Below are positions 1 through 64,000 of a DNA stretch of 64,000 nt, piece after piece. The translations under genes and the position numbers were made by a program. The notes beneath the pieces are model-generated. The model had not been told where the DNA came from, searched no databases, and worked only from the letters and a program-made list of their open reading frames with translations. Position 1 is the first letter of the stretch. The number at the start of each line of letters is the position of its first letter. Location: the sequence record LC788708.1; one strand, given 5' to 3'. The DNA comes from Escherichia coli phage AZ21.

Positions 1-467
1 TCGTACGTCCTAATGAACCTCTAGGCAAGTCTCTTGGTATGCTTCCTGGTGATCTAGCAGAAAAGCTAGAGCCTTGGTTGGAGCCAATAGCTGATGGTAT
101 GAAATGGGCCATCGGCGATCATGCATATAAAGGATATGTCGAACGTCAGAAAATTAAATTTTTGGCTATCGAACATGCTCGTGGCAGAACTTTCAACAAC
201 TCCTATGTAATTGTCGATGAAGCTCAGAATATTTCCGTTGAGGCAATGATTTGTCTCCTAACTCGTGTAGGACAAGACTGCCGTTTAATTATCTGCGGAG
301 ATATAGCTCAGAAAGACATTAAAGGTGACTCAGGTCTAGCACTCCTTATGGAAGTCTATGAGAAATACGAAAATGCCCCATTCTCAATGATCGAATTGAT
401 TGATAACGTTCGTTCTGTCGAGTCTAAAGCATTCTATGATATTTTTAAAGACATGGGGAAGGTGTAA
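1..467 (+). CDS. phoH: PhoH-like ATPase, C-terminal part (5' end lies outside window)
   Basis: Frame open to window start; Walker B-like VIVDEAQN and PhoH-like C-terminal sequence. Confidence 0.65.
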   Translation, partial: VRPNEPLGKSLGMLPGDLAEKLEPWLEPIADGMKWAIGDHAYKGYVERQKIKFLAIEHARGRTFNNSYVIVDEAQNISVEAMICLLTRVGQDCRLIICGDIAQKDIKGDSGLALLMEVYEKYENAPFSMIELIDNVRSVESKAFYDIFKDMGKV

Positions 468-468
468 T

Positions 469-690
469 ATGGGAAACGTCGTTCATCTGAGCCGTAAAAC
501 TAAAATACATCGTACTTCACTGAGTGCTGCTAATATTATTACACGTAAGGAAGGAGAAGAAAGTCCTAAGACAACCCTAGCGTGGAAAATTGTAACCTCA
601 AATCCAAATAAACCATTCAATTATAACGAGCTGAGCACCTCCATAGATATTCTATTAAAAGAAGTAGCTAGAGCTAAAGTAATTGAATAA
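469..690 (+). CDS. hypothetical small protein
   Basis: ATG after AAGGTG, 73 aa, between phoH-like gene and nrdA. Confidence 0.3.
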   Translation: MGNVVHLSRKTKIHRTSLSAANIITRKEGEESPKTTLAWKIVTSNPNKPFNYNELSTSIDILLKEVARAKVIE

Positions 691-832
691 GCTAAAAAGC
701 TAGACTGGTAATATACAGGGCCTGGGTATGAAAATACTCGGGCCTTTTCTATCAGAAAATTTTATTTGCCTAATGACCAATAATAATGTAGAATATTCCT
801 TAAATCCTGATAACTATAAAAAGGAAAGCCAA

Positions 833-3163
833 ATGAGCCATCGCATTGAAAAAGTAATTAAACGTGACGGTACTGTAGAAGACTTTGCTCCTGAAAAAAT
901 CAATGGTTGGGCAGAGTATGGTTGCAAAACAGTTGATGTAAGTTGGTCAGCCATTACTATGGCTGCTCAAAAAACTCTGCCTAAAGGGGTTGTAGATTCC
1001 GACACTCTGATGGATGCATTAATTAAAGCTGCTGAAAGTCTTATTAAAGATAATCCAGCATATGATGTGCCAGCAAAGGAATTACGTCTTGCGCAAATGC
1101 GTAAACGCCTTTATGATTCCTTCGAACCGCCTTCTCTGCGCTTCTTCCATGACCATATGGTTAGCGTAGGTGCATGGGAAGACATGAGTGCATGGATTAC
1201 CGATGAGCAATTTGAAGCTCTGAATCAGGTTATCGACCATGATCGTGACCGTCTTTTTACTAGTGGTGGGCTGAAGCAGTTCTTTGATAAGTATTCCCGC
1301 CGTAACATAGCCACTGGTGAAATTTATGAAACCCCGCAGTTTGCCTACATGGGTATGGCAATGGCGATGCTTTCTCAACCTAACTGGACAATTCTAGATG
1401 CAATCGACCTCTACAACGCAATGTCACTCCACAAAATCAACGTTCCTACGCCGCCACTGGTTGGTCTGCGCTCTAGTGACCGTGGATTTGCTAGTTGCTG
1501 TCTCGTGGATTCCACTGACACGTTGGATTCAATCGACACCGCCGAGCACATCGTCTTCAAAATGGTCGCAGCCAGAGCGGGAATCGGGTATCATCTTGAA
1601 AGCCGATCAATTGCTGATCCGGTGCGAAATGGGGCATTCCCGCATTCCGGAAAACTGCCATATTATCGACACATTGACCGCTCAGTAAAGGCCAATACTC
1701 AGCAAACTCGTGGTGGTTCTGCTACAGTGTCTTATCCATACTTCGACCCTGAAATCATTCAATTGATGCAGGTTAAGCAACAACGTGCTACAGATGAGAA
1801 TAAAATCGATAAGATGGATTATTCTCTGAGCTTTAACAATCTTTTGTTAAAACGTTATCTTAAAAACGAAGATATTACGCTAATGTCATACTTCTATGCT
1901 CCAGAAGTTCATGAAGCGTTTTATAGTGATGACGAGGCTAAATTTGAAGAAATCTACGTGGCAGCGGAGAAACGTGTGGCATCTCTTACAAAGATCGACC
2001 ACGAAGGAAAAACAGTTCCTGCAGCTCCTAAAGTCTCTGCAAAAGAAATCCTAGATACTTGGCTACGTATCCGAATGGAAACAGGACGTATGTATGCTCA
2101 TCACATCGGGGAATCTAATCGTCACGGTAACTTCCTTGATCCGATCCGTATGACAAACCTTTGTGTTGAAATTACTCAGCCTACACGCCCGTTCCATCAT
2201 ATCACAGAGCTGTATAAGACAAAAGAGCAGCTTGATCAAATGAAGCCGGAGGATATTGGTGAAGTATCTCTGTGTAACTTAGGCGGTGTTGTACTTGGAC
2301 GCATGGAATCTCTGGCTGAGTGGGAAAAAACTTGCTACATCCTTCTGAAATTCGTTGATACAATTATTGAGATTCAGGATTATCCGTTCCCAACTATGGA
2401 ATATACGGCTAAGAAACGTCGTAATGTTGGTATTGGCCTGATGAACGCAGCAGGTGCAATGGCAGCAGAAGGTCTGGCTTACGAAGGTATTGAAGCCCGT
2501 AACTGGATCCACCGTGAGGCTGAAAAACTGTCTTACTTCCTGCATAAAGCCTCTGTACGCCTAGCTAAAGAACAAGGTGCATGTGAGTGGTTTGATCGTA
2601 CTAAACCATCTAAAGGAATTCTGGTAATCGACACGTACAAGAAAACTGTTGATGAACTAGTATCCGTAGGCCTAGAAATGGATTGGGAGTCTCTGCGGGC
2701 AGATATTCTGAAATATGGTATGCGTAACTCTGTTCTAACTGCTCAGATGCCGGGAGAAAGTTCTTCTGTTCTGTTAGGTGTTACTAACTCTATTGAACCA
2801 CCTCGTAAGATTGTATCTATCAAGGGTAGTGCAGTAAATAAAGTAATTGCAATTGCTCCGGGTGCAACCGATTGGGAGACGTTAATGAGCTATAAACTGG
2901 CTTATGATGTAGATCGTATCGAGTGGATCAAGTGGGTAGCAACTATGCAGAAATTCTTCAGTCAGTCTATCAGTACGAATATGTACTATGACTACACCAA
3001 GTTTGAGAATGAAATCATTCCTGGCCCAGTAGTAGTTCGTGATTTCATGACTGCTGTTAAGTATGGGTGGAAAACTTTCTATTATGCTAACTTCAACACC
3101 GCAAATGGTGGAGGTGCTGGAGAAGAAGCAGCCGGTTGTGCATTCGGTGGTTGTACTATTTAA
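833..3163 (+). CDS. nrdA: ribonucleotide reductase class Ia large subunit
   Basis: ATP-cone-like N-terminus (MSHRIEKVIKRDGT) after RBS AAGGAAAG; active-site NLCVEI motif; C-terminal Cys pair CAFGGC; track ORF 728 trimmed to RBS-supported ATG. Confidence 0.9.
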   Translation: MSHRIEKVIKRDGTVEDFAPEKINGWAEYGCKTVDVSWSAITMAAQKTLPKGVVDSDTLMDALIKAAESLIKDNPAYDVPAKELRLAQMRKRLYDSFEPPSLRFFHDHMVSVGAWEDMSAWITDEQFEALNQVIDHDRDRLFTSGGLKQFFDKYSRRNIATGEIYETPQFAYMGMAMAMLSQPNWTILDAIDLYNAMSLHKINVPTPPLVGLRSSDRGFASCCLVDSTDTLDSIDTAEHIVFKMVAARAGIGYHLESRSIADPVRNGAFPHSGKLPYYRHIDRSVKANTQQTRGGSATVSYPYFDPEIIQLMQVKQQRATDENKIDKMDYSLSFNNLLLKRYLKNEDITLMSYFYAPEVHEAFYSDDEAKFEEIYVAAEKRVASLTKIDHEGKTVPAAPKVSAKEILDTWLRIRMETGRMYAHHIGESNRHGNFLDPIRMTNLCVEITQPTRPFHHITELYKTKEQLDQMKPEDIGEVSLCNLGGVVLGRMESLAEWEKTCYILLKFVDTIIEIQDYPFPTMEYTAKKRRNVGIGLMNAAGAMAAEGLAYEGIEARNWIHREAEKLSYFLHKASVRLAKEQGACEWFDRTKPSKGILVIDTYKKTVDELVSVGLEMDWESLRADILKYGMRNSVLTAQMPGESSSVLLGVTNSIEPPRKIVSIKGSAVNKVIAIAPGATDWETLMSYKLAYDVDRIEWIKWVATMQKFFSQSISTNMYYDYTKFENEIIPGPVVVRDFMTAVKYGWKTFYYANFNTANGGGAGEEAAGCAFGGCTI

Positions 3164-3172
3164 TAAAAACAA

Positions 3173-3198
3173 GGAGATCTTCGGGTCTCCTTTTTCTT
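3173..3198 (+). terminator. rho-independent terminator after nrdA
   Basis: GGAGATC-UUCG-GGTCTCC hairpin followed by TTTTT. Confidence 0.7.
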
Positions 3199-3209
3199 TG
3201 AAATTTTAC

Positions 3210-3239
3210 TTGCTAATCGCTACCAGATTTGCTATAATA
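3210..3239 (+). promoter_or_regulatory. sigma70 promoter (T5 early type)
   Basis: TTGCTA-18-TATAAT upstream of nrdB. Confidence 0.6.
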
Positions 3240-3269
3240 TTCCTGAAATAGTGAGAAAGAGGAAAATCA

Positions 3270-4415
3270 ATGACTACTTTACTAAACCTGAATTGGGATC
3301 ATACTAACGCTGACCTTTTCCTGGGAGATTCTCTCGGTATCGCAGATTATGTACGTGTAGCACATCCAGAACTAGAACGTCTGGCACTTCTGCAACGCTC
3401 TCAATTTTGGACTGAAACTGAAATCAGTCTGGAAGCAGATAAGAAACAATGGCCCAATCTCCCTCGTGAAATTCAGGAAATTACACTCCTGAACTTAGCA
3501 TGGCAAACTCAAACTGATTCCTTTATCAGTCGTGCCCCTGAAGCAGCTATTATGCCACTTGTAAGTCGTCCAGAATTGGAAGGTATGCTCAAACAGTGGA
3601 GCTATTTTGAAGACCTGCATAGTCGTGCTTATAGCAATATTATTCGTAATGTGCTGACTGATCCAGCAGAATTTATTGATTCTGTAACCAAAAACCAAGA
3701 AGCATTCGCGCGCATCGCTGATTCTGTTGAACTATTCGATGAACTGTACCAGTTAGGTCAGTATTTCATCGCAGTACGCGATCATCGTGGAGACAATACA
3801 TATCCAGAAACTGAGTTCCCTGAAGTTAAACGTGAAACTCAGGCTAAACTATTGGACGCTTACTTTGCGATCTATGGTCTGGAAGCAATGCAGTTTTACG
3901 CATCCTTTGCATGTACCTTTGCATTAGCAGAGAACGATATTCTGCAAGGTATTGCTAAAAATCTGCAATTAATCGCTAAAGATGAAGCTCTGCACACTCA
4001 GATGTCCAAAGCAATCATCCAGATTATGTTTCAGCAATTTGACAAAGATCTGGTAGATGAGGCAGTAGCTAAAGCACCAGCACAGCTCCTGAAAACTCTG
4101 AAAACTGAAATTGAATGGGGTCATTTCATTTTCAAAGGTCGTAGTCTGATTGGCTTGAATGCAGAACTTCTAGAAGAATATCTGTACTTTGTGGGGCGCA
4201 ATGCATTTATGCACATCGGTGTAGAATGGCCTAGTCACTTACCAGTAATCACCAAAAACCCTATTCCGTGGATCATGAACTGGTTGGATACTACTTCTCT
4301 ACAGCCTGCTCCGCAAGAAATCCAGATTGGTGCAGCTTACCGTGTAGGTCAGGTAACTGAGACCTCTACTGATACTCTGAAAGATCTGGGTAATGAATTT
4401 GGAGATTTCTTATGA
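3270..4415 (+). CDS. nrdB: ribonucleotide reductase small subunit
   Basis: 381 aa directly after nrdA with RBS; length and helical di-iron-type sequence consistent with NrdB. Confidence 0.8.
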   Translation: MTTLLNLNWDHTNADLFLGDSLGIADYVRVAHPELERLALLQRSQFWTETEISLEADKKQWPNLPREIQEITLLNLAWQTQTDSFISRAPEAAIMPLVSRPELEGMLKQWSYFEDLHSRAYSNIIRNVLTDPAEFIDSVTKNQEAFARIADSVELFDELYQLGQYFIAVRDHRGDNTYPETEFPEVKRETQAKLLDAYFAIYGLEAMQFYASFACTFALAENDILQGIAKNLQLIAKDEALHTQMSKAIIQIMFQQFDKDLVDEAVAKAPAQLLKTLKTEIEWGHFIFKGRSLIGLNAELLEEYLYFVGRNAFMHIGVEWPSHLPVITKNPIPWIMNWLDTTSLQPAPQEIQIGAAYRVGQVTETSTDTLKDLGNEFGDFL

Positions 4416-4945
4416 TTACAGCAATGTATGCAGTTGGGCCGAATGGGGAGTTCGGCCTCCGCGGTAAACTTCCATGGGGTTCCTTCAAAGAAGAACTAGA
4501 TGCTTTCTATTCTCAACTGGACGTATTAAATCCAGATAACATCATCATTGGTGCGGGTACTTATTTAGCTCTTCCATACGCCGTTAGAGAACGTATGATT
4601 AGGGCTTCTGACCTATTTATTCGTGTTGATCGTCCACTGCCAGACGATATTACGCATGATATTTACACTCCAATTTCTAAGATTGGGGATACATTACCTA
4701 CGTTTCTGAAAGATCAGCAGACAGTGGTTTTAGGTGGCGCAACATTATTGTACGAAATGTATATTCATGGACATATTGAGAGTGCTTTTGTATCCACAAT
4801 CTTTAGTAGTCAAAAACTAGAGGCAGATGTACATCTGGATAATATGATTCTAGATTACAACTATGAATCTACTCGTTTAGTTTACGCAACTGGCGCAAAC
4901 AGTGATAACAGCCTGCGATTTGTACAGGAATTGGTTACTTATTAA
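4412..4945 (+). CDS. frd: dihydrofolate reductase
   Basis: 177 aa; N-terminal GxxxxLPW and central GGATL pattern like FolA; start overlaps nrdB stop. Confidence 0.65.
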
Positions 4946-5799
4946 TGGATCAGTATATCGAAGTTGGAAAACGCATTCTATCAGATGGTCAGTGGGTAAC
5001 GAATCCTAGAACAGGGGTTCGTTGCCTCACTATTATTGATGCAGACTTTACTTTTAACGTAGGTGCAGGGGAATTTCCCCTTATTACTACTCGTAAGGCG
5101 TTTGCAAAACAAGCAATAATGGAAATGATTGGGTATCTACGTGGATATGACTCAGCAGCACAATTCCGTGCTATTGGTGTTAACACATGGAATGCTAATG
5201 CAAATGAAAACTCAGCTTGGCTAGACAATCCATACCGTAAAGGTGAGGATGATATGGGACGAGTCTATGGTGTTCAAGGACGTCAGTGGACTAATTCCGA
5301 TGGTCTTATGTTTGACCAACTAGCCAAGATTTATCATAATCTGAAAAGGGGCATTGATGATCGTGGGGAAATTCTAACCTTCTGGAATCCGGGAGAGTTC
5401 TCAAAGGGTTGCTTACGTCCATGTATGCACACTCATCAGTTCTCTATTTTGGGAGATACATTATACCTGAACTCTTTCCAGAGATCTAATGACTTCCTGT
5501 TAGGCCAAGTATTTAACATGGTTCAGTGCTATACGCTTCTAGCATTAATGGCTCAGATTACAGGCCTTAAACCAGGAATTGCACGCCAGAAGATTATCAA
5601 TCTTCATATCTATGAGGATCAGTATAATGTTTTGATGGAGCATAAGCAATTCGATCGTAAACCTTTTGCACCTCCTACTCTAGAAATTAATCCAAATATC
5701 CGAACTCTGGAGGATGTATTGACCTGGGTAAATAAGGATGATTTTACTGTTCGTGGTTACGAACACCACCCTGCTATTGCATACCCCTTTACGGTATAA
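4945..5799 (+). CDS. thyA: thymidylate synthase
   Basis: FWNPGEF and catalytic [10 protein letters not shown] motifs. Confidence 0.9.
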
Positions 5800-5802
5800 T
5801 AT

Positions 5803-6156
5803 ATGTTGACAATACTATTATTTGTTATATTCTTCCTGAAACATTTTATGGCTGATTATCCCCTCCAAACTCCATACATGTTAAGGAAGACCCACAAAAT
5901 AGGGTGGAAACTTCCATTACTAACCCATTCTCTAGTACATGCTGGACTAACCTTTATAATTCTTACTATGTTCACATCACTAGGAATGGCTATAACTTTA
6001 GCTATAATGGAATTAATTCTACACTTTATCATAGATTACTGGAAAGCACAATGCTGTAAATACGATATAAGTGATTCCAGGTTTTGGATAGCTTTAGGAT
6101 TTGATCAGTTACTCCATTACTTAACCTATGCTCTCATAATTTTAATTATAATTTAG
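5803..6156 (+). CDS. hypothetical membrane protein
   Basis: 117 aa, several hydrophobic helices. Confidence 0.4.
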   Translation: MLTILLFVIFFLKHFMADYPLQTPYMLRKTHKIGWKLPLLTHSLVHAGLTFIILTMFTSLGMAITLAIMELILHFIIDYWKAQCCKYDISDSRFWIALGFDQLLHYLTYALIILIII

Positions 6157-6159
6157 CTC

Positions 6160-6190
6160 AAATAGCCCTTCGGGGCTATTATATTTAAAT
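6160..6190 (+). terminator. terminator-like hairpin
   Basis: ATAGCCC-TTCG-GGGCTAT hairpin then AT-rich run. Confidence 0.55.
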
Positions 6191-6250
6191 TTCATTTGCT
6201 TATTTAGTGAAATTTAAATATAATATATTTTATAAATTGGAGGTACACAT

Positions 6251-6508
6251 ATGGGACTCTTTAGAAAGAAAGTTTATTTAACAGAAGAGCAAGAACACAA
6301 ACTTCTTACTCTATCAGAATACTATCATTTACCATATGATTATTTTGTAGATAGAGCAATAGAGGAATTCTTAGATAGAGAATTAGAGGCTATAAAACCT
6401 AAGCCTCCTGAGCCGTCTTTAGCATCAAAGGGTCACCAAAGAGAATCCCCAAGAGTTCCGCCAATGCCCCCAATTCCACCAAAAACTAGAGTTGTAACAG
6501 AGTTGTAA
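6251..6508 (+). CDS. hypothetical protein, proline-rich C-terminus
   Basis: RBS GGAGG then ATG. Confidence 0.4.
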   Translation: MGLFRKKVYLTEEQEHKLLTLSEYYHLPYDYFVDRAIEEFLDRELEAIKPKPPEPSLASKGHQRESPRVPPMPPIPPKTRVVTEL

Positions 6509-6524
6509 TAGAAGGTAAAAAATA

Positions 6525-7004
6525 ATGTCGGTTTTCCACATTTACACAGATGGTGCTTGTAAGTCTAACCCAGGTCCAGGTGCTTGGGGTTTTATTGTCT
6601 ATAATGATAACGACGATCGTTTAGGTTCTAAATCTGGTTATAATCCTAAAACTACAAATAATGAGATGGAACTCACAGCTATTGTAGAAGCTCTACGTTG
6701 GTCTGTTAAAAAAGATAATAGACCAATTGCTATCTATACTGACTCTGCTTATTGCAAAAATGGCATGGAAAGCTGGATGTTTTCTTGGCAAAGGAAAGGC
6801 TGGAAGAAAGCAGATGGTGAAGTTCCTCTTAATCTAGAACTTTGGCAGGAAGCATTTAAATTAACACAGCAGTATATCAACTTTCATAATACTAATCCTA
6901 CCTTTATTAAGGTTAAAGGACATTCTGGTATTAGTGGTAATGAAGCTGTAGACGCCTTATGTAATACAGTTATTACTGAAGCTGAAATGGCTGAGATGTT
7001 ATAA
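6525..7004 (+). CDS. rnh: ribonuclease H
   Basis: RNase HI motifs: IYTDGAC, EMELTAI, YTDSAY, GHSGISGNEAVDAL. Confidence 0.8.
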   Translation: MSVFHIYTDGACKSNPGPGAWGFIVYNDNDDRLGSKSGYNPKTTNNEMELTAIVEALRWSVKKDNRPIAIYTDSAYCKNGMESWMFSWQRKGWKKADGEVPLNLELWQEAFKLTQQYINFHNTNPTFIKVKGHSGISGNEAVDALCNTVITEAEMAEML

Positions 7005-7021
7005 ATAAATTAAAAATTTTC

Positions 7022-7050
7022 TTGCTTAAAGCCCTCTAATTTAGTATAAT
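7022..7050 (+). promoter_or_regulatory. sigma70 promoter (T5 early type)
   Basis: TTGCTT-17-TATAAT. Confidence 0.6.
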
Positions 7051-7077
7051 ATTCGTATTGAAAGTGAGGAGGGATTT

Positions 7078-7356
7078 ATGCGAATTTATAACTCAAATTC
7101 ATTAGGATTTAAACCATTGAGAAAACGTGCACAATCACCTCGTCAAATAAGAAAGGCTAATATTGGTGAGCCAGAGACACGCCTTCCACCTCCTCCAGAA
7201 CAACGTTTAGTTTATCTGGACGAAGAATTAGCTGAACGCGAAAGAAAAGCTCAAGAAGAGATTGAGCGTAAGAAAATGTGTACTGCTCCAGCGTATAATA
7301 AAGGGGCGTATCAATACGTCTCAGATGCCGAACAAGCTAAGATGGTTGGTAGATAA
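7078..7356 (+). CDS. hypothetical protein
   Basis: RBS GAGGAGGG then ATG. Confidence 0.4.
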   Translation: MRIYNSNSLGFKPLRKRAQSPRQIRKANIGEPETRLPPPPEQRLVYLDEELAERERKAQEEIERKKMCTAPAYNKGAYQYVSDAEQAKMVGR

Positions 7357-7372
7357 TTTTTAAAAAATTCAT

Positions 7373-7401
7373 TTGCTAAACGCTTCAAATTCTCGTATAA
7401 T
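7373..7401 (+). promoter_or_regulatory. sigma70 promoter (T5 early type)
   Basis: TTGCTA-17-TATAAT then CATAAATTGAT leader. Confidence 0.65.
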
Positions 7402-7439
7402 ATACTTCATAAATTGATAAACAAAAAGGAAAACAAATA

Positions 7440-7955
7440 ATGGCTAAGCAGAAAAACGCAAAAACTCAAGCAGCTCCGGCAGTTAAAACTTTCCCGAAGA
7501 CTGAGGCTAATCGCAAAGCTCGGCTGGAACGTCACCTGCGTAAGCATCCTACAGATGCTCAGGCTGCGCAAGCACTGAATAATCCGGCTCCGATTCGTCA
7601 GAAGCCTAAAGCTAAAAATGCCACCCGTAAATCCTACAAAATGGTTATGTATGTAGAAAATTACGGCCACAAATCTGTCCCAGTTTCCCTGAGCTTTAAC
7701 GCTGGGGCTGAATTGTTCTCTCGTAATGGTATGTCTATGAAAGACTATGAGAAGGCAGTTAACCAGAAGCGTAAACCAACAGCAGATGTATTGCGCGATA
7801 CTCGTGGACAGTTTGGTTCTGTTAAGCCAAGTATCTTTGGCGTAGAGTATAGTAAAGATAATGTTCGTGCTCTGTGTTACGGTGTAGGTATTAAGTTCAC
7901 GGGTGATTCTGCTCGTAAATCTGCTAAACCAGCTCGCAAGCGTAAAGCGAAGTAA
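7440..7955 (+). CDS. hypothetical basic (K/R-rich) protein
   Basis: 171 aa, lysine/arginine-rich termini. Confidence 0.45.
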   Translation: MAKQKNAKTQAAPAVKTFPKTEANRKARLERHLRKHPTDAQAAQALNNPAPIRQKPKAKNATRKSYKMVMYVENYGHKSVPVSLSFNAGAELFSRNGMSMKDYEKAVNQKRKPTADVLRDTRGQFGSVKPSIFGVEYSKDNVRALCYGVGIKFTGDSARKSAKPARKRKAK

Positions 7956-8019
7956 TAGATAAATAGGGGCGAAAGCCCCTACAATCGACTAATTCTCTAA
8001 CTAATCAAGGATATTTTTT

Positions 8020-8235
8020 ATGTTCTCTAAGAAACCACGTTCTGTTACTGAAATCGTTGCTTCCTTTACCACTATCACTGATGAGCTTCAAGCTCGTATT
8101 GAGGCTGATCAAAAAATCGCTGCTGATATTCAGAAACAGCAGGAAGAACTCGCTTTAAAGTTGGCTGAAACCAACAAGAGTGAAAAATCTGCCCAAACTA
8201 TTATGGAAAATATCCTTAAACTGCTGGGCAAGTGA
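8020..8235 (+). CDS. hypothetical protein
   Basis: RBS AAGGA then ATG. Confidence 0.35.
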   Translation: MFSKKPRSVTEIVASFTTITDELQARIEADQKIAADIQKQQEELALKLAETNKSEKSAQTIMENILKLLGK

Positions 8236-8279
8236 TTTAAATCAGGGGGGGGCGAAAGCCCCTCTTATTTGGAGAAACT

Positions 8280-8516
8280 ATGCGTAATTTTGTAGCAAAG
8301 AATGATTTTAACCGTGCTAGCACTCATAAGTCCGCTAGAGATTATACACGACTTTCTAGTCATGAGGTAATGGATACCTGTTATGAAGAGCTGGAAGGTA
8401 GCTGGAATGAGTGTCCCGACTTCTCTATGGAAGAGAACTGGGATGTCAGTGAGGATATGCTTCCTGGTTTTAAAGACCCCAAGAAGTGGGAGTCTATTAA
8501 AGAGACAGCTCTTTAA
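8280..8516 (+). CDS. hypothetical acidic protein
   Basis: RBS GGAGAAA then ATG. Confidence 0.35.
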   Translation: MRNFVAKNDFNRASTHKSARDYTRLSSHEVMDTCYEELEGSWNECPDFSMEENWDVSEDMLPGFKDPKKWESIKETAL

Positions 8517-8544
8517 TAGTTTTCTACACAATAAAGGATAAGTT

Positions 8545-9246
8545 ATGAAAGTAAAACCATTTGGTATGCTAGATATTGAATCTCTAGGAACTCCAGGAGA
8601 TTGTGGTACTACCCATATCGCAATGCCTTCATTCGCTTTTGTGGCTATGCATGGAATTGATAAAGACCCTGATCTAGTATTTGTTACTTTAGATGTACAA
8701 GATCAACTTAATTCTGGTGCCAAAGTTACAGCATCTACTCTAGCATTCTGGATGGATCAGGCTAAACATAGCCCGTCTGCTATCCACATTATGGAAGCTA
8801 TGAATGAGCGTAATCCAAAACTGGTTGCCTTCCAAAATGGTAAACATCATTGCACTAATAAACTTGGCTCTAACCATGCTGCCTTCTCTATGGCTCAAAA
8901 TATTATGGAGTTGGCTCTAGGCGAAAATGCTTTGTATTATGGCAATGGCCCAGAGTTTGATATGACTATCTACTCTGCAAACACTTTCCATGCTGGAACC
9001 AATGAAGAAATAGTTCCGTGGAAATTCTGGAACTTGGGTAATGTTAGATCTCTTCGTAATCTCTGGATGCAAACTGGCTATAGTTATAAAGCTCTAGAAA
9101 CCGAAGGTATTAGCTGGGCAATAGCTAAAATGGAGAAGATGGACACCATTCGTTATGGGATCTATCCGGTTAAGCACGACCCAGCATTCGATGCCCTAGT
9201 TGAGAGCTATTGTGTTGCAGCTATGATCGAAAAAATGAAAATTTGA
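8545..9246 (+). CDS. putative DEDDh-type 3'-5' exonuclease
   Basis: Exo I-like LDIESLG near N-terminus and Exo III-like YPVKHDPAFDA near C-terminus. Confidence 0.5.
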   Translation: MKVKPFGMLDIESLGTPGDCGTTHIAMPSFAFVAMHGIDKDPDLVFVTLDVQDQLNSGAKVTASTLAFWMDQAKHSPSAIHIMEAMNERNPKLVAFQNGKHHCTNKLGSNHAAFSMAQNIMELALGENALYYGNGPEFDMTIYSANTFHAGTNEEIVPWKFWNLGNVRSLRNLWMQTGYSYKALETEGISWAIAKMEKMDTIRYGIYPVKHDPAFDALVESYCVAAMIEKMKI

Positions 9247-9247
9247 T

Positions 9248-9276
9248 TTGCTTCCGGCTCCAAAATTCTGTATAAT
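9248..9276 (+). promoter_or_regulatory. sigma70 promoter (T5 early type)
   Basis: TTGCTT-17-TATAAT then CATAAATTTGAG leader. Confidence 0.65.
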
Positions 9277-9316
9277 ATATTCATAAATTTGAGAAAACAA
9301 TAAAAGGAAAACAAAT

Positions 9317-9499
9317 ATGCCAGTATCTAAAAATGTTCGTAAAAATGGTAAGAAAGCTACTCGTAATCTGGGTATCCGTCGTATGGCTGAACGTCAATCA
9401 GGTATCCAGAAAATCTTTGATCTGCTAAATCGTGCTAATCCTAAAATTGATAACAGTAACGATACTGTTCTGCGCACCCTGCTGGCAATTGGTCTGTAA
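9317..9499 (+). CDS. hypothetical basic small protein
   Basis: 60 aa. Confidence 0.35.
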   Translation: MPVSKNVRKNGKKATRNLGIRRMAERQSGIQKIFDLLNRANPKIDNSNDTVLRTLLAIGL

Positions 9500-9552
9500 T
9501 AGACCAAATTTAAACAAATTCAAATCTCAAACTTCATATAAGGAAGCAAATA

Positions 9553-10191
9553 ATGACTACTCGTATCTCTAAAACTCGCGCTCTGGCAACTATCAAATCT
9601 CTGGAAGCTAAAATCCGTAAAGCTACTGAACAACAGCTTCTGATCGCTGTTGGTGAAGGTAAGGATAAAAACCAGGTTGTAGTTGGCGCTGCAATCGAAG
9701 TAGATGCCCTGTCTACTCGTATTAAAACTGATTTCCAATCTCTGCTGGATATGATGTCTCAGCGTGATCGTATTAAATCTGCTCTGATTAAGAGCAATGC
9801 AGAAACAATCGTTGAGATTGGTTCTCGTAAGATGACTGTTGCGGAAGCAATTGAAGCTAAGCGTTCTATGGAGCTTAAAGCTCAGCTGCTGGCTAACATG
9901 CGTAAGCAGTTCCATGCCGCTACGATTAAGTTTAATACGCAGAAAGCACAGTTTGATGCTAAATATGAGCGTTTGCAGGATAGCATGGCTACCCGCGATA
10001 AGAAAACTTCCGAAGATGAAGTTAAAATGCAGCTCAATCTGCTGGAACTCAAGAATACTCCATTCTTGATTGATCCGCTGGAACTGGAGAAGCTGATTAA
10101 GCAGCATGACGAGGAATACCAGGACTTTGCAACAAATGTTGACTTTGTTCTATCCGAGTCTAACGCCTCTACCTTCATTGAAGTAGAGTAA
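9553..10191 (+). CDS. hypothetical coiled-coil protein
   Basis: RBS AAGGAAG then ATG; 212 aa. Confidence 0.45.
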   Translation: MTTRISKTRALATIKSLEAKIRKATEQQLLIAVGEGKDKNQVVVGAAIEVDALSTRIKTDFQSLLDMMSQRDRIKSALIKSNAETIVEIGSRKMTVAEAIEAKRSMELKAQLLANMRKQFHAATIKFNTQKAQFDAKYERLQDSMATRDKKTSEDEVKMQLNLLELKNTPFLIDPLELEKLIKQHDEEYQDFATNVDFVLSESNASTFIEVE

Positions 10192-10574
10192 TAATTTAAA
10201 AGCTAGTAAATCGGTAGACGAAAGCCCAAGCATCTTACCTCGCAGCAGCGGTTGAAATACGAGGTTAAATAAGACCGCTGACCATACTATAAAGTATAAT
10301 CTATTGGAGATTATGTTTATTACACCAGCCTCTTAAGCTGACACGTAAGAACAAAGCGTCGTTGATATTACCGACACAACTTCAAAGATCAACATTTAAG
10401 TATGAAAGCTGAAAAGTTTAAAGAACTCAAACTTCTAAACTTCTAAAGCTAAAAGATGCAAAGTATTCGTTGATGATTCAAACCCTAGATCAAAGGTACA
10501 TGGCTCATAAGATATGGCCTGTGGCGCCTCTAGGCTGTTTATCGGTTTACTAGTTTCACAATTTAAAAATGTAT

Positions 10575-10603
10575 TTGCTAATTTACTAAGTTATCTGTAT
10601 AAT
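10575..10603 (+). promoter_or_regulatory. sigma70 promoter (T5 early type)
   Basis: TTGCTA-17-TATAAT then AAATTGATGAAACGAGG leader. Confidence 0.65.
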
Positions 10604-10633
10604 ATATTTTTAAATTGATGAAACGAGGCTATT

Positions 10634-10951
10634 ATGACTTTTCATATTTTGATTGATGATGTGCGTAATCTTCACGGAATGGACATTATCATTCGAACCC
10701 CAGAAGCCGCTGTAGAGTTTCTGAATAAAACTGATACCACAGGCCACTTCGTTTATATGGATAATGACTTGGCTGTAGATGGTATGGAAGGTTATCAAAT
10801 TCTTCGTTTACTCTTAGAATTTGGGCAGAGACCAAAGAAAGTGGTACTAGTAACCTCAAACCCAGTAGCTAAGCAAAATATGCGTAATGATTTGCTTGAC
10901 TTAGGGTATAAAGAAAATCCCAATCGTGTTGAATATGATTGGCAGGAGTAA
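10634..10951 (+). CDS. CheY-like receiver-domain protein (stand-alone)
   Basis: ILIDDV acidic pocket, YMDNDLAVDGMEG (Asp + MDG-like), VVLVTSN (conserved Thr/Ser) in receiver-domain order; 105 aa. Confidence 0.4.
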   Translation: MTFHILIDDVRNLHGMDIIIRTPEAAVEFLNKTDTTGHFVYMDNDLAVDGMEGYQILRLLLEFGQRPKKVVLVTSNPVAKQNMRNDLLDLGYKENPNRVEYDWQE

Positions 10952-10956
10952 AAAGA

Positions 10957-11406
10957 ATGAAGGCAGCTTTGCTTTTAGTAGCTGCCCTTACCTTCAGCTT
11001 TAGTAGTCAGGCATCGCACGATGCAAAAGAAATAGATTGCATTGCTAAAAATATCTATTTCGAGAGTCGCGGTGAGGGCATAAAGGGAATGACGGCGGTT
11101 GCACATGTTACTAAAAACCGTGTAAACTCCGGTAAATTCCCAGATTCCTACTGTAAAGTAGTATATCAGTCTAACCAGTTCTCTTGGGTATCTAAGAGAC
11201 CAAAAGTTGATAAAACTGATGAGGCTTGGCAAACCGCTAAGAATTTAGCTAGAGTGATATACTACGTTGATTTACCACAAGATCCTACGTATGGAGCACT
11301 ATACTTCCATAGTGGTAAAGATAAACCTTACTGGACAAAGAAGTTTAAGAAAACAACTAAGATTAAGGGACATACGTTTTATAAACCTGTTGTCACTAAA
11401 ACTTAA
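10957..11406 (+). CDS. SleB-like cell wall hydrolase with signal peptide
   Basis: Signal peptide MKAALLLVAALTFSFSSQA; YFESRGEG...AVAHVTKNRV...QFSW pattern typical of the SleB hydrolase family. Confidence 0.55.
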   Translation: MKAALLLVAALTFSFSSQASHDAKEIDCIAKNIYFESRGEGIKGMTAVAHVTKNRVNSGKFPDSYCKVVYQSNQFSWVSKRPKVDKTDEAWQTAKNLARVIYYVDLPQDPTYGALYFHSGKDKPYWTKKFKKTTKIKGHTFYKPVVTKT

Positions 11407-11414
11407 AAATTTAC

Positions 11415-11443
11415 TTGCTTAGCTACTTAAATTTCTGTATAAT
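11415..11443 (+). promoter_or_regulatory. sigma70 promoter (T5 early type)
   Basis: TTGCTT-17-TATAAT. Confidence 0.65.
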
Positions 11444-11474
11444 ACTTTCATAAATTAATGAGAGGAAGCGAAAT

Positions 11475-11645
11475 ATGAAATCAGTTGTAATTATTGGTGT
11501 TAACACTCGCGGTATTCGTACTACGAAAACTGTTAAAACTTCTAACGTTGCTGAAATCACTACGAACCCTAAAAAGTTTGATTTCGCCAAAGTCTCAGCA
11601 GTTATGACAGAACAATCTTTTAACCAAGCATTGGGGATGAAATAA
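11475..11645 (+). CDS. hypothetical small protein (56 aa, below ORF-track cutoff)
   Basis: Promoter plus RBS GAGAGGAAG then ATG; stop overlaps next start (ATAATG). Confidence 0.4.
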   Translation: MKSVVIIGVNTRGIRTTKTVKTSNVAEITTNPKKFDFAKVSAVMTEQSFNQALGMK

Positions 11646-12079
11646 TGGGTGAAAATATTCTAATGACCCTTCGTGGACTGCTTAGTCTAGCACGTACCCA
11701 CGGTGATAAGGAGAGGGCACTTAATCTTCAGACCATGATTGGTGATCTGCAACGTATTGATAAAGACATTGTTACTCGAACCGAGTTCGTAGCCTATCTG
11801 AAAGCTCAGATTAAGGCTCTAGAAAATGCAAAACAACGCGCTATTAAAGTTGGTACGGAAGTTCCTACTGATGTAGACTATGAGCAACTGCTTTATTCCA
11901 TGCTGCAAGAGTATCAGCCAAGTCAACTGACTGAAGTTCAGATTCGTGAGTATTTTGCAGAACTGGTTAAATTAAACCCAGGTATTACCAAAGCTCTATT
12001 AATGAAAACTATTAAGGCAGAATTTCCTGGACGTTATGACGGTAAAACAACTGCTTTGATTGCTAGTGAATTTTTCTAA
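11645..12079 (+). CDS. hypothetical protein
   Basis: 144 aa, coupled to upstream small ORF. Confidence 0.45.
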   Translation: MGENILMTLRGLLSLARTHGDKERALNLQTMIGDLQRIDKDIVTRTEFVAYLKAQIKALENAKQRAIKVGTEVPTDVDYEQLLYSMLQEYQPSQLTEVQIREYFAELVKLNPGITKALLMKTIKAEFPGRYDGKTTALIASEFF

Positions 12080-12087
12080 AAATTCAC

Positions 12088-12116
12088 TTGCTAAATGCTT
12101 ATAAATTCTATATAAT
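12088..12116 (+). promoter_or_regulatory. sigma70 promoter (T5 early type) ahead of tRNA cluster
   Basis: TTGCTA-17-TATAAT. Confidence 0.65.
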
Positions 12117-12193
12117 ATATTCATAAATTAGATGATAATTAGGCATCTAATTTATAAATAGTGGGGTGTGGAAATCACTTATGTAGTAACACT

Positions 12194-12265
12194 GCCGTCC
12201 TAGTATAATTGGTATTATCAAGCCGTAACTGGTGGAAGATGTAGGTTCGAATCCTACGGTCGGTA
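12194..12265 (+). tRNA. tRNA-like element, isotype undetermined
   Basis: Perfect T-arm GTAGG-TTCGAAT-CCTAC and D-loop GG, but acceptor and anticodon stems did not pair cleanly by eye. Confidence 0.35.
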
Positions 12266-12767
12266 AGAACTGGATAACTGATGCTTTTAACGTAAAAGCT
12301 TCCGAGGTTAGTTGCGCACTGCCTAAACCACGCGGTAGTTGGTTCCAGACTAACCAACCAGTCTGCTGAATAGTTTTATTACGATTTAACTATGTCCAGG
12401 CTAAAGAAGAACTTTAGAAGGTATTCTAGGATAGTGAAGTTCTTTCTCCACATCGGAGTAGTTTTTCAAGCTATCCACAAAGTGGGAAATGCTGACATGA
12501 GAGATGTCACTAATGGTGCACAATAGCACAGGTAATTCGCGATAATTCCTGTTGAGTAGCAGCAAAAGGCGGGAAGTCATGACCCCAAGCCTAACCGAGT
12601 CCTCAATATACCGCAGGGCATAACCACTAAGTCACCCTGACTTAAACTGGAAAATAATAGACGTTACTGTATTTTGTCTTGAAATACTTAATGAGTGAGA
12701 CTTATGACTCTCCCGGTATCGTCTGTATTTTTAAGAGTTTTTACGAGAGTTCTTAAAAATACTTAAA

Positions 12768-12842
12768 CGGGGTGTAGTCTAAGGGAGAGGCAGGAGTCTT
12801 CTAAATTCCTTTATGCAGGTTCGAATCCTGTCACCTCGGCCA
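12768..12842 (+). tRNA. tRNA-Arg (anticodon UCU), CCA encoded
   Basis: Acceptor CGGGGTG/CACCTCG, anticodon stem GGAGT/ATTCC with loop CTTCTAA, T-arm GCAGG-TTCGAAT-CCTGT. Confidence 0.65.
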
Positions 12843-12876
12843 ATTTTATTAACTGTAACTAAAACAAAGGAAACAT

Positions 12877-13824
12877 ATGTTTAATACTAAAAATATGAAA
12901 GAATTGACTTCTGAGCAGAAAGTAATTCGTACTATTAAACGTTGGGGTATTGGTGCTGTAGTTGGTTTAGCAGGTTTAATCCTAGCTTTTAATTCGTATA
13001 CCATTGTTTCTGATGGTACGGTTAAAACCCAAACATTCCTGGGTAAAGTAGACCCTAATCCAGTATTACCTGGTTTCCATCTTGTAAACCCGTTTGCATC
13101 TTTCGATACTTTTAGTACGAAAGATATTTCTATGAAACTGGATAAACTTCAGGTTCCTAGCCAGGATAAGTTTAAGTCTACAGTTGACATTACCGTTATG
13201 TTGCAGTTTGATGGTGCTAAAGCTCCTATTAACCGTGTTAACGCAGGTACTCAGGATCAAGCTCTGAACAAGTACGTTGAAGAGAAGATGCTGTCTACGA
13301 TTCGTGAGTTTGGTAAGTCTGTACCAAAAGCACAAGATCTGTTCGACGCTAAGATTCAGGCTCAACTGCAAACCGCTATTCAGCAAGAAGTAGAAGAGTA
13401 TGCGCGTCCTTATGGCTACACCGTTAAGCAAGTATTCCTTCAGGATATTACTCTGCCACCGGTAATCATGGAACAGGTACAAAACACCAAAGTTCGTGAA
13501 GAACAAGTTAACGCTGCAAAAGCTGAACTAGCTCGTGTTGAACAAGAAGCACAGCAGAAAGTTAAGCAAGCTGAGGCTGATCGTTCTGCTCGTGAAAATA
13601 TGGCAGTAGCTAACGAACGTGACGCAGATGCTAAACTGTATGCGGCTAAGAAAGAAGCTGAAGCTAACACCGCTCTGCAGCGTACCATCACTCCAGAGAT
13701 GATTCGCTGGAAACAGCTGGAAGTTGATATGAAACGCGCTGAAAAATATCAGGGTGGCGTTCCTCAGACTGTTGTAGGTACTGGTTATGATGGCCAGATG
13801 ATTATGGATATGCGTAATAAGTAA
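12877..13824 (+). CDS. SPFH/band-7 (prohibitin/HflKC-like) membrane protein
   Basis: N-terminal TM helix, SPFH-like core, long Ala/Glu/Gln-rich coiled-coil tail. Confidence 0.55.
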   Translation: MFNTKNMKELTSEQKVIRTIKRWGIGAVVGLAGLILAFNSYTIVSDGTVKTQTFLGKVDPNPVLPGFHLVNPFASFDTFSTKDISMKLDKLQVPSQDKFKSTVDITVMLQFDGAKAPINRVNAGTQDQALNKYVEEKMLSTIREFGKSVPKAQDLFDAKIQAQLQTAIQQEVEEYARPYGYTVKQVFLQDITLPPVIMEQVQNTKVREEQVNAAKAELARVEQEAQQKVKQAEADRSARENMAVANERDADAKLYAAKKEAEANTALQRTITPEMIRWKQLEVDMKRAEKYQGGVPQTVVGTGYDGQMIMDMRNK

Positions 13825-13848
13825 TAGTTACACGTAATCTTCGAAACA

Positions 13849-13882
13849 AGCCCGCGTTTCCTCCGAGAGCGCGGGCTTTTCT
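13849..13882 (+). terminator. rho-independent terminator
   Basis: AGCCCGCG...CGCGGGCT hairpin followed by TTTTCTG. Confidence 0.7.
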
Positions 13883-14027
13883 GTATTTAAGGCAAAAGAA
13901 AAGCCCATAAGTTATTCAACTAAGGTCTTTAGTACTTAATTCTTTAGAATCATATACTATTATTGCAGCAACAACGTGCTACCACTAAATGCCCTACGAT
14001 TTTCCTCTAAAAAGTTAAAAAATTCGA

Positions 14028-14056
14028 TTGCTTGAATGCTAAATTCTCTGTATAAT
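14028..14056 (+). promoter_or_regulatory. sigma70 promoter (T5 early type)
   Basis: TTGCTT-17-TATAAT then TTATAAATTTGAGAGAGG leader. Confidence 0.65.
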
Positions 14057-14086
14057 ATATTTATAAATTTGAGAGAGGAATCAAAT

Positions 14087-14383
14087 ATGAAACGCATTGT
14101 ACTTGCATTGACTCTAGTATCTACTTCTGTATTTGCTGCTCCACAACAGGAACTTTGTCAAGTTCAAGTTTGTAATAAGCTAGAACGATTTACTTTGGAT
14201 ATTTGGTCACACATTAAAGATAATATGGGTGAGCAATGTTTTGATATTGTTCTGCCAAAAGAACAAGCTGTTCCTGGTGCTGTTCTCAGCTCAGAATCAC
14301 GTTGGTGGCAAGGTTCTTCTATCAATCCAACTAAGAAGTCAGTGACACGTATCAAACAAGTGTATCAGTGCAGTGTTCAGTAA
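14087..14383 (+). CDS. small secreted Cys-containing protein
   Basis: Signal peptide MKRIVLALTLVSTSVFA; track ORF trimmed to RBS-supported ATG. Confidence 0.45.
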   Translation: MKRIVLALTLVSTSVFAAPQQELCQVQVCNKLERFTLDIWSHIKDNMGEQCFDIVLPKEQAVPGAVLSSESRWWQGSSINPTKKSVTRIKQVYQCSVQ

Positions 14384-14391
14384 AATTTCAC

Positions 14392-14420
14392 TTGCTTAAT
14401 GCCGAAATTTTCTATATAAT
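14392..14420 (+). promoter_or_regulatory. sigma70 promoter (T5 early type)
   Basis: TTGCTT-17-TATAAT. Confidence 0.65.
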
Positions 14421-14451
14421 ATATTCTATAAATTATAGATAGGAGTCATAT

Positions 14452-14970
14452 ATGACTGTTGACGAGTTAAAACAACATCTTTTATCTAGGGGCTTTGATA
14501 GTGATAAGTATCACTGTTGGCTCTCTCCACATGGATGGTTAACAGTTCCACTGTATGATTTCTCTGGCATGTTACGTGGATATCAAACATATAACCCTAG
14601 TGCAGCTAAAGGTCATGGAAAATGTCCTTCTGAAGCTAAATATTTTACGCATTCTTCTACTCAATGTCTATGGGGTTTAGAAACTCTTACAGGTAATGAA
14701 GACCTAGTATTAGTTGCAGAATCTGTATTTAAAGCTGTGGCACTACACAACGCGGGATATCCCGCACTAGCAATGCTAGGATCTTCCCCTAGCAAAGCAC
14801 TGCTAAAGCAGCTAAAATTACAACCTTTTAAAGTAGTAGCCGTAGGCGATAATGATTCTGCTGGTGAGAAGTTTGCTAAAAAACTAAATGGGTTTACTTC
14901 CCTCATGGATTTAGATGAAATGAATACAGAAAACTTGAAAAATTTTCTTGCCATGAAGCTAAATTTCTAA
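14452..14970 (+). CDS. Toprim-domain protein (primase-like fold)
   Basis: Toprim-like conserved Glu (LVLVAESVF) and DxD (VAVGDNDSAG). Confidence 0.4.
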   Translation: MTVDELKQHLLSRGFDSDKYHCWLSPHGWLTVPLYDFSGMLRGYQTYNPSAAKGHGKCPSEAKYFTHSSTQCLWGLETLTGNEDLVLVAESVFKAVALHNAGYPALAMLGSSPSKALLKQLKLQPFKVVAVGDNDSAGEKFAKKLNGFTSLMDLDEMNTENLKNFLAMKLNF

Positions 14971-14976
14971 TATAAT
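14948..14976 (+). promoter_or_regulatory. sigma70 promoter inside the 3' end of the preceding CDS, ahead of tRNA pair
   Basis: TTGCCA-17-TATAAT then CATAAATTTGG; tRNA starts about 15 nt downstream. Confidence 0.55.
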
Positions 14977-14990
14977 ATATTCATAAATTT

Positions 14991-15084
14991 GGAAGATTAA
15001 CCCTAAAGGTAAGGGAGCTGTTTGCTAAACAGCCAGTAGCTGTGGAGACACGGTGTGCCAGTTCGAATCTGGCATCTTCCTCCA
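14991..15084 (+). tRNA. tRNA-Ser (anticodon GCU), long variable arm, CCA encoded
   Basis: Acceptor GGAAGAT/ATCTTCC, anticodon stem GCTGT/ACAGC with loop TTGCTAA, T-arm GCCAG-TTCGAAT-CTGGC. Confidence 0.7.
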
Positions 15085-15089
15085 AATTT

Positions 15090-15167
15090 GGTTCTCAAGC
15101 TCATTTGGTATGAGCCGTCGCCTCATAAGCGAAAGGTAGGCAGGTTCGAATCCTCCGGGAGCCACCA
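15090..15167 (+). tRNA. tRNA with CAU anticodon (Met or Ile2), CCA encoded
   Basis: Acceptor GGTTCTC/GGGAGCC with G-U pairs, anticodon loop CTCATAA, T-loop TTCGAAT. Confidence 0.65.
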
Positions 15168-15186
15168 AATTAAATAAGGACAACTA

Positions 15187-15375
15187 ATGGAATTATTCAT
15201 AGTTTCTATTAAATTTGCACAAGATAGAGAACATTCGGACGAGTTTAAACAAGGGTACAGACTAGTAAAGGCTACATCTGAACTACATGCTATGGACAAA
15301 GTAGTAGACTATATGTATAAAGTAGAAGACGTTTACTACGTCAATGCTTTAGAAGCCTCAAAAGTAATTAACTAG
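15187..15375 (+). CDS. hypothetical protein
   Basis: RBS AAGGA then ATG. Confidence 0.3.
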   Translation: MELFIVSIKFAQDREHSDEFKQGYRLVKATSELHAMDKVVDYMYKVEDVYYVNALEASKVIN

Positions 15376-15383
15376 GAGACTAT

Positions 15384-15569
15384 ATGTCCAAATTTCAAGA
15401 ACTCAAGCAAGAGCTAGAAGAGTGTGCCTGCCCAAAATGCTTCGGAGTAGGTGAGTGGAACGATGCTGAACCCGGTGATACACGGTATAATACATACGTT
15501 TGTACATATTGTAATGGTTCTGGTATTAATCCTGAATGTGGTATTTCTCTAGACATTGAGCGAGGTTAA
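15384..15569 (+). CDS. small zinc-finger-like protein
   Basis: Two CxxCxGxG-like motifs (CPKCFGVG, CTYCNGSG). Confidence 0.4.
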   Translation: MSKFQELKQELEECACPKCFGVGEWNDAEPGDTRYNTYVCTYCNGSGINPECGISLDIERG

Positions 15570-15909
15570 GATGGATATTTTTACTACTCCGGCAATAAAC
15601 CTTTTAGGTGTTGGCTTGTTCCAAGCTACGGTGTATCGTACTGATGATTCTACTGATGTGGTAACGTTCATCGTACCTGAGTTCTTCCTAGAAAAGTTCT
15701 TTGAAGAGTTTGAGCAGTTCCGTGAAGAACACAATGCTCATTCCGATATGGAAGATCTAGCAGCTATGTTCCCTGCGGTTTACGGCTATATCTTTGAAGG
15801 TAATGGCCTAGATCTTAATAAATCTGAACTCGTTGAACTTAACTGGGGCATCAATTTTGAAGTTGGCTCTCCATTCCCTCGATATTTCCAGGGTTTAGAG
15901 ATTCGCTAA
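15556..15909 (+). CDS. hypothetical acidic protein
   Basis: Start overlaps upstream stop. Confidence 0.4.
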   Translation: MSEVKMDIFTTPAINLLGVGLFQATVYRTDDSTDVVTFIVPEFFLEKFFEEFEQFREEHNAHSDMEDLAAMFPAVYGYIFEGNGLDLNKSELVELNWGINFEVGSPFPRYFQGLEIR

Positions 15910-15917
15910 GATTACAT

Positions 15918-15994
15918 GGGGGTGTAATCGAATTGGCATAGGTACTGGACTTAAAATTCAGGTTTTGTGGGTTCGAATCCCACCACCCCTACCA
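15918..15994 (+). tRNA. tRNA, anticodon apparently UAA (isotype uncertain), CCA encoded
   Basis: Acceptor GGGGGTG/CACCCCT, anticodon stem CTGGA/TTCAG with loop CTTAAAA, T-arm GTGGG-TTCGAAT-CCCAC; short variable loop is atypical for Leu. Confidence 0.5.
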
Positions 15995-16145
15995 AATTAA
16001 GGAAATAAAATGAAAGCTATTAAGAAAGCACTGCGTAAATTTATGTATTGTCGTTTTCATAGCATCAAGGCTTCAACTAATGGTACTACTTACGATCGCT
16101 ATGATCCTAAGTTTGGCTTACATTCTAAATAACTGGAGAAAACAA

Positions 16146-16352
16146 ATGGCTAATCCTGAAATTACGGCACAACGCTTTATGCTGAAAGGAATTATTGCTG
16201 AAGCAGGCATGACAGAAGAAGTTGCAGATTTTCAAAAGCAATTCCTCAATATTCTCACTCAAGCCAAAGAGCTAGGAGAGAAAGAACATGGCGCGGCTAT
16301 TATGGCAATCACATTGGTTGGGCTTGATCTGGCTGAAGAATCAGGAGTTTAA
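16146..16352 (+). CDS. hypothetical protein
   Basis: RBS CTGGAG then ATG; track ORF trimmed. Confidence 0.35.
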   Translation: MANPEITAQRFMLKGIIAEAGMTEEVADFQKQFLNILTQAKELGEKEHGAAIMAITLVGLDLAEESGV

Positions 16353-16382
16353 CTCCTCCAAGCAGAAATTTTAAAAATGTAC

Positions 16383-16412
16383 TTGCTTTTTGCTTAAGAT
16401 TTCTGCTATAAT
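16383..16412 (+). promoter_or_regulatory. sigma70 promoter (T5 early type)
   Basis: TTGCTT-18-TATAAT then AAGTTGATGAGAGG leader. Confidence 0.6.
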
Positions 16413-16441
16413 AGTTATATAAGTTGATGAGAGGAATCAGA

Positions 16442-16717
16442 ATGTTAAAACGTTTTGCAGCAACTGGTATTGAAAGCTCAGTATGTAAATCCTGGGGTGG
16501 TTGGGAAGGTGAGATCGAGTGGCTTCAGTTCTACAATGTAGAACTTCTTCCAGAGATCAAAGCTCAATGTATTGAGGCTGGTATGGCTCCTGATGCTACG
16601 GCTGATGTTGAAATCAGCATGAATAAGCTAGAGGGTCGAGTAGTCACTGTTACTGATGAAGGTGAAGAGGTATTCGAACTTCCATTCACTTTGAAAGTCA
16701 CTCCTTCATTTGATTAA
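16442..16717 (+). CDS. hypothetical protein
   Basis: RBS GAGAGGAATC then ATG. Confidence 0.4.
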   Translation: MLKRFAATGIESSVCKSWGGWEGEIEWLQFYNVELLPEIKAQCIEAGMAPDATADVEISMNKLEGRVVTVTDEGEEVFELPFTLKVTPSFD

Positions 16718-16753
16718 CTGATACAGCACTGAGCAAGTTCTTTAAAATTTGAC

Positions 16754-16782
16754 TTGCTCAGTGCCTTAAAACTTGATATAAT
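16754..16782 (+). promoter_or_regulatory. sigma70 promoter ahead of tRNA-Tyr
   Basis: TTGCTC-17-TATAAT. Confidence 0.6.
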
Positions 16783-16847
16783 ATTTATCTAATTTGGAAA
16801 CATATTTAAAAGTGTTTAAATGAGAATTTTTGAATACTTCTAAATAT

Positions 16848-16935
16848 GGGCGTTTATTCCGTAAGTGGTAGCGGAGGGGATTGTAAATCCCTGGTCATTG
16901 CGACTCGAGTGGTTCGACTCCATTAACGCCCACCA
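16848..16935 (+). tRNA. tRNA-Tyr (anticodon GUA), long variable arm, CCA encoded
   Basis: Acceptor GGGCGTT/AACGCCC, anticodon stem GGGGA/TCCCT with loop TTGTAAA, T-loop TTCGACT. Confidence 0.7.
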
Positions 16936-16952
16936 AATTAAAGGTAAAGGAT

Positions 16953-17144
16953 ATGTATATTGATCGGATAATTCAAGAAGCTGCAAATAGGGGTATTATA
17001 CAGTTGGGTTCACCCGCTGATATAAATAAAGATCTAATATTAGAAAGCCTCACATTTGGTACAGCTAACTTTGGTCGCGATAGTAATCGTCGATATAGCT
17101 TGAAGTTATCTGCACTATCTTTTATCAAGTATAACAAATTATAG
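16953..17144 (+). CDS. hypothetical protein
   Basis: 63 aa between two tRNAs; weak support. Confidence 0.25.
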   Translation: MYIDRIIQEAANRGIIQLGSPADINKDLILESLTFGTANFGRDSNRRYSLKLSALSFIKYNKL

Positions 17145-17218
17145 TTAGTTGGCAGAGTGGTTATGCACCTCCTTCATACGGAGCGACTACAGTGGTTCAA
17201 CTCCACTACTAACTACCA
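17143..17218 (+). tRNA. tRNA with CAU anticodon (Met or Ile2), CCA encoded
   Basis: Acceptor AGTTAGT/ACTAACT, anticodon loop TTCATAC, T-arm AGTGG-TTCAACT-CCACT. Confidence 0.6.
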
Positions 17219-17401
17219 AAGATAAGATCAGGCCTTTGTGCCAGATCTCTGTGTTTATTAAACTGAATGGGACTATCAATCCACAAGCCGGACTACGAGC
17301 GATTATCGGGTATTCACTTAATAAACAGCCTGCCTCCCAGTTTTTATCTTGCTTCTGGGTTAACAAAAAGCTGAGCCAAATTCTAACATCAGGGAGATCT
17401 A

Positions 17402-17770
17402 ATGAAAGCATATCAAAGTCTTAAGTCTGGCGTAATTAACCTTGTTCATGATAACCAGATCATTCAGCTATATTCTAAAGATGGTGAACTTAAACAAAAG
17501 GTTCTAGTTGAAGATCTAGAGGGTATCACACCTCATTTTGACCCTGAGGCCTTCCGCATTGTAGATGTAGAAGTGGTTCCTCAAGTCGAGGGTGGTCAGC
17601 ACCTAAATGTCAATGTGTTAAGCCGTGATCAGCTTTTGGATGCACAGAAACATCCTGAAAAATATCCTCAGTTGACCATCCGTGTCTCTGGCTATGCTGT
17701 TCGATTTAACGCATTGACGCGTGAACAACAGAACGACGTTATTAGTCGTACATTTACTCAGGCGATATAA
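17402..17770 (+). CDS. grcA: GrcA/YfiD-like autonomous glycyl-radical cofactor protein
   Basis: C-terminus [12 protein letters not shown]...[40 protein letters not shown] is near-identical to the PFL/GrcA glycyl-radical domain (RVSGYAVRF radical motif); RBS GGGAG. Confidence 0.8.
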
Positions 17771-17851
17771 TGGGGTTTGGATACGATTTCTCCCAACTAC
17801 GCAAGGTAGTCGAGCAAACTCCATTTATCTCCCAAGTTTTAGGAGAAATGT

Positions 17852-18151
17852 GTGGATCGAGCATTAAGACGCCATCACCGGCAACGTGTGAAAAACAATC
17901 GCAAGAAGTATTGGACAGTCTTCCCACATGAAGAAAGCCCTAAGAGGTTAGGCATTATCACTACCACTCCTTGCATCTGTTCTTGTTGGATGTGTGGGAA
18001 TCCTCGCAAATACTATAAGAATAGTAAAGCAGGCATGAAAATTTCGGAGATTAAAAAGATGGATGCAATGATTATGGGCATCACCTTTACAGGTGGTATC
18101 TCTGATGAATTCGACGGTTTTGTAACTCAGGATATTGTCGAAATTATCTAA
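17852..18151 (+). CDS. hypothetical Arg-rich, Cys-cluster protein (GTG start)
   Basis: RBS AGGAG 6 nt before GTG; CICSCWMCG cluster. Confidence 0.35.
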   Translation: MDRALRRHHRQRVKNNRKKYWTVFPHEESPKRLGIITTTPCICSCWMCGNPRKYYKNSKAGMKISEIKKMDAMIMGITFTGGISDEFDGFVTQDIVEII

Positions 18152-18161
18152 TTAATAATAA

Positions 18162-18196
18162 ACCCCAGCTATTGAATACGTAGTCTGGGGTTTTCT
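18162..18196 (+). terminator. rho-independent terminator
   Basis: CCCCAG...CTGGGG hairpin then TTTTCTTG. Confidence 0.65.
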
Positions 18197-18215
18197 TGTA
18201 TATAGGATTTTCGAA

Positions 18216-18401
18216 ATGAAAATTTTTAAAGTGAACTATAGCGGCCTGTGGTTAGGTGGTACAGCTATTGTTGTTGCGGAAACTGCGGAAGAAGCAATCG
18301 AACTGGCTAGAAATCATAGAAGTTCTATAGAATTCGAGAATGTGACAGCAGAAGAACTCCCTAGCAGTGGGGTAGTATACAACGATAACGGAGACTACTA
18401 A
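18216..18401 (+). CDS. hypothetical protein
   Basis: 61 aa. Confidence 0.3.
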   Translation: MKIFKVNYSGLWLGGTAIVVAETAEEAIELARNHRSSIEFENVTAEELPSSGVVYNDNGDY

Positions 18402-18460
18402 ATGTTATATTTTGAAGTTAGACCACATTAAGTTACTTTAACAGACTTAATGGAGGTATT

Positions 18461-18814
18461 ATGAGCCGTACATATCGTAAACAATCGGGGAATCGTCACT
18501 GGCGTGATGCACATCGTTCTAAATTCAACTTTACTCTTGGGTACAATCGTCGTTTCTTTGCTTTGAAGGAGCCAGCAGTCCCGTATACTAGAGAAGAAGT
18601 TGAAAAGGAATTACAAGACGATATCATTAAATATGAGAAGAAGGATGGTTATAACTGGAATTCCATTAGTAAGAATGTTAAGTGGCACTCTAATAAAATG
18701 GTTCGTCAAGGGAATCGTCAAGAACTTCACCGCGTGATGAAAGATCCAGAAAATTACGACTATAATCGCGATCATGACATGCGTAAGCGTGGGTTATGGT
18801 GGTGCTATGACTAA
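18461..18814 (+). CDS. hypothetical basic protein
   Basis: RBS GGAGG then ATG. Confidence 0.4.
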   Translation: MSRTYRKQSGNRHWRDAHRSKFNFTLGYNRRFFALKEPAVPYTREEVEKELQDDIIKYEKKDGYNWNSISKNVKWHSNKMVRQGNRQELHRVMKDPENYDYNRDHDMRKRGLWWCYD

Positions 18815-18831
18815 ATTCTGAAATAATTCAT

Positions 18832-18860
18832 TTGCTAAACCTCTCTTTTCTTGCTATAAT
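18832..18860 (+). promoter_or_regulatory. sigma70 promoter (T5 early type)
   Basis: TTGCTA-17-TATAAT then ATAAATTGATGAGAGAGG leader. Confidence 0.65.
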
Positions 18861-18890
18861 ATGTTTATAAATTGATGAGAGAGGTTTGAA

Positions 18891-19172
18891 ATGAAAACTC
18901 GTCTAGACTGTGCTGTTCATGTTCTTGAGCATGATGTTGCGGGAACCTGTATGTCCTACCATGAAGCAGGTCGTTTAATTAAAGAACGTGTGGCAGATGT
19001 GTGCGGATTGAAGATTACTGCTGAGGAAGCTGATGATCTTTTAGGTCAAGCACTGGAGAAAACCGAAATGTTCCTCTGCGATTCTTGTTCTTGGTGGTGT
19101 GAAGCTCACGAACGTTCTTTCAACGATTATGATGTATGTCGTGATTGTAGTGGGGAGGATGAAGATGAATAA
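18891..19172 (+). CDS. hypothetical Cys-rich acidic protein
   Basis: CDSCSWWC and CRDCSG motifs; C-terminus GEDEDE. Confidence 0.4.
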   Translation: MKTRLDCAVHVLEHDVAGTCMSYHEAGRLIKERVADVCGLKITAEEADDLLGQALEKTEMFLCDSCSWWCEAHERSFNDYDVCRDCSGEDEDE

Positions 19173-19464
19173 GTTTATTATTGCACTGATGATCTCCGCA
19201 GTTAGTTTCGGTTCTCTGGCGTCTACCAAAGTTTCTATGAAAAATGGTAATGTTAAAGTCCAACAGAACGGTATTATTACCGAGTATGGTAAAGTTCGCG
19301 ATGTTAAAGAACGTAATGGTAAAGTAGAAATCTATACTAATAAAAACTTCTCTACTCCAGCCGTTACTATTGGCAAACGTGGTGAAATAACCACTCAACG
19401 TACTAATAGTTCCAGCTCTTTTACTTGTCGTTATGATTGCGACTTTGAAGGTGAAGATGAATAA
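19165..19464 (+). CDS. small secreted protein
   Basis: Signal peptide MNKFIIALMISAVSFGSLAS; start inside GAAGATGAATAA coupling junction. Confidence 0.4.
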   Translation: MNKFIIALMISAVSFGSLASTKVSMKNGNVKVQQNGIITEYGKVRDVKERNGKVEIYTNKNFSTPAVTIGKRGEITTQRTNSSSSFTCRYDCDFEGEDE

Positions 19465-19852
19465 TTTAGACCCTAGAATTAAATTTGCAATTACAGAAAT
19501 CCAAGATCAAATTGATGAGGACTTCACTGTTTGGTCAAGGTCTGGTAATGGGGAATATTGCCAGCTTTATAGCATGAAAATGGGTATCTCAATTGAGCTT
19601 AATATCAACTCTGAAGGCAGAGTAGAAGCCCAACCCATGTTCAGTGTTCCAGGCTTCTCTGGATTTGTTGCAGGTATAAAATTGTGTCTACCAAATAACC
19701 ATCTTCATCGAATTATTTGTCAGCTAGAGACTATTAAGCATTTCTTGCCAGAAGATAACATTAATGACTACTACCACGAAGTTGTAGCAGCTCATATGAT
19801 GAAAGAATCTAAACGTCGGAGAGAAGAACGTGAAAAGACTAAACATCAATAG
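19457..19852 (+). CDS. hypothetical protein
   Basis: Start in a second GAAGATGAATAA junction. Confidence 0.4.
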   Translation: MNNLDPRIKFAITEIQDQIDEDFTVWSRSGNGEYCQLYSMKMGISIELNINSEGRVEAQPMFSVPGFSGFVAGIKLCLPNNHLHRIICQLETIKHFLPEDNINDYYHEVVAAHMMKESKRRREEREKTKHQ

Positions 19853-20126
19853 CACAGTGCAGATTCCAGCAACTAAGGATGTTTTAACATTCCTACGGAG
19901 TGAAAACGCTCAGTTTTGGCATGATCATGTTGTAAAGAACGGTAGTATTCCAGATGTAGTTGCCTTTGCCAAAAAACGTATTGAAGAATATAAAGATCCA
20001 GAGATTAAAGATGGGATGATCACTATACAATTGTGGGTAGCCATGAATACGTTTGGGCCTACTATGAGTCTAGGAGTTACTCCACTGTTTACTAATATTC
20101 TAATTAAGGAAAAGGATCTGAAATGA
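19830..20126 (+). CDS. hypothetical protein
   Basis: 98 aa. Confidence 0.35.
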   Translation: MKRLNINSTVQIPATKDVLTFLRSENAQFWHDHVVKNGSIPDVVAFAKKRIEEYKDPEIKDGMITIQLWVAMNTFGPTMSLGVTPLFTNILIKEKDLK

Positions 20127-20407
20127 TTATCTCTCCATTTGCTCTTTGGTTCGTCATTGGATCTATAGTAGCTATTTACAGCTTGGTTGATGATCTGTAT
20201 ATTTCTAAGAATAAAGATGTAATATTATACGTTATACATAAAACTCGACCGTTAGATCTGCCTCCTCTTGATGATAAAACATTACTCAGATGTGCTAGAT
20301 CTATGATATTTGTTGTGGATATTCTTCTAGGCCCAACATCTGTGTTTTTCTTTTATAGAAAGACTCGTAATATGAAAAAATTTAAAGCTGAAATGCAGAA
20401 TACCTAA
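20123..20407 (+). CDS. hypothetical membrane protein
   Basis: N-terminal TM helix. Confidence 0.35.
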   Translation: MIISPFALWFVIGSIVAIYSLVDDLYISKNKDVILYVIHKTRPLDLPPLDDKTLLRCARSMIFVVDILLGPTSVFFFYRKTRNMKKFKAEMQNT

Positions 20408-20481
20408 AGAACTCGCGTAGGACCGAGTTGCGTCACCTGCAACTGTTACGGATAAGGGAGTCGTGCCCCTTAGTGCGGTAA

Positions 20482-20862
20482 GTGGTGAGGTGGCTGCTAG
20501 CCATAACTGGAGATAATATGACTATATTACTAATTCTTGTTACAACTTGGTTTTTAATAGGTGCTGGATACGCAATAGCTATTATTAGACATTTGGACGA
20601 ATACTCTGCTGAATGGTTTGTTAAATATCTACGTATTGATGATCAAGAACAGAAGTTTAAAGATGAAAAGCAGAAAAAAGCAGTAAATAATATGACAGCC
20701 AAAGAATGCTTGTTCTACATGCGTATTGTAGGGTTCTTTGGACTATTAGTTGCTGGCCCAATTGGTTCTACCATTGCTCCCTATAAAGAAACAGTTGCTG
20801 ACATCAAATTGTGGAGAAATGCAGGGGTACTACGCAAAGCTAGAGAAACTAATATTACATAA
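20482..20862 (+). CDS. hypothetical membrane protein
   Basis: Two predicted TM helices. Confidence 0.35.
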   Translation: MVRWLLAITGDNMTILLILVTTWFLIGAGYAIAIIRHLDEYSAEWFVKYLRIDDQEQKFKDEKQKKAVNNMTAKECLFYMRIVGFFGLLVAGPIGSTIAPYKETVADIKLWRNAGVLRKARETNIT

Positions 20863-20956
20863 GATTGATACTAAATCAACTTACTAGCAAAAGCAAATAA
20901 TGACAAAGTCCAGCCTGCACTTTTGCGACTGGGCTATTTTTATAATAAAATTTTAG

Positions 20957-20985
20957 TTGCTTAGATGCCCAAACTTTTGTATAAT
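20957..20985 (+). promoter_or_regulatory. sigma70 promoter (T5 early type)
   Basis: TTGCTT-17-TATAAT. Confidence 0.65.
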
Positions 20986-21016
20986 ATGTTTATAGATTGA
21001 GGCAAGAGGATTAAAT

Positions 21017-21715
21017 ATGAGGATTATTTCTAAGTTCGCCGATGTGTATGATTTGCAGAACAGTTTGTTCGACCCAGATCGTGTTTGGGAACGTAAAACT
21101 GAAGAGTTGCTGGTTAAAGTAACCGATGATGCAGAAAAGAACATTGTGCATACTCGCCAGGTATTTCGTGATGGTTCGCTATCTTTCCGTGGTGATTTCG
21201 AATATTTTGTAAACCCACTATTTGTTGCAGGTGAAGTTTACTGGTTACACGAGCTGTACTGCTGGCATCCAGCATTTAGCTTCAAAACGTTTAATCTCGA
21301 CACTATGTTCGATAAAATGGAAGAGATGGGATTACATGCTCGCTCTTACTTAATGGATAAGAGTCGTGGAGATGTTCGTGAAACAGTACGTGATTTGCTC
21401 TCTGAAGCAAAACCTAAAGCAGAACGTATCTTATCCGAACTGCGTGTACCGATTGCATATGTGAAAGGTATTAAGAAGAACGATAACGATGATGTTCGTA
21501 ACTTCGTGATTCAGACTAACATTCGTTTCCATCAGTCAGGTATTCCGTGGCAGGAAATTGAAAGTAACTTATACCGTTTACACCAAGTTCTCGAACAGTA
21601 TATCTTCGGTGTACTAGGAACTGGTGAGCCTGATATGATTAAAGTATCAGATAAAGACAGGTTAGCAGCGCATGGATTTGATACAAAAACTTCTTTCAGG
21701 AATATGGCACGGTAA
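21017..21715 (+). CDS. hypothetical protein
   Basis: 232 aa, RBS GAGGATT. Confidence 0.45.
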   Translation: MRIISKFADVYDLQNSLFDPDRVWERKTEELLVKVTDDAEKNIVHTRQVFRDGSLSFRGDFEYFVNPLFVAGEVYWLHELYCWHPAFSFKTFNLDTMFDKMEEMGLHARSYLMDKSRGDVRETVRDLLSEAKPKAERILSELRVPIAYVKGIKKNDNDDVRNFVIQTNIRFHQSGIPWQEIESNLYRLHQVLEQYIFGVLGTGEPDMIKVSDKDRLAAHGFDTKTSFRNMAR

Positions 21716-22121
21716 GTGGTATATCCTGGGAGCAGGTCTAGCGATAGGCATCGGGTTCGGTGCTTATCACTTAGTAGATAAAGTGGAGACTTTAGCAGGA
21801 GATCTTGCGGTAGCTACTAAAAAGATTTCTTCTCTAGAAACTTCCCTTAATAAGGTGAAAGCTGAAAGTGAACTTCGGGAGACTCGGATGAATCAGTATT
21901 TCACGATGAATAATACTTCTCAAGCAGATCTAGACAAAAAGATTAAGCAGTTAGATAAAGCTCTTAGTCGACAAGATATTATAGCTGCAAAGCCTGGATT
22001 GGTAACATTAATTGCTAAAAAGCAGAGTAAAGAGTTCGAGGAAAGATTAGCGTGTTTAACTGGAAACTTGGAATACTGCTCGCAGCCGCAATCACAATCA
22101 CAGGCTGTGCAGAAGAAATAA
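21672..22121 (+). CDS. putative i-spanin (Rz-like)
   Basis: N-terminal TM helix (ILGAGLAIGIGFGAYHLV) then coiled-coil periplasmic domain; start uncertain. Confidence 0.45.
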   Translation: MDLIQKLLSGIWHGKWYILGAGLAIGIGFGAYHLVDKVETLAGDLAVATKKISSLETSLNKVKAESELRETRMNQYFTMNNTSQADLDKKIKQLDKALSRQDIIAAKPGLVTLIAKKQSKEFEERLACLTGNLEYCSQPQSQSQAVQKK

Positions 22122-22405
22122 AACCAGAGCCATCTCATGAGTTAAAGCAAGCTCATGTAGACTGGCCTAAAGGACTTCAACCTTGTAGCTTTGACTTTAA
22201 GTTTGAAAAGAAATTAGCTACAAATGGAGAAGATGGCGTAGTAGTTGTTGTACCATACAAAGATTGGAATGCAAAAGCAAAATGTGAGGAAGCAGTTTAC
22301 TCTTACATTTCACGACTGACTGGTATGGTTTGCTTCTATCGCCAAGATTTACAAGAAAAACGTTGCTTAGTTTACTATCCACCAATTAACAATAGGAAAG
22401 ATTAA
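22052..22405 (+). CDS. putative o-spanin (Rz1-like lipoprotein)
   Basis: Lipobox ITGC after signal sequence; gene starts inside the i-spanin gene in another frame. Confidence 0.45.
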   Translation: MFNWKLGILLAAAITITGCAEEIKPEPSHELKQAHVDWPKGLQPCSFDFKFEKKLATNGEDGVVVVVPYKDWNAKAKCEEAVYSYISRLTGMVCFYRQDLQEKRCLVYYPPINNRKD

Positions 22406-23157
22406 TGTCAGTATTAGTCGGTTTACATGGTGAAGCTGGTTCGGGAAAAGATACCGTTGCAAAATTAATTATCGATTGGTGTAATGACACGTATCCAACG
22501 TGTTTATCCCGTCGTTATAGTTTTGCTAAGCCCGTTTATGAACTTGCATCCGTAATCCTCGGTGTAACTCCGGAGTTTCTAGGAGAGCGCAGGGGAAAAG
22601 AGATTGACCAATGGTTTACTGTCACACAATCTCAATTGGAGCGAGCCAGAGATGTGTGGTTTAAGTACGGTATCGATAAGTTTGAAGACTTCTCGTACAT
22701 TTGGCCTATTTTTGAGGAAAAGTATCTTAATCCTCAACAACTTATCTCAGAGAATAAAGAAGACGGATTTTATAGTTTATTTATTTCTCCGAGAAAAATG
22801 TTACAGCTCGTAGGGACAGAGCTAGGAAGGCAGCTGGTGCATGAACGCATTTGGCTCATAATTCTGGAGCAATCCATCGCTAAAGACGACCCAGATGTCG
22901 CCGTAATAACAGATGTTAGATTCCCCAATGAAGGAGAGTTACTCAGAGAAACAAACCATTTAGATATGGATTCTTTGATAGTAAATGTAGTACCCGCTGA
23001 GCAGAAGTTCACTATTAAATCAGATCATCCATCTGAAAGTGGTATTCCTGCAAAATATATTACTCACGAATTAGTTAATAAATTCGATGGTATCAATAAC
23101 CTTAAACTAGAAGTTTATAACTTCTGTGACTTAGAGCTAGAACCACTAGTTGGATAA
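22405..23157 (+). CDS. dnk: P-loop kinase, putative deoxynucleoside monophosphate kinase
   Basis: Walker A GEAGSGKDT; 250 aa. Confidence 0.5.
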   Translation: MSVLVGLHGEAGSGKDTVAKLIIDWCNDTYPTCLSRRYSFAKPVYELASVILGVTPEFLGERRGKEIDQWFTVTQSQLERARDVWFKYGIDKFEDFSYIWPIFEEKYLNPQQLISENKEDGFYSLFISPRKMLQLVGTELGRQLVHERIWLIILEQSIAKDDPDVAVITDVRFPNEGELLRETNHLDMDSLIVNVVPAEQKFTIKSDHPSESGIPAKYITHELVNKFDGINNLKLEVYNFCDLELEPLVG

Positions 23158-23169
23158 TCAAGGATCGCT

Positions 23170-23769
23170 ATGACTAATAAAAAAGAAGAAAAGACTAACC
23201 TGTTTCACTCCATTCGCCAATCTAACGAGTATACCTTTTTCTTTGATGAAGAATTAGGCCCGCCTGATGAATACCGTGATTTATCAATGGTACTTATGCA
23301 GGCAAATGAGGACGACGAAATTAATCTGATGATTAATGGCCCAGGTGGTTATGTTGATACTGCTGCACAGTTAGCTAACTTAATTGCTAATTGCCGTGGA
23401 ACAGTTATAGGGCATCTGATTGGTCCTAGTGCTTCTGCTTACTGCACAATTTTCCTATCCTGTCATGGATGGGTAGTACATCCACATGCTACGTTAATGG
23501 GACACACGTTCTCTGGCGGATTCTGTGAGAAAGGTCAGGAAATCAAGAAAGCCTATGAATCTTACAACAAGTTTGTAGAAGATATGATGCTAGATGTCTA
23601 CTATCCCTTTTTCTCAATAGATGAAATCGACGAGATGGTAAAAGACAACAAAAATATCTATCTAGATAGCAAGGAAATCCATAAGCGTATTGAAATCTTG
23701 GCGAAATATCGATCTGAGCAATATAATAAAGCCCAGTTACCTCAATCCGAGGAGTACAACGAAGAGTAA
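23170..23769 (+). CDS. ClpP-like serine peptidase
   Basis: INGPGGYVDTAAQL and GPSASAY...LMGH resemble ClpP nucleophile Ser and His regions. Confidence 0.45.
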   Translation: MTNKKEEKTNLFHSIRQSNEYTFFFDEELGPPDEYRDLSMVLMQANEDDEINLMINGPGGYVDTAAQLANLIANCRGTVIGHLIGPSASAYCTIFLSCHGWVVHPHATLMGHTFSGGFCEKGQEIKKAYESYNKFVEDMMLDVYYPFFSIDEIDEMVKDNKNIYLDSKEIHKRIEILAKYRSEQYNKAQLPQSEEYNEE

Positions 23770-23777
23770 GTAATTTT

Positions 23778-23810
23778 AAGCCAGGGTTTAACGACCCTGG
23801 CTTTTCTTTT
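23778..23810 (+). terminator. rho-independent terminator
   Basis: AGCCAGGG...CCCTGGCT hairpin then TTTTCTTTT. Confidence 0.7.
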
Positions 23811-23873
23811 ATCTAAAATTCTTCTTGACAACGACAAAATTTTGTGCTCCAAAGAAAATCTTTAAAAACACAT

Positions 23874-23901
23874 TGTAATTTTCCTCCAAAATTAGTATAA
23901 T
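23874..23901 (+). promoter_or_regulatory. sigma70 promoter ahead of lysis cassette
   Basis: TTGTAA-16-TATAAT then RBS GAGGAGG. Confidence 0.5.
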
Positions 23902-23925
23902 GGTACTGGTTAGAGGAGGTTACAA

Positions 23926-24582
23926 TTGGAAAAGTTCTTACAATTATTAACGGTACTGCTCCAAGAAGCGAAAGATCCAGCATCGCTTCTTAAACGTCTG
24001 CTAACTATCTTAGTTGCTGTCATTATTTTCTTATTTGTTAGTAATACTAGCGAGGTGATGTCATTCTTAAAGACTTTCTCCACGTCTGCGGTTCTACAGG
24101 ATGTTCAAACTCAAAGGATAGATAACTTTCCTAATGTAGCTAGAGAAAAGAGCATGGTACTCTTTTCTCAAACGGGTGCGGATGCTGTTTTTGTAGTCAA
24201 GTATAAACCCGATGCCATTAATGATTATTCTAACATTATTGCATGGGAAAGCAATGCGCAATTAGATAGGGCTGACTTGGCCGATAAAGCAGTAAATAAA
24301 ACGTCTGAGCTATACAGACGTCACTTAGAGGGCTTTAACTACGCATCGGATTTAAGTGTAAGAGTAAATAAATATACGGGGTTAAATATACCTGCGTTTA
24401 AGAACGTTACTTTTAATTACATATACACTTGTCCATATTTCAATCTAAACAATATCTATGCTGGATATATTGGTATTGCTTGGAAAGATAATCCTGTAGA
24501 TGCAGCCGATTCTGAGAGATTTAAGGAATATTTAACAAAGCTCTGTTCTCCACAACAGAGATCTTTAGGTAGATCAATATGA
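23926..24582 (+). CDS. putative holin (TTG start)
   Basis: N-terminal TM segment, directly upstream of and overlapping endolysin. Confidence 0.5.
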   Translation: MEKFLQLLTVLLQEAKDPASLLKRLLTILVAVIIFLFVSNTSEVMSFLKTFSTSAVLQDVQTQRIDNFPNVAREKSMVLFSQTGADAVFVVKYKPDAINDYSNIIAWESNAQLDRADLADKAVNKTSELYRRHLEGFNYASDLSVRVNKYTGLNIPAFKNVTFNYIYTCPYFNLNNIYAGYIGIAWKDNPVDAADSERFKEYLTKLCSPQQRSLGRSI

Positions 24583-24992
24583 GTTTTAAATTTGGTAAAA
24601 ATAGCGAAAAACAATTAGCTACCGTTAAGCCAGAGCTACAAAAAGTAGCTCGTAGAGCGTTAGAATTATCCCCATATGATTTCACAATCGTACAGGGTAT
24701 TCGTACAGTAGCACAAAGTGCCCAGAATATTGCTAATGGTACTTCATTTTTAAAAGATCCTAGTAAAAGCAAGCATATTACTGGGGATGCGCTTGATTTT
24801 GCTCCATATATTAATGGCAAAATTGATTGGAATGACTTAGAAGCATTTTGGGCGGTTAAAAAGGCTTTTGAACAAGCGGGTAAAGAACTAGGTATTAAAC
24901 TTCGTTTTGGTGCTGATTGGAATAATTCTGGAGACTATCACGATGAAATAAAACGTGGTACCTATGATGGCGGTCATGTCGAACTAGTTTAA
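24579..24992 (+). CDS. endolysin, L-alanyl-D-glutamate peptidase (M15-type)
   Basis: Zinc-ligand motifs HITGDALDF and DGGHVEL; 137 aa. Confidence 0.75.
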   Translation: MSFKFGKNSEKQLATVKPELQKVARRALELSPYDFTIVQGIRTVAQSAQNIANGTSFLKDPSKSKHITGDALDFAPYINGKIDWNDLEAFWAVKKAFEQAGKELGIKLRFGADWNNSGDYHDEIKRGTYDGGHVELV

Positions 24993-25001
24993 TTAATAAT
25001 T

Positions 25002-25028
25002 GAGGCGGGAATATTCCCGCCTTTTTAG
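25002..25028 (+). terminator. rho-independent terminator
   Basis: AGGCGGGA-ATAT-TCCCGCCT then TTTTT. Confidence 0.7.
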
Positions 25029-25069
25029 GCAAAGGGGGCTTTAATAATTTTTGAAGATAGGAGAAAGCC

Positions 25070-25486
25070 ATGTTTGCAGAACTATTCACTATGATGCTGC
25101 TAAGTATCTGGAAAATAAGTCTAGTAGTATTCGTTTTAATGATAGTCTTTACTATCCTTGCATTAACTACCCGAAATAGCTTATTAATAAAGGTTATTCA
25201 CGGACTAGAGTATATAATTATGGGTTCATTCGGCGTTTGTAAATGCAATTGCCATAGAGATACGAAATATTGTTGGTTATGGATGGAACTAGAGAATCCT
25301 ATATCCATAGCTTTGGCTGTTTCATTCGGCATGATTCTTATGGCCCTTACTCTAGCATTAATACCTTTGATGTTAGCTGGGGGAGTTACAGCGTATTTCA
25401 CCCTTTTCTCCCCGATACTTATGTACTCAATTTACCCGATAACTATGTATCTAGTTAGGAAAAGATTTATCCATGCAGTAGATTAA
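25070..25486 (+). CDS. hypothetical multi-pass membrane protein
   Basis: Several TM helices. Confidence 0.35.
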   Translation: MFAELFTMMLLSIWKISLVVFVLMIVFTILALTTRNSLLIKVIHGLEYIIMGSFGVCKCNCHRDTKYCWLWMELENPISIALAVSFGMILMALTLALIPLMLAGGVTAYFTLFSPILMYSIYPITMYLVRKRFIHAVD

Positions 25487-25499
25487 GATAAAAAAGTAG

Positions 25500-25528
25500 T
25501 TGACTTTTAGCCCTACTTATTATATAAT
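25500..25528 (+). promoter_or_regulatory. sigma70 promoter (T5 early type)
   Basis: TTGACT-17-TATAAT then CATAAATTAG. Confidence 0.6.
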
Positions 25529-25563
25529 ATATACATAAATTAGTTAAGAGAGGTATATATATT

Positions 25564-25992
25564 ATGTCTGATCGTTTCTATACTCAAATGGCGGAACATT
25601 TTCGTATACCACATTACGAGCTAAACATTGCACTCCGTGATCATGACTCTCCTGAGTACAAAAAGCTCGAAAAGAAAGCGGAAAAATCTATTGATACAAA
25701 GGTAGGTGCATCTATGTCTAAGGGCAAAAAGTTAACTCGTCTTGATCTTAATAAAATTTTAACTGAACTTTTGGGTACTGATATTGAAGGTGCTAAATTA
25801 CCGCTTCTTGTACTAGAGACTATGATTAAAAAGGTCAAAAATAAAGAATATAAGAAGGTAGAAGTCCCGGAAGGCAGATTAAAAGCTCCTTATCAGGAAG
25901 CATTAACCGAGTGTTTGGGTGTAAATCTTGATCTGAGCACCGCAACCGTAAAAACTATGAAAAACTTCTTAGAGGCCATTAATAAATTGTGA
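25564..25992 (+). CDS. hypothetical protein
   Basis: 142 aa. Confidence 0.4.
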   Translation: MSDRFYTQMAEHFRIPHYELNIALRDHDSPEYKKLEKKAEKSIDTKVGASMSKGKKLTRLDLNKILTELLGTDIEGAKLPLLVLETMIKKVKNKEYKKVEVPEGRLKAPYQEALTECLGVNLDLSTATVKTMKNFLEAINKL

Positions 25993-26495
25993 TTACTAGG
26001 GAAAGATTATTAGAGGTACTAGAGTATCACGAAGATGGTACTCTAACCTGGAAACCTAGACCAGAAGGTACAAGAGGTTGGAATACCAGCCTTAACAATA
26101 TGCCTGCTGGGTCTATTAATGCTGATGGCTATCTAATGCTCTCTATTGATAGAGAACGAATACTTGCGCATAGGGCAATCTTCTTTATGCACAAAGGCTA
26201 TTTACCTGATATAGTAGATCATGATGATACCAATACTCTAGATAATCGTATTGGTAACTTAAGAGAAGCTACAAAAGCTCAAAATGCTTTTAATAGGAAA
26301 TCGGCTAATAAAAATAACCTATTGGGATTAAAAAATATATCTCAAAGAGGGAAGTCTTTTAGAGTAAAAATCTCTAGGGCAGGAATCAATTATATGAAAA
26401 CGTGCAGTTCTTTGGAAGAAGCAATTGCATGGAGAGATGAAAAACTAGAAGAACTCCACGGTGAGTTTGCCAGCAAAGGAAATAAAAATGTCTAA
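25989..26495 (+). CDS. HNH homing endonuclease (HNH plus AP2-like DNA-binding region)
   Basis: DHDDTNTLDNRIGNLREAT HNH motif; GTG start overlapping upstream stop. Confidence 0.65.
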   Translation: MITRERLLEVLEYHEDGTLTWKPRPEGTRGWNTSLNNMPAGSINADGYLMLSIDRERILAHRAIFFMHKGYLPDIVDHDDTNTLDNRIGNLREATKAQNAFNRKSANKNNLLGLKNISQRGKSFRVKISRAGINYMKTCSSLEEAIAWRDEKLEELHGEFASKGNKNV

Positions 26496-26778
26496 ATTAG
26501 TCTATCTATTAAAAGGTTCCACCTGTAACCCGTGTAAACTTTTCGAGCCAGTATTTGATAAAGTAGTCAGTGACTATAATTTGGAAATCCATAAAGAGAC
26601 TGATAATACAGAATTAATGCAGAAATTTGGTGTGCGCCAAGTTCCTGTAGTAGTTCTGGCGGATCGCTTACCTAATGGTCGAGTAGAAGCTAATCATATT
26701 CTGATTGGACGTCAGCTTCGTAAAGAAACTATGCACGAAGCTATTAAAAATTTCCTGGATGATAATCCAGAGGACTAA
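26488..26778 (+). CDS. thioredoxin/glutaredoxin-like protein
   Basis: CNPC redox motif near N-terminus; VRQVPVVV beta-strand. Confidence 0.5.
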   Translation: MSKLVYLLKGSTCNPCKLFEPVFDKVVSDYNLEIHKETDNTELMQKFGVRQVPVVVLADRLPNGRVEANHILIGRQLRKETMHEAIKNFLDDNPED

Positions 26779-26783
26779 TAAAC

Positions 26784-26816
26784 AAAGCCTGATTTTAGCT
26801 GATCAGGCTTTTATTT
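26784..26816 (+). terminator. rho-independent terminator
   Basis: AGCCTGAT...ATCAGGCT hairpin then TTTATTTT. Confidence 0.65.
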
Positions 26817-26819
26817 TAC

Positions 26820-26848
26820 TTGCTTTTTGCTAAAAATTTTGGTATAAT
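26820..26848 (+). promoter_or_regulatory. sigma70 promoter (T5 early type)
   Basis: TTGCTT-17-TATAAT. Confidence 0.65.
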
Positions 26849-26875
26849 ACTTATATAAATTGATTGGAGGATTAA

Positions 26876-27121
26876 ATGTTAGCGGAACAAGCAAAACGTT
26901 TAGCTAGAATAAATAGAGCTGCACTCCTTAAGAGCAAGAAGAAAACGTATAAGTATGTTAAAAAGAGAATAGTTTCTTCTGTAGGGATTGGAAGTTCTTT
27001 TGTACAGTTTAATCGTGATGAAATTAGTTATGAAGTTATAAAAGCCCTCTATAAAGAGGGTTATACTCTCCAACTATCTAATGATTATGGCACAACTATT
27101 TTAACTGTTATTTGGGAATAA
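26876..27121 (+). CDS. hypothetical basic protein
   Basis: 81 aa. Confidence 0.35.
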   Translation: MLAEQAKRLARINRAALLKSKKKTYKYVKKRIVSSVGIGSSFVQFNRDEISYEVIKALYKEGYTLQLSNDYGTTILTVIWE

Positions 27122-27123
27122 TT

Positions 27124-27987
27124 ATGAAAAAAGAATTTAATGTACATAAAACTCTAGTAGTGCCTGATGATGCCAACTTGTTTTTCGTTGGTGATATTCA
27201 TGGATGCAATGATTTGCTAGAAGATGCGTTGAAGTTAGCTGGGTATAATAGCAAAAAAGATTGCGTAGTATGTGTCGGAGACTTAATAGACCGAGGCACA
27301 CAAAACCTACAAGTTTTAGCCAAATTCCTGTATAATCCACGTTTTATCAGTGTACGTGGTAATCATGACCAATTTATGATTGTAGGAGATTGGGCTAATT
27401 GGATGTATAATGGTGGTATGTGGGCTATGAATGAACTAGATGCAGACACCATTAAAAATATTGCCGAAGATATGGCTGAAAAAATGCCAGTATTCCTAAC
27501 TGTTAGACATCGTGGTAAGAAGTTTGGTGTTGTTCATGGTGGTGTACCTTTTACGTACAAAGAATGTGGTAATGAAGTAGAAACCCCAGTATGGGATAAT
27601 CTTATTGCACAAATAGAAGCAGCTAAGGAAAACCCACATGACCATCCTGAATACCATATTGAACCATATTTATGGGATCGAGATGTAATCCAAGAAATAG
27701 GCTTCTACTTGTCCAAAAATGGTGAGGAACACCCGTATTTCCAGCGTTATGCAGGATTTAAAGAAAAATACATGGTAGAAGTGCCAGAAGTTAAAGGTGT
27801 AGATTTCGTGTTTCACGGACATACTGGAGTTCCTTACCCACTTCTTTATAAGAACCGTGTTTATCTTGATACTGGCGGTGTTTTCAACGGGCAGTTGACG
27901 GTTGCGCAAGTTAACGATGAAACTGGCAAAATCACCACATTTACCACAGATAAAAATAATAGCTGCGGTGTACAGAGGATTCTTTAA
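27124..27987 (+). CDS. Ser/Thr protein phosphatase-type metallophosphatase
   Basis: GDIHG, GDLIDRG, GNHD motifs. Confidence 0.7.
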   Translation: MKKEFNVHKTLVVPDDANLFFVGDIHGCNDLLEDALKLAGYNSKKDCVVCVGDLIDRGTQNLQVLAKFLYNPRFISVRGNHDQFMIVGDWANWMYNGGMWAMNELDADTIKNIAEDMAEKMPVFLTVRHRGKKFGVVHGGVPFTYKECGNEVETPVWDNLIAQIEAAKENPHDHPEYHIEPYLWDRDVIQEIGFYLSKNGEEHPYFQRYAGFKEKYMVEVPEVKGVDFVFHGHTGVPYPLLYKNRVYLDTGGVFNGQLTVAQVNDETGKITTFTTDKNNSCGVQRIL

Positions 27988-28508
27988 TGAAAGTTCGCTT
28001 TTGGAGTGATCTCCACTTGGGGCATGCAAATATTACTAAATTCAGACCAATCTTCTCTACTATGGAAGAGCATGATGAATTTATTATGGATACTATTACA
28101 TCTATGAAAGATAAGCGTACAGTATTCTATATTTTAGGAGACGCATTTGTATCTAGAAATGGTTTGGAGAAGTTCGAAAAACTCTTTGGCAATGTTAGAA
28201 CTACGTTAGTTTTGGGAAACCACGACTTAGAACGAGAAGGATTATCTTTCAAAGACTTAATAGGGGTTGTAGATAATGTACAATCACTAGTTAAATATAA
28301 AAACTTCTGGCTTTCCCATGCTCCAGTGCACCCTGGGGAGCTGAGGGGTAAAAAGAACCTACATGGACATACTCACTTTGAGTTAATGGGAGACCCTCGT
28401 TATATTAACGTTTGTATCGAGTATGCAAAATCTCCAGTACGCCTGGAAGACATCATGAGTGGTAAGTACACTTCACATGATAAAACTAGCTGGATGTTAA
28501 ATGTCTGA
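27987..28508 (+). CDS. calcineurin-like metallophosphoesterase
   Basis: DLHLGH, GD, GNHD, GHTH motifs. Confidence 0.6.
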   Translation: MKVRFWSDLHLGHANITKFRPIFSTMEEHDEFIMDTITSMKDKRTVFYILGDAFVSRNGLEKFEKLFGNVRTTLVLGNHDLEREGLSFKDLIGVVDNVQSLVKYKNFWLSHAPVHPGELRGKKNLHGHTHFELMGDPRYINVCIEYAKSPVRLEDIMSGKYTSHDKTSWMLNV

Positions 28509-28616
28509 GTATATAGCTGAGGGTATTATTAAACGAATCATACAAGCGATAGCAATACTTATAATCATTTGTATTGCTATTGGTGCGGGATTAGGCATTT
28601 TAATTAAAAGTTTTAT

Positions 28617-28645
28617 TTGCTAAAATGCTTAAGTTTCTGTATAAT
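28617..28645 (+). promoter_or_regulatory. sigma70 promoter (T5 early type)
   Basis: TTGCTA-17-TATAAT then ATAAATTGATGAGAAGG. Confidence 0.65.
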
Positions 28646-28675
28646 TACTTTATAAATTGATGAGAAGGAATCAAA

Positions 28676-29104
28676 ATGAACAAAGTTGATAAAGCTCTAG
28701 TTTTCGCAGCAGCAGATAAGTTTGAACAAGTTAAGGCAACTTTCCGAACCTTGTTCCAGTCTTACGTTCAAGATAAGTCTAATCCTATCTCTGAACGTTT
28801 GATGGTCTGGGAATGCTACGCAACTGATGCCCTATTAATGGCATATTACAGGGGTGAGGCAGACGAAGAGATCGAAGAACTTTTTACTGAAGATACTCCA
28901 CGTTATCAGGCAGTTTATTTCCAAGACCTAGCTGAGCGCATCATTCCTGATGATCTTTGGAATAAATACTACGGTGATCCTGAAGATGAAGGAATGACTC
29001 CAGAAGCCTGTATTGAGCTGATCTGCAAAGATCATCCTGAAATTGCAGAGAAATTTGAAAAAGTTTTTGCTTCTGAGTTCTCCGGCGTTGTTAACGATTG
29101 GTAA
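28676..29104 (+). CDS. hypothetical acidic protein
   Basis: 142 aa. Confidence 0.4.
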   Translation: MNKVDKALVFAAADKFEQVKATFRTLFQSYVQDKSNPISERLMVWECYATDALLMAYYRGEADEEIEELFTEDTPRYQAVYFQDLAERIIPDDLWNKYYGDPEDEGMTPEACIELICKDHPEIAEKFEKVFASEFSGVVNDW

Positions 29105-29121
29105 GTAATTAAAAAATTCAG

Positions 29122-29150
29122 TTGCTTTAAGCCTTAAAATTCTGTATAAT
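29122..29150 (+). promoter_or_regulatory. sigma70 promoter (T5 early type)
   Basis: TTGCTT-17-TATAAT then CATAAATTAATGAGAGAGG. Confidence 0.65.
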
Positions 29151-29182
29151 AAGTTCATAAATTAATGAGAGAGGAAATTCTA

Positions 29183-29461
29183 ATGAAAAACATGACTAAA
29201 GACTTCGACGCCTCTAACCTTACCAAGACTGAAATGGCCAATGTATTAGCAATTCTCCTCGACATGCAAGGATTTGAGGGGCAACTGATGAAAATGTCTA
29301 TTCCAGCGATGAAGAAGATGTACGATTCCCTTAACAAGAACGCTATGGCCTTTAACTTAGCAAAACAAGAGGCGCGCTTTGCTAAGGAGCATCAAGCAGT
29401 GGCAGAACGCCGAGCAGCTAGCTTTGAGCGTGAAGTTAAGCAACTGAAAGGTAAGAAATAA
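29183..29461 (+). CDS. hypothetical protein
   Basis: RBS GAGAGG then ATG; track ORF trimmed. Confidence 0.35.
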   Translation: MKNMTKDFDASNLTKTEMANVLAILLDMQGFEGQLMKMSIPAMKKMYDSLNKNAMAFNLAKQEARFAKEHQAVAERRAASFEREVKQLKGKK

Positions 29462-29483
29462 GGACTAAGGGAGTATATAATTA

Positions 29484-29765
29484 ATGTTAATTGAAATTCT
29501 CATTGGATTGCTAGTGCTTATGACACTAGCAGCGATTGGTGGGGTTATTGGTATTGTAAGCATACGAAAAAACATGGAGAGTATGCTTATTACTAATAGT
29601 GGACTTCACTGCCGCTTAATAGAACAAGAACAAGATATTGAACTAGCACAAAGACGCTCGGATATTCTAAAAGAAAAATTAAACAATATTGAAGCAATAG
29701 CTGGGAATACAAAACTACCTAATAAAGTAATGCGTGCTCAGATAATTACGGAGATTAAAAAATGA
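29484..29765 (+). CDS. hypothetical membrane protein
   Basis: N-terminal TM helix. Confidence 0.3.
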   Translation: MLIEILIGLLVLMTLAAIGGVIGIVSIRKNMESMLITNSGLHCRLIEQEQDIELAQRRSDILKEKLNNIEAIAGNTKLPNKVMRAQIITEIKK

Positions 29766-30007
29766 TGATGTTTATTCTAGCGTTTTATCTAATTGTGGTT
29801 GGTGTACTGGTTACTAAATATCACACATGGACGCCAAAGAATGTTGTTAAGGTAGCCTTATTTGTTATTCCAGTTCCACTTATTATCTTTTCTATGTTAC
29901 TAGTGATGTTAGTTGGTAAAGTAACAAAAACCGATATTAAACGAATTGCGGATGAATTGCAACAGTCTTGTGATATGGTAGAGGATATTCTTAAAGATGA
30001 AGCTTAA
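29762..30007 (+). CDS. hypothetical membrane protein
   Basis: Two TM helices. Confidence 0.3.
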   Translation: MMMFILAFYLIVVGVLVTKYHTWTPKNVVKVALFVIPVPLIIFSMLLVMLVGKVTKTDIKRIADELQQSCDMVEDILKDEA

Positions 30008-30323
30008 TTTTAATGAATTAAATACCTTACATGAGATATTACAGTTTGTGAATAACAATATTAGTATTCCGGACGATACACTAGAAGTTCTCAGGATAAT
30101 TGAGAAAAAGGTAGGAATTGAAATTGAGGACTCTTGGAAACCACTTTCTGTATTAACACCACTTAATATGAAAGTGATAGTTAAAAATATCAATACTGGT
30201 GAAGAGTGTGAAATGATTCGTAAAGAACTAGCTGATAGCTATTCACCAAAGTCTGTAGTAATGTACCATGATGATACTGCTAAGACTCTACAGACAGCTA
30301 ATTACGTATGGCGTCTCCCATGA
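29997..30323 (+). CDS. hypothetical protein
   Basis: 108 aa. Confidence 0.3.
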   Translation: MKLNFNELNTLHEILQFVNNNISIPDDTLEVLRIIEKKVGIEIEDSWKPLSVLTPLNMKVIVKNINTGEECEMIRKELADSYSPKSVVMYHDDTAKTLQTANYVWRLP

Positions 30324-30619
30324 TTGATTTAGTACCAATTACTGCTGGGCTAATAGCACTATTAGTGCTTGCAGTTTTTATTATTGTGGAGCAGGCCAAA
30401 GTAATAAGGAGACTTAAAAACAATGATAAAACGTCTTGTTTATCAGGCACCAAAGATTGTAACTGAGTATTTTGTATTACTGCCTCAGATTGTATTTCTA
30501 ACAGCATTATTTAATATACTTTTTCGGCATCTAGGAATAACGGAAAATATCTTCTACACTTCTGAACTACTTCCTTTTATGTACGAAGGCATCATCGTGG
30601 CAATTAACGGAGTTCGTAA

Positions 30620-31081
30620 ATGACAGCACTACAACAACTACAGAATTACTGGTTTGATAACCAATTTAACGATCTCTTCATCCAGTTGTTTGTCGAAACG
30701 AACGGACGCTTCAACTACCGATTCTTTAATAAGTTTCACGAAACAAAATTCTCGCATACAGAAATTAATGCAGCGATCCAAGACCTAACTGGTTCTAAAG
30801 TAATTCAGTATCGTGAAGTAGACTTTACACCAGATTGTTTTGGGTTTGAATTGTTTAAGAAAGCATATAAATTTGGTAAGTTTGAGGATGCTCGTCAATG
30901 GGTTCATGATTTCTGGTACAACACTGATATTGTTCCTAGTCGTGTGCTGATTCTTAACTGGATTGCTAAACAACATCCACCTAAAGCTCAATCGTCCTTC
31001 TTACCAACTGACACAGGAAACCTTTACCATGACAGAAAAGAAAAATCCATTGCTGGAGCAGATGAAGGAATGGGAGAGTAA
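30620..31081 (+). CDS. hypothetical protein
   Basis: 153 aa. Confidence 0.35.
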   Translation: MTALQQLQNYWFDNQFNDLFIQLFVETNGRFNYRFFNKFHETKFSHTEINAAIQDLTGSKVIQYREVDFTPDCFGFELFKKAYKFGKFEDARQWVHDFWYNTDIVPSRVLILNWIAKQHPPKAQSSFLPTDTGNLYHDRKEKSIAGADEGMGE

Positions 31082-31400
31082 TATTGAATCTGGTCTGGTA
31101 GACGGAGAAGATATTGTTAACTCTATGCTAGAAGTAACAATAGATAATATAAATCCTATTTTGGCCAGTGAAACCTCAGATCTTATAGGACTTTCTAGTA
31201 CTTTCGATTCTTTGGCTAAATTAGCCTTAGATGACAAAGAGATAACCAAAGAAGATCTCGCCTCAGCTATGAATATGGCTATTAACGCTTACATTGGCAA
31301 ACGTACCGATGAACTCGACAAACAAATCAAAAAGCGTGATACAACACTAAATCTTATGGAAACGGCCACTATTTTAAGAAGTGGTAAACAACTTCATTAA
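31029..31400 (+). CDS. hypothetical acidic protein
   Basis: RBS AGGAAA then ATG; track ORF trimmed. Confidence 0.35.
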   Translation: MTEKKNPLLEQMKEWESNIESGLVDGEDIVNSMLEVTIDNINPILASETSDLIGLSSTFDSLAKLALDDKEITKEDLASAMNMAINAYIGKRTDELDKQIKKRDTTLNLMETATILRSGKQLH

Positions 31401-31454
31401 TTCTAGAGGCCGGGACTTGATTGTTCTGGCCTTTTGTGTTTCAAGGAATATAAT

Positions 31455-31652
31455 ATGAAAGCACTAGATAATTACTTAAAGGCTAAATATAGTCCTATAG
31501 AAGATCAATCTGCTGTAACTTGTGAAATAAGTCGAAATAATACAGTACGATTAGCTCAAAAAGGCGGAGGAACATCTGCTAATATTATTTGGCTATCCGA
31601 AGAACAAGCAAAAGACTTGTACCATAAACTAGACAAGTTATTTAATAAGTAG
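31455..31652 (+). CDS. hypothetical protein
   Basis: RBS AAGGAAT then ATG. Confidence 0.3.
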   Translation: MKALDNYLKAKYSPIEDQSAVTCEISRNNTVRLAQKGGGTSANIIWLSEEQAKDLYHKLDKLFNK

Positions 31653-31653
31653 T

Positions 31654-32094
31654 ATGAGAGAAAAAGTAAATGAATTACTAATCGAGGAAGCTAACAACTT
31701 TCCAATAAATAGGTTTGTCAAATCTGATGGATCTATTAATAGAACTAAGATTAAGCAGCTACATCCCGACTTTCAACAAGAAGCACTAAACCTTATATTT
31801 ATCAAGAAAGCTGTTGCAGTTCATGGGGCTTTCTTTGGGTATGAGCGTGTAAATTACAAAACAATGCAACAGCAAGTCGAGATCTACTGTCCAGATCATG
31901 AAGGGTATTATTGGCAAACTGCTAGATCTCATTTAGAAGGGCATGGTTGTCGACTGTGTGCACACAAGGTTGTGCAGCGTGTCACGGATTATGGAACTTA
32001 TACCGTACCAGCATGTTATCATAAATTTGTAGTTGACGATAATCATATAGTTTGGTATAATAAGTTTTCAAAGTTAAGAATGGAGATAAAATAA
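31654..32094 (+). CDS. hypothetical Cys/His-rich protein
   Basis: CPDHEG...HGCRLCAH motif. Confidence 0.35.
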   Translation: MREKVNELLIEEANNFPINRFVKSDGSINRTKIKQLHPDFQQEALNLIFIKKAVAVHGAFFGYERVNYKTMQQQVEIYCPDHEGYYWQTARSHLEGHGCRLCAHKVVQRVTDYGTYTVPACYHKFVVDDNHIVWYNKFSKLRMEIK

Positions 32095-32279
32095 TGGAAA
32101 CTCTTTTTCTTTTAATGCTCGTAGGTTCTCTGTTACTAATACTAGCACTTCTACTAATCTGCAATATTCTTAACAACAAGAATCTAGAGCTAAAGTGTGA
32201 GAACCAAATCCTTAATCGTGAACTTAAACAATATAACATCGCAGCCCATAAACTGTTAGACAAACTGGAGAATAAATAA
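32094..32279 (+). CDS. small membrane protein
   Basis: Single TM helix. Confidence 0.3.
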   Translation: METLFLLMLVGSLLLILALLLICNILNNKNLELKCENQILNRELKQYNIAAHKLLDKLENK

Positions 32280-32884
32280 TGACTTTTAATACACAACAAT
32301 CTATTCAAGTAGTGCCAGATCATGAACTGAACACATGGGATTATAGCTTTAAAGATTTAACTGCTACTATACAATTTAAATCTATGAAGCTAACATTTGC
32401 ACACACTGATCTTAGAGCCTGTAAAGATCTTGAGGATAAGCTCGAAGATGCTCGTAAGATTTTTGGCAAGGCTCGCATCCCGGCTGATAATCTAATTAAC
32501 GCATTAATCGATGTAGGATACAAACTCGTGAAGACTGAGGTGAACCGCCCTAGTACTCCAGTGACTGTTAGAGATCCGTGGCAGCCAGGGACAATCTCAA
32601 TGCTAAATAAATCATCGGATATACACAATGTTCCATGCGGTGGTGTGGTAAGTAGTACGCAGTCATACAAGTTTGGTGAAGATTACGGCCCTTCTGTGCA
32701 GTTGAAACATACTCAAGAAGCTTTTGAATCTGATATGCGAAGCGTAGCACCTGTGGATGCTGGAGTTTCTAGGAGTTCTGTTTGTACTATTCATTTTAAT
32801 AATCCTAGTAAACATGGAAGTTTAGAGGATGCTATCCTTGAAGCGTTGGGAGCTGCTATTAATGAAGATAAAAGAGGTAGTTAA
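32279..32884 (+). CDS. hypothetical protein
   Basis: 201 aa. Confidence 0.4.
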   Translation: MTFNTQQSIQVVPDHELNTWDYSFKDLTATIQFKSMKLTFAHTDLRACKDLEDKLEDARKIFGKARIPADNLINALIDVGYKLVKTEVNRPSTPVTVRDPWQPGTISMLNKSSDIHNVPCGGVVSSTQSYKFGEDYGPSVQLKHTQEAFESDMRSVAPVDAGVSRSSVCTIHFNNPSKHGSLEDAILEALGAAINEDKRGS

Positions 32885-33774
32885 TGGGATTTTATAGTAA
32901 TAGAAAACCAAAAGGTGTAACTGGTAAATTCGCAGTTGAAGAAAGACCTTTTCCACCGGTCGATGTAGAGAAACTACGTGAACTTCTAGAAATGCTAGAA
33001 GGTTGCCATGAACGTTGTTATTCTGAACTCTCTTTAAATGAGAAACGTGTTGTTGAGATGTTCTGTATTCGTTCAGCTAGAACAGCTAAAGGTACTTCTC
33101 CAAAAGATGAAGTAAAAGAGTACAGAGTTCTAGTGATGCATGCTTGGGCACAACGTTTTGCAGTTCATTCGCTTCAGGAATGGTTTAATCTTCCAGCCTA
33201 TAAAGATTTTCATGTTTACGAAGATGAGGTTATGAATTATAATGAGTTGTATGGTTTGTCCTTCAAAAAGACAGGCTCACCGATGCATGATGCACTCAAT
33301 TCATTCCCTGATCATTACCTTCCAGTTCGTGAATATAGAGATCGTGAAGGAAATAAACCCTGCTTCACTATTTGGAATAAGTCTAAGACGATATCTGATC
33401 TAGATAATTATTGGTTTCGCACAAAAGAAGGATTCCTAGGAACAGAACCTTTACCTAAGGATCTCAAACCTATCCTTCCGCCTGCGAAACCTAAACATGA
33501 AGTAACGATTGCTATTAATAGAATAATTCTAGGAGCAGATGATCTTACTAAACAAATCGCCGCAGTTATCGCAGTTCTGTTTGACGGTACAAATTCTTCT
33601 GCACGTTATGAGAAGCTAACGGATAACAAATTGCAGATACCTAACGAGTTGTATGAGAGTTCGTGCAAGATCTATGATAACTTTAGTAAAGTAGATTACC
33701 CCGTGAGATCCATTAAAGAACTCATGGAGTATGCGGAGATGGGGATGAAAGGAAATCTCATGTTCGATGAATAA
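32884..33774 (+). CDS. hypothetical protein
   Basis: 296 aa; last early-type gene before repeat region. Confidence 0.45.
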   Translation: MGFYSNRKPKGVTGKFAVEERPFPPVDVEKLRELLEMLEGCHERCYSELSLNEKRVVEMFCIRSARTAKGTSPKDEVKEYRVLVMHAWAQRFAVHSLQEWFNLPAYKDFHVYEDEVMNYNELYGLSFKKTGSPMHDALNSFPDHYLPVREYRDREGNKPCFTIWNKSKTISDLDNYWFRTKEGFLGTEPLPKDLKPILPPAKPKHEVTIAINRIILGADDLTKQIAAVIAVLFDGTNSSARYEKLTDNKLQIPNELYESSCKIYDNFSKVDYPVRSIKELMEYAEMGMKGNLMFDE

Positions 33775-33781
33775 ACTCTAC

Positions 33782-33810
33782 TTGACGTTATGATTTCTGC
33801 ATGTTATAAT
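33782..33810 (+). promoter_or_regulatory. sigma70 promoter pointing into the gene-free repeat region
   Basis: TTGACG-17-TATAAT; no convincing ORF downstream. Confidence 0.5.
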
Positions 33811-34138
33811 AACTCTATGAAATAACATAGAATAAAGAGATCCACCCGGATACGGATGGTGGATGGGAAACTTCTATTTCCCCCGTAGCTTGTCGGAGGG
33901 CTAGGGAAATCTTAAGAAGTTTTGTACCATCTCACGCAATTCGTATCCCAGGGGTGGAGCATCTCTTCCAATCTTTGGGGATCTTATACTTAAATTAAAG
34001 GTAAAACTTTTGGTCACATAATTTACATTCAAGATGATACACTGGTTGCCGCCATTCTTCCTAGGATGGCACAACACTTTCTTCTAGACTCCTAAGTTTC
34101 TAGGAATACTAACTCTAGAGTTTACACTAAACTTTGAA

Positions 34139-34876
34139 TCGGATTCGCACATGCTCTAGGGCAGTTTTTCATCTACTATAAATATCCTAGGCCGGTTTTC
34201 CTATACAGGGCGGTTATGGGGAGGGCGGTTATTTCTAGACAATAAAATTTACTCTTGTCAGTCCAGAAATTACTGTCGGATTTGCACATTGTGTTTCTAG
34301 AAATTTATGGTCGGATTTGCACAATTGCCTAAGTTTTTAGGAACATATAATCTCCTGAAAATGGCAGCATTATTTCGGGCCGAAGGCCCATGATTGCCTG
34401 AGTTTTTTTAGAGACACAGAAATTTTCACTTGTCAAGCTATTTTGCCCCATTTTGCTAATAAAATTTTACTTTATCTCCCCTAATCTCAAATTAACCCAA
34501 ATCTTCTCAACTCTTCTCCAAAATCCCCGCAAATCAGGTGCTCCGCACCAAACATGCGCCCCTCCCGTAGTTCCCCCAAGTTTCTCTCGATCTCTCAACT
34601 TCTCCCCAAACTCATACAATCACACACCCTCCAATCGAAGTCACAAAAATCTTGTCGGATTCGCACAAATAAACCCATGTCGGATTTGCACATATTCTAG
34701 TTAATTCCACAGGATTGATGCGCAGCATCGGATTGCTGGAGTTTTTGGGAGAATTCATTGTCGGATTCGCACACTATAAAAATTTTTCGGGTCGGATTTG
34801 CACACTACCAAAAATTGTCGGATTCGCACATACACGCCCACGCGTAATCCATGGGGGCAAATGTCGGATTTGCACA
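34139..34876 (+). repeat. array of nine direct copies of GTCGGATT(T/C)GCACA
   Basis: Copies at about 34139, 34275, 34310, 34654, 34679, 34760, 34791, 34817, 34863, irregular spacing. Confidence 0.85.
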
Positions 34877-34881
34877 AAAGC

Positions 34882-34899
34882 GCAGGGCAATTGCCCTGC
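34882..34899. repeat. perfect 18 bp palindrome GCAGGGCAATTGCCCTGC
   Basis: Read directly. Confidence 0.85.
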
Positions 34900-34904
34900 T
34901 TGCC

Positions 34905-35098
34905 TGAATGCGAATGATAATGAGAATCATTTGCATTTAAAAAGCGGAATGAGAATGATAATAATTCGCATTTAAGAATGGAAGTGAGAATTATTCAGGA
35001 AGTGAAACGATTCTCATTTAAAAAGTGAAACGATTCTCATTTAGAAAGTGAAACGCGAATGATAATGATTCGTATTTAAGAATGGAAGTGAGAAACAC
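34905..35098. repeat. GAATGATAATGA / AGTGAAACGATTCTCATTTA / CGCATTTAAGAATGGAAGTGAGAA repeat block
   Basis: AGTGAAACGATTCTCATTTA twice in tandem (35001, 35025); C(G/A)(C/T)ATTTAAGAATGGAAGTGAGAA twice (34968, 35071). Confidence 0.8.
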
Positions 35099-35109
35099 TA
35101 TTATTTAAG

Positions 35110-35118
35110 TTATCCACA
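35110..35118 (+). promoter_or_regulatory. DnaA-box consensus TTATCCACA
   Basis: Exact 9-mer; TTATCAACA variants at about 35122, 35171, 35183. Confidence 0.6.
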
Positions 35119-35199
35119 GACTTATCAACAGCACGATTTGACTTGACAGAATCCTAGCCATTTTGAGGCGTTATCAACAGACTTATCAACAGCTTATCC

Positions 35200-35219
35200 T
35201 ACTGTATAAATATACAGTA
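35200..35219. promoter_or_regulatory. LexA-box-like palindrome TACTGTATAAATATACAGTA
   Basis: CTGT-N8-ACAG with AT-rich core, close to the E. coli SOS-box consensus. Confidence 0.55.
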
Positions 35220-35413
35220 TTCCTATGCAGTGAATAATTCTAATATACAGCTAAAACGCTCTCAAACGCATTCTAACGCGTTTAATTTTGGTGGGGATAC
35301 TAAAACAAGGGCAAAATTGGAGGAGGCTTGAAAATTAGTTAGCTCGCTAATGATCACACACGGCGACACGTAACACCCTAACCATTAGCAGGCTAACCAT
35401 CGCGGGCGTGGTC

Positions 35414-35434
35414 AAATGAGAATGATTCTCATTT
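35414..35434. repeat. 21 bp palindrome AAATGAGAATGATTCTCATTT
   Basis: Same GAGAATGAT core as the upstream repeat block. Confidence 0.8.
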
Positions 35435-35585
35435 GTGGATTGGGGGCGCTTCCTGATAGTTGCGCCCCGTGATTATTATAGTAGGGGGCAACCGTTACGC
35501 TTTGCCCACTCCCGCCACTCATCTTGGTGCCTAGACTTGCGACGGCGTACTAAAAACCGCTTGTACCAGTGATTAAACCATCGTT

Positions 35586-35789
35586 TCATAAATCCTCCTC
35601 CGGTAGTCGATGCGTGATCTTTTCCTCCTCCCCATAGGAATCCACCAAATACTGATAATAACCATCGTGATCATAAATCACTTTATCATATTCCCCACGC
35701 TCGACCGCTTGCCGATTTTCCAACGTATCAGGCACAAAGAAAGTATCAACGGTAACAGTAGTTTTAGTTACAACAATTTTATCACTCAT
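35586..35789 (-). CDS. hypothetical pre-early protein
   Basis: 67 aa acidic; last gene of minus-strand block. Confidence 0.4.
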   Translation of the reverse strand: MSDKIVVTKTTVTVDTFFVPDTLENRQAVERGEYDKVIYDHDGYYQYLVDSYGEEEKITHRLPEEDL

Positions 35790-35915
35790 AATGCCATCGC
35801 CCCTAGAATGAGAATGATTATCAATATCATTGTGAAGCCATTACCAAATCGTAAACGCTGGGAATGTTTCCCAGCGGTATTATTAGACTTATGGCTTTGT
35901 GTTTTTCGCCACCAG

Positions 35916-36116
35916 CTATTCACGGTAGACGCTCCATCCGTCTAGCTTCCATTCTTCCCCCTTGCGAATATTGAAAAACCAATCATTAAAATTGTAACCA
36001 TCTTCTGACATGATCACGCCGTTTTCTTTCATGTACAAAAATTCATCACTAGTAAAATATTGATTACTAACTTTAAAACCTTGTTTCATTTTTTCTAGTG
36101 CTTCATCTTTAGTCAT
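35916..36116 (-). CDS. hypothetical pre-early protein
   Basis: 66 aa; start overlaps upstream stop. Confidence 0.4.
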   Translation of the reverse strand: MTKDEALEKMKQGFKVSNQYFTSDEFLYMKENGVIMSEDGYNFNDWFFNIRKGEEWKLDGWSVYRE

Positions 36117-36457
36117 TGCGCCACCTTTCGAAACGCTGTTTCAATACTATCCGCAGTGGATTGAATATATGCGCCTTTGAGTATCAGCCGCTCGGTGCAT
36201 ATCTTGCGAAAAATATTAATAAAATCGTCCTCATTTTCTGCGATTAATGCCTCACCCATAACCTGAACGTCGCAAGATGCAAAGGTCAAAAATTGAAACG
36301 CTAGTTCACGGGCAACGACCGCATTGATTTTATAATGCGCCTTGCCTTCATAGATATTAATAACGCCCTTATAAGCTGGCGAAAGCTGATTTAAGTAGTT
36401 TGCTAATAATGCCGGACGGCAATTAGCAACAAAACGATTGCCCTCATAAATAACCAT
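36113..36457 (-). CDS. hypothetical pre-early protein
   Basis: 114 aa. Confidence 0.4.
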   Translation of the reverse strand: MVIYEGNRFVANCRPALLANYLNQLSPAYKGVINIYEGKAHYKINAVVARELAFQFLTFASCDVQVMGEALIAENEDDFINIFRKICTERLILKGAYIQSTADSIETAFRKVAQ

Positions 36458-36580
36458 TTGATAGTCTCCCGATTAGATAGCCAGATAATAACATAAAGAT
36501 CCCCAATAAAAGAGGATCATTCTTAAATAAGGTGGCGGTAAAACCGCCAACCATTGCAAGGAGAATAACAATAATGCTTT

Positions 36581-36793
36581 TCATAGTACCCCACGAAACG
36601 CAGCGTAAAAGGTGGCAAAGTGTTTAACTGTTTCAGCAATCACGTTGCCGCGCTTATCAAATTTCTTTTCTGTAACACGAAAGGCATTTTTATTACGTGC
36701 TACATATTCGATTTTACAATCTTCCCGCTCGAACGTGTTAACATCCACCAGCTTAAAGCCTTTCGAACGTGCAAGAGAAACGTTGCGGATCAT
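36581..36793 (-). CDS. hypothetical pre-early basic protein
   Basis: 70 aa. Confidence 0.35.
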   Translation of the reverse strand: MIRNVSLARSKGFKLVDVNTFEREDCKIEYVARNKNAFRVTEKKFDKRGNVIAETVKHFATFYAAFRGVL

Positions 36794-36795
36794 TT

Positions 36796-36978
36796 TTATT
36801 CCCCTTTACTAGTCATGCAGCCCAGCAGATAAGAAAATACAGCGATGCCAGCACCAATAGTAACCATTGGTTTTATATTTACTAAACCGCAATAGGAATC
36901 CTGAATACCATAAGCGGTGGCGAAAAGAGTCAAAATAGCGCCCAAGATACCCGCTAAAATAGCTCGAAAAATAACCAT
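36796..36978 (-). CDS. hypothetical small membrane protein
   Basis: 60 aa, two hydrophobic helices. Confidence 0.35.
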   Translation of the reverse strand: MVIFRAILAGILGAILTLFATAYGIQDSYCGLVNIKPMVTIGAGIAVFSYLLGCMTSKGE

Positions 36979-37027
36979 TTGTAATACTCCTCTAGTTAGT
37001 GGGGCGAAAGTAACGCCCCGTTATTAA

Positions 37028-37258
37028 TTACATTAAAATAATTTTTGCCGCTTGTTTTTTGGTACAGTGTTCCGCTTTCAGGGTGTCCAGCAAAAAGCCC
37101 GCCGTTTGCTGATCGATTTTATCGGCATTATATAGTTCTTGGATGGTGTTATAAGTTTTAGCAATGCCGTATTCTTGTACCATTTCTTGAATAATCCAGC
37201 GATTTGATACCCAGCCTTTACCAGTGAAAAGAGCGTCAGAAGAAGAGTAAGCAACCAT
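37028..37258 (-). CDS. hypothetical pre-early protein
   Basis: RBS GGAGG then ATG on minus strand; track ORF trimmed. Confidence 0.4.
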   Translation of the reverse strand: MVAYSSSDALFTGKGWVSNRWIIQEMVQEYGIAKTYNTIQELYNADKIDQQTAGFLLDTLKAEHCTKKQAAKIILM

Positions 37259-37364
37259 TTTAAGCCTCCAAATTTTTGGGAAAATTTTCAACCGTCCTCA
37301 AACGGTGTAAAGGCATTATAACAAAAAAGGCCGCCATAAAAGGCGACCTTTACAAAACTTTACA

Positions 37365-37859
37365 TTAAACTACTTGTAAGGATTCAATATTGAAACATCG
37401 TTTCAGTTCGTCATGCAAAACGGCATATTCATCCCATCGGGTACTATCAGGAATATAAACAAGCTGTTTTAATCGGTTTGCATATATTACCGCTTTGTTA
37501 TCAATTATCTCGACGCCACCATATTTAATAATTAATTTCATGACGGAATTAATAGGATCGCCGCCGTTTACATATGCGCCGGATTTACTTAATTGATAAT
37601 GATAAAGGCTTGCATATACGTTTTCATTTTCATACCATTCGCCAGTCTCTTCGTCTTCATAGCCATCGCTACCAAAACGAGAAGCATTATCAACAGCCAT
37701 TTCATGAGCAAAAGCGTCCAGATCCGTACCAGCAGGAACAAAATATTCCTCGGTATTCCCTTCCCCGCAATAGCCAGTATGACAATCGACTAAAATGATC
37801 ATATCATGTTTAGCCTTGCTCACTTCCCCTAGCGAGAAGCCGTATTTTTCTTCTAACAT
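37365..37859 (-). CDS. hypothetical pre-early acidic protein
   Basis: RBS AGGAGA then ATG on minus strand; 164 aa. Confidence 0.45.
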   Translation of the reverse strand: MLEEKYGFSLGEVSKAKHDMIILVDCHTGYCGEGNTEEYFVPAGTDLDAFAHEMAVDNASRFGSDGYEDEETGEWYENENVYASLYHYQLSKSGAYVNGGDPINSVMKLIIKYGGVEIIDNKAVIYANRLKQLVYIPDSTRWDEYAVLHDELKRCFNIESLQVV

Positions 37860-37923
37860 AATTAGTCTCCTATTAATTAACAAGGAAATAGTAAAGCGGG
37901 GAAATAATCCCCGCTAGATATTA

Positions 37924-38157
37924 TTACTCGTTTTCGGTGTTAGTGGTAAAAGTAGAGATATCGATACCTTTTACCATTTCATCGATCATCTCAGCGATGT
38001 TAAAACTTTGCACCATTTCTAACATTGCCGCTTCCATAGCCGCCCCTGCTACCGCTTTCGCTTTCTGATTAGTCGGGGCGTACTGGTCAACCGCTACACT
38101 CAGCAGGTTAGCGATCACTACACGACCAATCGGCGTATCAATATAGCCTTTGATCAT
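37924..38157 (-). CDS. hypothetical pre-early protein
   Basis: 77 aa; start overlaps upstream gene end by 20 nt. Confidence 0.4.
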   Translation of the reverse strand: MIKGYIDTPIGRVVIANLLSVAVDQYAPTNQKAKAVAGAAMEAAMLEMVQSFNIAEMIDEMVKGIDISTFTTNTENE

Positions 38158-38929
38158 AAACGGTGCTTTTTTTAGCCGCTACTTTCGTGATTTGAGTTAG
38201 TGCAATTTTACCAGCTTCCAGTTTTGCAGCGTTTACAACAGCGGATTTATTAGCGGCAACGATATTAGCGATCTTGGTCATGGTATTTTTTCCTTTGTTT
38301 TCAGTAGTTTGAGTATTAACGCTTTGAGTGTTAGAGCTTACAACCTGTTTTTCAATATTGTCAACTGGTTTTAGTGTAAATCCAGCATTTGCAACGTTTG
38401 ATTCATTCCCATACTCTAAATAATCACTAGGGATCAACATGTTGCCACTAGCGCGTTCAAAACATAACACGCCAGTTGTAGAAATTACATTACTATCAGC
38501 ACTTTTGTAATTAGCTGATAGTTCACGCCAAATGCTAGTTAATAACGATCCGACACTATCAGTCCTGATATTACTTACTTTTGTTGCTGTTACTTGCTCT
38601 TTTTCTTGCACGTTATATAATCGCGCAATGTAACCACTATTAGATTCACTATAACCAACAATGATAAAATCAATATCTCTTCCACGTTGATTGCGGAAAA
38701 TGTGATAATCACGGTTGAAAATTACTAGCGCCCTTTTCTGGTCTAGTAATTGTGTGAAATCTTCAACTGAATAATGAGTACCCTCATCGTCTAAAATTCT
38801 ATCATGAATCTTTTCGATAATAGTAGCGGTATGCTGTACGCTTGCCGCGCTACTACCCTCTAACAGATTGCGCAAACTGCCTTTAATAATAGTGGCGTTT
38901 GCTGGTACTGCAATTCTTACAGTAGACAT
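38138..38929 (-). CDS. hypothetical pre-early protein (first gene of minus-strand block)
   Basis: 263 aa; RBS GGGAGA then ATG on minus strand. Confidence 0.5.
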   Translation of the reverse strand: MSTVRIAVPANATIIKGSLRNLLEGSSAASVQHTATIIEKIHDRILDDEGTHYSVEDFTQLLDQKRALVIFNRDYHIFRNQRGRDIDFIIVGYSESNSGYIARLYNVQEKEQVTATKVSNIRTDSVGSLLTSIWRELSANYKSADSNVISTTGVLCFERASGNMLIPSDYLEYGNESNVANAGFTLKPVDNIEKQVVSSNTQSVNTQTTENKGKNTMTKIANIVAANKSAVVNAAKLEAGKIALTQITKVAAKKSTVYDQRLY

Positions 38930-39195
38930 TTTATTTTGTCTCCCTCGTTAATCGGTGAGTGAATGATAAGGGTAATTTTCTAGCATAGGCAAATATTATT
39001 TTACTTTTTTATTTTCCTTGCCTAGCGTCTAATTTTATGCTAACCGCGCAGCGGTGCAATAAAGAGCAAACCACGGCGAAGCCACCAGCCCGACGCATTG
39101 AGGCTTTACTTTAATATTACCTTACAGCGTTTAGCTCGTTAGAATGCGTTTTGGGCCACTTAAAATTGATTGCAGTTGTTAACACTACCTTTCTA

Positions 39196-39215
39196 CCCTG
39201 TATATTTATACAGTG
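39196..39215. promoter_or_regulatory. LexA-box-like palindrome CTGTATATTTATACAG
   Basis: Exact reverse complement of the 35202-35217 core; lies upstream of the minus-strand block. Confidence 0.55.
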
Positions 39216-39224
39216 GAATAACCT

Positions 39225-39233
39225 GTGGATAAG
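39225..39233 (-). promoter_or_regulatory. DnaA-box consensus (TGTGGATAA on + strand)
   Basis: Exact reverse complement of TTATCCACA; second copy at about 39298-39306. Confidence 0.6.
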
Positions 39234-39554
39234 TCTGTGCAAAAGTCCTTATATCACCGCCTATCGTGTCAAGTTATTTTGTGCTGTGGAAAACATTGTG
39301 GATAACTTAAATGATAGTGCTTCTCACTTAGGCTAATGATTTCTTATAGTTATTATTTCTCATTAATTTATAAGTATATTATATATTATCAAATAGTTAG
39401 TTGGCTAATGAGATTTTCCGTGATTAATAGTCTGCTAATAATTCAGGTCGTTACAATCCACCAGCATGATTATCATTCTAGCAATTATTAGTCTGCTATC
39501 TTTCCGATACATACTAACAAATAAAAGTCAATTAATTTATTTCATAAAATAAGT

Positions 39555-39591
39555 AGTTATCCACTGGAAAATAAAAGTCAAGTGGATAACT
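39555..39591. repeat. perfect 11 bp inverted repeat AGTTATCCACT-N15-AGTGGATAACT
   Basis: Each arm contains a DnaA-box variant TTATCCACT. Confidence 0.8.
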
Positions 39592-39978
39592 AGGAAAATT
39601 TCATTTTTGCTTTTGGGGATAAGTTATCAACAAGGCTAGAATGCGCCTAAAACGCTCCAGAACGCGATGAAGTTTTTAGCCACCCCATCATAAGGGGATA
39701 GGCCGTTTATCGCTGCCACGAGCTTTTTAGATTTTGTCAAGTAGGGGAAAGCAAATATAAATGAAAAAATTACTTGCCTATTTGCTTTATTTTGTGGTAT
39801 TCGCGCCCGTTTCTTTTAATTTTAGGCCGTCGCCGGACGTGGTGCGGTGAATTTTGTCTTTACGTTTCTTTACAAAAATAAGGTTGCGCCATTTTCGGGA
39901 ATCCCCTATTATTTATCACGTAGGGCGGCAATGACGAACTACACGGCGGGAAGTTTACCGCCACGCTCTTTAAAAATT

Positions 39979-40002
39979 GGGTACATCTTAAAGCCTATCG
40001 GC
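39979..40002. repeat. left arm of 24 bp inverted repeat (GGGTACATCTTAAAGCCTATCGGC)
   Basis: 23/24 match to the reverse complement of 40247-40270. Confidence 0.85.
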
Positions 40003-40034
40003 GGTAAACTTATTTATTATAAGGAATCGACGAT

Positions 40035-40247
40035 ATGAAACAAACTTTATTGATCACTGGCAAGCCTATTAAGGCACTAGATAGCAAAACAAAAAATTTG
40101 TTGACAGTAGCGCAAAGATCGGTAAAATACCGATTCACGCAGTACAAGAAAGACCGCCAGCAAGGTTTAGAAATGATCTGGCGAAACATTATGATTGACT
40201 TGAAAGAAAATCATAAAAAACTGCAAAAAAATTATTTGACAACCTAG
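40035..40247 (+). CDS. hypothetical basic pre-early protein bracketed by the 24 bp inverted repeat
   Basis: 70 aa; stop codon TAG lies in the right repeat arm. Confidence 0.4.
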   Translation: MKQTLLITGKPIKALDSKTKNLLTVAQRSVKYRFTQYKKDRQQGLEMIWRNIMIDLKENHKKLQKNYLTT

Positions 40248-40270
40248 CCGATAGGTTTTAAGATGTACCC
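40247..40270. repeat. right arm of 24 bp inverted repeat (GCCGATAGGTTTTAAGATGTACCC)
   Basis: See left arm. Confidence 0.85.
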
Positions 40271-40391
40271 AGTTCGATAAGAGCGATAACTTGATAAAAT
40301 TTGACGGTCGGTGCTTACCATAATGCGCCCCGCCCCCTAACGGGATATAGCGGCCTACGTGGAGTTCTTTAAATTGATTATAGCGGCGAGA

Positions 40392-40445
40392 GGATTGTTA
40401 CTTATTACCTGCTAGTATTTTCTAGTAGGTAATAAGTAACAATCC
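40392..40445 (+). other. long hairpin, 24 bp stem (23/24) with 6 nt loop
   Basis: GGATTGTTACTTATTACCTGCTAG-TATTTT-CTAGTAGGTAATAAGTAACAATCC, just upstream of the next RBS. Confidence 0.8.
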
Positions 40446-40468
40446 ATCAAATAACTGGAGTTTATATT

Positions 40469-40720
40469 ATGCAAAACGTTATTACCGCGCCTAAAATTGG
40501 TCAATCCGTCTTTATTCCTTTCGTTACTAAAACGGATGAATTAACCGGAAAGGCCGAACGTATTAAAGGTGCGGCGCTTATGCCGTTCGATACAATCGAC
40601 GCGGTATATGCTGAAAATGAACGCAGTAACAACGGCAAGCCCGTTTTTAGCGTTCGCGTTAAATCCGGCGATGTTGTAAAGGTTGTTCAACGCAACGAAA
40701 AATGGGAAGCTGTGTTGTAA
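40469..40720 (+). CDS. hypothetical pre-early protein
   Basis: RBS CTGGAG then ATG; 83 aa. Confidence 0.45.
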   Translation: MQNVITAPKIGQSVFIPFVTKTDELTGKAERIKGAALMPFDTIDAVYAENERSNNGKPVFSVRVKSGDVVKVVQRNEKWEAVL

Positions 40721-40818
40721 TTTAGTGTTAACTTTATATCCCCCTTATTTCAGGGGGATATAACGATTAACATTAAGTTAATCTAATCCCTTAAATTAAA
40801 CTAATAGGAGTTTTTACC

Positions 40819-41226
40819 ATGACTAACGCAAAAACCGCAAAATTCGCATGGAATGAAGAAAACACTCAGAAAGCTGTTACCATGTACCAGCAGTTAATCA
40901 ACGAAAACGGTTTAGATTTTGCAAATAGCGACGGCCTGAAAGAGATTGCAAAAGCAGTAGGCGCGGCCTCCCCCGTATCCGTTCGGTCAAAATTGACCAG
41001 TGCAAAAGCCTATCAAAAAAGCGATAAGCCGCGTAAAGTTGGCGGCGGTAGCTCTGTGCGTAAAGCTCACTATGTGCGAGTAATTGCAAAACACGCTATC
41101 GATTCCGGTATTATCAAAGACGCCGATGATCTGGCAAGCCTTGAAAGTGCTAAACTGGAAACGCTGGACGCGGTGGCGCAACTGTTAGGCGTTGCCGATG
41201 AAGTAAAACAAGCCGTAGGTGAATAA
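40819..41226 (+). CDS. hypothetical pre-early protein, possible A2 homolog
   Basis: 135 aa; RBS TAGGAG; sits on the inner side of the A1-like gene with one small ORF between; name assigned by position and size only. Confidence 0.4.
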   Translation: MTNAKTAKFAWNEENTQKAVTMYQQLINENGLDFANSDGLKEIAKAVGAASPVSVRSKLTSAKAYQKSDKPRKVGGGSSVRKAHYVRVIAKHAIDSGIIKDADDLASLESAKLETLDAVAQLLGVADEVKQAVGE

Positions 41227-41316
41227 TAGTTATACCTTGCCCCCTTCTAGTGAGGGGGCACTAATATAACTGTTTAGCGATAGTTATTTTCTTCCCTTAA
41301 ATCAGGAGTTTTAAAA

Positions 41317-41514
41317 ATGGTTTTCTTCCCTACTGAATCTTTGATTCTAGGCTTGTTTATTATGGCGGCCTCATTATTGTTCGCTTATTTTCAGAATGAT
41401 TTAGATTCGTATTATTTTAAACGTAAATCTAAATTAGCAAAACGTTTGGGCTTGCTTTGTTTTATCGCTGCCGTTGCCTGTGGTGTTAGTTCGAGTCTAG
41501 TACCATTAAATTAA
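41317..41514 (+). CDS. small membrane protein
   Basis: Two TM helices; RBS CAGGAG. Confidence 0.35.
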   Translation: MVFFPTESLILGLFIMAASLLFAYFQNDLDSYYFKRKSKLAKRLGLLCFIAAVACGVSSSLVPLN

Positions 41515-41601
41515 TGTTGCAAATTATAACGCCTATTATTCGAGGCGTTATATTTGGCAATATTGCCATTATTAACCTAATCCCTTTAATGGAGTTTTAT
41601 T

Positions 41602-43272
41602 ATGATTATTTCCGCAGAAAAACAAACCGTTATCCTGAAAATGGCCGCTGATTTCAATTTCTACGGTAAACGCCTGCGCGCCACTAAACTGGAGGTCTGC
41701 GACGATATTTCAAAAGCGGTCTACGATACAACGAAACACTCCACCGCTATCTGCGACTGGCTGGAAGCAAATAAACCAGCGAAACCAAAAGCGGCAAAAG
41801 TAGCAAAAGCCATTAAAAACGGTGAGCGCCCCGAAGCGGCTGGGATTGTTTCTAGTACCGTGGAGCAGTGGGAAGTAAAACAAGGTAAACGCTTTATTAT
41901 TACATCGATTCAGAATAATACTTTCCCGCATAAAAACTTTTTAGCCTCACTGGAGCAATTTGCTAAATATATCGGGGCTGATTTGCTCGTTTCTAAGTAT
42001 ATTTATAATAAAAACGGTTTTCAAAATGGGGAAGGTGCTGACGGAATCAAATATGATTCCGCGTTTGATAAATATATTTGCAGCAAAAACGTGTTTTTGA
42101 ATAACCGCCGCTTTGCTTTCATGGCTGAAATTAATGTTTTGCCTACCGCAGATTATCCGCTTTCTGGATTCGCAGAAACTGCAACGGCTTTAAATATTGA
42201 AGGTCTGGCAATTGGTCACGCTAAAATTACCGCTGAAAGCGTACCAGCTTTAAAAGGTGAAGTAGTGCGCCGTATGTACTCAACCGGAACGGCAACGCTC
42301 AAAAACTACATTCAGCAGAAAGCAGGACAAAAGGCCGAGGCGCTGCATAACTTCGGTGCGCTTATTGTTGAGTTCGACGAGGACGGGGAATTTTTTGTAC
42401 GCCAGCTTGAAACGATGGACGAAAGCGGGGTATTTTATGATCTGAATGTGTGTGCTACTCCTGCCGGATGCTATGAAACATCGGGGCATGTTTTAGGCTT
42501 GCAGTATGGCGATATTCACGCCGAAAAATTAGATGAGGAGTGCGCCGCCGCGTCATGGGGGCATGGTGATACTTATGGGCTAGTAGATATTCTTAAACCA
42601 AAATATCAGTTTGTGCATGACGTGCATGATTTTACATCGCGCAATCATCATAACCGCGCATCGGGTGTATTCCTAGCAAAACAGTACGCCGCCGGACGTG
42701 ATAAGGTTATTGATGATCTTATCGATACGGGGCGCGTGCTGGAATCAATGGAGCGTGATTTTTCTCAAACAATCATTGTTGAATCGAATCACGATTTGGC
42801 GTTATCCCGTTGGCTTGATGATCGTAATGCTAACATCAAAGACGATCCAGCAAACGCAGAACTGTATCACCGCCTGAATGCTGCAATTTACGAGGCAATC
42901 GGTGAACATGACGAAACGTTCAACGTGCTAGATTATGCGCTGCGCAAGGTTGCAGGTTGTGAGTTTAACGCCATTTTCCTGACCACTGACCAATCTTTCA
43001 AGATTGCAGGCATTGAATGCGGCGTACACGGTCACAACGGCATTAATGGCAGTCGTGGCAATCCCAAACAATTTAAGAAATTGGGCAAGTTAAACACTGG
43101 TCATACTCATACGGCAAGCATTTACGGCGGGGTATATACCGCTGGCGTAGCTGGTAGTCTGGATATGGGTTACAACGTTGGCGCGTCAAGCTGGACGCAA
43201 ACTCATTTAATTACCTATGCAAACGGTCAGCGCACTTTGATTGACTTTAAGAACGGTAAATTTTTTGCGTAA
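41602..43272 (+). CDS. A1: A1-like pre-early protein, calcineurin-like metallophosphoesterase/nuclease
   Basis: 556 aa, the length I recall for T5 A1; metallophosphoesterase motifs YGDIHAE, HDVHDF, ESNHD, GVHGHNG, GHTHT; RBS AATGGAG. Confidence 0.75.
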   Translation: MIISAEKQTVILKMAADFNFYGKRLRATKLEVCDDISKAVYDTTKHSTAICDWLEANKPAKPKAAKVAKAIKNGERPEAAGIVSSTVEQWEVKQGKRFIITSIQNNTFPHKNFLASLEQFAKYIGADLLVSKYIYNKNGFQNGEGADGIKYDSAFDKYICSKNVFLNNRRFAFMAEINVLPTADYPLSGFAETATALNIEGLAIGHAKITAESVPALKGEVVRRMYSTGTATLKNYIQQKAGQKAEALHNFGALIVEFDEDGEFFVRQLETMDESGVFYDLNVCATPAGCYETSGHVLGLQYGDIHAEKLDEECAAASWGHGDTYGLVDILKPKYQFVHDVHDFTSRNHHNRASGVFLAKQYAAGRDKVIDDLIDTGRVLESMERDFSQTIIVESNHDLALSRWLDDRNANIKDDPANAELYHRLNAAIYEAIGEHDETFNVLDYALRKVAGCEFNAIFLTTDQSFKIAGIECGVHGHNGINGSRGNPKQFKKLGKLNTGHTHTASIYGGVYTAGVAGSLDMGYNVGASSWTQTHLITYANGQRTLIDFKNGKFFA

Positions 43273-43328
43273 TTAAATTATTTCCCTAGCGGCTTGAAAT
43301 ACAGCCGCTATTACAGGAGCTAAATTAA

Positions 43329-43607
43329 ATGGCTATTAAAATTAATCTTCCCAATATTAAAAACACCGCTGATATATGGTCGATTGATACTATATTGCGT
43401 GGCACTGTATACCGTAATTTAAAAGATAATAATTGTTATATTTATCAAAATGAATTAAACGGCCATATTTACATAATCGAGTCCGATGGTTTTTGTTCTT
43501 TTGAGACTGATTATGAAGCGCAAGATCATATACAGGCAAATGATATTCCTGACGTATGGAAAGAAACAAACCTTGCTTTTGTTGTAAGTCTTGAAGCTAA
43601 CAAATAA
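43329..43607 (+). CDS. hypothetical pre-early protein
   Basis: RBS CAGGAG; 92 aa. Confidence 0.4.
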   Translation: MAIKINLPNIKNTADIWSIDTILRGTVYRNLKDNNCYIYQNELNGHIYIIESDGFCSFETDYEAQDHIQANDIPDVWKETNLAFVVSLEANK

Positions 43608-43645
43608 ATTAAATATCTTATTAAATTAATTGGAGTTTTACAAAT

Positions 43646-44038
43646 ATGAAAAAGCAAAATATTCCATTCGATCGCGCTCAGTCTTCTATTGTTCTGGTTT
43701 ATTCTAATGGTGAGCGTTACCACGTCGAGGCGGGGCACGTTATTGATGAATTATTAGATTTCAATGACGCTTTACAGGTTACTACCTTTGCCTACACGCA
43801 AGGCCGCGCAAGTAGTTACATTAAGGCCGCAGGCGTTTATGTTGACACGGTGAAACAAGAAACGATTATCATCGACGCAGTAAAATCCGGTCTAGCCTTT
43901 GCAGTTGTCGCGCCTTGCCCCTCTTGTCTTGATGATCAGCTAACGAGTGCGAAAGTATACACCTGCGCGGGCATTCGTTCCCATGTATCAGGAGAGGATA
44001 TTAGTTTTATCGCTGATGCGTTGGCTTATGGTCTTTAA
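43646..44038 (+). CDS. hypothetical pre-early protein
   Basis: RBS TTGGAG; 130 aa. Confidence 0.45.
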   Translation: MKKQNIPFDRAQSSIVLVYSNGERYHVEAGHVIDELLDFNDALQVTTFAYTQGRASSYIKAAGVYVDTVKQETIIIDAVKSGLAFAVVAPCPSCLDDQLTSAKVYTCAGIRSHVSGEDISFIADALAYGL

Positions 44039-44118
44039 TAGTTGATTTATTATTGCCCGCTGATAGATAGCGGGCAATGCTGGATAAACTACATCCCTTT
44101 AATGGAGAACGTAACAAA

Positions 44119-44853
44119 ATGAATCAAGTTAAAACGAATATTTCCCGTAACTTCCCGCATATTTCCCGCGTCATGATCTGGGATCTTGATGGCACTATCG
44201 TTAATTCATTCCATCGTGTAGCGCCTTGCTTTGATAGTGAGGGTAATCTAGATTTAAATAAGTATAAGAATGAGGCTTGCAAACATGATTTAATAATGCA
44301 GGATACTTTATTGCCTTTGGTGGAATATATGCGCCAATGCATGAATGACGCAAATACTTTAAACATTATTTGTACCGCTCGATTAATGAGCAAATCGGAT
44401 TATTATTATTTGCGCAAACAAGGCTTGCGAGGGCGTGGGGATAGCAATATCCGCGTGTTTTCCCGCGACACGCTGCATAAATATTTTGAAGCTGATAAGG
44501 TTAGCGAGATATACCACAGTAAAGACGCAGTTTATAAATCGTATTACTTTGAATTATTTAAACAGCTATATCCGAACGCTGATTTCACAATGATTGATGA
44601 TCATAAAGGTGTATTATCAGCGGCGGCGTCATACGGATTTAAAACGCTAGACGCGCAAGCCGTTAACGATATTCTATCAATCGGCGTGGCATTGATAGGC
44701 GGAACCTTTATTGATGAATCTCTCGATGATGATAATGATTATCAGTTCCTAGCCGATCGATTGAAATTATGTTGGGAAAGTATGACCGAAGAAGAACGCG
44801 CAGAATATAGTTGCAGCCCGCAACAATATATTGAGAAATTAAAAGTTGCGTAA
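44119..44853 (+). CDS. dmp: HAD-family 5'-deoxyribonucleotidase (Dmp-like)
   Basis: HAD motif I VMIWDLDGT near N-terminus; 244 aa from the RBS-supported ATG; same CCCTTTAATGGAG leader as the A1-like gene. Confidence 0.7.
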   Translation: MNQVKTNISRNFPHISRVMIWDLDGTIVNSFHRVAPCFDSEGNLDLNKYKNEACKHDLIMQDTLLPLVEYMRQCMNDANTLNIICTARLMSKSDYYYLRKQGLRGRGDSNIRVFSRDTLHKYFEADKVSEIYHSKDAVYKSYYFELFKQLYPNADFTMIDDHKGVLSAAASYGFKTLDAQAVNDILSIGVALIGGTFIDESLDDDNDYQFLADRLKLCWESMTEEERAEYSCSPQQYIEKLKVA

Positions 44854-45017
44854 TAATTAAAGTTGAAATAGTTTCATCCTGCAATTAAAATGGTTGCGGG
44901 ATGAAACAATTACCCTGCTAATAGTAACGGGGGTGGCGGTTAGCAGACTAAGTATTCTCCCCCAACCCACTGGACACACCTCCATGTGTAATCCTATGAA
45001 ATTTGGCAAAAGTCAAA

Positions 45018-45263
45018 TTAGCGCATAGAAGGGTCATCAAACCTGTGCTCTGGTCTGAACTCACGGAATCTCTTCCACGACGCCCGAGATCCATCAGACC
45101 ACTCCCGCTCAAACTCCGCACGTTTCTCGTCAAACTTCCGCTCCCTTTCCGCAATCTCTCGCGTCACCCCCGCGATATATTCCCGATGCTTGTTAATTGC
45201 CGCAGTTGTCCCGAAAACTCCCGCGAGTATCCCGATAATAAAAGCAATTACAATACTAAACAT
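45018..45263 (-). CDS. small membrane protein
   Basis: N-terminal TM helix; RBS GAGAGGG on minus strand. Confidence 0.35.
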   Translation of the reverse strand: MFSIVIAFIIGILAGVFGTTAAINKHREYIAGVTREIAERERKFDEKRAEFEREWSDGSRASWKRFREFRPEHRFDDPSMR

Positions 45264-45450
45264 CTAATTCCCTCTCAATTTGCAGAATACGGGTACTATC
45301 ACAACGTTGCAGTAGTGCTAGCTTTTCTAGAGTAACTTGTTGTTGTTTTACCTGAGCTTCTAGAGTTTTTAGGCGGAGATACACGATACGAGAGACAATG
45401 AGGATTACCCAGACTAATATTACCATTAGTGTAATTGCCGCTTCCATCAT
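45256..45450 (-). CDS. small membrane protein
   Basis: TM helix; RBS GGAGAAA on minus strand. Confidence 0.35.
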   Translation of the reverse strand: MMEAAITLMVILVWVILIVSRIVYLRLKTLEAQVKQQQVTLEKLALLQRCDSTRILQIERELDV

Positions 45451-45553
45451 TTACGTTTCTCCAATAATAAGGTTTCAATTCTAGCTAAATGATTATCTAA
45501 AATACATTGTCCAATAATCACAATCCCTAGTAGTGCAATAATTACCCATTCCA

Positions 45554-45745
45554 TTAAATCCACCCCGCCATAGCTGCTAACCAAAAACCTACGAAGATTA
45601 GGAATAATACAAAACCAAATCCGTAAATATTAATCCACGCTTCATATACTTCTCCGCGTCTGTTCTTTCTTTTATTTGACATATCTTTCATGCTCCAATA
45701 AATGTGGTATCTGGAATATTTTACAGTTTGTGCACAACCAACCAT
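45554..45745 (-). CDS. small membrane protein
   Basis: C-terminal TM helix; RBS AGGAAG on minus strand. Confidence 0.35.
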   Translation of the reverse strand: MVGCAQTVKYSRYHIYWSMKDMSNKRKNRRGEVYEAWINIYGFGFVLFLIFVGFWLAAMAGWI

Positions 45746-45858
45746 GCTTGTGACTTCCTAGAAGGACTTCTCATTTTCTTGCATAGTGGTTTCTGCCAAT
45801 ATACCATCCAAAAAATAAAAAATTTAGTTTACTTGGATGTCGTTTTGCTTTATACTAA

Positions 45859-46125
45859 TTACAGGTAGTTAGATTGCTCTAGTTTAAATTTACAATCACC
45901 GTATTTAAGATCAAACTGACTGAGATCCCACCACCCAAACTTAGTACGGAGCTGTACTACTGGGAAGCGATCTCCCTTAATACGAACTTTTTGAACTTTG
46001 AGGCCATAATGTTCTTCTCCTGCACCTCCAAAAGATTTTACAAATCCCGTACAAAATGGTTTGGGAGCAGGTGCACAACCAGATAACATAACTGCGGCAA
46101 CTAGTGCAATCACAAACTTTTTCAT
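45859..46125 (-). CDS. llp: lipoprotein, Llp-like receptor-blocking candidate
   Basis: Signal peptide with lipobox LSGC; divergent from and adjacent to the receptor-binding protein gene; own early-type promoter. Confidence 0.6.
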   Translation of the reverse strand: MKKFVIALVAAVMLSGCAPAPKPFCTGFVKSFGGAGEEHYGLKVQKVRIKGDRFPVVQLRTKFGWWDLSQFDLKYGDCKFKLEQSNYL

Positions 46126-46156
46126 ATTTATCTCTCCATTTCTAATTTATGAATCT

Positions 46157-46185
46157 ATTATAGCAAAATAGAGGGATGAAAGCAA
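46157..46185 (-). promoter_or_regulatory. sigma70 early-type promoter for llp-like gene (minus strand)
   Basis: On minus strand TTGCTT-17-TATAAT then AGATTCATAAATT and RBS GGAGAG. Confidence 0.65.
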
Positions 46186-46210
46186 ATACATTTTTATAAT
46201 AGGAGATTAT

Positions 46211-47968
46211 ATGGGTTTTTTCGCTGGTAAGTATAGCGATGGTAAGACCGTACTATCTTTAAATACTGAATCTGGTGGTGACATTAATCGTCACTATAGT
46301 CCAAATGCCAATAGTATTTTTCATAGTGATATGCCATTTGTCCTAGTTGATGGTACTTATGAGTCTGGGTTAGGTGATGCCGGTAATGGGTTTTTTGTAT
46401 GTCAGATGCCCTCTGACATAATAAATATTAAATCTAACGATCCTGGTAGAGTTATACTAACTGCTATTGAAATTAATGGTACTCACAGAGCTTTTCTTAA
46501 CGGTACTCAGAGTAAAGTAGGTCAAACTATAGCTGCCACTCAAGCAGATCCTTTTAGATCTTTTGCTAGTGTTTCCCAGACTAGTGGATTTGCATTTGGT
46601 AATAGCCTGGCATCTGGTACATATAACTATAATCCATCTATAGGGCATGAAGAATCTATTTCTAGAAATGGTACTGGTGGAACCACCCTACATAGTACGT
46701 ATCATGGTATAGTTAGGCCAGGTGCAGGAGCTCCAGTAGGGGTTACTGTTGCAGAAGCTTTTGCACAGTTGGGTTTTCCTACTAATAGTAGTACAGTACC
46801 TATAGATGGTAATAATCAATATTACTGGGACCCAGGATGGATGTCTCCTTTAGGATCAGCACACAGAGGGCACGATTGGTTTTATGTTTGTAACTCTAAC
46901 ATACGTGGGTATGGTGGGGTAAGACAAGGTCTTCCTGGTAGTGTAAATACTATGTATCATGATGGTGGCAACAGATTTGTTTGTAGGGGTTCTACAACTA
47001 ATTTAGCTAATCAATCTAGTGATTCTACAATACTACAAGATTGGTATAACATAACTCCTACTAAGGTTATTTGGTACGTCTTGAATTTAAGATATTCTGG
47101 CGGCAATATGAGTATCTCTGGTAATCCTTTTACTGGTTCAGATATTCTTATATCTCCTTCTAATTTCATAATTAAAGGGGTTAGTCTTCCCAATACTGGA
47201 TACAAGTTTATTAACCAGAACGCTTTCGGTAACTTAGGTTATAGACCAGATATGGAATATATTGGAAATAATGCAGCGTACACTGGGGCCTTCGGAGATA
47301 CTACTGCAAGGTGTGAACTTGTAGGTTCTAGTAATGGGGGTTTATGGTCTCCTGTGGACTATGGAGGGGCTAAGTCTCAAATTAGTATTTACAAATTCGG
47401 AGCTGGTAAGCAATGGTACGTAAACTCTAATGATAATACTATCGGTAATGAACACGGGGTTGTTTGGGGGCCTTCAGCAGTTCCACTACGACTTTTTAGC
47501 GGAAATGTTGGTAGTTCTTACATGGGGGATGATATTACTCCCAGCTATCCAGGAACTGGAGATAGATACGTTGGTTTATCAACTATTGGGCTAGGTATAC
47601 CGGGTGGCAATGCTACCGTAATTCTTACCACTGAAGTTATATCAGGTAATCTTAACTGCGCGGGTGTTCCCGCTAATACATGGAATAACGGTGTATTTCA
47701 GGTTCAAGGAAGAAGAGCATATAGTTATAGTAATGGGGATGCAATATTTCATCAGATTTTAACATTACCAGTAGGGTATTTAGTACCTTTTCATACTACA
47801 TCTGCTTTTAGATACACACCTAACAATGCCCTAAGTAGAAATAGTTTTATATACACTGCTAAAAATCTGGGGAATGGAAATGTAGAGCTAGGGGTAGTTA
47901 TGCACGTAAGTTTAGGTAGTGCAGTTTTCCTACCTAGATTAAGAGTAACAGTTCAACGCCTAACCTAA
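46211..47968 (+). CDS. receptor-binding tail protein (pb5/Oad-like)
   Basis: 585 aa, Gly/Asn/Ser/Thr/Tyr-rich, adjacent to divergent llp-like gene. Confidence 0.55.
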
Positions 47969-47978
47969 AGGAGGATAT

Positions 47979-48461
47979 ATGGCAAATGATGTATTAGTTC
48001 CCGATCTCATGTCTCCCGAAGGCATGGATGTTATTGAAGCCTATTTACAGTGCGGTAGTGATGTTCCTGCCGCCGCTCGTAGTCTTGGAATGTCCGAGAT
48101 TGCATTTCGTGATATAATGAATCGTGGGGAAGTTAAAAACTATCTCAACGATATCTTTATGGAAAGCGGCTTCCGTAATCGTGACCGCTTATTCGGAGTT
48201 CTTGATGAAGTTATCAAACGCAAGTTGGAAGAACTCGAAGAAACTGGCATGGGTTCTGACCAGGATATCATGGATATTCTCTGGAAGGCGCACAAGATGA
48301 AGATGGAAGAAATGAAAATGATGGTAGAACTGGAGAAAGTGAAGGCAGCAGCCCGTACTCCGGCTAACCAGACTAATATTCAGAATAATATTATTGCTGG
48401 AAGTGGTGACGAAAACTATATGAATCTTATTACCGCTCTAGCAGGAGGAGGTAAGAGATAA
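47979..48461 (+). CDS. terminase small subunit
   Basis: HTH-like [17 protein letters not shown]; directly upstream of and overlapping terminase large subunit. Confidence 0.5.
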
Positions 48462-49777
48462 TGAAAGTCTCTAGAGATTATATTAACACCACAGATGTTA
48501 TTGACTTTGGTATTGACAAACGATTTTTTCGTCTGCCAGTCTCTAGCATTCTAGCTCAAGAGGGGATTACACCTAACGCCCCTCAGGTTGCAATTATTAA
48601 TGCGTTAGAAGATCCTAGACACCGTTTCGTAACTGCGTGTGTATCACGTCGTGTAGGTAAGTCATTCATCGCATATACACTTGGGTTCCTAAAACTTCTG
48701 GAACCCAATGTGAAGGTGCTGGTAGTTGCACCTAACTACTCACTGGCTAACATAGGTTGGTCACAGATTCGTGGTCTTATTAAGAAGTATGGATTACAGA
48801 CTGAACGTGAGAACGCAAAAGATAAAGAGATTGAACTAGCGAATGGTTCTCTCTTTAAGCTGGCTTCTGCGGCGCAGGCTGACTCCGCGGTTGGTCGTTC
48901 ATATGACTTCATCATTTTTGACGAAGCAGCGATTTCCGACGTTGGTGGTGCAGCTTTCGATATTCAGTTACGTCCTACTCTAGATAAGCCAAACTCTAAA
49001 GCTCTGTTTATTTCCACACCTCGTGGTGGTAACTGGTTTAAAGAGTTCTATGAGAAAGGATTTAACGAAACTCTACCTAACTGGGTATCTATTCATGGTA
49101 CATATCGTGATAACCCACGTGCTGATCTGAACGATATCGAAGAAGCGCGTCGTACTGTTAGTAAAAACTACTTCCGTCAAGAATATGAGGCTGACTTCTC
49201 TGTATTCGAAGGTCAGATCTTTGACACCTTCAATGCTATCGAACATGTTAAAGACCTCAAAGGTATGCGCCACTTCTTTAAAGATGATGAGGCTTTCGAA
49301 ACATTACTTGGTATCGACGTTGGTTATCGTGACCCTACAGCAGTTCTTACTATCAAGTATCACTATGATACTGATGTTTATTACGTACTGGAAGAATATC
49401 AGCAAGCTGAAAAGACTACAGCTCAACACGCTGCTTATATCCAACACTGCATAGATCGTTATAATGTTGATCGTATATTTGTAGACTCCGCCGCTGCTCA
49501 GTTCCGTCAGGACTTAGCATATGAACATGAAATCGCTTCTGCTCCTGCTAAGAAATCTGTCCTAGATGGTCTGGCATGCCTACAAGCACTGTTCCAGCAA
49601 GGTAAGATCATCGTAGATGCTTCATGTACCTCATTGATCCACGCCCTAGCGAACTACAGGTGGGACTTCCAGGAGGGCGAAGAGAAATTATCACGTGAAA
49701 AACCACGTCATGATGCGAACTCTCACCTTTGTGACGCACTGCGTTATGGAATTTACTCAATTTCCCGTGGGAAATAA
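48461..49777 (+). CDS. terminase large subunit
   Basis: Walker A-like VSRRVGKS, Walker B DFIIFDEAA, C-terminal nuclease-like acidic motifs (GIDVGYRDPT, FVDSAAA); 438 aa. Confidence 0.85.
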   Translation: MKVSRDYINTTDVIDFGIDKRFFRLPVSSILAQEGITPNAPQVAIINALEDPRHRFVTACVSRRVGKSFIAYTLGFLKLLEPNVKVLVVAPNYSLANIGWSQIRGLIKKYGLQTERENAKDKEIELANGSLFKLASAAQADSAVGRSYDFIIFDEAAISDVGGAAFDIQLRPTLDKPNSKALFISTPRGGNWFKEFYEKGFNETLPNWVSIHGTYRDNPRADLNDIEEARRTVSKNYFRQEYEADFSVFEGQIFDTFNAIEHVKDLKGMRHFFKDDEAFETLLGIDVGYRDPTAVLTIKYHYDTDVYYVLEEYQQAEKTTAQHAAYIQHCIDRYNVDRIFVDSAAAQFRQDLAYEHEIASAPAKKSVLDGLACLQALFQQGKIIVDASCTSLIHALANYRWDFQEGEEKLSREKPRHDANSHLCDALRYGIYSISRGK

Positions 49778-49948
49778 ATAAGTATAGGATGGGATACTAC
49801 TCAGTTGGTATCCCATTCCTGCATTTTAAAATCCCCTTTACAAATTCGACATGATTATGTATACTATATTCATTGATCGGGAGAACTTCTCCCCTAATAG
49901 AACGTAAACAAGAAAAATTAGTGCTCTATACGGAGTGTAGGAGATTCT

Positions 49949-50623
49949 ATGGGTCGACAAAAGCTAACAATAAAAGATATAAATACTAGATTAGCTGATC
50001 GTGGAATCCAAATTGTCGGTGAATATGTAAACCAACGTACAAAAACAGTATTTAAGTGCCAAAGAGCACACGTTTGGGAAGCAACGCCACATTCTATACT
50101 CCATATTAAGAGGGGTTGCCCACACTGCGCACCTAATACTATATTGCTAGATGAAGTTAATAACAGGATATCCAGTATAGGGTATACACTGTTAAATAAC
50201 TATACTAATGCAAAAACAAAACTACATCTACGCTGTAATAATGGTCATGAATGCGATATTACCTTAGATGGGTTGACGCAAGGTAGAAGATGTCCTTATT
50301 GCTCCCTTAAATGGGATAATGGTGGATTTCTCTATATCATGTCCTCTTCTAGGGGTACTAAAGTAGGTATAGGTTTATACCCCGAGAAGCGATTGAACGA
50401 GGTTAAAAGAGAGTCTGGATTTTCAGATCTATACTTATTTACCACGTATCACTTACCTGATAGAGAAACTGCTCTAGATTTAGAAAAAGAAGTCCATAGA
50501 GAATATTATAATAAAAACTGTGGGTTTTCAAAATTTACAGGAAGCACAGAATTTTTTAATGTTGCTCCAGAGGATATAGTAGTCTTTCTAAGTAACTTTG
50601 GATTGGAGGAATATGGCCACTAA
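49949..50623 (+). CDS. zinc-ribbon plus T5orf172/GIY-YIG-like domain protein
   Basis: Two CxxC pairs then GFLYIMSSSRGTKVGIGLYPEKRLNE pattern. Confidence 0.5.
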   Translation: MGRQKLTIKDINTRLADRGIQIVGEYVNQRTKTVFKCQRAHVWEATPHSILHIKRGCPHCAPNTILLDEVNNRISSIGYTLLNNYTNAKTKLHLRCNNGHECDITLDGLTQGRRCPYCSLKWDNGGFLYIMSSSRGTKVGIGLYPEKRLNEVKRESGFSDLYLFTTYHLPDRETALDLEKEVHREYYNKNCGFSKFTGSTEFFNVAPEDIVVFLSNFGLEEYGH

Positions 50624-51050
50624 TACTAAGTACAAACGTGATGCCATTTCCATAATGAGGGATGGTATAAAATCTAGGTATAGTAAGGATGGTTGCTGTG
50701 CTATATGCGGTAGTGATGAAGCCCTAGAACTTCATCACTATCATACTATATCTCAACTAATTAAAAATTTTGCTAAAGAACTCCAGCTGGATTTCACTGA
50801 TGAGAATATCGTCCTTTCAAATAGGGAAGCATTCTATAAGAAATATGAGCATGAATTAGTTAGAGACGTAGTAACATTATGCCAGCATCATCACCAATTA
50901 TTACATAAGGTTTACACAAAAGAACCTCCTTTATTTTCTGCTAATAAGCAAAAAGTGTGGGTTCAAAAGCAGAAAGACAAATTACAGAATCCTCAAGAAA
51001 AGACACAAGTCAAGACTGAAACAAAATCAGGATTCGCAAGGTTCTTATAA
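50598..51050 (+). CDS. HNH endonuclease
   Basis: CCAICGSDEALELHHYH ... CQHHHQLLH. Confidence 0.6.
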   Translation: MDWRNMATNTKYKRDAISIMRDGIKSRYSKDGCCAICGSDEALELHHYHTISQLIKNFAKELQLDFTDENIVLSNREAFYKKYEHELVRDVVTLCQHHHQLLHKVYTKEPPLFSANKQKVWVQKQKDKLQNPQEKTQVKTETKSGFARFL

Positions 51051-52267
51051 TGGGTTTTAAAAGCTGGATTACTGAAAAGCTAAATCCGGGTCAACGTATT
51101 ATAAGAGACATGGAACCAGTTAGTCATCGCACTAACCGTAAGCCTTTTACCACTGGACAAGCCTACAGTAAAATTGAGATTCTCAATAGAACTGCTAATA
51201 TGGTTATAGATAGTGCGGCGGAGTGTTCTTATACTGTCGGAGATAAATATAATATTGTCACGTATGCCAATGGCATCAAGGCAAAGACTCTAGACACTCT
51301 CTTAAATGTACGACCTAATCCATTCATGGATATAAGCACATTCCGTAGACTTGTAGTCACTGACCTACTTTTTGAAGGTTGTGCATACATCTATTGGGAT
51401 GGCACAGCACTTTACCATGTCCCTGCTGCACTAATGCAAGTAGAGGCAGATGCCAATAAGTTTATCAAAAAATTTATATTTAATAACCAGATAGACTATC
51501 GCGTAGATGAGATTATCTTTATAAAGGATAACAGTTACGTGTGTGGCACAAATTCTCAAATTTCTGGACAATCTCGTGTTGCTACTGTTATTGATTCTCT
51601 TGAGAAGCGTTCTAAGATGCTTAACTTTAAAGAGAAGTTCCTAGATAACGGAACCGTGATTGGTCTTATTCTTGAGACGGATGAAATCCTGAACAAGAAA
51701 TTGCGTGAGCGTAAACAAGAAGAATTACAACTAGATTATAATCCTAGTACTGGTCAGTCCTCTGTCCTGATTCTAGATGGTGGTATGAAAGCTAAACCGT
51801 ACTCCCAAATATCCTCTTTTAAAGATCTAGACTTTAAGGAAGACATTGAAGGATTTAATAAATCTATCTGTCTAGCCTTTGGTGTTCCGCAAGTGCTACT
51901 TGATGGTGGTAATAATGCGAACATTAGACCAAATATCGAACTGTTCTATTATATGACTATCATCCCTATGCTGAACAAGCTGACTAGTTCTCTTACTTTC
52001 TTTTTTGGTTATAAGATTACTCCTAATACTAAGGAAGTAGCTGCATTAACACCAGATAAAGAATCTGAGGCTAAACATTTAACCTCATTGGTTAATAATG
52101 GTATTATAACTGGTAATGAAGCTCGCTTAGAGCTGAACCTTGAACCTTTAGATGATGAGCAGATGAATAAGATTCGTATTCCTGCTAACGTTGCTGGTTC
52201 TGCAACAGGTGTATCCGGTCAAGAAGGTGGTAGACCTCAAGGTTCCACCGAGGGAGATAAAGAATGA
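51050..52267 (+). CDS. portal protein
   Basis: 405 aa immediately downstream of terminase region and upstream of protease and capsid; assigned by synteny and size. Confidence 0.6.
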   Translation: MGFKSWITEKLNPGQRIIRDMEPVSHRTNRKPFTTGQAYSKIEILNRTANMVIDSAAECSYTVGDKYNIVTYANGIKAKTLDTLLNVRPNPFMDISTFRRLVVTDLLFEGCAYIYWDGTALYHVPAALMQVEADANKFIKKFIFNNQIDYRVDEIIFIKDNSYVCGTNSQISGQSRVATVIDSLEKRSKMLNFKEKFLDNGTVIGLILETDEILNKKLRERKQEELQLDYNPSTGQSSVLILDGGMKAKPYSQISSFKDLDFKEDIEGFNKSICLAFGVPQVLLDGGNNANIRPNIELFYYMTIIPMLNKLTSSLTFFFGYKITPNTKEVAALTPDKESEAKHLTSLVNNGIITGNEARLELNLEPLDDEQMNKIRIPANVAGSATGVSGQEGGRPQGSTEGDKE

Positions 52268-52752
52268 TTGATTATAGTGGTCTAAAGACCATTTTTGGAG
52301 AAAAACTGCCAGAATCTCATATCTTCTTTGCTACGGTTGCTGCGCATAAATATGTTCCTAGCTATGCTTTTCTGCGTAGAGAACTAGGACTTTCATCTGC
52401 GCATACTAACCGTAAAGTATGGAAGAAATTTGTAGAGGCTTATGGTAAGGCTGGTCCAGTAGACGTTGTCCCTGGAGCCCCTACGTTGCAGGTAACTCCG
52501 GGTGAAAATTCAGTAACTTATATAATTACTGAGGGTACTAATACCGACTCACCAATCACCCAGTATAAAGTATACTATACTGATGGGGTTACTGCGAAAA
52601 CCTATAACTCTGGATCTTCTAAAACAGGTACTATTCCTACCTTAGAAGCAAAAGAGTATACTTTCCAGGCAGTAGCTGTTAATGGGGCGGGAGAATCTCC
52701 TAAGTCTACAGCAGTAAAAGCTACCCCAACTGCACCTGGTGTTGGAGGCTAA
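52264..52752 (+). CDS. putative capsid decoration protein with Ig/FN3-like domain
   Basis: Beta-rich C-terminal domain (TYNSGSSKTGTIPTLEAKEYTFQAVAVNGAGESP). Confidence 0.4.
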   Translation: MIDYSGLKTIFGEKLPESHIFFATVAAHKYVPSYAFLRRELGLSSAHTNRKVWKKFVEAYGKAGPVDVVPGAPTLQVTPGENSVTYIITEGTNTDSPITQYKVYYTDGVTAKTYNSGSSKTGTIPTLEAKEYTFQAVAVNGAGESPKSTAVKATPTAPGVGG

Positions 52753-52755
52753 TAA

Positions 52756-53388
52756 ATGACACAAGCTGCTATTGACTATAACAAGTTAAAATCAGCACCG
52801 GTTCATTTAGATGCTTATATTAAATCTATTGATAGCGAATCCAAAGAGGGTGTTGTAAAAATCCGTGGATTCGCTAATACAATTAGTAAAGATCGCGCTG
52901 GTGATGTAATTCCTGCTTCGGCATGGAAAACATCTAATGCACTTGCTAACTACATGAAAAACCCGATTATTCTTTTCGGACATGACCATCGTCGTCCAAT
53001 CGGCAAGTGTATTGATCTTAACCCTACTGAAATGGGTCTCGAAATCGAATGCGAGATCTATGAAAGTTCTGATCCGGCTATCTTTTCACTAATTAAAAAC
53101 GGTGTACTGAAAACTTTTAGTATCGGATTCCGCTGCCTAGATGCAGAGTGGGATGAAGCTACTGATATATTTATTATTAAAGATTTAGAACTATACGAAG
53201 TTTCGGTAGTTTCTGTACCTTGTAATCAGGACTCAACATTCAACCTCGCTAAGAGTATGAATGGTCATGATTATACTGAATGGCGTAAATCTTTTACTGC
53301 AATAAGTTCTAAAGCTGTCCCAGCTCAAGAACGTAATCTTTCTGAACTAGAAAAACTTGCGATAGCTTTAGGCTACGTTAAAGAATAA
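52756..53388 (+). CDS. prohead protease
   Basis: 210 aa directly upstream of major capsid gene; His/Ser-containing protease-like core. Confidence 0.55.
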   Translation: MTQAAIDYNKLKSAPVHLDAYIKSIDSESKEGVVKIRGFANTISKDRAGDVIPASAWKTSNALANYMKNPIILFGHDHRRPIGKCIDLNPTEMGLEIECEIYESSDPAIFSLIKNGVLKTFSIGFRCLDAEWDEATDIFIIKDLELYEVSVVSVPCNQDSTFNLAKSMNGHDYTEWRKSFTAISSKAVPAQERNLSELEKLAIALGYVKE

Positions 53389-53405
53389 CGGAGAATTATT
53401 TAAAA

Positions 53406-54782
53406 ATGACTATTGATATTAATAAGCTGAAAGAAGAACTTGGTCTGGGTGATCTGGCTAAATCTCTGGAAGGTCTGACCGCTGCTCAGAAAGCTGCTGA
53501 AGCTGAACGTATGCGTAAAGAGCAGGAAGAAAAAGAACTGGCTCGTATGAATGATCTGGTTTCTAAAGCAGTTGGCGAAGATCGTCAGAAGCTAGAAGAA
53601 GCTCTGGAACTGGTTAAATCCCTGGATGAAAAATCTAAGAAGAGCGCAGAACTGTTTGCACAGACTGTAGAAAAACAGCAGGAAACTATTGTTGGTCTTC
53701 AGGACGAAATCAAATCTCTGCTAGCAGCTCGTGAAGGTCGTTCCTTCGTCGGTGATAGCGTAGCTAAAGCACTGTATGGTACTCAAGAAAACTTTGAAGA
53801 CGAAGTGGAGAAACTGGTTCTTCTGTCCTACGTGATGGAAAAAGGTGTATTTGATACCGAACATGGCCAGAGACACCTGAAAGCTGTAAACCAGTCCTCT
53901 TTAGTAGAAGTTTCTAGTGAAAGCTATGAAACTATTTTCTCCCAGCGTATTATTCGTGATCTGCAGAAAGAACTGGTAGTTGGTGCACTGTTCGAAGAAT
54001 TGCCGATGTCCAGCAAATTGCTGACTATGCTGGTTGAACCAGAAGCTGGTAAAGCTACTTGGGTAGATGCTAGTGCATATGGTACTGATGCTACTACTGG
54101 TGACGAAGTTAAAGGTGCTCTGACTGAAATTCAGTTCAAAACCTATAAACTGGCTGCTAAGTCCTTCATTACTGATGAAACTGAAGAAGATGCAATCTTC
54201 TCCCTGCTACCGTTGCTGCGTAAGCGTCTGATTGAAGCACACGCTGTTTCTATCGAAGAAGCATTTATGACTGGTGACGGTACTGGTAAGCCTAAGGGTC
54301 TGCTGAAACTGGCTGAAGGCGATAAGGCTAAAGTTATTACTGAAGCTAAAGCTGATGGTTCTGTTCTGGTAACTGCTAAAACTATCTCTAAACTGCGTCG
54401 TAAACTGGGCCGTCATGGTCTGAAACTGAGCAAACTGGTACTGATCGTATCTATGGATGCTTATTACGATCTGCTGGAAGATGAAGAATGGCAGGATGTT
54501 GCCCAGGTTGGTAACGATGCTGTTAAACTGCAAGGTCAGGTTGGTCGTATTTACGGTCTGCCGGTTGTAGTTTCTGAGTTCTTCCCGGCTAAAGCTAACT
54601 CTGCAGAGTTCGCAGTTATTGTTTATAAAGATAACTTCGTAATGCCGCGTCAGCGTGCTGTTACTGTTGAACGTGAGCGCCAAGCTGGTAAACAACGTGA
54701 TGCGTACTACGTTACTCAGCGTGTTAACCTGCAACGTTACTTCGAAAACGGCGTTGTATCCGGTACTTACGCTGCATCTTAA
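53406..54782 (+). CDS. major capsid protein (with N-terminal coiled-coil delta domain)
   Basis: 458 aa; N-terminal ~150 aa coiled coil, HK97-like order protease-capsid. Confidence 0.8.
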   Translation: MTIDINKLKEELGLGDLAKSLEGLTAAQKAAEAERMRKEQEEKELARMNDLVSKAVGEDRQKLEEALELVKSLDEKSKKSAELFAQTVEKQQETIVGLQDEIKSLLAAREGRSFVGDSVAKALYGTQENFEDEVEKLVLLSYVMEKGVFDTEHGQRHLKAVNQSSLVEVSSESYETIFSQRIIRDLQKELVVGALFEELPMSSKLLTMLVEPEAGKATWVDASAYGTDATTGDEVKGALTEIQFKTYKLAAKSFITDETEEDAIFSLLPLLRKRLIEAHAVSIEEAFMTGDGTGKPKGLLKLAEGDKAKVITEAKADGSVLVTAKTISKLRRKLGRHGLKLSKLVLIVSMDAYYDLLEDEEWQDVAQVGNDAVKLQGQVGRIYGLPVVVSEFFPAKANSAEFAVIVYKDNFVMPRQRAVTVERERQAGKQRDAYYVTQRVNLQRYFENGVVSGTYAAS

Positions 54783-54802
54783 TACAGGCTTTTCAGCCGA
54801 TA

Positions 54803-54830
54803 AGGAGAGCTTCGGCTCTCCTTTTTTATT
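54803..54830 (+). terminator. rho-independent terminator after capsid gene
   Basis: GGAGAGC-TTCG-GCTCTCC then TTTTTT. Confidence 0.75.
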
Positions 54831-54841
54831 GGGAAAAATAA

Positions 54842-55354
54842 ATGCAAATCATCACAGCCGAAGATTATAGATTATATGGTGGTTTAAAACGACCTGAATT
54901 AGAATCTGGTGTAGAAATGATGATTACTGCTGCCAATGCGCTGATTACGAGCCTTCTAGGCATGGATGATGCTGATGCGGTAGACCAGTTAATCAATACA
55001 AAACCTACACGTAGGAAATATTTTCTGAGCTCACCATCTGCTACCTCCGTAACTAAAGTGACGATTAACGATAATGAGATTGACCCAGAGCAGTATAAGC
55101 TATACTCTGATGGTATTATCCTTCTCAAATTTAATCCTCCAGAAGGTTATATGGATGTAGCATATACACAAGGTGGATTCAATCCAATACCTGAAGATCT
55201 CAAACTTGCAGCATGTATGTTAGTAGATCATTGGCACAAACAAGATTACCGCCAAGCTAAAACAATTGGTGGTGAAACAGTAACCTTCAATAGCACTAAG
55301 TCTGGTATCCCAGAGCATATTCGTACTATTATTGAAGTGTATAGGAGAGTATAA
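54842..55354 (+). CDS. putative head completion/connector protein
   Basis: Position between capsid and tail genes. Confidence 0.35.
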   Translation: MQIITAEDYRLYGGLKRPELESGVEMMITAANALITSLLGMDDADAVDQLINTKPTRRKYFLSSPSATSVTKVTINDNEIDPEQYKLYSDGIILLKFNPPEGYMDVAYTQGGFNPIPEDLKLAACMLVDHWHKQDYRQAKTIGGETVTFNSTKSGIPEHIRTIIEVYRRV

Positions 55355-56121
55355 TGTCTCTTTCCGATCTAGCTAAACAAATTATTAAAGAGCAGCTAGA
55401 TACTGCAGGACGATCTGAAAATAATAAGAATACTGTTGTGTATTCTGTTGAGACAGGGTTAAAAGATCCTACCAGAGATGGTACTGTTGCTCAAGTATCT
55501 TTTAAGTTTTCAAAACCCGTATCACAAGATCTTCTTGATGTTAGAACAGCCTCTATACTAAAAGCAGTATCCTCTAGTTTAGATCTTTCGGGGGATTTAG
55601 GTGCTCTAGAGAACTTAATACAAGCAACCGCGGGTAAAAAATCCTCTGTAGGTAAAAAACGTTCTACAGGCAGAGTACAGGTAAACTTTGGGGATCCTAG
55701 AGACGTAGAGGATGGATACTCAGGTGCAATAACAGGTGCTTCCGGACGTTTTGTATCAAATAGCAATATGAAGGTTATATTAGAGATAGTTGCTAAAGAG
55801 TACTTAATAAAGGATATGAAAAAGACAGGAGCGCCATTAAAATTTAGAACTGGCAGGTTTGCAAATTCTCTGAAAATTAAGGATGTTATGCTTAGAGATG
55901 CAGAGACTAGTAAAGGTGCTCCTGAATTAAACGTGACGTATAATTATATGGTACGTCCATATTCTGTATTTAATCCAGCAGTATCTACATATCGAAGATT
56001 ATCTCTACGACCTTACCCAGGCGCTAGAAACCCCCAAAAACTTATTGGTGAGGCTATAGCAAAAGCTGCAAGAGACCTGATTCACTCTAGATATAAAATC
56101 AAGGTTAATCAAGGAACCTAA
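55354..56121 (+). CDS. putative head-tail joining protein
   Basis: Position. Confidence 0.35.
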   Translation: MSLSDLAKQIIKEQLDTAGRSENNKNTVVYSVETGLKDPTRDGTVAQVSFKFSKPVSQDLLDVRTASILKAVSSSLDLSGDLGALENLIQATAGKKSSVGKKRSTGRVQVNFGDPRDVEDGYSGAITGASGRFVSNSNMKVILEIVAKEYLIKDMKKTGAPLKFRTGRFANSLKIKDVMLRDAETSKGAPELNVTYNYMVRPYSVFNPAVSTYRRLSLRPYPGARNPQKLIGEAIAKAARDLIHSRYKIKVNQGT

Positions 56122-56124
56122 TAA

Positions 56125-56610
56125 ATGGATTATAGAACAAGTATTGCACAAGCTCTGGTTGACCGTATATCTAAACAGTTGGATGGTTCTCAACCTGACG
56201 AATATTTTAATAACCTATATGGAAACGTTTCTCGTCAAACTTATAAATTTGAGGAAATACGAGAGTTTCCTTATGTGGCAGTTCATATCGGAACTGAAAC
56301 TGGGCAGTATCTTCCTTCGGGCCAACAGTGGATGTTTTTAGAACTTCCAATCCTGGTGTACGATAAAGAGAAAACAGACATTCAAGAGCAACTTGAAAAA
56401 CTCGTAGCGGATATAAAAACCGTTATTGACACAGGTGGAAATTTAGAATATACTGTTAGTAAACCTAATGGATCGACCTTCCCATGTGAGGCAACTGATA
56501 TGATCATTACATCAGTTAATACAGATGAGGGTCTACTGGCCCCATATGGTTTAGCAGAAATAAATGTAACAGTGAGGTATCAGCCTCCACGTAGGTCACT
56601 TCGCAGATAA
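56125..56610 (+). CDS. putative tail terminator/completion protein
   Basis: 161 aa immediately upstream of tail tube gene. Confidence 0.4.
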   Translation: MDYRTSIAQALVDRISKQLDGSQPDEYFNNLYGNVSRQTYKFEEIREFPYVAVHIGTETGQYLPSGQQWMFLELPILVYDKEKTDIQEQLEKLVADIKTVIDTGGNLEYTVSKPNGSTFPCEATDMIITSVNTDEGLLAPYGLAEINVTVRYQPPRRSLRR

Positions 56611-56636
56611 GTTACAGATTAGGAGAAAATAATTAA

Positions 56637-58031
56637 ATGTCTTTACAACTATTACGTAATACTCGAATCTTCGTGTCTACGGTTAAGACTGGTCATAATA
56701 AGACCAACACGCAAGAGATTCTAGTTCAGGATGATATTTCTTGGGGTCAGGACAGTAACTCAACAGATATTACTGTTAATGAAGCTGGTCCGCGTCCAAC
56801 TCGTGGTTCTAAACGTTTTAACGACTCTTTAAACGCGGCTGAGTGGAGTTTCTCTACTTACATCCTGCCCTATATCAATAAAGATGATCAGAAGCAAATC
56901 GTTCCTGACTATATGTTATGGCATGCACTTTCTAGTGGTAAAGCTATTAACTTAGAAGGTAATACAGGGGCACACAATAACGAGGCTAACTTCATGGTTA
57001 ACTTCAAAGATAACTCCTATCATGAGTTAGCAATGTTACATATTTATATTCTGACTGATAAAGCATGGAGTTATATCGATTCCTGTCAGATTAATCAGGC
57101 AGAAGTTAACGTTGATATCGAAGATATTGGCCGTGTAACTTGGTCCGGTAATGGTAATCAGCTTATTCCTCTGGATGAGCAACCATTTGACCCAGATGAG
57201 TTAGGTATTGATGATGAAACTTATATGACTATCCAGGGTTCTTATATTAAGAACAAACTAACGATCTTGAAGATCAAGGATATGGATACCAATAAGTCTT
57301 ATGACATACCTATTACTGGTGGTACTTTCACCATTAATAATAACATCACGTATCTAACCCCGAATATTATGTCCCGTGTAAATATTCCGATCGGTTCATT
57401 TACTGGCGCATTTGAACTAACTGGTTCATTAACTGCTTATCTGAATGATAAATCTCTTGGTTCTATGGAGCTGTATAAAGATCTTATCAAAACTCTGAAG
57501 GTAGTTAACCGCTTCGAAATTGCTCTAGTACTTGGTGGTGAATACGATGAAGAACGTCCTGCGGCTATTTTGGTAGCTAAACAAGCACACGTTAATATTC
57601 CTACTATTGAAACTGATGATGTACTTGGTACTTCAGTAGAGTTTAAAGCTATTCCATCTGATCTGGATGCTGGTGATGAAGGTTACTTAGGCTTCTCTAG
57701 TAAATATACCAAAACAACTATTAATAACTTGATTGTTAATGGTGATGGTGCTACTAATGCTGTAACCGCAATTACTGTTAAATCTGCTGGTGATGTTACT
57801 ACAGTAAATAACTCGGCTACTCTTCAAATGAGTGTTGAAATTACTCCTTCTTCCGCAAAGAATAAAGAAGTTACTTGGGCTATCACTGCTGGTGATGCAG
57901 CTACTATCAATGCAGCAGGACTATTAACAGCCCATGCTAGTAAAACAGGTGCGGTAACTGTTGAAGCTACAGCTAAGGATGGTTCTGGAGTTAAAGGTAC
58001 TAAACAGATTACTGTAACAGCAGGTGGTTAA
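56637..58031 (+). CDS. tail tube protein with C-terminal Ig-like (BIG2-type) domain
   Basis: 464 aa; C-terminal Ig-like domain; upstream of chaperone and tape-measure genes. Confidence 0.75.
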   Translation: MSLQLLRNTRIFVSTVKTGHNKTNTQEILVQDDISWGQDSNSTDITVNEAGPRPTRGSKRFNDSLNAAEWSFSTYILPYINKDDQKQIVPDYMLWHALSSGKAINLEGNTGAHNNEANFMVNFKDNSYHELAMLHIYILTDKAWSYIDSCQINQAEVNVDIEDIGRVTWSGNGNQLIPLDEQPFDPDELGIDDETYMTIQGSYIKNKLTILKIKDMDTNKSYDIPITGGTFTINNNITYLTPNIMSRVNIPIGSFTGAFELTGSLTAYLNDKSLGSMELYKDLIKTLKVVNRFEIALVLGGEYDEERPAAILVAKQAHVNIPTIETDDVLGTSVEFKAIPSDLDAGDEGYLGFSSKYTKTTINNLIVNGDGATNAVTAITVKSAGDVTTVNNSATLQMSVEITPSSAKNKEVTWAITAGDAATINAAGLLTAHASKTGAVTVEATAKDGSGVKGTKQITVTAGG

Positions 58032-58035
58032 TTAA

Positions 58036-58935
58036 ATGTACTACTCTCTAATGAGAGAGTCAAAAGTTATAGTTGAGTATGATGGTAGGGCATTTCATTT
58101 TGATGCCCTATCAAACTATGATATACAGACTTCCTACGAGGAATTCAAGACTCTTCGTAGGACTGTTCATCGTAGAACTAACTATGCAGACTCTATTATA
58201 AATGCTCAAACTCCCTCTTCTATCTCTCTAGCCGTAAATTTCAGTAATACTCTTACGGAGGCTAACTTCTTTGAATGGTTAGGTTTTGATAGAAAAGGTA
58301 ATACTTTCTTACTCCCACTATATAGTAGTAATATTGAACCTATTATGTTCAATATCTATATAGTAAACAAAGATAGTAACTGTGTATATTTTGAAAACTG
58401 TTATGTATCTACGGTAGATTTTTCTTTAGATAAGAACATACCAATTCTTAATGTTGGTATTGAGTCTGGGAAATTCTCAGAAGTATCTACCTATAGAGAA
58501 GCAGCTTCTATTATACAGGGTGAAGTAATGTCTTACAGCCCAGTAATAGCTTCTACTAATGGCAGCATCTTACCAGGTCTTATTTCTGCCTCTTTATCTT
58601 TCCAACAGCAGTGTTCCTGGAGAGAGGATAAGAGTGTTTTTGATATAAATAAAATTTATAATAATAAAAGAGCCTATGTAACTGAAATGAATGCTTCGGC
58701 AACCATTTCTCTATACTACTTAAAACGTTTTGCAGGAGATATGGTTTATAATATAGAACCGGAGATAGATATACCTTTAACAATAAGAAATAATAATATT
58801 TCTATAGATTTTCCTTCAGCACGTATTACAAAACGCCTAGATTTCTCAGATGTGTATAGAGTTGAGTGGGATATTATACCTACTGCTTCTTCAGACCCAG
58901 TGAGAATAGATTTCTTTGGAGAAATTAAAAAATGA
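58036..58935 (+). CDS. hypothetical tail-associated protein
   Basis: 299 aa between tail tube and chaperone genes. Confidence 0.4.
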   Translation: MYYSLMRESKVIVEYDGRAFHFDALSNYDIQTSYEEFKTLRRTVHRRTNYADSIINAQTPSSISLAVNFSNTLTEANFFEWLGFDRKGNTFLLPLYSSNIEPIMFNIYIVNKDSNCVYFENCYVSTVDFSLDKNIPILNVGIESGKFSEVSTYREAASIIQGEVMSYSPVIASTNGSILPGLISASLSFQQQCSWREDKSVFDINKIYNNKRAYVTEMNASATISLYYLKRFAGDMVYNIEPEIDIPLTIRNNNISIDFPSARITKRLDFSDVYRVEWDIIPTASSDPVRIDFFGEIKK

Positions 58936-59336
58936 TTAATTTAAAAGATATTACTCTTGATACTCGTACTATTACTCTTTCCTACCCAGGTATGCCGAAC
59001 TTTAAACTAGAACTTAACTATATGTCTCGTGCTACCTCTAAACGTGTTATTTCTTCTGCTAAACGCGATGAATGGGTTAACGGTACTTTGGTTCAGGTAC
59101 AGGATGATGATAAGTTCATTGAAGCCTTTGTTGACGCAGCTATTAAAGGTTGGACTGGTTTGACTGTAGGTGACGTTGAAAAACTAATGCTGATTGAAAC
59201 AGATGCTGATCCTGCTACTGAAGTTCCTTTTAGCCGCGATAATGCTGTAATGCTTATGCAGAACTCTGCTGCGTTTGATTCTTGGATCAACCAGACAGTG
59301 TTCCACTTAGACACTTTTCGTAGCCCAAAAGCGTAA
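58932..59336 (+). CDS. tail assembly chaperone (short form)
   Basis: 134 aa acidic protein immediately upstream of tape measure gene. Confidence 0.45.
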   Translation: MINLKDITLDTRTITLSYPGMPNFKLELNYMSRATSKRVISSAKRDEWVNGTLVQVQDDDKFIEAFVDAAIKGWTGLTVGDVEKLMLIETDADPATEVPFSRDNAVMLMQNSAAFDSWINQTVFHLDTFRSPKA

Positions 59337-59766
59337 AGAACTTCTGGATGCTGTTGCTGATTTTGCAGATAAATGTATTAAGAGCTCAGCATCTAAAATG
59401 ACCAAACAACAATATTTAATACTTTGCGAGTCAATGGGTATAGAGCCTGATCCTAAGGCTATGCCCGTTGAACTTGAGGATTTTCCACCTATTGTATCTA
59501 TTAGTATGAATATTTATAACAGTCTGATTGACTGTTTCATACCGGGTGACTTTCCTATTTTTATAGGTAAGGATAAAGCTGCATTAGGTGTTTTATTTGA
59601 TATTTATGGGATTACTGATCCTATAGAAAAAGAATTTGTTCTACACATTATCAATATATTTGATGCTAAAGCTGTAGACGCTGCACGTAAACATGCTGAG
59701 AAGCATAAACCGCAAAACGGGAGGATCCCTAACGTTAAGCCACATGCTAGATCTCGTGCACGGTAA
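59311..59766 (+). CDS. tail assembly chaperone extension (probably expressed by +1 frameshift from 58932-59336)
   Basis: Frame open from 59311, overlapping the upstream ORF end; no convincing RBS before the first ATG at 59398. Confidence 0.35.
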   Translation, partial: TLFVAQKRKELLDAVADFADKCIKSSASKMTKQQYLILCESMGIEPDPKAMPVELEDFPPIVSISMNIYNSLIDCFIPGDFPIFIGKDKAALGVLFDIYGITDPIEKEFVLHIINIFDAKAVDAARKHAEKHKPQNGRIPNVKPHARSRAR

Positions 59767-59801
59767 AAGTTTCCTCCAATGGGCGTTCCACGATGAGGCT
59801 T

Positions 59802-59833
59802 GGCTCTGGGTGATTTGCCCAGAGCCTTTTTTA
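59802..59833 (+). terminator. rho-independent terminator
   Basis: GGCTCTGGG-TGATTTG-CCCAGAGCC then TTTTTT. Confidence 0.75.
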
Positions 59834-59849
59834 TTGGGAAAAATAAAAC

Positions 59850-62800
59850 ATGACTGATAAGCTAATACGAGAATTACTAATAGACGTTAAACAGAAGGGG
59901 GCAACTCGTACTGCAAAGTCTATTGAAAACGTATCTGATGCGTTGGAAAATGCTGCTGCTGCTTCCGAACTGACAAATGAGCAGTTAGGTAAAATGCCCA
60001 GAACTCTTTATTCCATTGAGAGGGCAGCAGACAGAGCAGCGAAAAGTCTTACTAAAATGCAAGCTAGTAGGGGTATGGCTGGTATCACTAAATCCATTGA
60101 TGGTATTGGTGATAAGCTAGATTACCTGGCTATCCAACTTATTGAAGTAACAGATAAACTAGAAATTGGATTTGATGGAGTTTCTAGATCTGTTAAAACA
60201 ATGGGTAATGATGTTGCAGCTGCAACAGAAAAAGTCCAGGATAGATTATATGATACTAATAGAGCATTAGGTGGTACAGCTAGAGGTTTTAACGACACTG
60301 CTGGTGCCGCTGGTAGAGCTTCTAGAGCTATTGGTAATACTTCTGGTTCAGCACGTGGTGCAACTCGTGATTTTGCGGCAATGGCTAAGATCGGTGGTAG
60401 TCTACCTATTATGTACGCAGCTCTTGCTTCCAACATCTTCGTTTTGCAATCAGCATTTGAACAACTTAAACTAGGTGATCAGCTAAATCGTCTAGAAAAA
60501 TTTGGTGTTATAGTAGGTACTCAGACAGGTACTCCTGTTCAGACCCTTGCTAGATCACTACAAGAAGCTGCTGGATATGCTATTTCTTTTGAGGAAGCAA
60601 TGAGACAGGCATCTTCAGCATCTGCTTATGGATTTGATGCTGAACAGCTTAATAAATTTGGTTTAGTAGCTCGTCGTGCGGCTGCTGTTCTTGGCGTTGA
60701 TATGACTGATGCACTTAACCGTGTAATTAAGGGCGTATCTAAACAAGAAATCGAACTTCTGGATGAACTTGGTGTCACCATCCGTCTTAATGACGCATAC
60801 GCTGATTATGTTAAACAGTTAAATGCTGCAAACACAGGTATAACATATAATGTTAATAGTCTTACCACTTTCCAGAAGCAACAAGCATACGCTAATGCGG
60901 TAATTGCTGAATCTACTAAGCGTTTCGGCTACCTAGATGAAGTACTACGTGCAACTCCATGGGAGCAGTTTGCTGCTAATGCAGATGCTGCACTAAGAAA
61001 AATACAACAAGCTGCTGCTAAGTATTTAGGGCCAGTAATTGATGCTATCAACACAGTATTTTATACGTCTCAGGCTTCTATATCTGCTGAGGCAGCTAGG
61101 GCTCAAGAAAAAACTAATAGACAGATAGACCCTACCAACGTTGGTGCTGTTGCTTTAAGTTTAGCTGCTTCTGAAGAAGGCTATAATAAAGCTCTAGATA
61201 TGTATAAGGAATCTCTTGATAAGCGTAATAAGCTAAAATCTGAGTTTGATAAACGAATGGAACAAGCAGATTTCTATACAAAATTAGCTATACGTCAAGT
61301 TGGTGAAGGTATTCCTATTGGTATTGCAGCAGCAGGTGCTTCGGAGGCCAATAAGCAATTTGTAGCAGAAACTGCAGCTATGGGTCTACAAGTAACTAGA
61401 CTTGGTAAGGAAGTAGAGGATTCTACAGAGAATCTCAATGCTTGGAAATCAGCGTATCAAGCTGCTGGGGCTGCTGCTGCAAATGCTAGTCCAGAGTTTC
61501 AGAAGCAAATTAATCTCCAGAGAGATACTACTGATCCTGATGCTGTATACGATTTTAACTCTACTGTATTAAAAGGACTAACTGAGCAGCAGAAAGCGTA
61601 CAATCAGACTAAGAAAACTGCTAGTGACTTAGCTAATGACTTTCAAAATATAGCTAGTAGCACAGATACTGCTGCTAAAACCAGTGCAACTTTTGAAGAG
61701 GTAATTAAAAACATATCGTCTCTATCCGCAGGAACTGGTAAGAGTGCTGATGATTATGTTAAAAGCCTCAACTTAGGGTTTAACACTCTGTCTGAAATGA
61801 AAACTGCGTCTCAGGCCTTATCTGAGTACGTTAAACTAACGGGTAATGAGACTAAGAACCAGTTAGCAGTTCAACAGAAGATAGCGGATGTATATAACCA
61901 AACTAAGGATAAAGAAAAAGCACAGGAAGCTGGTAGACGTTTAGAGTTGCAACAGTTAGAAGAGCAAGAAACTGCTTTACACCGTGTTCTTCAAACAAAC
62001 CAGGGAAATAAAGCTGTTGAAAAAGAAATTGAAAAAATTCAGCTGGAGAAACTTAAACTTACTAATCAGGGTATGGAGGCTCAGAAGAAGGTTAAGGATT
62101 ACACAGATAAAATTCTGGGTGTAGATCGTGAGATAGCCCTCTTAAATAACCGTACTATGACAGATACTCAGTATCGTCTAGCACAGTTAAATCTTGAATT
62201 GACCGTTGAAAAAGAGAAGTACGAATGGTACACAAAACAAGCTGATAAACAGAAAGAGGCAGAACAGTCTAGACGTGCTCAAGCTCAAATTGAACGTGAA
62301 ATCTGGAAATTCCGCCAAGATCAGATTGCTTCAATGGCTGCTGGTAGAGAGGAAGAACAGCAAAGACAATTTACTGCTAAACCATTAATGGGAAATGCGG
62401 AGCGCCTACAGGAACAGCTAAAATTATATGAAGACTTAAAGCAGAAAACATTAGGTAATGCTGCGGCACAAGCGGAATATAATAAAAAGATAGCTGAAAC
62501 TAGGGCACAACTAGCAGGTTTAAGGGCACAGAGAAATGCGGAGATGCAAGCTTCTGTTGGATCTTCTTTAGGTGCTGTGTACACCCCTACAACTGGACTA
62601 TCTGGAGAAGATAAAGATTTTGCTGATATGGGAAATAGGATGGCTTCTTATGACCAGGCAATATCTAAACTATCCGAGCTAAACTCTGAAGCAACCGCTG
62701 TAGCTCAAAGCATGGGTAACCTAACCAATGCTATGATTCAGTTCTCTATGGGGTCTTTAGACACGACTTCCACGATCGCAGTAGGTATGCAAGCTGTATC

Positions 62801-63530
62801 CTCTATGATTCAATATAGTACTAGTCAACAGGTTAGTGCAATTGATCAGGCTATCGCAGCAGAGCAGAAACGTGATGGTAAATCAGAAGCATCTAAAGCT
62901 AAGTTGAAGAAGTTGGAAGCTGAAAAGCTGAAGATTCAACAAGACGCAGCTAAGAAGCAGATTATCATCCAAACTGCGGTAGCAGTAATGCAAGCGGCAA
63001 CAGCTGTACCGTACCCGTTCTCTATTCCTTTGATGGTGGCGGCAGGTTTGGCAGGTGCCTTAGCTCTTGCTCAAGCATCTTCTGCATCTGGCATGTCTTC
63101 TATTGCAGATTCTGGGGCGGATACAACTAGTTATTTAACCTTAGGAGAACGTCAGAAGAATATAGATGTGTCCATGTCTGCTAATGCTGGTGAATTATCT
63201 TATATTCGTGGCGATAAAGGCATAGGTGGTGCTAACTCTTTCGTTCCCCGTGCTGAGGGTGGTAATATGTACCCTGGGGTTAGCTATCAAATGGGTGAGC
63301 ATGGTACAGAAGTAGTTACCCCTATGGTTCCTATGAAAGCTACACCTAATGATGAGCTAAAAATCTCATCTAACTCAACTTCAGGAAGACCTATCATCTT
63401 GAATATTAGTGCTATGGATGCTGCAAGTTTTAGAGAGTTTGCTTCTAGTAATAGTAGTGCTCTAAGAGACGCAGTAGAATTAGCTCTGAATGAGAACGGT
63501 GCTAGTCTGAAAACATTAGGAAATTCTTAA
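59850..63530 (+). CDS. tail tape measure protein (pb2-like)
   Basis: 1226 aa, Ala/Gln-rich coiled-coil central region, TM-like segment near C-terminus. Confidence 0.85.
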   Translation: MTDKLIRELLIDVKQKGATRTAKSIENVSDALENAAAASELTNEQLGKMPRTLYSIERAADRAAKSLTKMQASRGMAGITKSIDGIGDKLDYLAIQLIEVTDKLEIGFDGVSRSVKTMGNDVAAATEKVQDRLYDTNRALGGTARGFNDTAGAAGRASRAIGNTSGSARGATRDFAAMAKIGGSLPIMYAALASNIFVLQSAFEQLKLGDQLNRLEKFGVIVGTQTGTPVQTLARSLQEAAGYAISFEEAMRQASSASAYGFDAEQLNKFGLVARRAAAVLGVDMTDALNRVIKGVSKQEIELLDELGVTIRLNDAYADYVKQLNAANTGITYNVNSLTTFQKQQAYANAVIAESTKRFGYLDEVLRATPWEQFAANADAALRKIQQAAAKYLGPVIDAINTVFYTSQASISAEAARAQEKTNRQIDPTNVGAVALSLAASEEGYNKALDMYKESLDKRNKLKSEFDKRMEQADFYTKLAIRQVGEGIPIGIAAAGASEANKQFVAETAAMGLQVTRLGKEVEDSTENLNAWKSAYQAAGAAAANASPEFQKQINLQRDTTDPDAVYDFNSTVLKGLTEQQKAYNQTKKTASDLANDFQNIASSTDTAAKTSATFEEVIKNISSLSAGTGKSADDYVKSLNLGFNTLSEMKTASQALSEYVKLTGNETKNQLAVQQKIADVYNQTKDKEKAQEAGRRLELQQLEEQETALHRVLQTNQGNKAVEKEIEKIQLEKLKLTNQGMEAQKKVKDYTDKILGVDREIALLNNRTMTDTQYRLAQLNLELTVEKEKYEWYTKQADKQKEAEQSRRAQAQIEREIWKFRQDQIASMAAGREEEQQRQFTAKPLMGNAERLQEQLKLYEDLKQKTLGNAAAQAEYNKKIAETRAQLAGLRAQRNAEMQASVGSSLGAVYTPTTGLSGEDKDFADMGNRMASYDQAISKLSELNSEATAVAQSMGNLTNAMIQFSMGSLDTTSTIAVGMQAVSSMIQYSTSQQVSAIDQAIAAEQKRDGKSEASKAKLKKLEAEKLKIQQDAAKKQIIIQTAVAVMQAATAVPYPFSIPLMVAAGLAGALALAQASSASGMSSIADSGADTTSYLTLGERQKNIDVSMSANAGELSYIRGDKGIGGANSFVPRAEGGNMYPGVSYQMGEHGTEVVTPMVPMKATPNDELKISSNSTSGRPIILNISAMDAASFREFASSNSSALRDAVELALNENGASLKTLGNS

Positions 63531-63537
63531 AACTGGA

Positions 63538-63562
63538 GGAGGACTTTGAGTCCTCCTTTTCT
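63538..63562 (+). terminator. rho-independent terminator
   Basis: GGAGGACT-TTG-AGTCCTCC then TTTT. Confidence 0.75.
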
Positions 63563-63583
63563 TTATGGAAAAATAAAAATTTC

Positions 63584-63612
63584 TTGATAAAATTTTCTAA
63601 TACTATTATAAT
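63584..63612 (+). promoter_or_regulatory. sigma70-like promoter in late region
   Basis: TTGATA-17-TATAAT upstream of RBS AGAGGAG. Confidence 0.5.
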
Positions 63613-63639
63613 ATTGTTATTAAAGAGGAGAAATTAACT

Positions 63640-64000
63640 ATGAGATTACCAGACCCATACACGAATCCAGAACTTTCAGGCTTAGGATTCGAAAGTGTTA
63701 ACCTGATTGATAATGACCCAGTAATTCGTGATGAGTTACCAAATGGTAAAGTTAACGAAGTTAAGGTATCTGCTCAATACTGGGGTATAAATATTTCTTA
63801 TCCAGAATTATTTCCAGATGAATATAGTGTTCTAGATGCTTTTATTCTAGAATACAAAAGGACTGGTGGTTATATAGATGTTATATTACCCCAATACGAA
63901 GCTTTCAGAGTTAGAGGTAATACTAGTCTAGTAAATATACCTGCTGGACAGAAGGGTTCTAATATAACTATGGATACAAAAGGACTTCTTACAGGTACTC
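63640..64000 (+). CDS. distal tail protein (Dit-like), N-terminal part; 3' end outside window
   Basis: First gene after tape measure; ORF runs to window end. Confidence 0.45.
   Translation, partial: MRLPDPYTNPELSGLGFESVNLIDNDPVIRDELPNGKVNEVKVSAQYWGINISYPELFPDEYSVLDAFILEYKRTGGYIDVILPQYEAFRVRGNTSLVNIPAGQKGSNITMDTKGLLTGT

Follow-up and report, generated by a model that had tools for sequence, protein, structure and literature searches.

Why should an obligately lytic phage carry LexA-box-like palindromes, set among DnaA boxes, at both ends of a pre-early operon? This arrangement, in two inverted sequence modules, is found in Escherichia coli phage AZ21 (LC788708.1), of which we analysed a 64,000-nt stretch (hereafter the window); the window is that of a T5-like phage and is matched at 100% identity by E. 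coli phage AZ23. Judged by sequence, the modules are the repeats known in the T5 family as IRD'-spacer-IRC' and IRC-spacer-IRD, located in its terminal-repeat (first-step-transfer) DNA. For T5, annotation and literature already cover the inverted repeats, the DnaA boxes and the palindrome ("palindrome D"), the repeat elements being also attributed to Heusterspreute 1987 and Wang 2005. Davison (2020, bioRxiv 10.1101/866236), who cites both, proposed that eight T5 DnaA boxes are part of the injection stop signal. That work makes no mention of LexA, SOS or promoters, and in the published T5 descriptions consulted the palindrome figures only as such or as a potential restriction site, whereas here it is scored against LexA and traced across genera of the Demerecviridae. 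Its reading as a near-consensus LexA operator appears to be previously unreported, and offers a testable handle on how T5 pauses DNA injection. The features of the locus are as follows.

35086..35219, plus strand: module A, the T5 IRC'-spacer-IRD' with palindrome D (AY587007 9330-9462, reversed), arms I1 and I2; from T5 annotation
39196..39329, minus strand: module B, the T5 IRC-spacer-IRD (AY587007 6022-6152); from repeat search, alignment and T5 annotation
35103-35118 (plus) and 39305-39320 (minus): ATTTAAGTTATCCACA, one per module; from sequence
One per module: AGACTTATC(A/C)ACAG; from sequence
35110..35130, plus strand: DnaA box pair 1 of module A, TTATCCACA (consensus), gac, TTATCAACA (one mismatch); from sequence and consensus scan
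35143-35148 (plus) and 39267-39272 (minus): TTGACA in the spacer; from sequence
35171..35199, plus strand: DnaA box pair 2 of module A, TTATCAACA, gac, TTATCAACA, and a partial third box TTATCC; from sequence and alignment
39224-39232, 39236-39244, 39285-39293 and 39297-39305, minus strand: the four consensus DnaA boxes of module B, in two pairs; from consensus scan and sequence
35200..35219, no strand assigned: LexA-like operator A, TACTGTATAAATATACAGTA, T5 "palindrome D"; LexA heterology index (HI) 0.72, P = 8e-11 per 20-mer
39196..39215, no strand assigned: LexA-like operator B, CACTGTATAAATATACAGGG on the minus strand; HI 4.37
35202-35217 and 39198-39213: CTGTATAAATATACAG; from sequence
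35251..35278, plus strand: conserved inner island of module A, CTAAAACGC then AAACGCATTCTAACG, common to both modules
35264-35278 (plus) and 39137-39151 (minus): inner island motif AAACGCATTCTAACG; from sequence and alignment
35586..38929, minus strand: second pre-early operon, nine annotated CDSs; from ORFs, AZ23 annotation, and PHROG and Pfam matches
38963..38992, minus strand: best promoter-like site of the operon, TTGCCT, 18 nt, TATCAT, with an A-rich tract upstream; from promoter scan, equal to T5 putative promoter T5P4 (AY587007)

All motifs of the original prediction were found in place in both modules, and so was the inverted repeat, but not the uniform length of ~180 bp ascribed to it. 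Positions 35086-35219 align without gaps to the reverse complement of 39196-39329 over a well-conserved core of only 134 nt (100/134 identities, 74.6%), with a score of 66 against -11.6±5.6 (maximum 7) for random windows; the core is followed by ~45 poorly conserved nucleotides and then by a second conserved island, and CTARAACGC-like motifs also come after the palindrome in distant phages. No inverted repeats in the region are longer than the module halves (I1, 63 nt at 83%; I2, 52 nt at 83%), and in both modules the palindrome lies at the inner edge, facing the bracketed operon. Module A, the copy closest to the injection stop region, is 90% identical to T5 over 220 nt, while module B, located between the divergent pre-early operons, is 76% identical. 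DnaA-type boxes are indeed present, though as four per module in two pairs and not as the single box first described; the two modules hold 5 of the 11 consensus boxes in the window, and in module A the partial third box TTATCC directly adjoins the palindrome. From their letters, the boxes adjoining the palindromes are unambiguous host DnaA boxes. Their pairing with a 3-bp gap matches the description by Davison (2020), and there is no experimental demonstration of DnaA binding to phage arrays (PMC10644984).

The claim that the palindromes are near-consensus LexA-type sites was borne out by matrix scoring. With an HI matrix rebuilt from 28 E. coli reference sites (range 0.93-10.47, median 5.07), site A at 0.72 beats all 28 and site B scores 4.37; the next-best site in the 64-kb window reaches 8.87, with none below 8.8 besides these two. 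Chance expectation per window is 1e-5 for site A and 5e-3 for site B, so the resemblance is far beyond chance. Since site A differs from the textbook consensus TACTGTATATATATACAGTA by one central base, matching at 15 of 16 positions, this conclusion is independent of the details of the matrix. We infer that palindrome D is a near-consensus LexA operator, predicted to be occupied by LexA.

Conservation in related phages, a touchstone of the original prediction, was found for the palindromes and DnaA boxes alike across T5-like genomes, in loci located via the A1 protein and not via the palindrome. Site A has an HI of ≤2.63 in every complete Tequintavirus-like locus, its CTG and CAG being invariant in 30 distinct relatives; site B is looser, with CAG changed to CAA in 4 of 29. 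Among close relatives conservation extends over the entire module, so that it does not single out the palindrome. Further afield, two LexA-like sites bracket the operon in Pectobacterium My1 and L037 (A1 identity 65-67%), Klebsiella Sugarlandvirus (74%), Proteus Novosibvirus (42%), Vibrio D260 (34%) and Aeromonas AhSzw-1 (34%), in all cases ~30 to 300 nt from consensus TTATCCACA boxes; in Vibrio Chester (34%) both sites are at one operon end and the other end has only DnaA boxes. Within each distant locus these two sites are the only ones with HI ≤8 in 18-20 kb, and no such sites were seen in 17 other A1-bearing contigs (~250 kb). Nearly all palindrome changes in the distant phages fall in the central four bases of the operator, where LexA is tolerant. 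With the exception of one Sugarlandvirus site, its left arm changed to CTGGTT, CTGTAT and ATACAG are fixed down to 34% protein identity, which is more in line with a conserved host protein than with a phage protein that co-evolves. A composite pattern (DnaA box, 5-35 nt, CTGTAT-N4-ATACAG) occurs in 82 IMG/VR stretches against roughly one expected, mostly on T5-like contigs or contigs with A1, A2 and dmp. The bracketing pair is nevertheless not essential, as site B is degraded in some phages and others are without IRC and IRD altogether (Davison 2020).

The bracketed block was predicted to hold nine genes, and the AZ23 annotation gives exactly nine CDSs from 35586 to 38929, including a split DUF7566 gene and a homolog of the T5 endonuclease whose nicks fall at the abasic sites that host Ung generates. 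Were it under classical SOS regulation, LexA would repress a promoter overlapping each palindrome, and SOS induction would raise expression of the block or of a small transcript. The palindromes are of operator quality, and weak hexamers touch site B (plus strand, TTAACA at 39179, 16 nt, TATATT at 39206) and site A (plus strand, TATACA at 35211, 16 nt, AATAAT at 35238) or lie beside the latter (minus strand, TTGAGA at 35265, 17 nt, TAGAAT at 35237). However, these candidates occupy non-homologous module positions, the promoter scan found no promoter-like hexamer pair at a matching position in both modules, and the region holds no significant excess of promoter-like sites (26 vs 20.5±4.8 expected). 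The spacer TTGACA is invariant across all four window and T5 copies; at 35143..35148 it has no -10 element 16-18 nt 3' of it, and the scan calls nothing there. Site B is ~205 bp upstream of the -35 of the operon's only good promoter and site A is 367 bp downstream of its last stop codon, the palindrome centre switches between AAA and TTT among relatives, arguing against a directional -10 element, the sites remain at both ends after operon inversion (see below), and no Rfam RNA was found in the region. The proposed SOS coupling of pre-early transcription thus finds no support, and we consider classical SOS regulation quite unlikely.

The suggestion of an invertible or mobile segment held on an evolutionary scale only. 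In My1-like phages (L037, L039/L040) and Sugarlandvirus (L059) the operon is reversed relative to A1 with its gene order kept, the breakpoints falling within the modules; in Sugarlandvirus the stretches immediately inward of the palindromes have changed places as well, and LexA-like sites flank the operon in both orientations. Gene content between the palindromes also varies, and so does length, which ranges from 1.6 to 4.0 kb in close relatives; Davison (2020) reports 1851-4258 bp. All this would suit modules that are primarily recombination substrates, the ends of a cassette for flipping or swapping hypervariable pre-early genes. Against it, a single orientation is shared by 36/36 close loci, a synthetic inverted junction matches 0/537 phage records, no invertase, integrase, recombinase or transposase was found in the block or its neighbours by PHROG and Pfam, and there is no target-site duplication (outer flanks AAGAATGG and AGGCTAAT). 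Arms only 75% identical are poor for homologous recombination, and the host-protein consensus sites that make them up would be left unaccounted for; we find such a primary role very unlikely. Hairpin or cruciform extrusion, or pairing of the modules with each other, could physically block DNA passage or form a knot. The region is palindrome- and repeat-rich, and structure formation is the older stop-signal proposal, but such a role seems to us highly improbable: the AT-rich 8-bp stem that the palindrome can form reaches only -4.6 kcal/mol, the modules show no folding advantage over shuffled sequence (z-scores -1.5 and -0.85), and conservation tracks base identity at LexA and DnaA consensus positions and not complementarity alone, CTGTAT and ATACAG never co-varying to other complementary pairs. 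The palindrome could instead be the target of a phage protein, coinciding with or mimicking the LexA consensus: dimeric A2, or, following Davison's restriction-site model, a palindrome-cutting A1/A2 nuclease releasing stalled DNA. A2 is a double-strand-DNA-binding dimer that is needed for second-step transfer and associates with A1, and palindrome D is among the listed candidate cleavage sites (Davison 2020). A2 homologs accompany A1 in every motif-carrying lineage, and the A2 structure is predicted to be all-helical with weak HTH-like or homeodomain-like matches; no LexA-like domain was found in it, however. Operator/repressor pairs normally co-diverge, so a half-site that stays fixed while A2 and A1 fall to about 32-45% identity speaks against such a target. 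An accidental 15/16 match to an unrelated host consensus is very unlikely, the adjoining boxes are host DnaA sites, and the composite motif also occurs on contigs without A1, A2 or dmp in the stretch examined, including a P2-like contig and an integrase-bearing one. We regard a phage-protein target as unlikely.

The identity of the modules with the T5 elements, the quality of the LexA and DnaA matches, their family-wide conservation and their geometry are directly supported. As neither LexA-like site overlaps a conserved promoter, we favour a nucleoprotein boundary or anchor of host LexA and DnaA over an SOS-regulated operon, and would give it an even chance of being correct. Each module would serve two host proteins as a composite docking site, with two DnaA-box pairs and, at the edge facing the operon, a LexA operator of predicted very high affinity. 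The first 8% of the genome would enter the cell as naked DNA, whereupon resident LexA dimers and DnaA may occupy these sites and form a static boundary at either end of the second pre-early operon. Module A, the better-conserved copy, lies ~270-330 bp inside the T5 injection halt point (palindrome D at 9330-9349, estimated shear point 9618, 7.9% nick at 9661-9668; Davison 2020; AY587007). It may belong to the complex for injection stop or anchoring in which Davison invoked DnaA alone, and possibly acts as a roadblock that prevents RNA polymerase leaving the pre-early operon from reaching the stop region. How proteins inside the cell would halt DNA that is still external is left without explanation by this boundary model, which we count against it. 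Also weighing on the model, T5 forms plaques on the recA strains in common cloning use, and infection therefore cannot depend on LexA cleavage.

The modules are the same element as T5 Repeat Regions 2 and 3, sharing the two DnaA-box pairs per module, the spacer, the stop-signal neighbourhood and the inverted arrangement round the rightward pre-early operon. As with Gin/Cin/Hin-type invertible segments, inverted repeats bound a segment found in both orientations across a phage family; unlike those, which have short, exact crossover sites, AZ21 has 134-bp arms of 75% identity and lacks an invertase gene, and its close relatives do not differ in orientation. The palindromes share the CTGT-N8-ACAG form and AT-rich centre of SOS boxes in E. 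coli and other Gammaproteobacteria (recA, sulA, umuDC, dinD, colicin genes), but SOS boxes on the chromosome overlap a promoter or lie just after one, whereas the AZ21 sites do not, and lie within DnaA-box arrays as an inverted pair 4 kb apart in a virulent phage. CTX phage, coliphage 186 tum and colicin operons co-opt host LexA, and gp7 of Bacillus phage GIL01 reportedly stabilises LexA on DNA (Fornelos 2015); there too, a mobile element carries high-quality operators for a host repressor and encodes none itself. Those systems, however, are temperate or plasmid-borne, with LexA on a lysis/lysogeny or toxin promoter and SOS induction as the trigger, whereas AZ21 is obligately lytic and has its sites in the first DNA entering the cell, with no controlled promoter evident. 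E. coli datA and DARS are non-origin clusters of consensus TTATCCACA boxes where DnaA binds without replication initiation, and a DnaA-bound box can stop transcribing RNA polymerase; the phage arrays differ in being paired with a LexA-like operator and duplicated in inverted orientation.

Over the 6.5 kb surrounding the two modules, the sequence matches Escherichia coli phage AZ23 (Tequintavirus) at 100% identity and many T5-like phages at 88-93%. Full-length T5-like records have it at ~4.4-10.6 kb, on the other strand and within the left terminal repeat that constitutes the first-step-transfer (FST), or pre-early, DNA. The plus strand of the window thus runs opposite to the orientation in which T5 is usually given.

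Features of the window
35086-35219, module A
39196-39329, module B, inverted relative to module A
35200-35219, site A, the LexA-like palindrome of module A
39196-39215, site B, the LexA-like palindrome of module B
35586-38929, minus strand, nine annotated CDSs between the modules (the second pre-early operon)
40819-41226, plus strand, A2
41602-43272, plus strand, A1
44077-44853, plus strand, dmp

All of the motifs claimed by the original prediction were found at both places, in identical order and inverted orientation, bracketing the nine-CDS block. The predicted repeat of ~180 bp is real as an inverted repeat, but its conserved core is 134 bp: module A aligns without gaps to the reverse complement of module B with 100/134 identities (score 66, compared to -11.6±5.6 for random windows), and the longest inverted repeats of the region are the two repeat halves of 63 nt and 52 nt, each 83% complementary. 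The core is followed by ~45 nt of poor conservation and then by a second common island, AAACGCATTCTAACG. Identity to the corresponding stretches of T5 (AY587007) is 90% over 220 nt for module A (T5 9332-9462) and 76% over 133 nt for module B (T5 6022-6152); the alignment is gapless across the spacer between the repeat arms, and a four-way alignment of the window and T5 copies contains long invariant runs. The GenBank annotation of AY587007 lists inverted repeats C and D (6022-6060, 6112-6152), D' and C' (9332-9372, 9424-9462) and a 20-bp 'palindrome D' (9330-9349), which are exactly the elements of the window, where the two module copies likewise lie in inverted orientation within the terminal repeat on either side of the second pre-early operon. 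A comparison of 25 T5-like phages described the 131-bp IRC-spacer-IRD and IRD'-spacer-IRC' repeats with a constant 52-bp spacer, a variable inter-module distance of 1851-4258 bp, and eight DnaA or DnaA* boxes paired 3 bp apart (Davison 2020, 10.1101/866236). The inverted repeat and its DnaA boxes are thus a rediscovery. An origin of the module in host or plasmid DNA was rejected, as nothing similar was found among 5,426 E. coli genomes and 72,556 plasmids.

The predicted DnaA box is indeed of the DnaA type but is one of four per module, arranged in two pairs with 3 bp between the members (starting at 35110/35122 and 35171/35183 in module A, and at 39224/39236 and 39285/39297 in module B). Five of the 11 consensus boxes TT(A/T)TNCACA of the 64 kb, and all three perfect TTATCCACA boxes of the window, are concentrated in the 268 bp of the modules; the window-wide total of 11 compares to a shuffle mean of 7.8 and is not itself counted as an excess. 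With multiple consensus matches beyond chance, the modules classify as putative DnaA-box clusters; the literature describes these boxes as still awaiting functional studies (PMC10644984). In two divergent A1-bearing metagenomic contigs (A1 39-44%), arrays of consensus DnaA boxes occupy the position of module B between divergent operons, with 7 boxes in ~400 bp (L083, 2425-2821) and 10 in ~860 bp (L094, 7275-8134).

Several further repeated elements were seen in and around the modules. The outer module edges carry GTGAGAA(A/G)CACTAT (35088-35101, 39314-39327), which is kept in Sugarlandvirus, My1 and a Proteus phage. Also conserved, as a third element, is CTARAACGC (here CTAAAACGC and then the AAACGCATTCTAACG island), which lies ~25-60 nt past the LexA-like palindrome in both modules (35251-35278, 39137-39151), and CTARAACG-like versions are found just inside the palindromes in most of the distant phages, including those of Klebsiella, Proteus and Vibrio and My1-like ones (L059-L063, L037, L039). 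Nine copies of TCGGATT(C/T)GCACA at 34139-34877, extendable to the near-palindrome TGTCGGATTCGCACA, correspond to the known T5 direct repeat D series spanning the end of the terminal repeat. Palindromes resembling Fur boxes are present at 34910-34970, 35415-35436, 35804-35828 and 44725-44749. At a threshold of at least 14/19 matches to the consensus GATAATGATAATCATTATC, the window contains 19 of them compared to 4.6 in shuffles (best 17/19), 15 of the 19 lying in the terminal-repeat region (34.9-44.8 kb), and several coincide with the T5 DRC repeats and palE-palJ beside module A. The T5 receptor FhuA is itself Fur-regulated. Fur is not mentioned in Davison 2020 (10.1101/866236).

The palindrome had been predicted to be a near-consensus SOS box, and scoring of both sites with a LexA matrix bears this out. 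We rebuilt a Lewis-type heterology index (HI; lower values are nearer to the LexA consensus) from a set of 28 SOS boxes of E. coli, which themselves range from 0.93 to 10.47 (median 5.07). Site A (TACTGTATAAATATACAGTA) has an HI of 0.72, better than any of the 28 training sites, site B has an HI of 4.37, and the next-best LexA-like site within 64 kb reaches only 8.87. According to the exact score distribution at the base composition of the window, 1e-5 sites per window are expected at HI ≤ 0.72 and 5e-3 at HI ≤ 4.37. Both sites combine a CTGT-N8-ACAG palindrome and an AT-rich spacer with a low HI, as is characteristic of SOS-box sequences, and since site A is one central base off the textbook consensus, the result is independent of matrix details. 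LexA, SOS and promoters are not mentioned in Davison 2020 (10.1101/866236), and full-text searches of the T5, T5-like and Tequintavirus literature, a body that does not include Heusterspreute 1987, Wang 2005 or Davison 2015 (PMC4743489), turned up nothing relevant on LexA or SOS boxes. Recognition of palindrome D as a candidate LexA operator, and of its conservation across Demerecviridae, appears to be new.

Conservation was followed in 57 loci retrieved via the neighbouring A1 protein, an anchor independent of the palindrome, and the palindromes and DnaA boxes proved to be kept both in complete Tequintavirus-like loci and in distant genera. A module A homolog with a LexA-like site of HI 0.72-2.63 is present in every complete Tequintavirus-like locus, nearly all of which also possess a module B site (HI 3.1-6). 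CTG and CAG are constant in 30 distinct module A sequences, and the variants seen there (a central AAA/TTT flip, CTGG, CTGTAC, ACAC, GTAC) are all tolerated in known SOS boxes; the change of CAG to CAA in 4 of 29 distinct module B sequences indicates that this copy is less constrained. As the entire module is conserved in close relatives, the palindrome is not conspicuous there, and the informative comparison is the one with distant genera.

A1 identity of the distant phages and loci
Klebsiella Sugarlandvirus, 74%
L037 (My1-like locus), 67%
Pectobacterium My1, 65%
Proteus Novosibvirus, 42%
Vibrio D260, 34%
Vibrio Chester, 34%
Aeromonas AhSzw-1, 34%

Exactly two sites of HI ≤ 8 per 18-20 kb are found in Sugarlandvirus, Novosibvirus, Vibrio D260, Vibrio Chester and AhSzw-1, and at HI ≤ 7 there are two in My1 and three in L037. 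With the exception of Vibrio Chester, where both LexA-like sites are at one end of the operon and the other end has DnaA boxes only, these sites bracket the second pre-early operon and lie ~30 to 300 nt from consensus TTATCCACA boxes. In the most distant phages, little apart from two short motifs is visibly common in the surrounding sequence. No such LexA-like site was found in 17 more distant A1-bearing contigs (~250 kb in total); a 117-kb A1-bearing Rhizobium phage, with A1 amid tail, lysis and replication genes, is without the first-step-transfer architecture. A scan of IMG/VR for TTATCCACA followed after 5-35 nt by CTGTAT-N4-ATACAG returned 82 stretches compared to about one expected by our own estimate. 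Most of the 82 belong to contigs of T5 size or to contigs that carry A1, A2 and dmp, some of these being metagenomic with A1 at 38-55%.

Adjacent DnaA and LexA boxes were also seen on ~20 IMG/VR viral contigs with no T5-like genes in the stretch examined (L076, L104, L108, L134, L087, L097, L139, L142, L119, L126). Among them, one P2-like contig (GC 0.59) has a perfect consensus SOS box and another contig carries an integrase; in ~45-kb contigs whose tail-fibre genes are podovirus-like, the motif occupies a 1.1-kb non-coding gap. One metagenomic group has a symmetric arrangement of two DnaA boxes, a LexA-like palindrome and two further DnaA boxes, the boxes being tandem consensus copies (L091 5354-5416, L093 4598-4671, L110 1825-1887, L130 6464-6526); a terminase gene 29-32% identical to T5-like ones lies ~1-2 kb from the array in L091, L093 and L130.

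Phage operator/repressor pairs usually drift together. In the distant phages, nearly all of the variation in the palindrome is confined to the central four bases, with CTGTAT/ATACAG remaining fixed even though A1 and A2 are only ~32-45% identical. Fixed arms next to a DnaA consensus are the pattern predicted for the site of a conserved host protein, and the same constancy in the face of A1/A2 divergence speaks against the main rival explanation, binding of the palindrome by the phage protein A2. This rival draws on the description of A2 as a dimer that binds DNA and without which second-step transfer fails (Davison 2020, 10.1101/866236). No LexA-like domain was detected in A2 by Pfam, PDB sequence search or fold search: the protein had no match in Pfam or among PDB sequences, and its single-sequence AlphaFold model, built with no alignment and of moderate confidence (pLDDT 76, pTM 0.41), gave only insignificant HTH-like or homeodomain-like matches.

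The proposed coupling of pre-early expression to the host SOS state finds no support in the geometry of the region. The best promoter for the block (38992-38963; TTGCCT, 18 nt, TATCAT, with an A-rich upstream tract), equivalent to the putative P4 of T5, is ~205 bp from site B, and site A lies beyond the operon, 367 bp past its last stop codon; neither site overlaps or closely follows a repressed promoter in the manner of an SOS box. Promoter-like hexamers contacting the palindromes are weak and occupy non-homologous positions in the two modules. A promoter function of the modules themselves was rejected, as a search around the palindromes and the conserved TTGACA yielded no -35/-10 pair common to both, and this spacer TTGACA lacks a -10 partner in all four copies from the window and T5. 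The palindrome is probably not a transcriptional operator in the classical sense. Formation of a hairpin or cruciform was also rejected on account of weak, non-significant values (the palindrome folds at -4.6 kcal/mol, and the modules have z-scores of -1.5 and -0.85), and no known RNA family was found in the region at E ≤ 0.1. Where T5 has its palindrome C terminator, the window (35380-35480) contains other sequence, a Fur-like palindrome (35414-35436) and then a GC-rich hairpin GGGGCGC...GCGCCCC (~35443-35468), whose T-rich tail on the plus strand makes it look more like a terminator for transcription from the module A side than for that of the operon.

The other suggestion of the original prediction, that the modules are ends of an invertible or mobile segment, holds for the distant past but not for the present. 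Homologs of window ORFs 37924, 37365 and 35586 in My1-like loci, and of 37924 and 37365 in the Sugarlandvirus locus, lie between both palindromes in conserved order but on the opposite strand relative to A1, and in Sugarlandvirus the sequences immediately inside the palindromes are swapped as well. We conclude that an inversion with breakpoints inside the repeat modules occurred in the history of the family (inverted operon at ~1100-5770 in L037, ~1030-5000 in the My1-like L039/L040 and 5433-9141 in the Sugarlandvirus locus L059); the Proteus, Vibrio and Aeromonas phages have the operon in T5 orientation. Inversion is seen only between subfamilies, with one and the same orientation in 36/36 close loci. 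Active inversion was rejected because a synthetic inverted junction was covered by none of 537 matching phage records, and a transposon with terminal inverted repeats because PHROG and Pfam scans of the block and A2-side genes detected no transposase, invertase or integrase and because the outer flanks, AAGAATGG and AGGCTAAT, show no target-site duplication. With neither a recombinase gene nor mixed orientation in close genomes, a site-specific invertible segment was discarded too. The modules have served as recombination substrates, and recombination is unlikely to be their selected function; the presence of LexA-like sites on both sides of the operon in either orientation argues for an orientation-independent boundary or anchor role. 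Within the block, overlapping minus-strand ORFs of 263 aa (38138-38929) and 77 aa (37924-38157) together make up one ~335 aa protein (37924-38929; PHROG 4263, Pfam DUF7566), the My1 counterpart of which is one undivided ORF of 320 aa. Identity in most close relatives is 94-99% for the short C-terminal ORF and only 43-49% for the long N-terminal part, pointing to a split gene with a hypervariable N-terminal part.

An E. coli cell contains LexA molecules on the order of a thousand, and a consensus operator on naked DNA should be quickly occupied by them. As the most likely mechanism, we suggest that host DnaA and host LexA would both dock at each module, making it a composite site on the DNA that is first to enter the cell. 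DnaA-box roadblocks are established E. coli biology, and LexA may likewise bar the way of RNA polymerase, so that transcription of the pre-early operon does not run on into the stop region, or may join DnaA in a nucleoprotein complex marking or holding the injection stop. In T5, module A, the more strongly constrained copy, is located ~270-330 bp inside the estimated shear point (9618) and the 7.9% nick (9661-9668). Membrane-bound DnaA has been proposed to hold the DNA at the injection stop signal, and a second FST band, observed by Rhoades, is near the position of IRC (Davison 2020, 10.1101/866236). We consider it improbable, and put it forward as a long shot, that throughout Demerecviridae host LexA has a structural role in two-step injection, clamping FST DNA at palindrome D together with DnaA and helping to hold the stop, such that second-step transfer would need the complex to be removed. 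Removal could result from A2 displacing or capturing LexA at its operator, or from LexA cleaving itself once A1 has driven the destruction of host DNA. Since recA strains support the growth of T5, LexA cleavage cannot be essential; if LexA matters, what counts is either that it is bound or that a phage protein displaces it.

How T5 pauses once 8% of its genome has been injected, and how injection is restarted by A1 and A2, is a question dating from the 1960s, and in papers as late as 2023 and 2026 the description of the stop signal is confined to repeats, palindromes and DnaA boxes, without functional data. The most conserved palindrome beside these boxes is a predicted top-affinity operator of a second abundant host protein, which turns a descriptive feature into a readily testable one. 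Should LexA not bind, this 16-bp element, kept from coliphages to Vibrio and Aeromonas phages, would be the prime candidate target of A2 or A1. The colicin Ib gene is controlled by LexA. Even phage lambda is sensitised to the ColIb plasmid by the A2 gene (Davison 2020, 10.1101/866236), and if, as a corollary of the long shot above, A2 acts on LexA-type operators, it could trigger ColIb abortive infection via a derepressed colicin Ib gene. If confirmed, the docking of LexA proposed here would be an unusual use of this repressor: an obligately lytic phage would have recruited it at a distance from any promoter, on the DNA that enters the cell first.

Follow-up and report, generated by a model that had tools for sequence, protein, structure and literature searches.

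The minus-strand genes at positions 35586 to 38929 of the window, the 64,000-nucleotide stretch analyzed here, very likely form the rightward-transcribed half, or right arm, of the pre-early (first-step-transfer) DNA in a T5-like phage and are the counterpart of T5.011 to T5.017. This block is already known and for the most part ordinary; the exception is a pair of small genes not present in T5. The window is 100% identical to the T5-like Escherichia coli phage AZ23 (LC788707) and is related to 456 T5-like records. The features of the block and its borders are as follows, in the order in which the minus strand is read.

39198 to 39329, no strand: partner arm of the inverted repeat (IRCspacerIRD), containing DnaA boxes and the palindrome CTGT-N8-ACAG
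38963 to 38992, minus: predicted pre-early sigma-70 promoter of unit 1 (TTGCCT-18-TATCAT plus an A-rich upstream element; promoter scan)
38138 to 38929, minus: N-terminal part of the T5.011 homologue, 263 codons (DUF7566 positions 1-257 of 336, E 1e-84; phrog_4263)
38167 to 38173, minus: A7 homopolymer run breaking the 011 frame (alignment and direct sequence read)
37924 to 38157, minus: C-terminal part of the T5.011 homologue, 77 codons (DUF7566 positions 260-336; no Shine-Dalgarno sequence)
37895 to 37915, no strand: short GC hairpin with a weak T tract at the upstream border of the inserted 164-aa gene (junction comparison with T5)
37365 to 37859, minus: 164-aa acidic protein (pI 4.5), not in T5 (phrog_6741)
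37326 to 37351, minus: predicted intrinsic terminator ending unit 1 (10-bp stem with 6 GC pairs, then a T run)
37284 to 37311, minus: candidate promoter of unit 2 (weak consensus match, 9/12)
37028 to 37258, minus: T5.012 homologue, 76 aa (91% identical to T5.012; phrog_5145)
36796 to 36978, minus: T5.013 homologue, 60 aa, putative small membrane protein (93% identical to T5.013)
36581 to 36793, minus: T5.014 homologue, 70 aa, basic (pI 10.0; 100% identical to T5.014; phrog_4227)
36444 to 36584, minus: 46-aa ORF with one hydrophobic segment, a putative membrane gene (phrog_19184, E 2e-28; dN/dS 0.11-0.31)
36113 to 36457, minus: T5.015 homologue, 114 aa, putative Ung-dependent AP-site endonuclease (nickase) (92% identical; dN/dS 0.02-0.05)
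35916 to 36116, minus: 66-aa acidic protein in the T5.016 slot (remote Tad2/DUF2829-like predicted fold)
35586 to 35789, minus: T5.017 homologue, 67 aa, acidic (pI 4.4; 82% identical; phrog_6973; dN/dS 0.15-0.22)
35086 to 35217, no strand: inverted-repeat arm (T5 IRD'spacerIRC') beside the injection stop signal, containing DnaA boxes and the palindrome CTGT-N8-ACAG

The block maps to the homologue of the T5 left terminal repeat, a region that carries the annotation LTR in MM-1 and TR/iss in T5. DnaA-box inverted repeats of 131 bp flank it on both sides, and the injection stop signal lies downstream of it. Such an IRCspacerIRD/IRD'spacerIRC' architecture has been described for T5-like phages, in which the two repeats lie 1851 to 4258 bp apart (Davison 2020). 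Across 34-40 kb the GC skew flips sign, in keeping with genes on the minus strand. The original prediction, made from the sequence, had called these genes pre-early and had remarked on the repeats that bracket them. The first claim is borne out by the terminal-repeat homology, the flanking repeats, and the injection stop signal downstream, and the bracketing is real, consisting of the two inverted arms listed above.

AZ23 and T5 (NC_005859/AY543070) have in common the position between the DnaA-box inverted repeats, the promoter, the terminator, and the gene order, with 82-100% protein identity for 012, 013, 014, 015, 017, and the C-terminal 77-codon part of 011. Orthologues of T5.011 to T5.015 and of T5.017 were found in T5 order by blastp and tblastn against T5. 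T5.016 is missing from the AZ23 block, as it is from most relatives (bioRxiv 10.64898/2026.04.02.716235). AZ23 differs from T5 in carrying a 66-aa gene in the T5.016 slot and an extra 164-aa gene between 011 and its terminator.

Nine ORFs were confirmed on the minus strand at the positions originally given; the very same nine appear in the phage's GenBank record, all as hypothetical proteins. All are short, and library searches assigned a function only to a 70-aa gene that is mislabelled (see below), as might be the case if some or all of them were chance open frames in non-coding DNA. However, every ORF has a PHROG match (E 1e-28 to 1e-99), homologues number in the hundreds, and dN/dS against relatives is far below 1 (0.01-0.3 for the ORFs with ungapped homologues, the N-terminal part of 011 excluded). 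Together with the Shine-Dalgarno sequences and the experimental phenotypes of the T5 orthologues, these results effectively refute chance open frames, to which we give a negligible likelihood. An extra 45-aa ORF with a GTG start (35786-35923; dN/dS 0.34 in one comparison) is the sole doubtful ORF.

The ORFs are thus real, but the original description of nine tightly packed, translationally coupled genes does not hold for gene count and coupling, because the 263-aa and 77-aa ORFs represent one gene, a terminator divides the block, and a 46-aa gene was overlooked. Tight packing is confined to the run 013-014-46aa-015-66aa, with gaps of +2, -4, -14, and -4 nt, whereas the remaining intergenic gaps measure 64, 106, 49, and 126 nt. 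Shine-Dalgarno sequences are present, as the good ribosome-binding sites of the original description would imply, but the 77-aa ORF has none. Two others of the nine ORFs, of 172 and 87 aa, had been given TTG starts in a program-made list, and their ATG starts, backed by ribosome-binding sites, yield proteins of 164 and 76 aa. The 46-aa ORF shares 4 and 14 nt with the genes on either side and is annotated in Stokescottia and MM-1, without annotation in AZ23 and T5. Judged on its sequence, it is a conserved gene.

By homology with T5, the block would comprise two transcription units split by a strong terminator. Unit 1 would consist of 011 (frameshifted in AZ23) and the 164-aa gene and run into the terminator, while unit 2 would contain 012, 013, 014, the 46-aa gene, 015, the 66-aa gene, and 017. 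The unit 1 promoter is almost the same in sequence as the promoter region that AY543070 places ahead of T5.011, and the terminator is homologous to that at 7534-7559 of the same record, which follows T5.011. The candidate promoter of unit 2 is almost identical in sequence to T5 upstream of T5.012, where AY587007 annotates its counterpart, the putative pre-early promoter T5P5.

Alignment indicates that an A7 run breaks a single gene, T5.011 (DUF7566), into the 263-aa and 77-aa ORFs. They align to T5.011 residues 1-257 and 260-336, respectively, and match Pfam DUF7566 (PF24450) with 285.4 and 146.1 bits (cut-off, 27), covering the whole 336-position model. Proteins of this family are normally single polypeptides of ~336 aa, whereas AZ23 encodes the protein in two frames. 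The 77-aa part is 96% identical to T5.011 residues 260-336, with a dN/dS of 0.01-0.15, and the 263-aa part is preceded by a strong Shine-Dalgarno sequence, GAGGGAG. Within the 263-aa part, residues 191-255 show 80-92% identity to relatives, while residues 1-190 show 31-35% identity to most of them and 86% to one metagenomic contig. Relative to T5, the N-terminal domain is ~35% identical, and given this divergence the target of 011 may differ from that in T5.

The run at the junction is A7 in AZ23, A6 in T5 and Stokescottia (in frame), and A5 in MM-1. This variation among deposited genomes would fit a split that is biologically real in AZ23, as either an inactivating mutation or a slippery run that gives some full-length protein; the alternative is a homopolymer sequencing error. 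We regard a real split as possible rather than probable. One Sanger T5 sequence (AY587007) is also broken, at another A run, but 011 is in one piece across the junction in 58 of 60 sampled phage records (~97%), and of two deposits of phage mar004NP2, one has an intact gene and the other a split one, a sign of sequencing error. The run is also A6 in the metagenomic sequence closest to AZ23, and a search of IMG/VR returned 18 stretches with the A6 pattern and 0 matches to the A7 pattern. An ATG lies 9 nt past the run, yet the 77-aa ORF that it would open lacks a Shine-Dalgarno sequence. Loss of 011 could be tolerated, since the gene is dispensable and its wild-type form is too toxic to clone (bioRxiv 10.64898/2026.04.02.716235), but in relatives, purifying selection on the C-terminal part is strong.

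The 114-aa protein corresponds to a T5 protein of published activity. T5.015 binds Ung and nicks AP sites (Mahata 2021, PMC8201957). The AZ23 protein is 92% identical to it over 114/114 residues, the two being separated by nine substitutions, and its UniRef cluster is named DNA-(apurinic or apyrimidinic site) endonuclease. Lysines 30, 39, 43, 85, 94, and 111 occur in both proteins, with all six kept; the K85A K94A K111A combination yields an inactive T5.015 mutant whose toxicity is abolished (PMC8201957). By homology with T5.015, the AZ23 protein is probably an Ung-dependent nickase. RefSeq, PHROGs (phrog_4227), and pharokka place the Ung-dependent endonuclease label on the 70-aa T5.014, the neighbour of 015. 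T5.014 was rejected as the Ung-dependent endonuclease, as a K85A K94A K111A mutant is impossible in a 70-aa protein.

The 60-aa 013 homologue is hydrophobic along most of its length, and T5.013 is annotated with two transmembrane domains. Expression of T5.013 compromises membrane integrity and leads to cell lysis (Annor 2026, bioRxiv 10.64898/2026.04.02.716235). T5.012 was non-toxic in both T5 screens, and T5.017 was likewise non-toxic (PMC8201957; bioRxiv 10.64898/2026.04.02.716235). For the 164-aa protein, a fold was predicted confidently, with no match among solved structures. The absence of recognizable domains, as originally reported, is nearly right, with Pfam giving only DUF7566 and a sub-threshold Tad2-like match, NCBIfam nothing meaningful for the block ORFs, and PADLOC no match. 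The function of 015, however, is known.

Single-gene expression of T5 pre-early genes found 008, 011, and 015 to be toxic in one screen (Mahata 2021, PMC8201957) and 011, 013, and 015 in another, each with a distinct cellular phenotype (Annor 2026, bioRxiv 10.64898/2026.04.02.716235). T5 lacking hegG-017 is viable and forms smaller plaques; this dispensability was shown in the laboratory E. coli strain F only, with a mutant that also lacks the left-arm genes (bioRxiv 10.64898/2026.04.02.716235). The genes had been put forward as candidates for new host-takeover factors, but toxicity, Ung binding, and deletion are already published for the T5 orthologues. We infer toxicity, Ung-dependent nicking, and dispensability for the AZ23 proteins by homology with these experimentally studied orthologues.

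In a pre-early scheme of this kind, only the terminal ~8% of the genome would enter the cell after adsorption, and host sigma-70 RNA polymerase would then transcribe the two units from the conserved pre-early promoters. The products would act as accessory host-takeover proteins and not in essential functions. gp015 would bind host uracil-DNA glycosylase and nick the resulting abasic sites, arresting host replication and division. gp013, a small membrane protein, would damage the envelope when overproduced, and gp011 would disturb the nucleoid. Like this block, the T7 class I genes and the T4 immediate-early small ORFs are small, densely packed, and individually dispensable, but in T5-like phages two-step DNA transfer sets the genes physically apart from the remaining genome. 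We know of no sequence relationship between these sets and the block.

The original prediction also saw candidate anti-defence factors here. That at least one block gene is a dedicated factor of this kind, for instance the source of a T5-like anti-restriction activity from first-step-transfer DNA, we consider rather doubtful. Tequintaviruses do withstand restriction of types I, II, and III when the sites fall outside the first-step-transfer DNA, a protection not yet assigned to a protein (PMC10644984). The gene content between the flanking repeats differs among relatives, 011 combines a hypervariable N-terminal domain with a conserved C terminus, the pattern of arms-race proteins, and the 66-aa protein resembles Tad2. 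However, Bas28, a member of the restriction-sensitive genus Epseptimavirus (PMC10644984), has the same block frame with a different gene set, in which 011, the 164-aa gene, 012, 014, 015, and the 66-aa gene occur in the same order. These genes are therefore poor candidates for a Tequintavirus-specific anti-restriction factor. In addition, A1-driven destruction of host DNA could explain much of the protection, and the block proteins gave no sequence or fold match to known anti-restriction proteins in Pfam, PHROG, NCBIfam, PADLOC, PDB, and fold searches. A lack of phenotype on deletion had been named as evidence against the proposed roles. The viability of T5 without hegG-017 weakens the claim and does not refute it, because hosts with defence systems lay outside the T5 deletion study, as stated by its authors (bioRxiv 10.64898/2026.04.02.716235), a point in favor of an anti-defence role.

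The 66-aa protein, which has no match in T5 by blastp or tblastn, recalls Tad2 (SPO1 gp34.65; PF11195, Tad2-like/DUF2829), a sponge protein that binds Thoeris gcADPR and further immune signals, in that its predicted structure has a helix at the N terminus and then a small beta sheet. It could thus be a Tad2-type sponge, acting early in infection to sequester an immune signal of nucleotide type (gcADPR, His-ADPR, cNMP, or a cyclic oligonucleotide); known Tad2 homologues bind varied signals. Tad2 ranks top in three independent comparisons, namely Pfam (PF11195; E 0.005), the best PDB sequence match (SPO1 Tad2, E 0.02), and a Foldseek search with the AlphaFold2 model (pLDDT 89.6), in which SPO1 Tad2 8smf (probability 0.95, TM 0.61, E 0.12) was followed by matches at TM<0.3. 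The Pfam score of 17.8 bits, however, is under the cut-off of 25, and a broad family profile loses Tad2 in the PDB search. The 66-aa family has 578 representatives, and 8 of 93 members match PF11195 at E<1e-3 and no other Pfam family. Profile-profile alignment of this family with the Tad2 family (hhalign) gave 90% probability and an E of 1.6e-6, limited to 37 N-terminal columns.

The predicted order of elements, alpha1 and then beta strands with two short helices, is as in Tad2, but the model has four predicted strands against five and lacks the extended beta2-beta3 loop with helix alpha2 through which Tad2 dimerises. Tad2 is also longer, at 89 aa. The 66-aa family consensus shows no evident equivalent of its invariant residues and ligand contacts (GWNGK, SQxDxLAxDW; W25, N26, W73, D79), and hhalign places F21 opposite W25 and a gap opposite N26. 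No counterpart is evident for R22, G24-K28, S76, Q77, D79, L81, A82, D84, and W85; with the ligand contacts N26 and D79 among the residues concerned, only aromatic positions may correspond. Nor do the Tad2 homologues given in the supplements of a 2025 survey include this sequence. On balance, a sponge function for the 66-aa protein appears unlikely.

Slightly less likely still is that both genes absent from T5 encode pre-early counter-defence proteins, the 66-aa protein as a minimal, divergent Tad2-type sponge and the 164-aa protein with an unseen fold and a new target. If this were true, the 66-aa protein would take up a nucleotide immune signal in the first minutes after the DNA enters the cell and would stand for ~580 sequence clusters from T5-like and other large virulent enterobacterial phages.

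The DNA between positions 35000 and 39600 is 100% identical to that of Escherichia coli phage AZ23 (LC788707.1, Demerecviridae, filed under Tequintavirus), and hundreds of T5-like Salmonella and Escherichia phages cover 77 to 93% of it at approximately 86 to 93% identity. In the T5-like phage MM-1, the DNA homologous to the minus-strand gene block at 35586-38929 lies within the annotated left terminal repeat. The T5 equivalent (AY543070, 6495-9157) is located directly upstream of the injection stop signal, in a stretch labeled "left terminal repeat; comprises first-step-transfer DNA," the terminal DNA that enters the cell first. Given this homology, the original designation of the block as pre-early is correct. 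The AZ23 record (104,075 bp) contains the terminal-repeat region only once, mid-sequence (68.9 to 73.5 kb of the record), and therefore represents a permuted assembly in which a terminal repeat of about 10 kb was collapsed. Comparison with MM-1 places the true genome end at approximately 44.8 kb in the window. T5-like pre-early genes (88% protein identity) also occur in MG065692 and MG065660 (Campylobacter phages C13 and C8, respectively) and in records filed under Listeria; these host assignments appear doubtful, or else the sequences are contaminated.

The nine ORFs originally predicted are present where they had been placed, and the AZ23 record annotates the same nine, all as hypothetical proteins. 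Including an additional 46-aa ORF, each of the ten matches a PHROG family (E values of 1e-28 to 1e-99). Pairwise dN/dS values against relatives are 0.01 to 0.3 for every ORF with ungapped homologues, and the GC skew reverses sign over 34 to 40 kb. The gene count required revision, as the 263-aa and 77-aa ORFs together form one gene (011) and the 46-aa ORF, which is conserved but unannotated in the AZ23 and T5 records, had been overlooked. Likewise, the ORFs called at 172 and 87 aa are real but were given wrong starts, with ATGs backed by a ribosome binding site yielding 164 and 76 aa. The good ribosome binding sites that had been reported were recovered as Shine-Dalgarno sequences for all ORFs except the 77-aa one.

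Features of the pre-early block and its flanks, in the direction of transcription (identities are to the T5 counterpart)
39198-39329 and 35086-35217: inverted arms bracketing the block, 83% complementary
38992-38963, minus strand: conserved promoter of unit 1, TTGCCT-18-TATCAT
263-aa and 77-aa ORFs, minus strand: T5.011, 48% identity over the 263-aa part and 96% over the 77-aa part; a single, split gene
37365-37859, minus strand: 164-aa acidic protein (pI 4.5), no T5 counterpart
37351-37326, minus strand: strong intrinsic terminator, homologue of the annotated terminator after T5.011
76-aa ORF, minus strand: T5.012, 91% identity
60-aa ORF, minus strand: T5.013, 93% identity; two transmembrane domains annotated in T5
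36581-36793, minus strand: 70-aa ORF, T5.014, 100% identity
36444-36584, minus strand: 46-aa ORF, phrog_19184, dN/dS of 0.11 to 0.31; one hydrophobic segment, overlaps both neighbors
36113-36457, minus strand: 114-aa ORF, T5.015, 92% identity
35916-36116, minus strand: 66-aa protein, absent from T5, in the T5.016 slot
67-aa ORF, minus strand: T5.017, 82% identity

The block is not the single, tightly packed and coupled series of ORFs that had been described, since it contains a strong terminator and gaps of up to 126 nt (successively -20 [frameshift], 64, 106, 49, 2, -4, -14, -4, and 126 nt). Comparison with T5 places the 164-aa gene between the 011 stop codon and the terminator, so that 011 and the 164-aa gene make up the predicted unit 1. 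The predicted unit 2 comprises 012-013-014-46aa-015-66aa-017 and is preceded by a sequence nearly identical to the T5P5 promoter region of T5. For this unit, the gap in front of the T5.017 homologue (126 nt) is unusually long. Two copies of a AATGAGAATGAT-type repeat, elsewhere found in the injection-stop repeat region, are located on either side of the T5.017 homologue (35415-35433 and 35807-35825). No RNA families were identified by Rfam within 33700-40500.

Much of the block has been studied in T5. Among 13 uncharacterized T5 genes cloned by Mahata et al. (2021; PMC8201957), including 011 to 017, genes 008, 011, and 015 were toxic, and gp015 was found to bind Ung and to cleave Ung-made abasic sites, leading to replication and division arrest. 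Annor et al. (2026; bioRxiv 10.64898/2026.04.02.716235) cloned all 17 T5 pre-early genes and reported toxicity for block members 011, 013, and 015, with 011 expression causing nucleoid disorganization and 013 causing lysis with loss of membrane integrity. In the same study, a T5 mutant keeping only A1, A2, hdi, and 009 (hegG to 017 removed) was viable with smaller plaques, 011 was described as a gene that "resists functional predictions," and it was suggested that 011 to 017 might matter in defense-carrying hosts, outside the tests performed. The experiments proposed along with the original prediction have largely been done already, on the T5 orthologues. The locus is of a known kind: one of its genes is characterized, and toxicity and deletion results have been published. 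As a genomic feature the block adds little, its T5 homologue having been mapped, screened for toxicity one gene at a time, and deleted, and one member biochemically characterized. The underlying observation is partly confirmed, and its interpretation as a set of candidate host-takeover or anti-defense factors is partly supported but outdated.

The two parts of gene 011 align to residues 1-257 (263-aa ORF) and 260-336 (77-aa ORF) of T5.011, and to the same positions of the 336-position Pfam family DUF7566. The frame is broken by an A7 run at 38167-38173, which corresponds to A6 in T5 and the relative Stokescottia, where it is read through, and to A5 in MM-1. The junction is in one piece in 58 of 60 phage records drawn at even intervals from the ranking, and in IMG/VR the A7 form is absent and A6 is present in 18 stretches, the closest relative of the AZ23 allele among them. 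Phage vB_Eco_mar004NP2 has been deposited twice (NC_048205.1 and OR896837.1), with 011 once intact and once in two pieces, and the A-run region is therefore prone to sequencing or assembly error. In T5 strain AY587007, 011 is also split, at a different A run. Programmed frameshifting at the A7 run is unlikely in view of its absence from IMG/VR and the intact junction in nearly all sampled records. Based on the intact relatives, the double deposit, and the missing A7 form, a homopolymer sequencing error is the most likely cause of the split, the alternative being a strain-specific null mutation.

The conservation of gp011 differs strongly along its length. Residues 1-190 (38360-38929, minus strand) share 31 to 35% identity with T5 (35% for T5.011), MM-1, Stokescottia, and most IMG/VR relatives, and 86% with one metagenomic contig (L008), whereas the C-terminal stretch of approximately 150 residues is 80 to 96% identical among relatives. 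Judging from these alignments, gp011 is a two-module protein with allelic N-terminal domains. Its hypervariable N-terminal domain is the most arms-race-like feature of the block, and the variable-N/conserved-C design hints at where to seek the target of a protein resisting functional prediction.

Database labels disagree on which gene encodes the Ung-dependent nickase. RefSeq (NC_005859) places the Ung-dependent endonuclease label on the 70-aa T5.014, and phrog_4227, the PHROG of this 70-aa family, carries the same text, which explains why MM-1 and Stokescottia label their 70-aa gene as the nickase. In UniRef, the AP endonuclease name is attached to the 114-aa protein. The order of two accessions (EFG4537524/EFG4537521) favored the 70-aa protein, but this hint was overruled by the inactive 015 mutant, K85A K94A K111A (PMC8201957, methods), as the 70-aa protein has no residue 85. 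The lysines of the 114-aa T5.015 are exactly 30, 39, 43, 85, 94, and 111, and all six are kept in the AZ23 114-aa ORF. The mutated positions thus identify the 114-aa gene as the nickase, with the RefSeq and PHROGs label misplaced by one gene. The likely source of the mislabel is AY587007, where the 70-aa gene became "ORF015" because 011 is split, and Pharokka propagates it to new phage genomes. For the E. coli contig with EFG4537524 and EFG4537521, an identical 164-aa protein was found in no phage of the collection.

Tequintaviruses resist restriction unless sites are present in first-step-transfer DNA, while Epseptimavirus, the genus of Bas28, is restriction sensitive (PMC10644984). Bas28 carries 011, the 164-aa gene, 012, 014, 015, and the 66-aa gene in the arrangement of AZ23. 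Because a restriction-sensitive phage carries them, these shared genes are unlikely to include the Tequintavirus resistance factor. PADLOC gave no match for any of the ten block proteins, and NCBIfam matched them only far below its cut-offs.

The residual novelty of the block lies with two small genes that have no T5 counterpart; the 164-aa protein and the 66-aa Tad2-like family are the only parts outside the T5 experiments. For the 66-aa protein, a weak Pfam match to the Tad2-like family PF11195 was found (E = 0.005, 17.8 bits; cut-off, 25), and its best PDB sequence match is SPO1 Tad2 (8sme; E = 0.02). The predicted model is confident (pLDDT, 89.6), and SPO1 Tad2 leads its Foldseek matches (probability, 0.95; TM, 0.61), with all others at a TM of <0.4. 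An exhaustive HMM search yielded a family of 578 cluster representatives of approximately 65 aa; PF11195 was detected at E < 1e-3 in 8 of 93 scanned members and no other Pfam family in any. When the family profile was compared with a Tad2 profile derived from aligned SPO1 gp34.65 homologues, the probability was 90% (E = 1.6e-6), with the alignment confined to the N-terminal 37 columns. However, the residues invariant in Tad2 (R22, GWNGK, and SQxDxLAxDW) and the ligand contacts N26 and D79 have no evident counterpart, and the dimerizing beta2-beta3 loop is missing from the predicted model. Tad2 was no longer found when a broad family profile was run against the PDB, for which reason the protein is not filed as a Tad2 member; its sequence is also not in the supplementary tables of a 2025 Tad2 survey. 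From the profiles and the predicted structure, we consider the protein to be distantly related to the Tad2/DUF2829 fold but to fall outside the Tad2 family itself. A sponge function is possible but unsupported.

About 70 phage records contain close copies of the 66-aa protein (80% identity or more), among them Bas28 (IrmaTschudi, BASEL), whose gene is 100% identical and likewise follows 015. Distant copies (<60% identity) were detected in 372 records, of which the ones listed are mostly larger phages (about 140 to 170 kb) of Klebsiella, Escherichia, and other enterobacteria.

The 164-aa protein is present in 346 phage records; those listed are T5-like, except for some with doubtful host labels, and in several the gene lies inside annotated terminal repeats. 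Its conserved motifs are TGYCGE, NGGDP, and RLKQLVYIP. Some homologues (P0097, P0098, and P0100) contain, at the acidic loop, an insert of approximately 20 residues whose CxxC...CxxC pattern may represent a zinc ribbon; the AZ23 protein lacks this insert. The AlphaFold2 model is confident (pLDDT, 88; pTM, 0.83), and the predicted fold has no relative among solved structures. A PDB sequence search returned no match for the 164-aa, 114-aa, 70-aa, and 263-aa proteins. Since Bas28 has an identical 66-aa copy and T5 has none, the 66-aa and 164-aa genes are easy to test, with modest odds that either is a new counter-defense protein.

The inverted arms around the block are the counterparts of 131-bp repeats described in T5-like phages, IRD'spacerIRC' and IRCspacerIRD, which carry paired DnaA boxes. 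Their spacing ranges from 1851 to 4258 bp among T5-like relatives (Davison 2020), which fits a variable accessory cassette. The flanking repeats originally described as LexA/DnaA modules are real: consensus DnaA boxes are clustered in the arms, and each arm has a perfect CTGT-N8-ACAG palindrome resembling a LexA box (CTGTATAAATATACAG at 35202-35217 and CTGTATATTTATACAG at 39198-39213). Only three such matches occur in the 64 kb (0.84 expected), these two included. The two palindromes are kept in T5 and the other loci examined and match "palindrome D" of AY587007 in position; the text of Davison (2020) on the arm repeats never mentions LexA. Adjoining the block, non-coding DNA at 34130-34876 contains a 22-nt direct repeat in nine copies, which end in GTCGGATT(T/C)GCACA except for one diverged copy ending in ATCGGATTCGCACA. 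In T5, their counterparts are apparently the nine DRD repeats of the injection-stop region.

Follow-up and report, generated by a model that had tools for sequence, protein, structure and literature searches.

A boxA-preceded long-range RNA helix enclosing a small pre-early gene of T5-like phages: a candidate rRNA-leader-like module

The pre-early locus and its features

The sequence analyzed here, referred to as the window, is a stretch of 64,000 nucleotides from Escherichia coli phage AZ21 (LC788708.1). Its plus strand is equivalent here to the minus strand of the left terminal repeat of T5, i.e. to first-step-transfer (pre-early) DNA. In T5, these few kb are expressed very fast by the unmodified host polymerase and are then shut off. 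A sequence search with positions 39700-40600 found 100% identity in E. coli phage AZ23 and matches in 449 records of T5-like phages with identities of 60-97%. The following genes and elements were assigned, all on the plus strand.

39884-39912, +, predicted promoter P1, -35 TTGCGC (39884-39889), 17-nt spacer, -10 TATTAT (39907-39912), based on conservation
39945-39962, +, small hairpin GGCGG...CCGCC directly 5' of boxA, from the minimum-energy fold, in the boxB position of rrn leaders
39965-39975, +, boxA #1, GCTCTTTAAAA, perfect consensus match, putative loading site for NusB/NusE(S10)
39975-40002, +, 5' arm of the long-range helix (core 39979-40002), from complementarity and covariation
40035-40247, +, loop gene of 70 aa, T5.008 homologue by homology to T5, Pfam DUF7416 (E = 2e-35) and phrog_4718 (PHROG E = 8e-38)
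40101-40128, +, promoter P-H22 inside the loop gene, TTGACA, 16-nt spacer, TAAAAT, 11/12 consensus positions
40236-40264, +, predicted internal promoter P3 from a promoter scan, TTGACA (40236-40241), 17-nt spacer, TAAGAT (40259-40264)
40247-40274, +, 3' arm of the long-range helix (core 40247-40270), from complementarity and covariation
40279-40285, +, AAGAGCG, complement of 39964-39970 (the first 7 nt around boxA #1), extending the helix past a 4-nt internal loop
40364-40374, +, degenerate second boxA, GTTCTTTAAAT, 10/11 consensus positions, about 90 nt beyond AAGAGCG
40392-40445, +, 24-bp hairpin just 5' of the T5.007/DUF7177 Shine-Dalgarno sequence, from complementarity
40469-40720, +, T5.007 homologue/DUF7177, by homology to T5
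40819-41226, +, A2 homologue, by homology to T5
41602-43272, +, A1 homologue, by homology to T5

The sequence GGGTACATCTTAAAGCCTATCGGC at 39979-40002 and its reverse complement at 40247-40270 are complementary in 23 of 24 positions, and the sole mismatch becomes a G·U pair in plus-strand RNA. This confirms the 24-bp inverted repeat reported in a preliminary description of this DNA, which proved to be longer than noted there. The continuous helix comprises 28 bp (39975-40002/40247-40274), two G·U pairs included, and a wider complementarity of 85% extends over 39 nt (39964-40002/40247-40285). In MSP1, bux and SE24 the AAGAGCG counterpart of the boxA region is complementary over a full 16 nt. No further copy of the arms was detected elsewhere in the 64 kb at up to three mismatches, in agreement with an expectation of 0.00 from shuffled sequences.

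Folding of 39940-40300 as RNA yielded -118.9 kcal/mol (z = -11.6 against shuffles) with the long-range helix as the dominant element. The 28-bp helix alone, with 4-nt flanks, accounts for -48.9 kcal/mol, and together with the boxA extension it reaches 35 bp and -60 kcal/mol. It closes a loop of 244 nt. The RNA stem around a loop of about 240 nt suggested earlier is supported by the covariation reported below. A helix of this length exceeds the minimum of about 20 bp of double-stranded RNA, formed by sequences flanking a long loop, that marks an RNase III-type processing helix. A permissive Rfam scan of 39000-41300 gave no match near the gathering score, only miRNA-like matches to hairpins. A terminator scan revealed no intrinsic terminator at or after the arms, and the 3' arm is not followed by a U-run.

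As previously described, 40035-40247 is the only sizeable plus-strand ORF between the arms, and its product is basic, with a net charge of about +12 by direct count. The DUF7416 match scores 120.6 bits against a Pfam gathering cut-off of 27; neither Pfam nor PHROG lists a known function for DUF7416/phrog_4718. A Shine-Dalgarno sequence, AAGGA, is located at 40021-40025 and the start codon AUG at 40035. The stop codon TAG (40245-40247), which had been placed in the right arm, does overlap the arm, but shares only a single base with it. In nearly all relatives the ORF has 66-67 aa and terminates 8 nt before the arm with a TGA inside the TTGACA -35 element. The stop codon of the window is displaced because a run of seven A residues replaces the six of the relatives and shifts the last codons. 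Every locus carrying the gene retains an intact reading frame, the pooled pN/pS is 0.21, and variable sites number 26, 17 and 43 at the three codon positions, the third being the most variable. Judged from these sequences, the loop ORF is a real gene under purifying selection. A single-sequence AlphaFold2 model of the basic protein predicts one long helix (residues 17-69, pLDDT 86).

Two promoters lie inside the module. P-H22 has its counterpart in T5 at 4799-4873(-), annotated as 'promoter P-H 22' in NC_005859, and its hexamers are kept in most loci. For the predicted P3, a strong promoter-like site, the right arm provides the spacer, the -10 element and the discriminator. As read from the sequences, similar elements with a spacing of 17-18 nt overlap the right arm in Eos (TTGACA/TAATAT), Sugarlandvirus (TTGACA/TATTAT), KEY (TTGCAA/CATAAT) and My1 (TTGCAA/TACTAT). 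P3 transcripts would begin at about the end of the right arm. Since P3 and P-H22 are situated inside the module, only transcripts begun upstream of 39975 can form the helix. The candidate for such a start is P1, with a probable transcription start at about 39918-39920. Its hexamers and a spacing of 16-17 nt are kept in Tequintavirus, Epseptimavirus, Eos, Uniso31, KEY and My1; the spacer itself is freely variable in sequence. P1 scores below the threshold of a simple consensus promoter scan. The P1-like element is positioned about 50 nt upstream of boxA, which has the sense orientation.

For P-D/E20, which the T5 annotation gives as a 327-bp fragment (4338-4664) just downstream of T5.008, no convincing -35 and -10 elements could be placed in the window. 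A leftward promoter in the left arm was dismissed, as the complement reads a -10-like TAAGAT that lacks a usable -35. An invertible promoter switch was likewise rejected: the loop has the same orientation in all loci, and no recombinase is encoded nearby. The boxA 5' of the left arm, the promoter in the right arm and the known promoter P-H22 in the ORF had been overlooked in the preliminary description.

Conservation of the arms, the loop and boxA

Loci were collected from IMG/VR, GenBank phages and metagenomes, the last by means of a pattern outside the arms, and 50 distinct Tequintavirus and Epseptimavirus loci were aligned. The arms were found in all 50. Standard pairs occupy 98.7% of the core-helix cells, and this value falls to 30-48% if the 3' partner columns are slid by 1-3 positions. 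Changes on both sides were observed at four pairs: U-A to A-U (14 sequences), C-G via U-G to U-A, and C-G to U-A. A further nine pairs vary on one side only, all of them including G·U. The observed covariation score was reached by none of 500 shuffles, and RNAalifold, unprompted, proposed this 24-bp long-range helix as its principal consensus structure. In one locus (L020) an extra A in the left arm is accompanied by an extra T in the right arm, a compensated indel that keeps the register.

In more distant genera, in which the T5.007 homologue is only 52-72% identical, helices of unrelated sequence occupy the equivalent place and enclose one or two small ORFs.

Eos, helix of 31 bp, unrelated sequence, same place
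Klebsiella Sugarlandvirus, helix of 28-29 bp, unrelated sequence, same place
Erwinia phage KEY, helix of 20-24 bp, unrelated sequence, same place
Pectobacterium phage My1, helix of about 30 bp, unrelated sequence, same place

The helix is conserved as a structure rather than as a sequence.

The content of the loop is variable. Among the phages its length ranges from 217 to 426 nt with one or two small ORFs. In some phages DUF7416 is preceded by a 52-aa phrog_21018 ORF or a 57-aa ORF, the stop and start codons overlapping. DT57C and DT571/2 carry a different 56-aa ORF alone and lack DUF7416, the KEY loop contains two unrelated ORFs without DUF7416, and in My1 the helix encloses a 65-aa ORF with a DUF7416-like gene located outside. 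Extra ORFs have entered the loop downstream of the conserved ribosome binding site and ahead of the DUF7416 start codon rather than at the arms. As the helix persists while the loop genes change, it is not tied to DUF7416.

BoxA #1 perfectly matches GYTCTTTAANA, the boxA consensus of gamma-proteobacteria (PMC5725501), and does so in all genera examined, 10-15 nt before the left arm and 0-4 nt before the helix, even in genera with a wholly different helix sequence. In KEY and Eos, boxA #1 shares 17 identical nt with the boxA region of the E. coli rrn spacer, GCTCTTTAAAAATCTGG. A small hairpin precedes it in most genera. This hairpin is kept with altered sequence in Eos (GGCAGG...CCTGCC) and with a different loop in KEY (GGCGG...CCGCC); it is not evident in My1 or in Sugarland L141. 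Eos, Sugarlandvirus, KEY, My1 and many Epseptimavirus members furthermore possess a perfect boxA #2, GCTCTTTAAMAATTTGG (GCTCTTTAAMA), 9-17 nt after the right arm, and the phage boxA #2 sequence GCTCTTTAACAATTT equals the boxA of the rrn leader over 15 nt. In Tequintavirus this place is taken by AAGAGCG, the complement of boxA #1. The degenerate second boxA further downstream reads GTTCCTTAAAT in about one third of the Tequintavirus copies.

The arms had also been likened to the ends of a tiny mobile cassette. They might be terminal inverted repeats of a small element, or regulatory blocks between which homologous recombination swaps small genes, comparable to T4-type cassettes. The variable loop content (DUF7416 alone, an added 52-aa or 57-aa ORF, a 56-aa ORF, or unrelated ORFs) and the direct repetition of the boxA motif outside both arms in several genera would fit such boundaries. 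We nevertheless consider this explanation very improbable. Searches of the window and of IMG/VR placed the arm sequence solely at this syntenic locus of T5-like genomes, with one occurrence in each terminal repeat. A scan of bacterial genomes returned 13 single, unpaired matches versus about 35 expected by chance, one of them in a T5-like fragment. The mobile-element reading was rejected because the arms are confined to a single locus and the bacterial matches are unpaired and at chance level. Moreover, a check of relatives for presence or absence of the cassette, as had been proposed, disclosed no empty site among more than 50 loci, and no transposase or recombinase. New ORFs enter between the ribosome binding site and the DUF7416 start and not at the arms. 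The earlier remark that a target-site duplication is missing holds for the window, whose flanks differ; it does not extend to the other genera, in which boxA is directly repeated outside both arms. That flanking repeat is a functional boxA consensus and not a random duplicated target.

Selection on the pairing could act on RNA or on DNA. Among the core cells that are not Watson-Crick pairs, 58 are G·U, distributed over 9 positions and reaching 24/50 and 17/50 loci at some of them, compared to 3 A·C cells at 3 positions, every one a singleton. The one-sided changes are thus mostly G·U in the sense strand, as predicted for selection on sense-strand RNA. With the poorly aligned outer pairs added, the ratio is 13 G·U to 7 A·C positions (p = 0.13). 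In 11 of 13 representatives the duplex of the sense strand exceeds its antisense counterpart in stability; the reverse applies to DT571/2 and KEY. The G·U asymmetry is moderate and not decisive: the strand test is only supportive because by position it amounts to 9 versus 3, p is 0.13 with the outer pairs, and two lineages are contrary. Taken together with the covariation, the arms most likely pair in RNA and not in DNA.

The alternative is a pair of DNA operators, whose arms bind a phage or host protein, e.g. in the A1-dependent shut-off of pre-early transcription. The bound protein would bring about 270 bp of DNA into a loop and thereby occlude P3 and P-H22. That the right arm constitutes the P3 spacer and -10 and that P-H22 is found within the loop suits this proposal, as does the lack of a sense-strand preference in DT571/2 and KEY, and two sites co-evolving with one protein would also give coordinated changes in the arms. 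An uninterrupted complementarity of 24-40 bp is, however, much longer than a typical operator, and the left arm overlaps no promoter, as reading by eye found no usable -35 on either strand. One-sided changes that are mostly sense-strand G·U would not be favored by a DNA site, the compensated indel and the full sequence turnover between genera fit pairing better than recognition by a conserved protein, and a consensus boxA abutting the arm would be left without a role. We therefore regard an operator pair as unlikely.

Comparison with rRNA leaders and other phage systems

The combination of boxA and a long-range helix is reminiscent of rRNA operons. A 53-nt rrn leader query gave matches with 100% identity in each of the 5,426 complete E. 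coli genomes. They lie just upstream of 16S, with a median of 7 sites per genome. In the rrn operon studied in detail (L149), boxA GCTCTTTAACA at 78-88 is followed after 2 nt by a continuous 26-bp helix (90-115/1782-1807), the 3' strand of which sits just past the 16S 3' end. Beyond a 4-nt internal loop, nucleotides 78-85 of this boxA are themselves paired to 1811-1818. GCTCTTTAAAAATCTGGAT, the spacer boxA of the operon, is the one with 17 nt identical to boxA #1 of KEY and Eos. The helix flanking 16S rRNA is a cut site of RNase III, and the resulting 17S precursor bears 115 extra nt at its 5' end and 33 at its 3' end. These ends correspond to positions 104 and 1793, which pair with each other in the computed duplex, so that the known cleavage falls in the middle of the rrn helix. 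It has been reviewed (PMC8632103) that the rrn complex carries the strand of the leader to the complementary sequence past 16S, where the primary RNase III site is formed. According to a review, the nut-like sites of rrn have the order boxB-boxA-boxC, with boxA as the main determinant.

The phage module shares several traits with the E. coli rrn leader. In both, the 5' strand of a continuous helix of 26-28 bp begins within 2-4 nt after boxA, the 3' strand lies past a long loop, boxA is partly paired across a 4-nt internal loop (39964-39970/40279-40285 in the window, followed by the 28 bp), a hairpin precedes boxA, and a second boxA is found downstream. In contrast, the phage loop is translated mRNA of 217-426 nt, whereas the rrn loop is a stable RNA of 1.5 kb; the 3' arm of the phage doubles as a predicted promoter; and the phage helix is a single block compared to the multi-segment 16S stalk, with no homology between the helix sequences. 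A stable RNA of the 16S/23S type is not enclosed by the phage helix, the loop of which consists of protein-coding ORFs under purifying selection. By this comparison the module appears to work like an rRNA stalk, while it is not a member of the rRNA-processing family.

As in nutL and nutR of phage lambda, boxA heads the operon transcribed first and lies just before the first small basic gene, and the window sequence CGCTCTTTAAAAATT resembles CGCTCTTAAAAATTAA of lambda nutL. In lambda, boxA is followed by the 15-nt boxB hairpin that binds N; at the locus described here the hairpin precedes boxA as it does in rrn, and, unlike in lambda nut, boxA fits the full rrn-type consensus. No N-like match was obtained for the loop ORFs in Pfam or PHROG. 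A lambda-type nut site was hence rejected in view of the hairpin position and these searches. We also discarded an N-like role of DUF7416, as the gene is missing in DT57C, DT571/2 and KEY and lies outside the helix in My1; given its absence from DT57C and KEY, it cannot be an essential N analogue.

The early region of T7 offers another parallel, i.e. a virulent coliphage using the host polymerase, in which RNase III cuts polycistronic early RNA and leaves base-paired mRNA ends, as would be the case here. The T7 sites, however, are local intergenic hairpins with internal loops, whereas in T5-like phages sequences about 270 nt apart enclose a gene. The PeSL cassettes of T4-type phages, reportedly described by Arbiol et al. 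in 2010, are said to combine an early promoter and a stem-loop flanking small ORFs. Common to both is a variable set of small accessory ORFs between conserved promoter or structure blocks in an early region. PeSL cassettes differ by their many dispersed copies with local stem-loops, in contrast to one locus with one long-range helix.

A proposed leader module of the pre-early operon

The reading we favor, at somewhat better than even confidence, is an rrn-like leader module for Nus factors and RNase III at the head of the pre-early operon. The main pre-early operon (T5.008, T5.007, A2, A1 and dmp) would be transcribed from the predicted P1, and the transcript would carry, in this order, the small hairpin, boxA, the 5' arm, a loop of 217-426 nt with one or two translated genes, and the 3' arm. 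BoxA would recruit the host Nus factors, i.e. NusB/S10 along with NusA, NusG and SuhB, which would render the polymerase resistant to Rho and keep the 5' leader tethered to it. The emerging 3' arm could then anneal to the tethered 5' arm, giving the helix of 28 bp, or 35 bp with the boxA extension. A site for RNase III, which the preliminary description had mentioned as an option, would be the most plausible consequence of such an RNA helix. The enzyme probably would cut it like the equivalent helix around 16S rRNA, which would release the small-gene segment in the form of a short mRNA whose ends are paired, and provide the T5.007-A2-A1 RNA with a 5' end near that of transcripts started at P3.

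Several points speak against an rrn-like module. The extended helix of Tequintavirus would sequester boxA, and the second boxA is degenerate there. P1 is a prediction, and P-H22 is the promoter of the module that the T5 annotation lists. The conservation of the right arm is partly explained by promoter P3. The strand asymmetry is moderate, with DT571/2 and KEY favoring the antisense strand. Furthermore, rrn-type complexes are known mainly on untranslated RNA; here the loop is translated. Translation ends 8 nt before the 3' arm in most relatives, and a ribosome at this point would partly open the helix.

Another alternative is an RNA switch coupled to translation or stability that involves neither RNase III nor Nus factors. 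The helix might stabilize the small mRNA, or it might sense translation of the loop ORF, since a terminating ribosome would open the 3' arm; T5.007-A2-A1 expression, or the alternative helix 39951-39962/40000-40011, could be adjusted in this way. Consistent with a switch, the stop codon lies 8 nt before the 3' arm in most relatives and overlaps the arm in the window, the alternative helix is a perfect 12-bp duplex around boxA and the left arm, and small local hairpins touch the Shine-Dalgarno sequence. Yet the alternative helix is missing from Eos, Sugarlandvirus and the loci L009/L012, genera with other loop genes have not retained the distance from stop codon to arm, and the conserved boxA would go unexplained. 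In addition, the Shine-Dalgarno sequence (40021-40025) and the AUG (40035) are located 19-33 nt inside the loop and thus outside the long helix, and the translational lock suggested previously is for this reason unsupported. We judge such a switch to be quite unlikely; like the DNA operator and the gene-swapping role, it is a possible minority explanation next to the rrn-like leader module.

A broader and more tentative reading, to which we give rather less than an even chance, is that T5-like phages seize the host rRNA transcription machinery in the first minutes of infection by means of a boxA after each pre-early promoter, without a phage N protein. The polymerase would become rrn-type, Rho-resistant and RNA-chaperoning, and the tethered leader would meet its complement within the next promoter. 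The RNase III stalk would excise the mRNA of a swappable 'gene slot' and equalize the 5' ends of read-through and internal transcripts. If true, T5-like phages would provide the first example, in a virulent phage, of a processing stalk that mimics rrn and surrounds protein-coding genes. The module of boxA and helix, if it works as proposed, would assign a concrete role to one conserved repeat region of T5. T5-like phages would then be predicted to depend on host Nus factors and RNase III, and the module would offer a compact, natural and N-independent model of rRNA leader delivery in an RNA of 300 nt compared to 1.5 kb. It could also explain the exchange of small accessory genes at a fixed slot and may be relevant to T5 promoters and leaders in expression vectors.

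The T5 equivalents of the window arms are 4684-4707 and 4951-4974 of NC_005859. Davison, comparing 25 T5-like phages, lists an "untranslated Repeat Region 1, 4682 to 5310" with the repeats IRA/IRA' as named by Wang et al. (2005). The window arms match these by coordinates, from which we infer that they represent IRA/IRA' of T5. Because Repeat Region 1 as listed spans the T5 arms, it is almost certain that the repeat was recorded earlier as a feature of the DNA. This literature regards it as untranslated DNA repeats of unknown function, whereas an RNA helix with boxA is proposed here; the Davison text searched on Repeat Region 1 mentions neither RNA pairing, stems and boxA nor Nus and antitermination. 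Among the papers searched, none combines boxA with T5 and none links T5 with RNase III processing.

A second structure with a similar mode of conservation follows downstream of the module. The 24-bp hairpin at 40392-40445 is kept as a structure in all genera, with stem sequences that are unrelated.

Hairpins downstream of the right arm

Downstream of the right arm (40247-40274) of the long-range helix, the window contains two hairpins flanking T5.007 (40469-40720).

Hairpins flanking T5.007 in the window
40392-40445, hairpin of 24 bp with a 6-nt loop, directly 5' of the T5.007 ribosome binding site
40734-40763, perfect hairpin of 12 bp (TTATATCCCCCT / AGGGGGATATAA), between T5.007 and A2

The structure of the first hairpin is retained across every genus despite unrelated inner-stem sequences, for which the strand pairs ACCUGCUA/UAGCAGGU, AGCGUUU/GGCGCU, ACCGAUUU/AAAUCGGU, GCUGGUUAG/UAGCCAGC and AACACUCU/AGAGUGUU were found. 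The outer stem (GGAUU...AAUCC) is conserved in sequence. This hairpin may act as a second element for processing or stabilisation. The second hairpin is not a canonical intrinsic terminator since no U-run is located on its 3' side.

An approximately 85-nt stretch (window 40300-40362), located after the right arm and before the degenerate second boxA (40364-40374), is carried by Tequintavirus and some Epseptimavirus; others lack it. In the alignment, inspected by eye, this stretch seems to fold into hairpins whose stems show compensatory changes, namely GGUGC...GCGCC versus GGCAC...GUGCC and GGUCG...CGGCC versus GGCCG...CGGCC.

Complementary sequences around the left arm

Two complementary pairs involve sequences upstream of boxA #1 (39965-39975), which directly precedes the left arm (39975-40002).

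Complementary pairs in the window
39951-39962 and 40000-40011, perfect 12-nt complement AAGTTTACCGCC / GGCGGTAAACTT
39727-39742 and 40289-40304, pair TTAGATTTTGTCAAGT / ACTTGATAAAATTTGA

The 12-nt pair could form an alternative helix that places boxA and the left arm inside a 37-nt loop. It is kept by most Tequintavirus and Epseptimavirus; Eos, Sugarlandvirus and two further loci (L009/L012) lack it. The other pair, a 16-nt complement if G·U pairs are included, was seen again in most Tequintavirus loci. On the minus strand, its left copy can be read as a TTGACA -35, and the pair may simply reflect two promoter-like elements that resemble each other and lie on opposite strands.

Further boxA copies in My1 and in the window

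The leader of Pectobacterium phage My1 (L144 510-1480) carries three consensus boxA copies. The first precedes the left arm, the second follows the right arm by 2 nt, and the third is another 481 nt downstream, before the T5.007 homologue. The loop-proximal end of the My1 helix (CTGATAGGCTT / AAGCCTATCAG) almost equals that of the T5 helix (AAGCCTATCGG / CCGATAGGCTT) once the strands are exchanged. The window holds 5 perfect boxA consensus matches in total versus 0.84 expected.

Perfect boxA matches besides boxA #1
8508, at a gene end or within an ORF
16737, within a hairpin loop, directly upstream of the promoter-like TTGATATAATAT
19302, minus strand, at a gene end or within an ORF
55383, minus strand, at a gene end or within an ORF

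None of these four is followed by a long-range helix.

Loop genes and the upstream repeat cluster

In the DUF7416 gene enclosed by the arms (40035-40247), the window has an A7 run at 40226-40232 versus A6 in relatives. Because of this replacement, the last two residues of the protein are replaced and three are added (70 aa versus 67 aa), and the stop codon is a TAG touching the right arm rather than the TGA of the -35 used in relatives. Four compared loci (L077, L076, L020, L084) contain an extra 52-aa ORF (phrog_21018) in the loop region. It is inserted downstream of the conserved ribosome binding site and ahead of the DUF7416 start codon, with which its stop codon overlaps (ATGA or TAATG). 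Its occurrence in Tequintavirus as well as Epseptimavirus suggests that the two genera have exchanged this small gene.

Further upstream, DnaA-box-like repeats (TGTGGATAA, TTATCCAC) are clustered at window 39150-39640, together with direct and inverted repeats. This region corresponds to 'Repeat Region 2' of T5, which has been tied to the injection-stop signal (Davison). In T5, 'Repeat Region 2' and the inverted-repeat locus are separated by an inserted gene for an HNH endonuclease (hegG).
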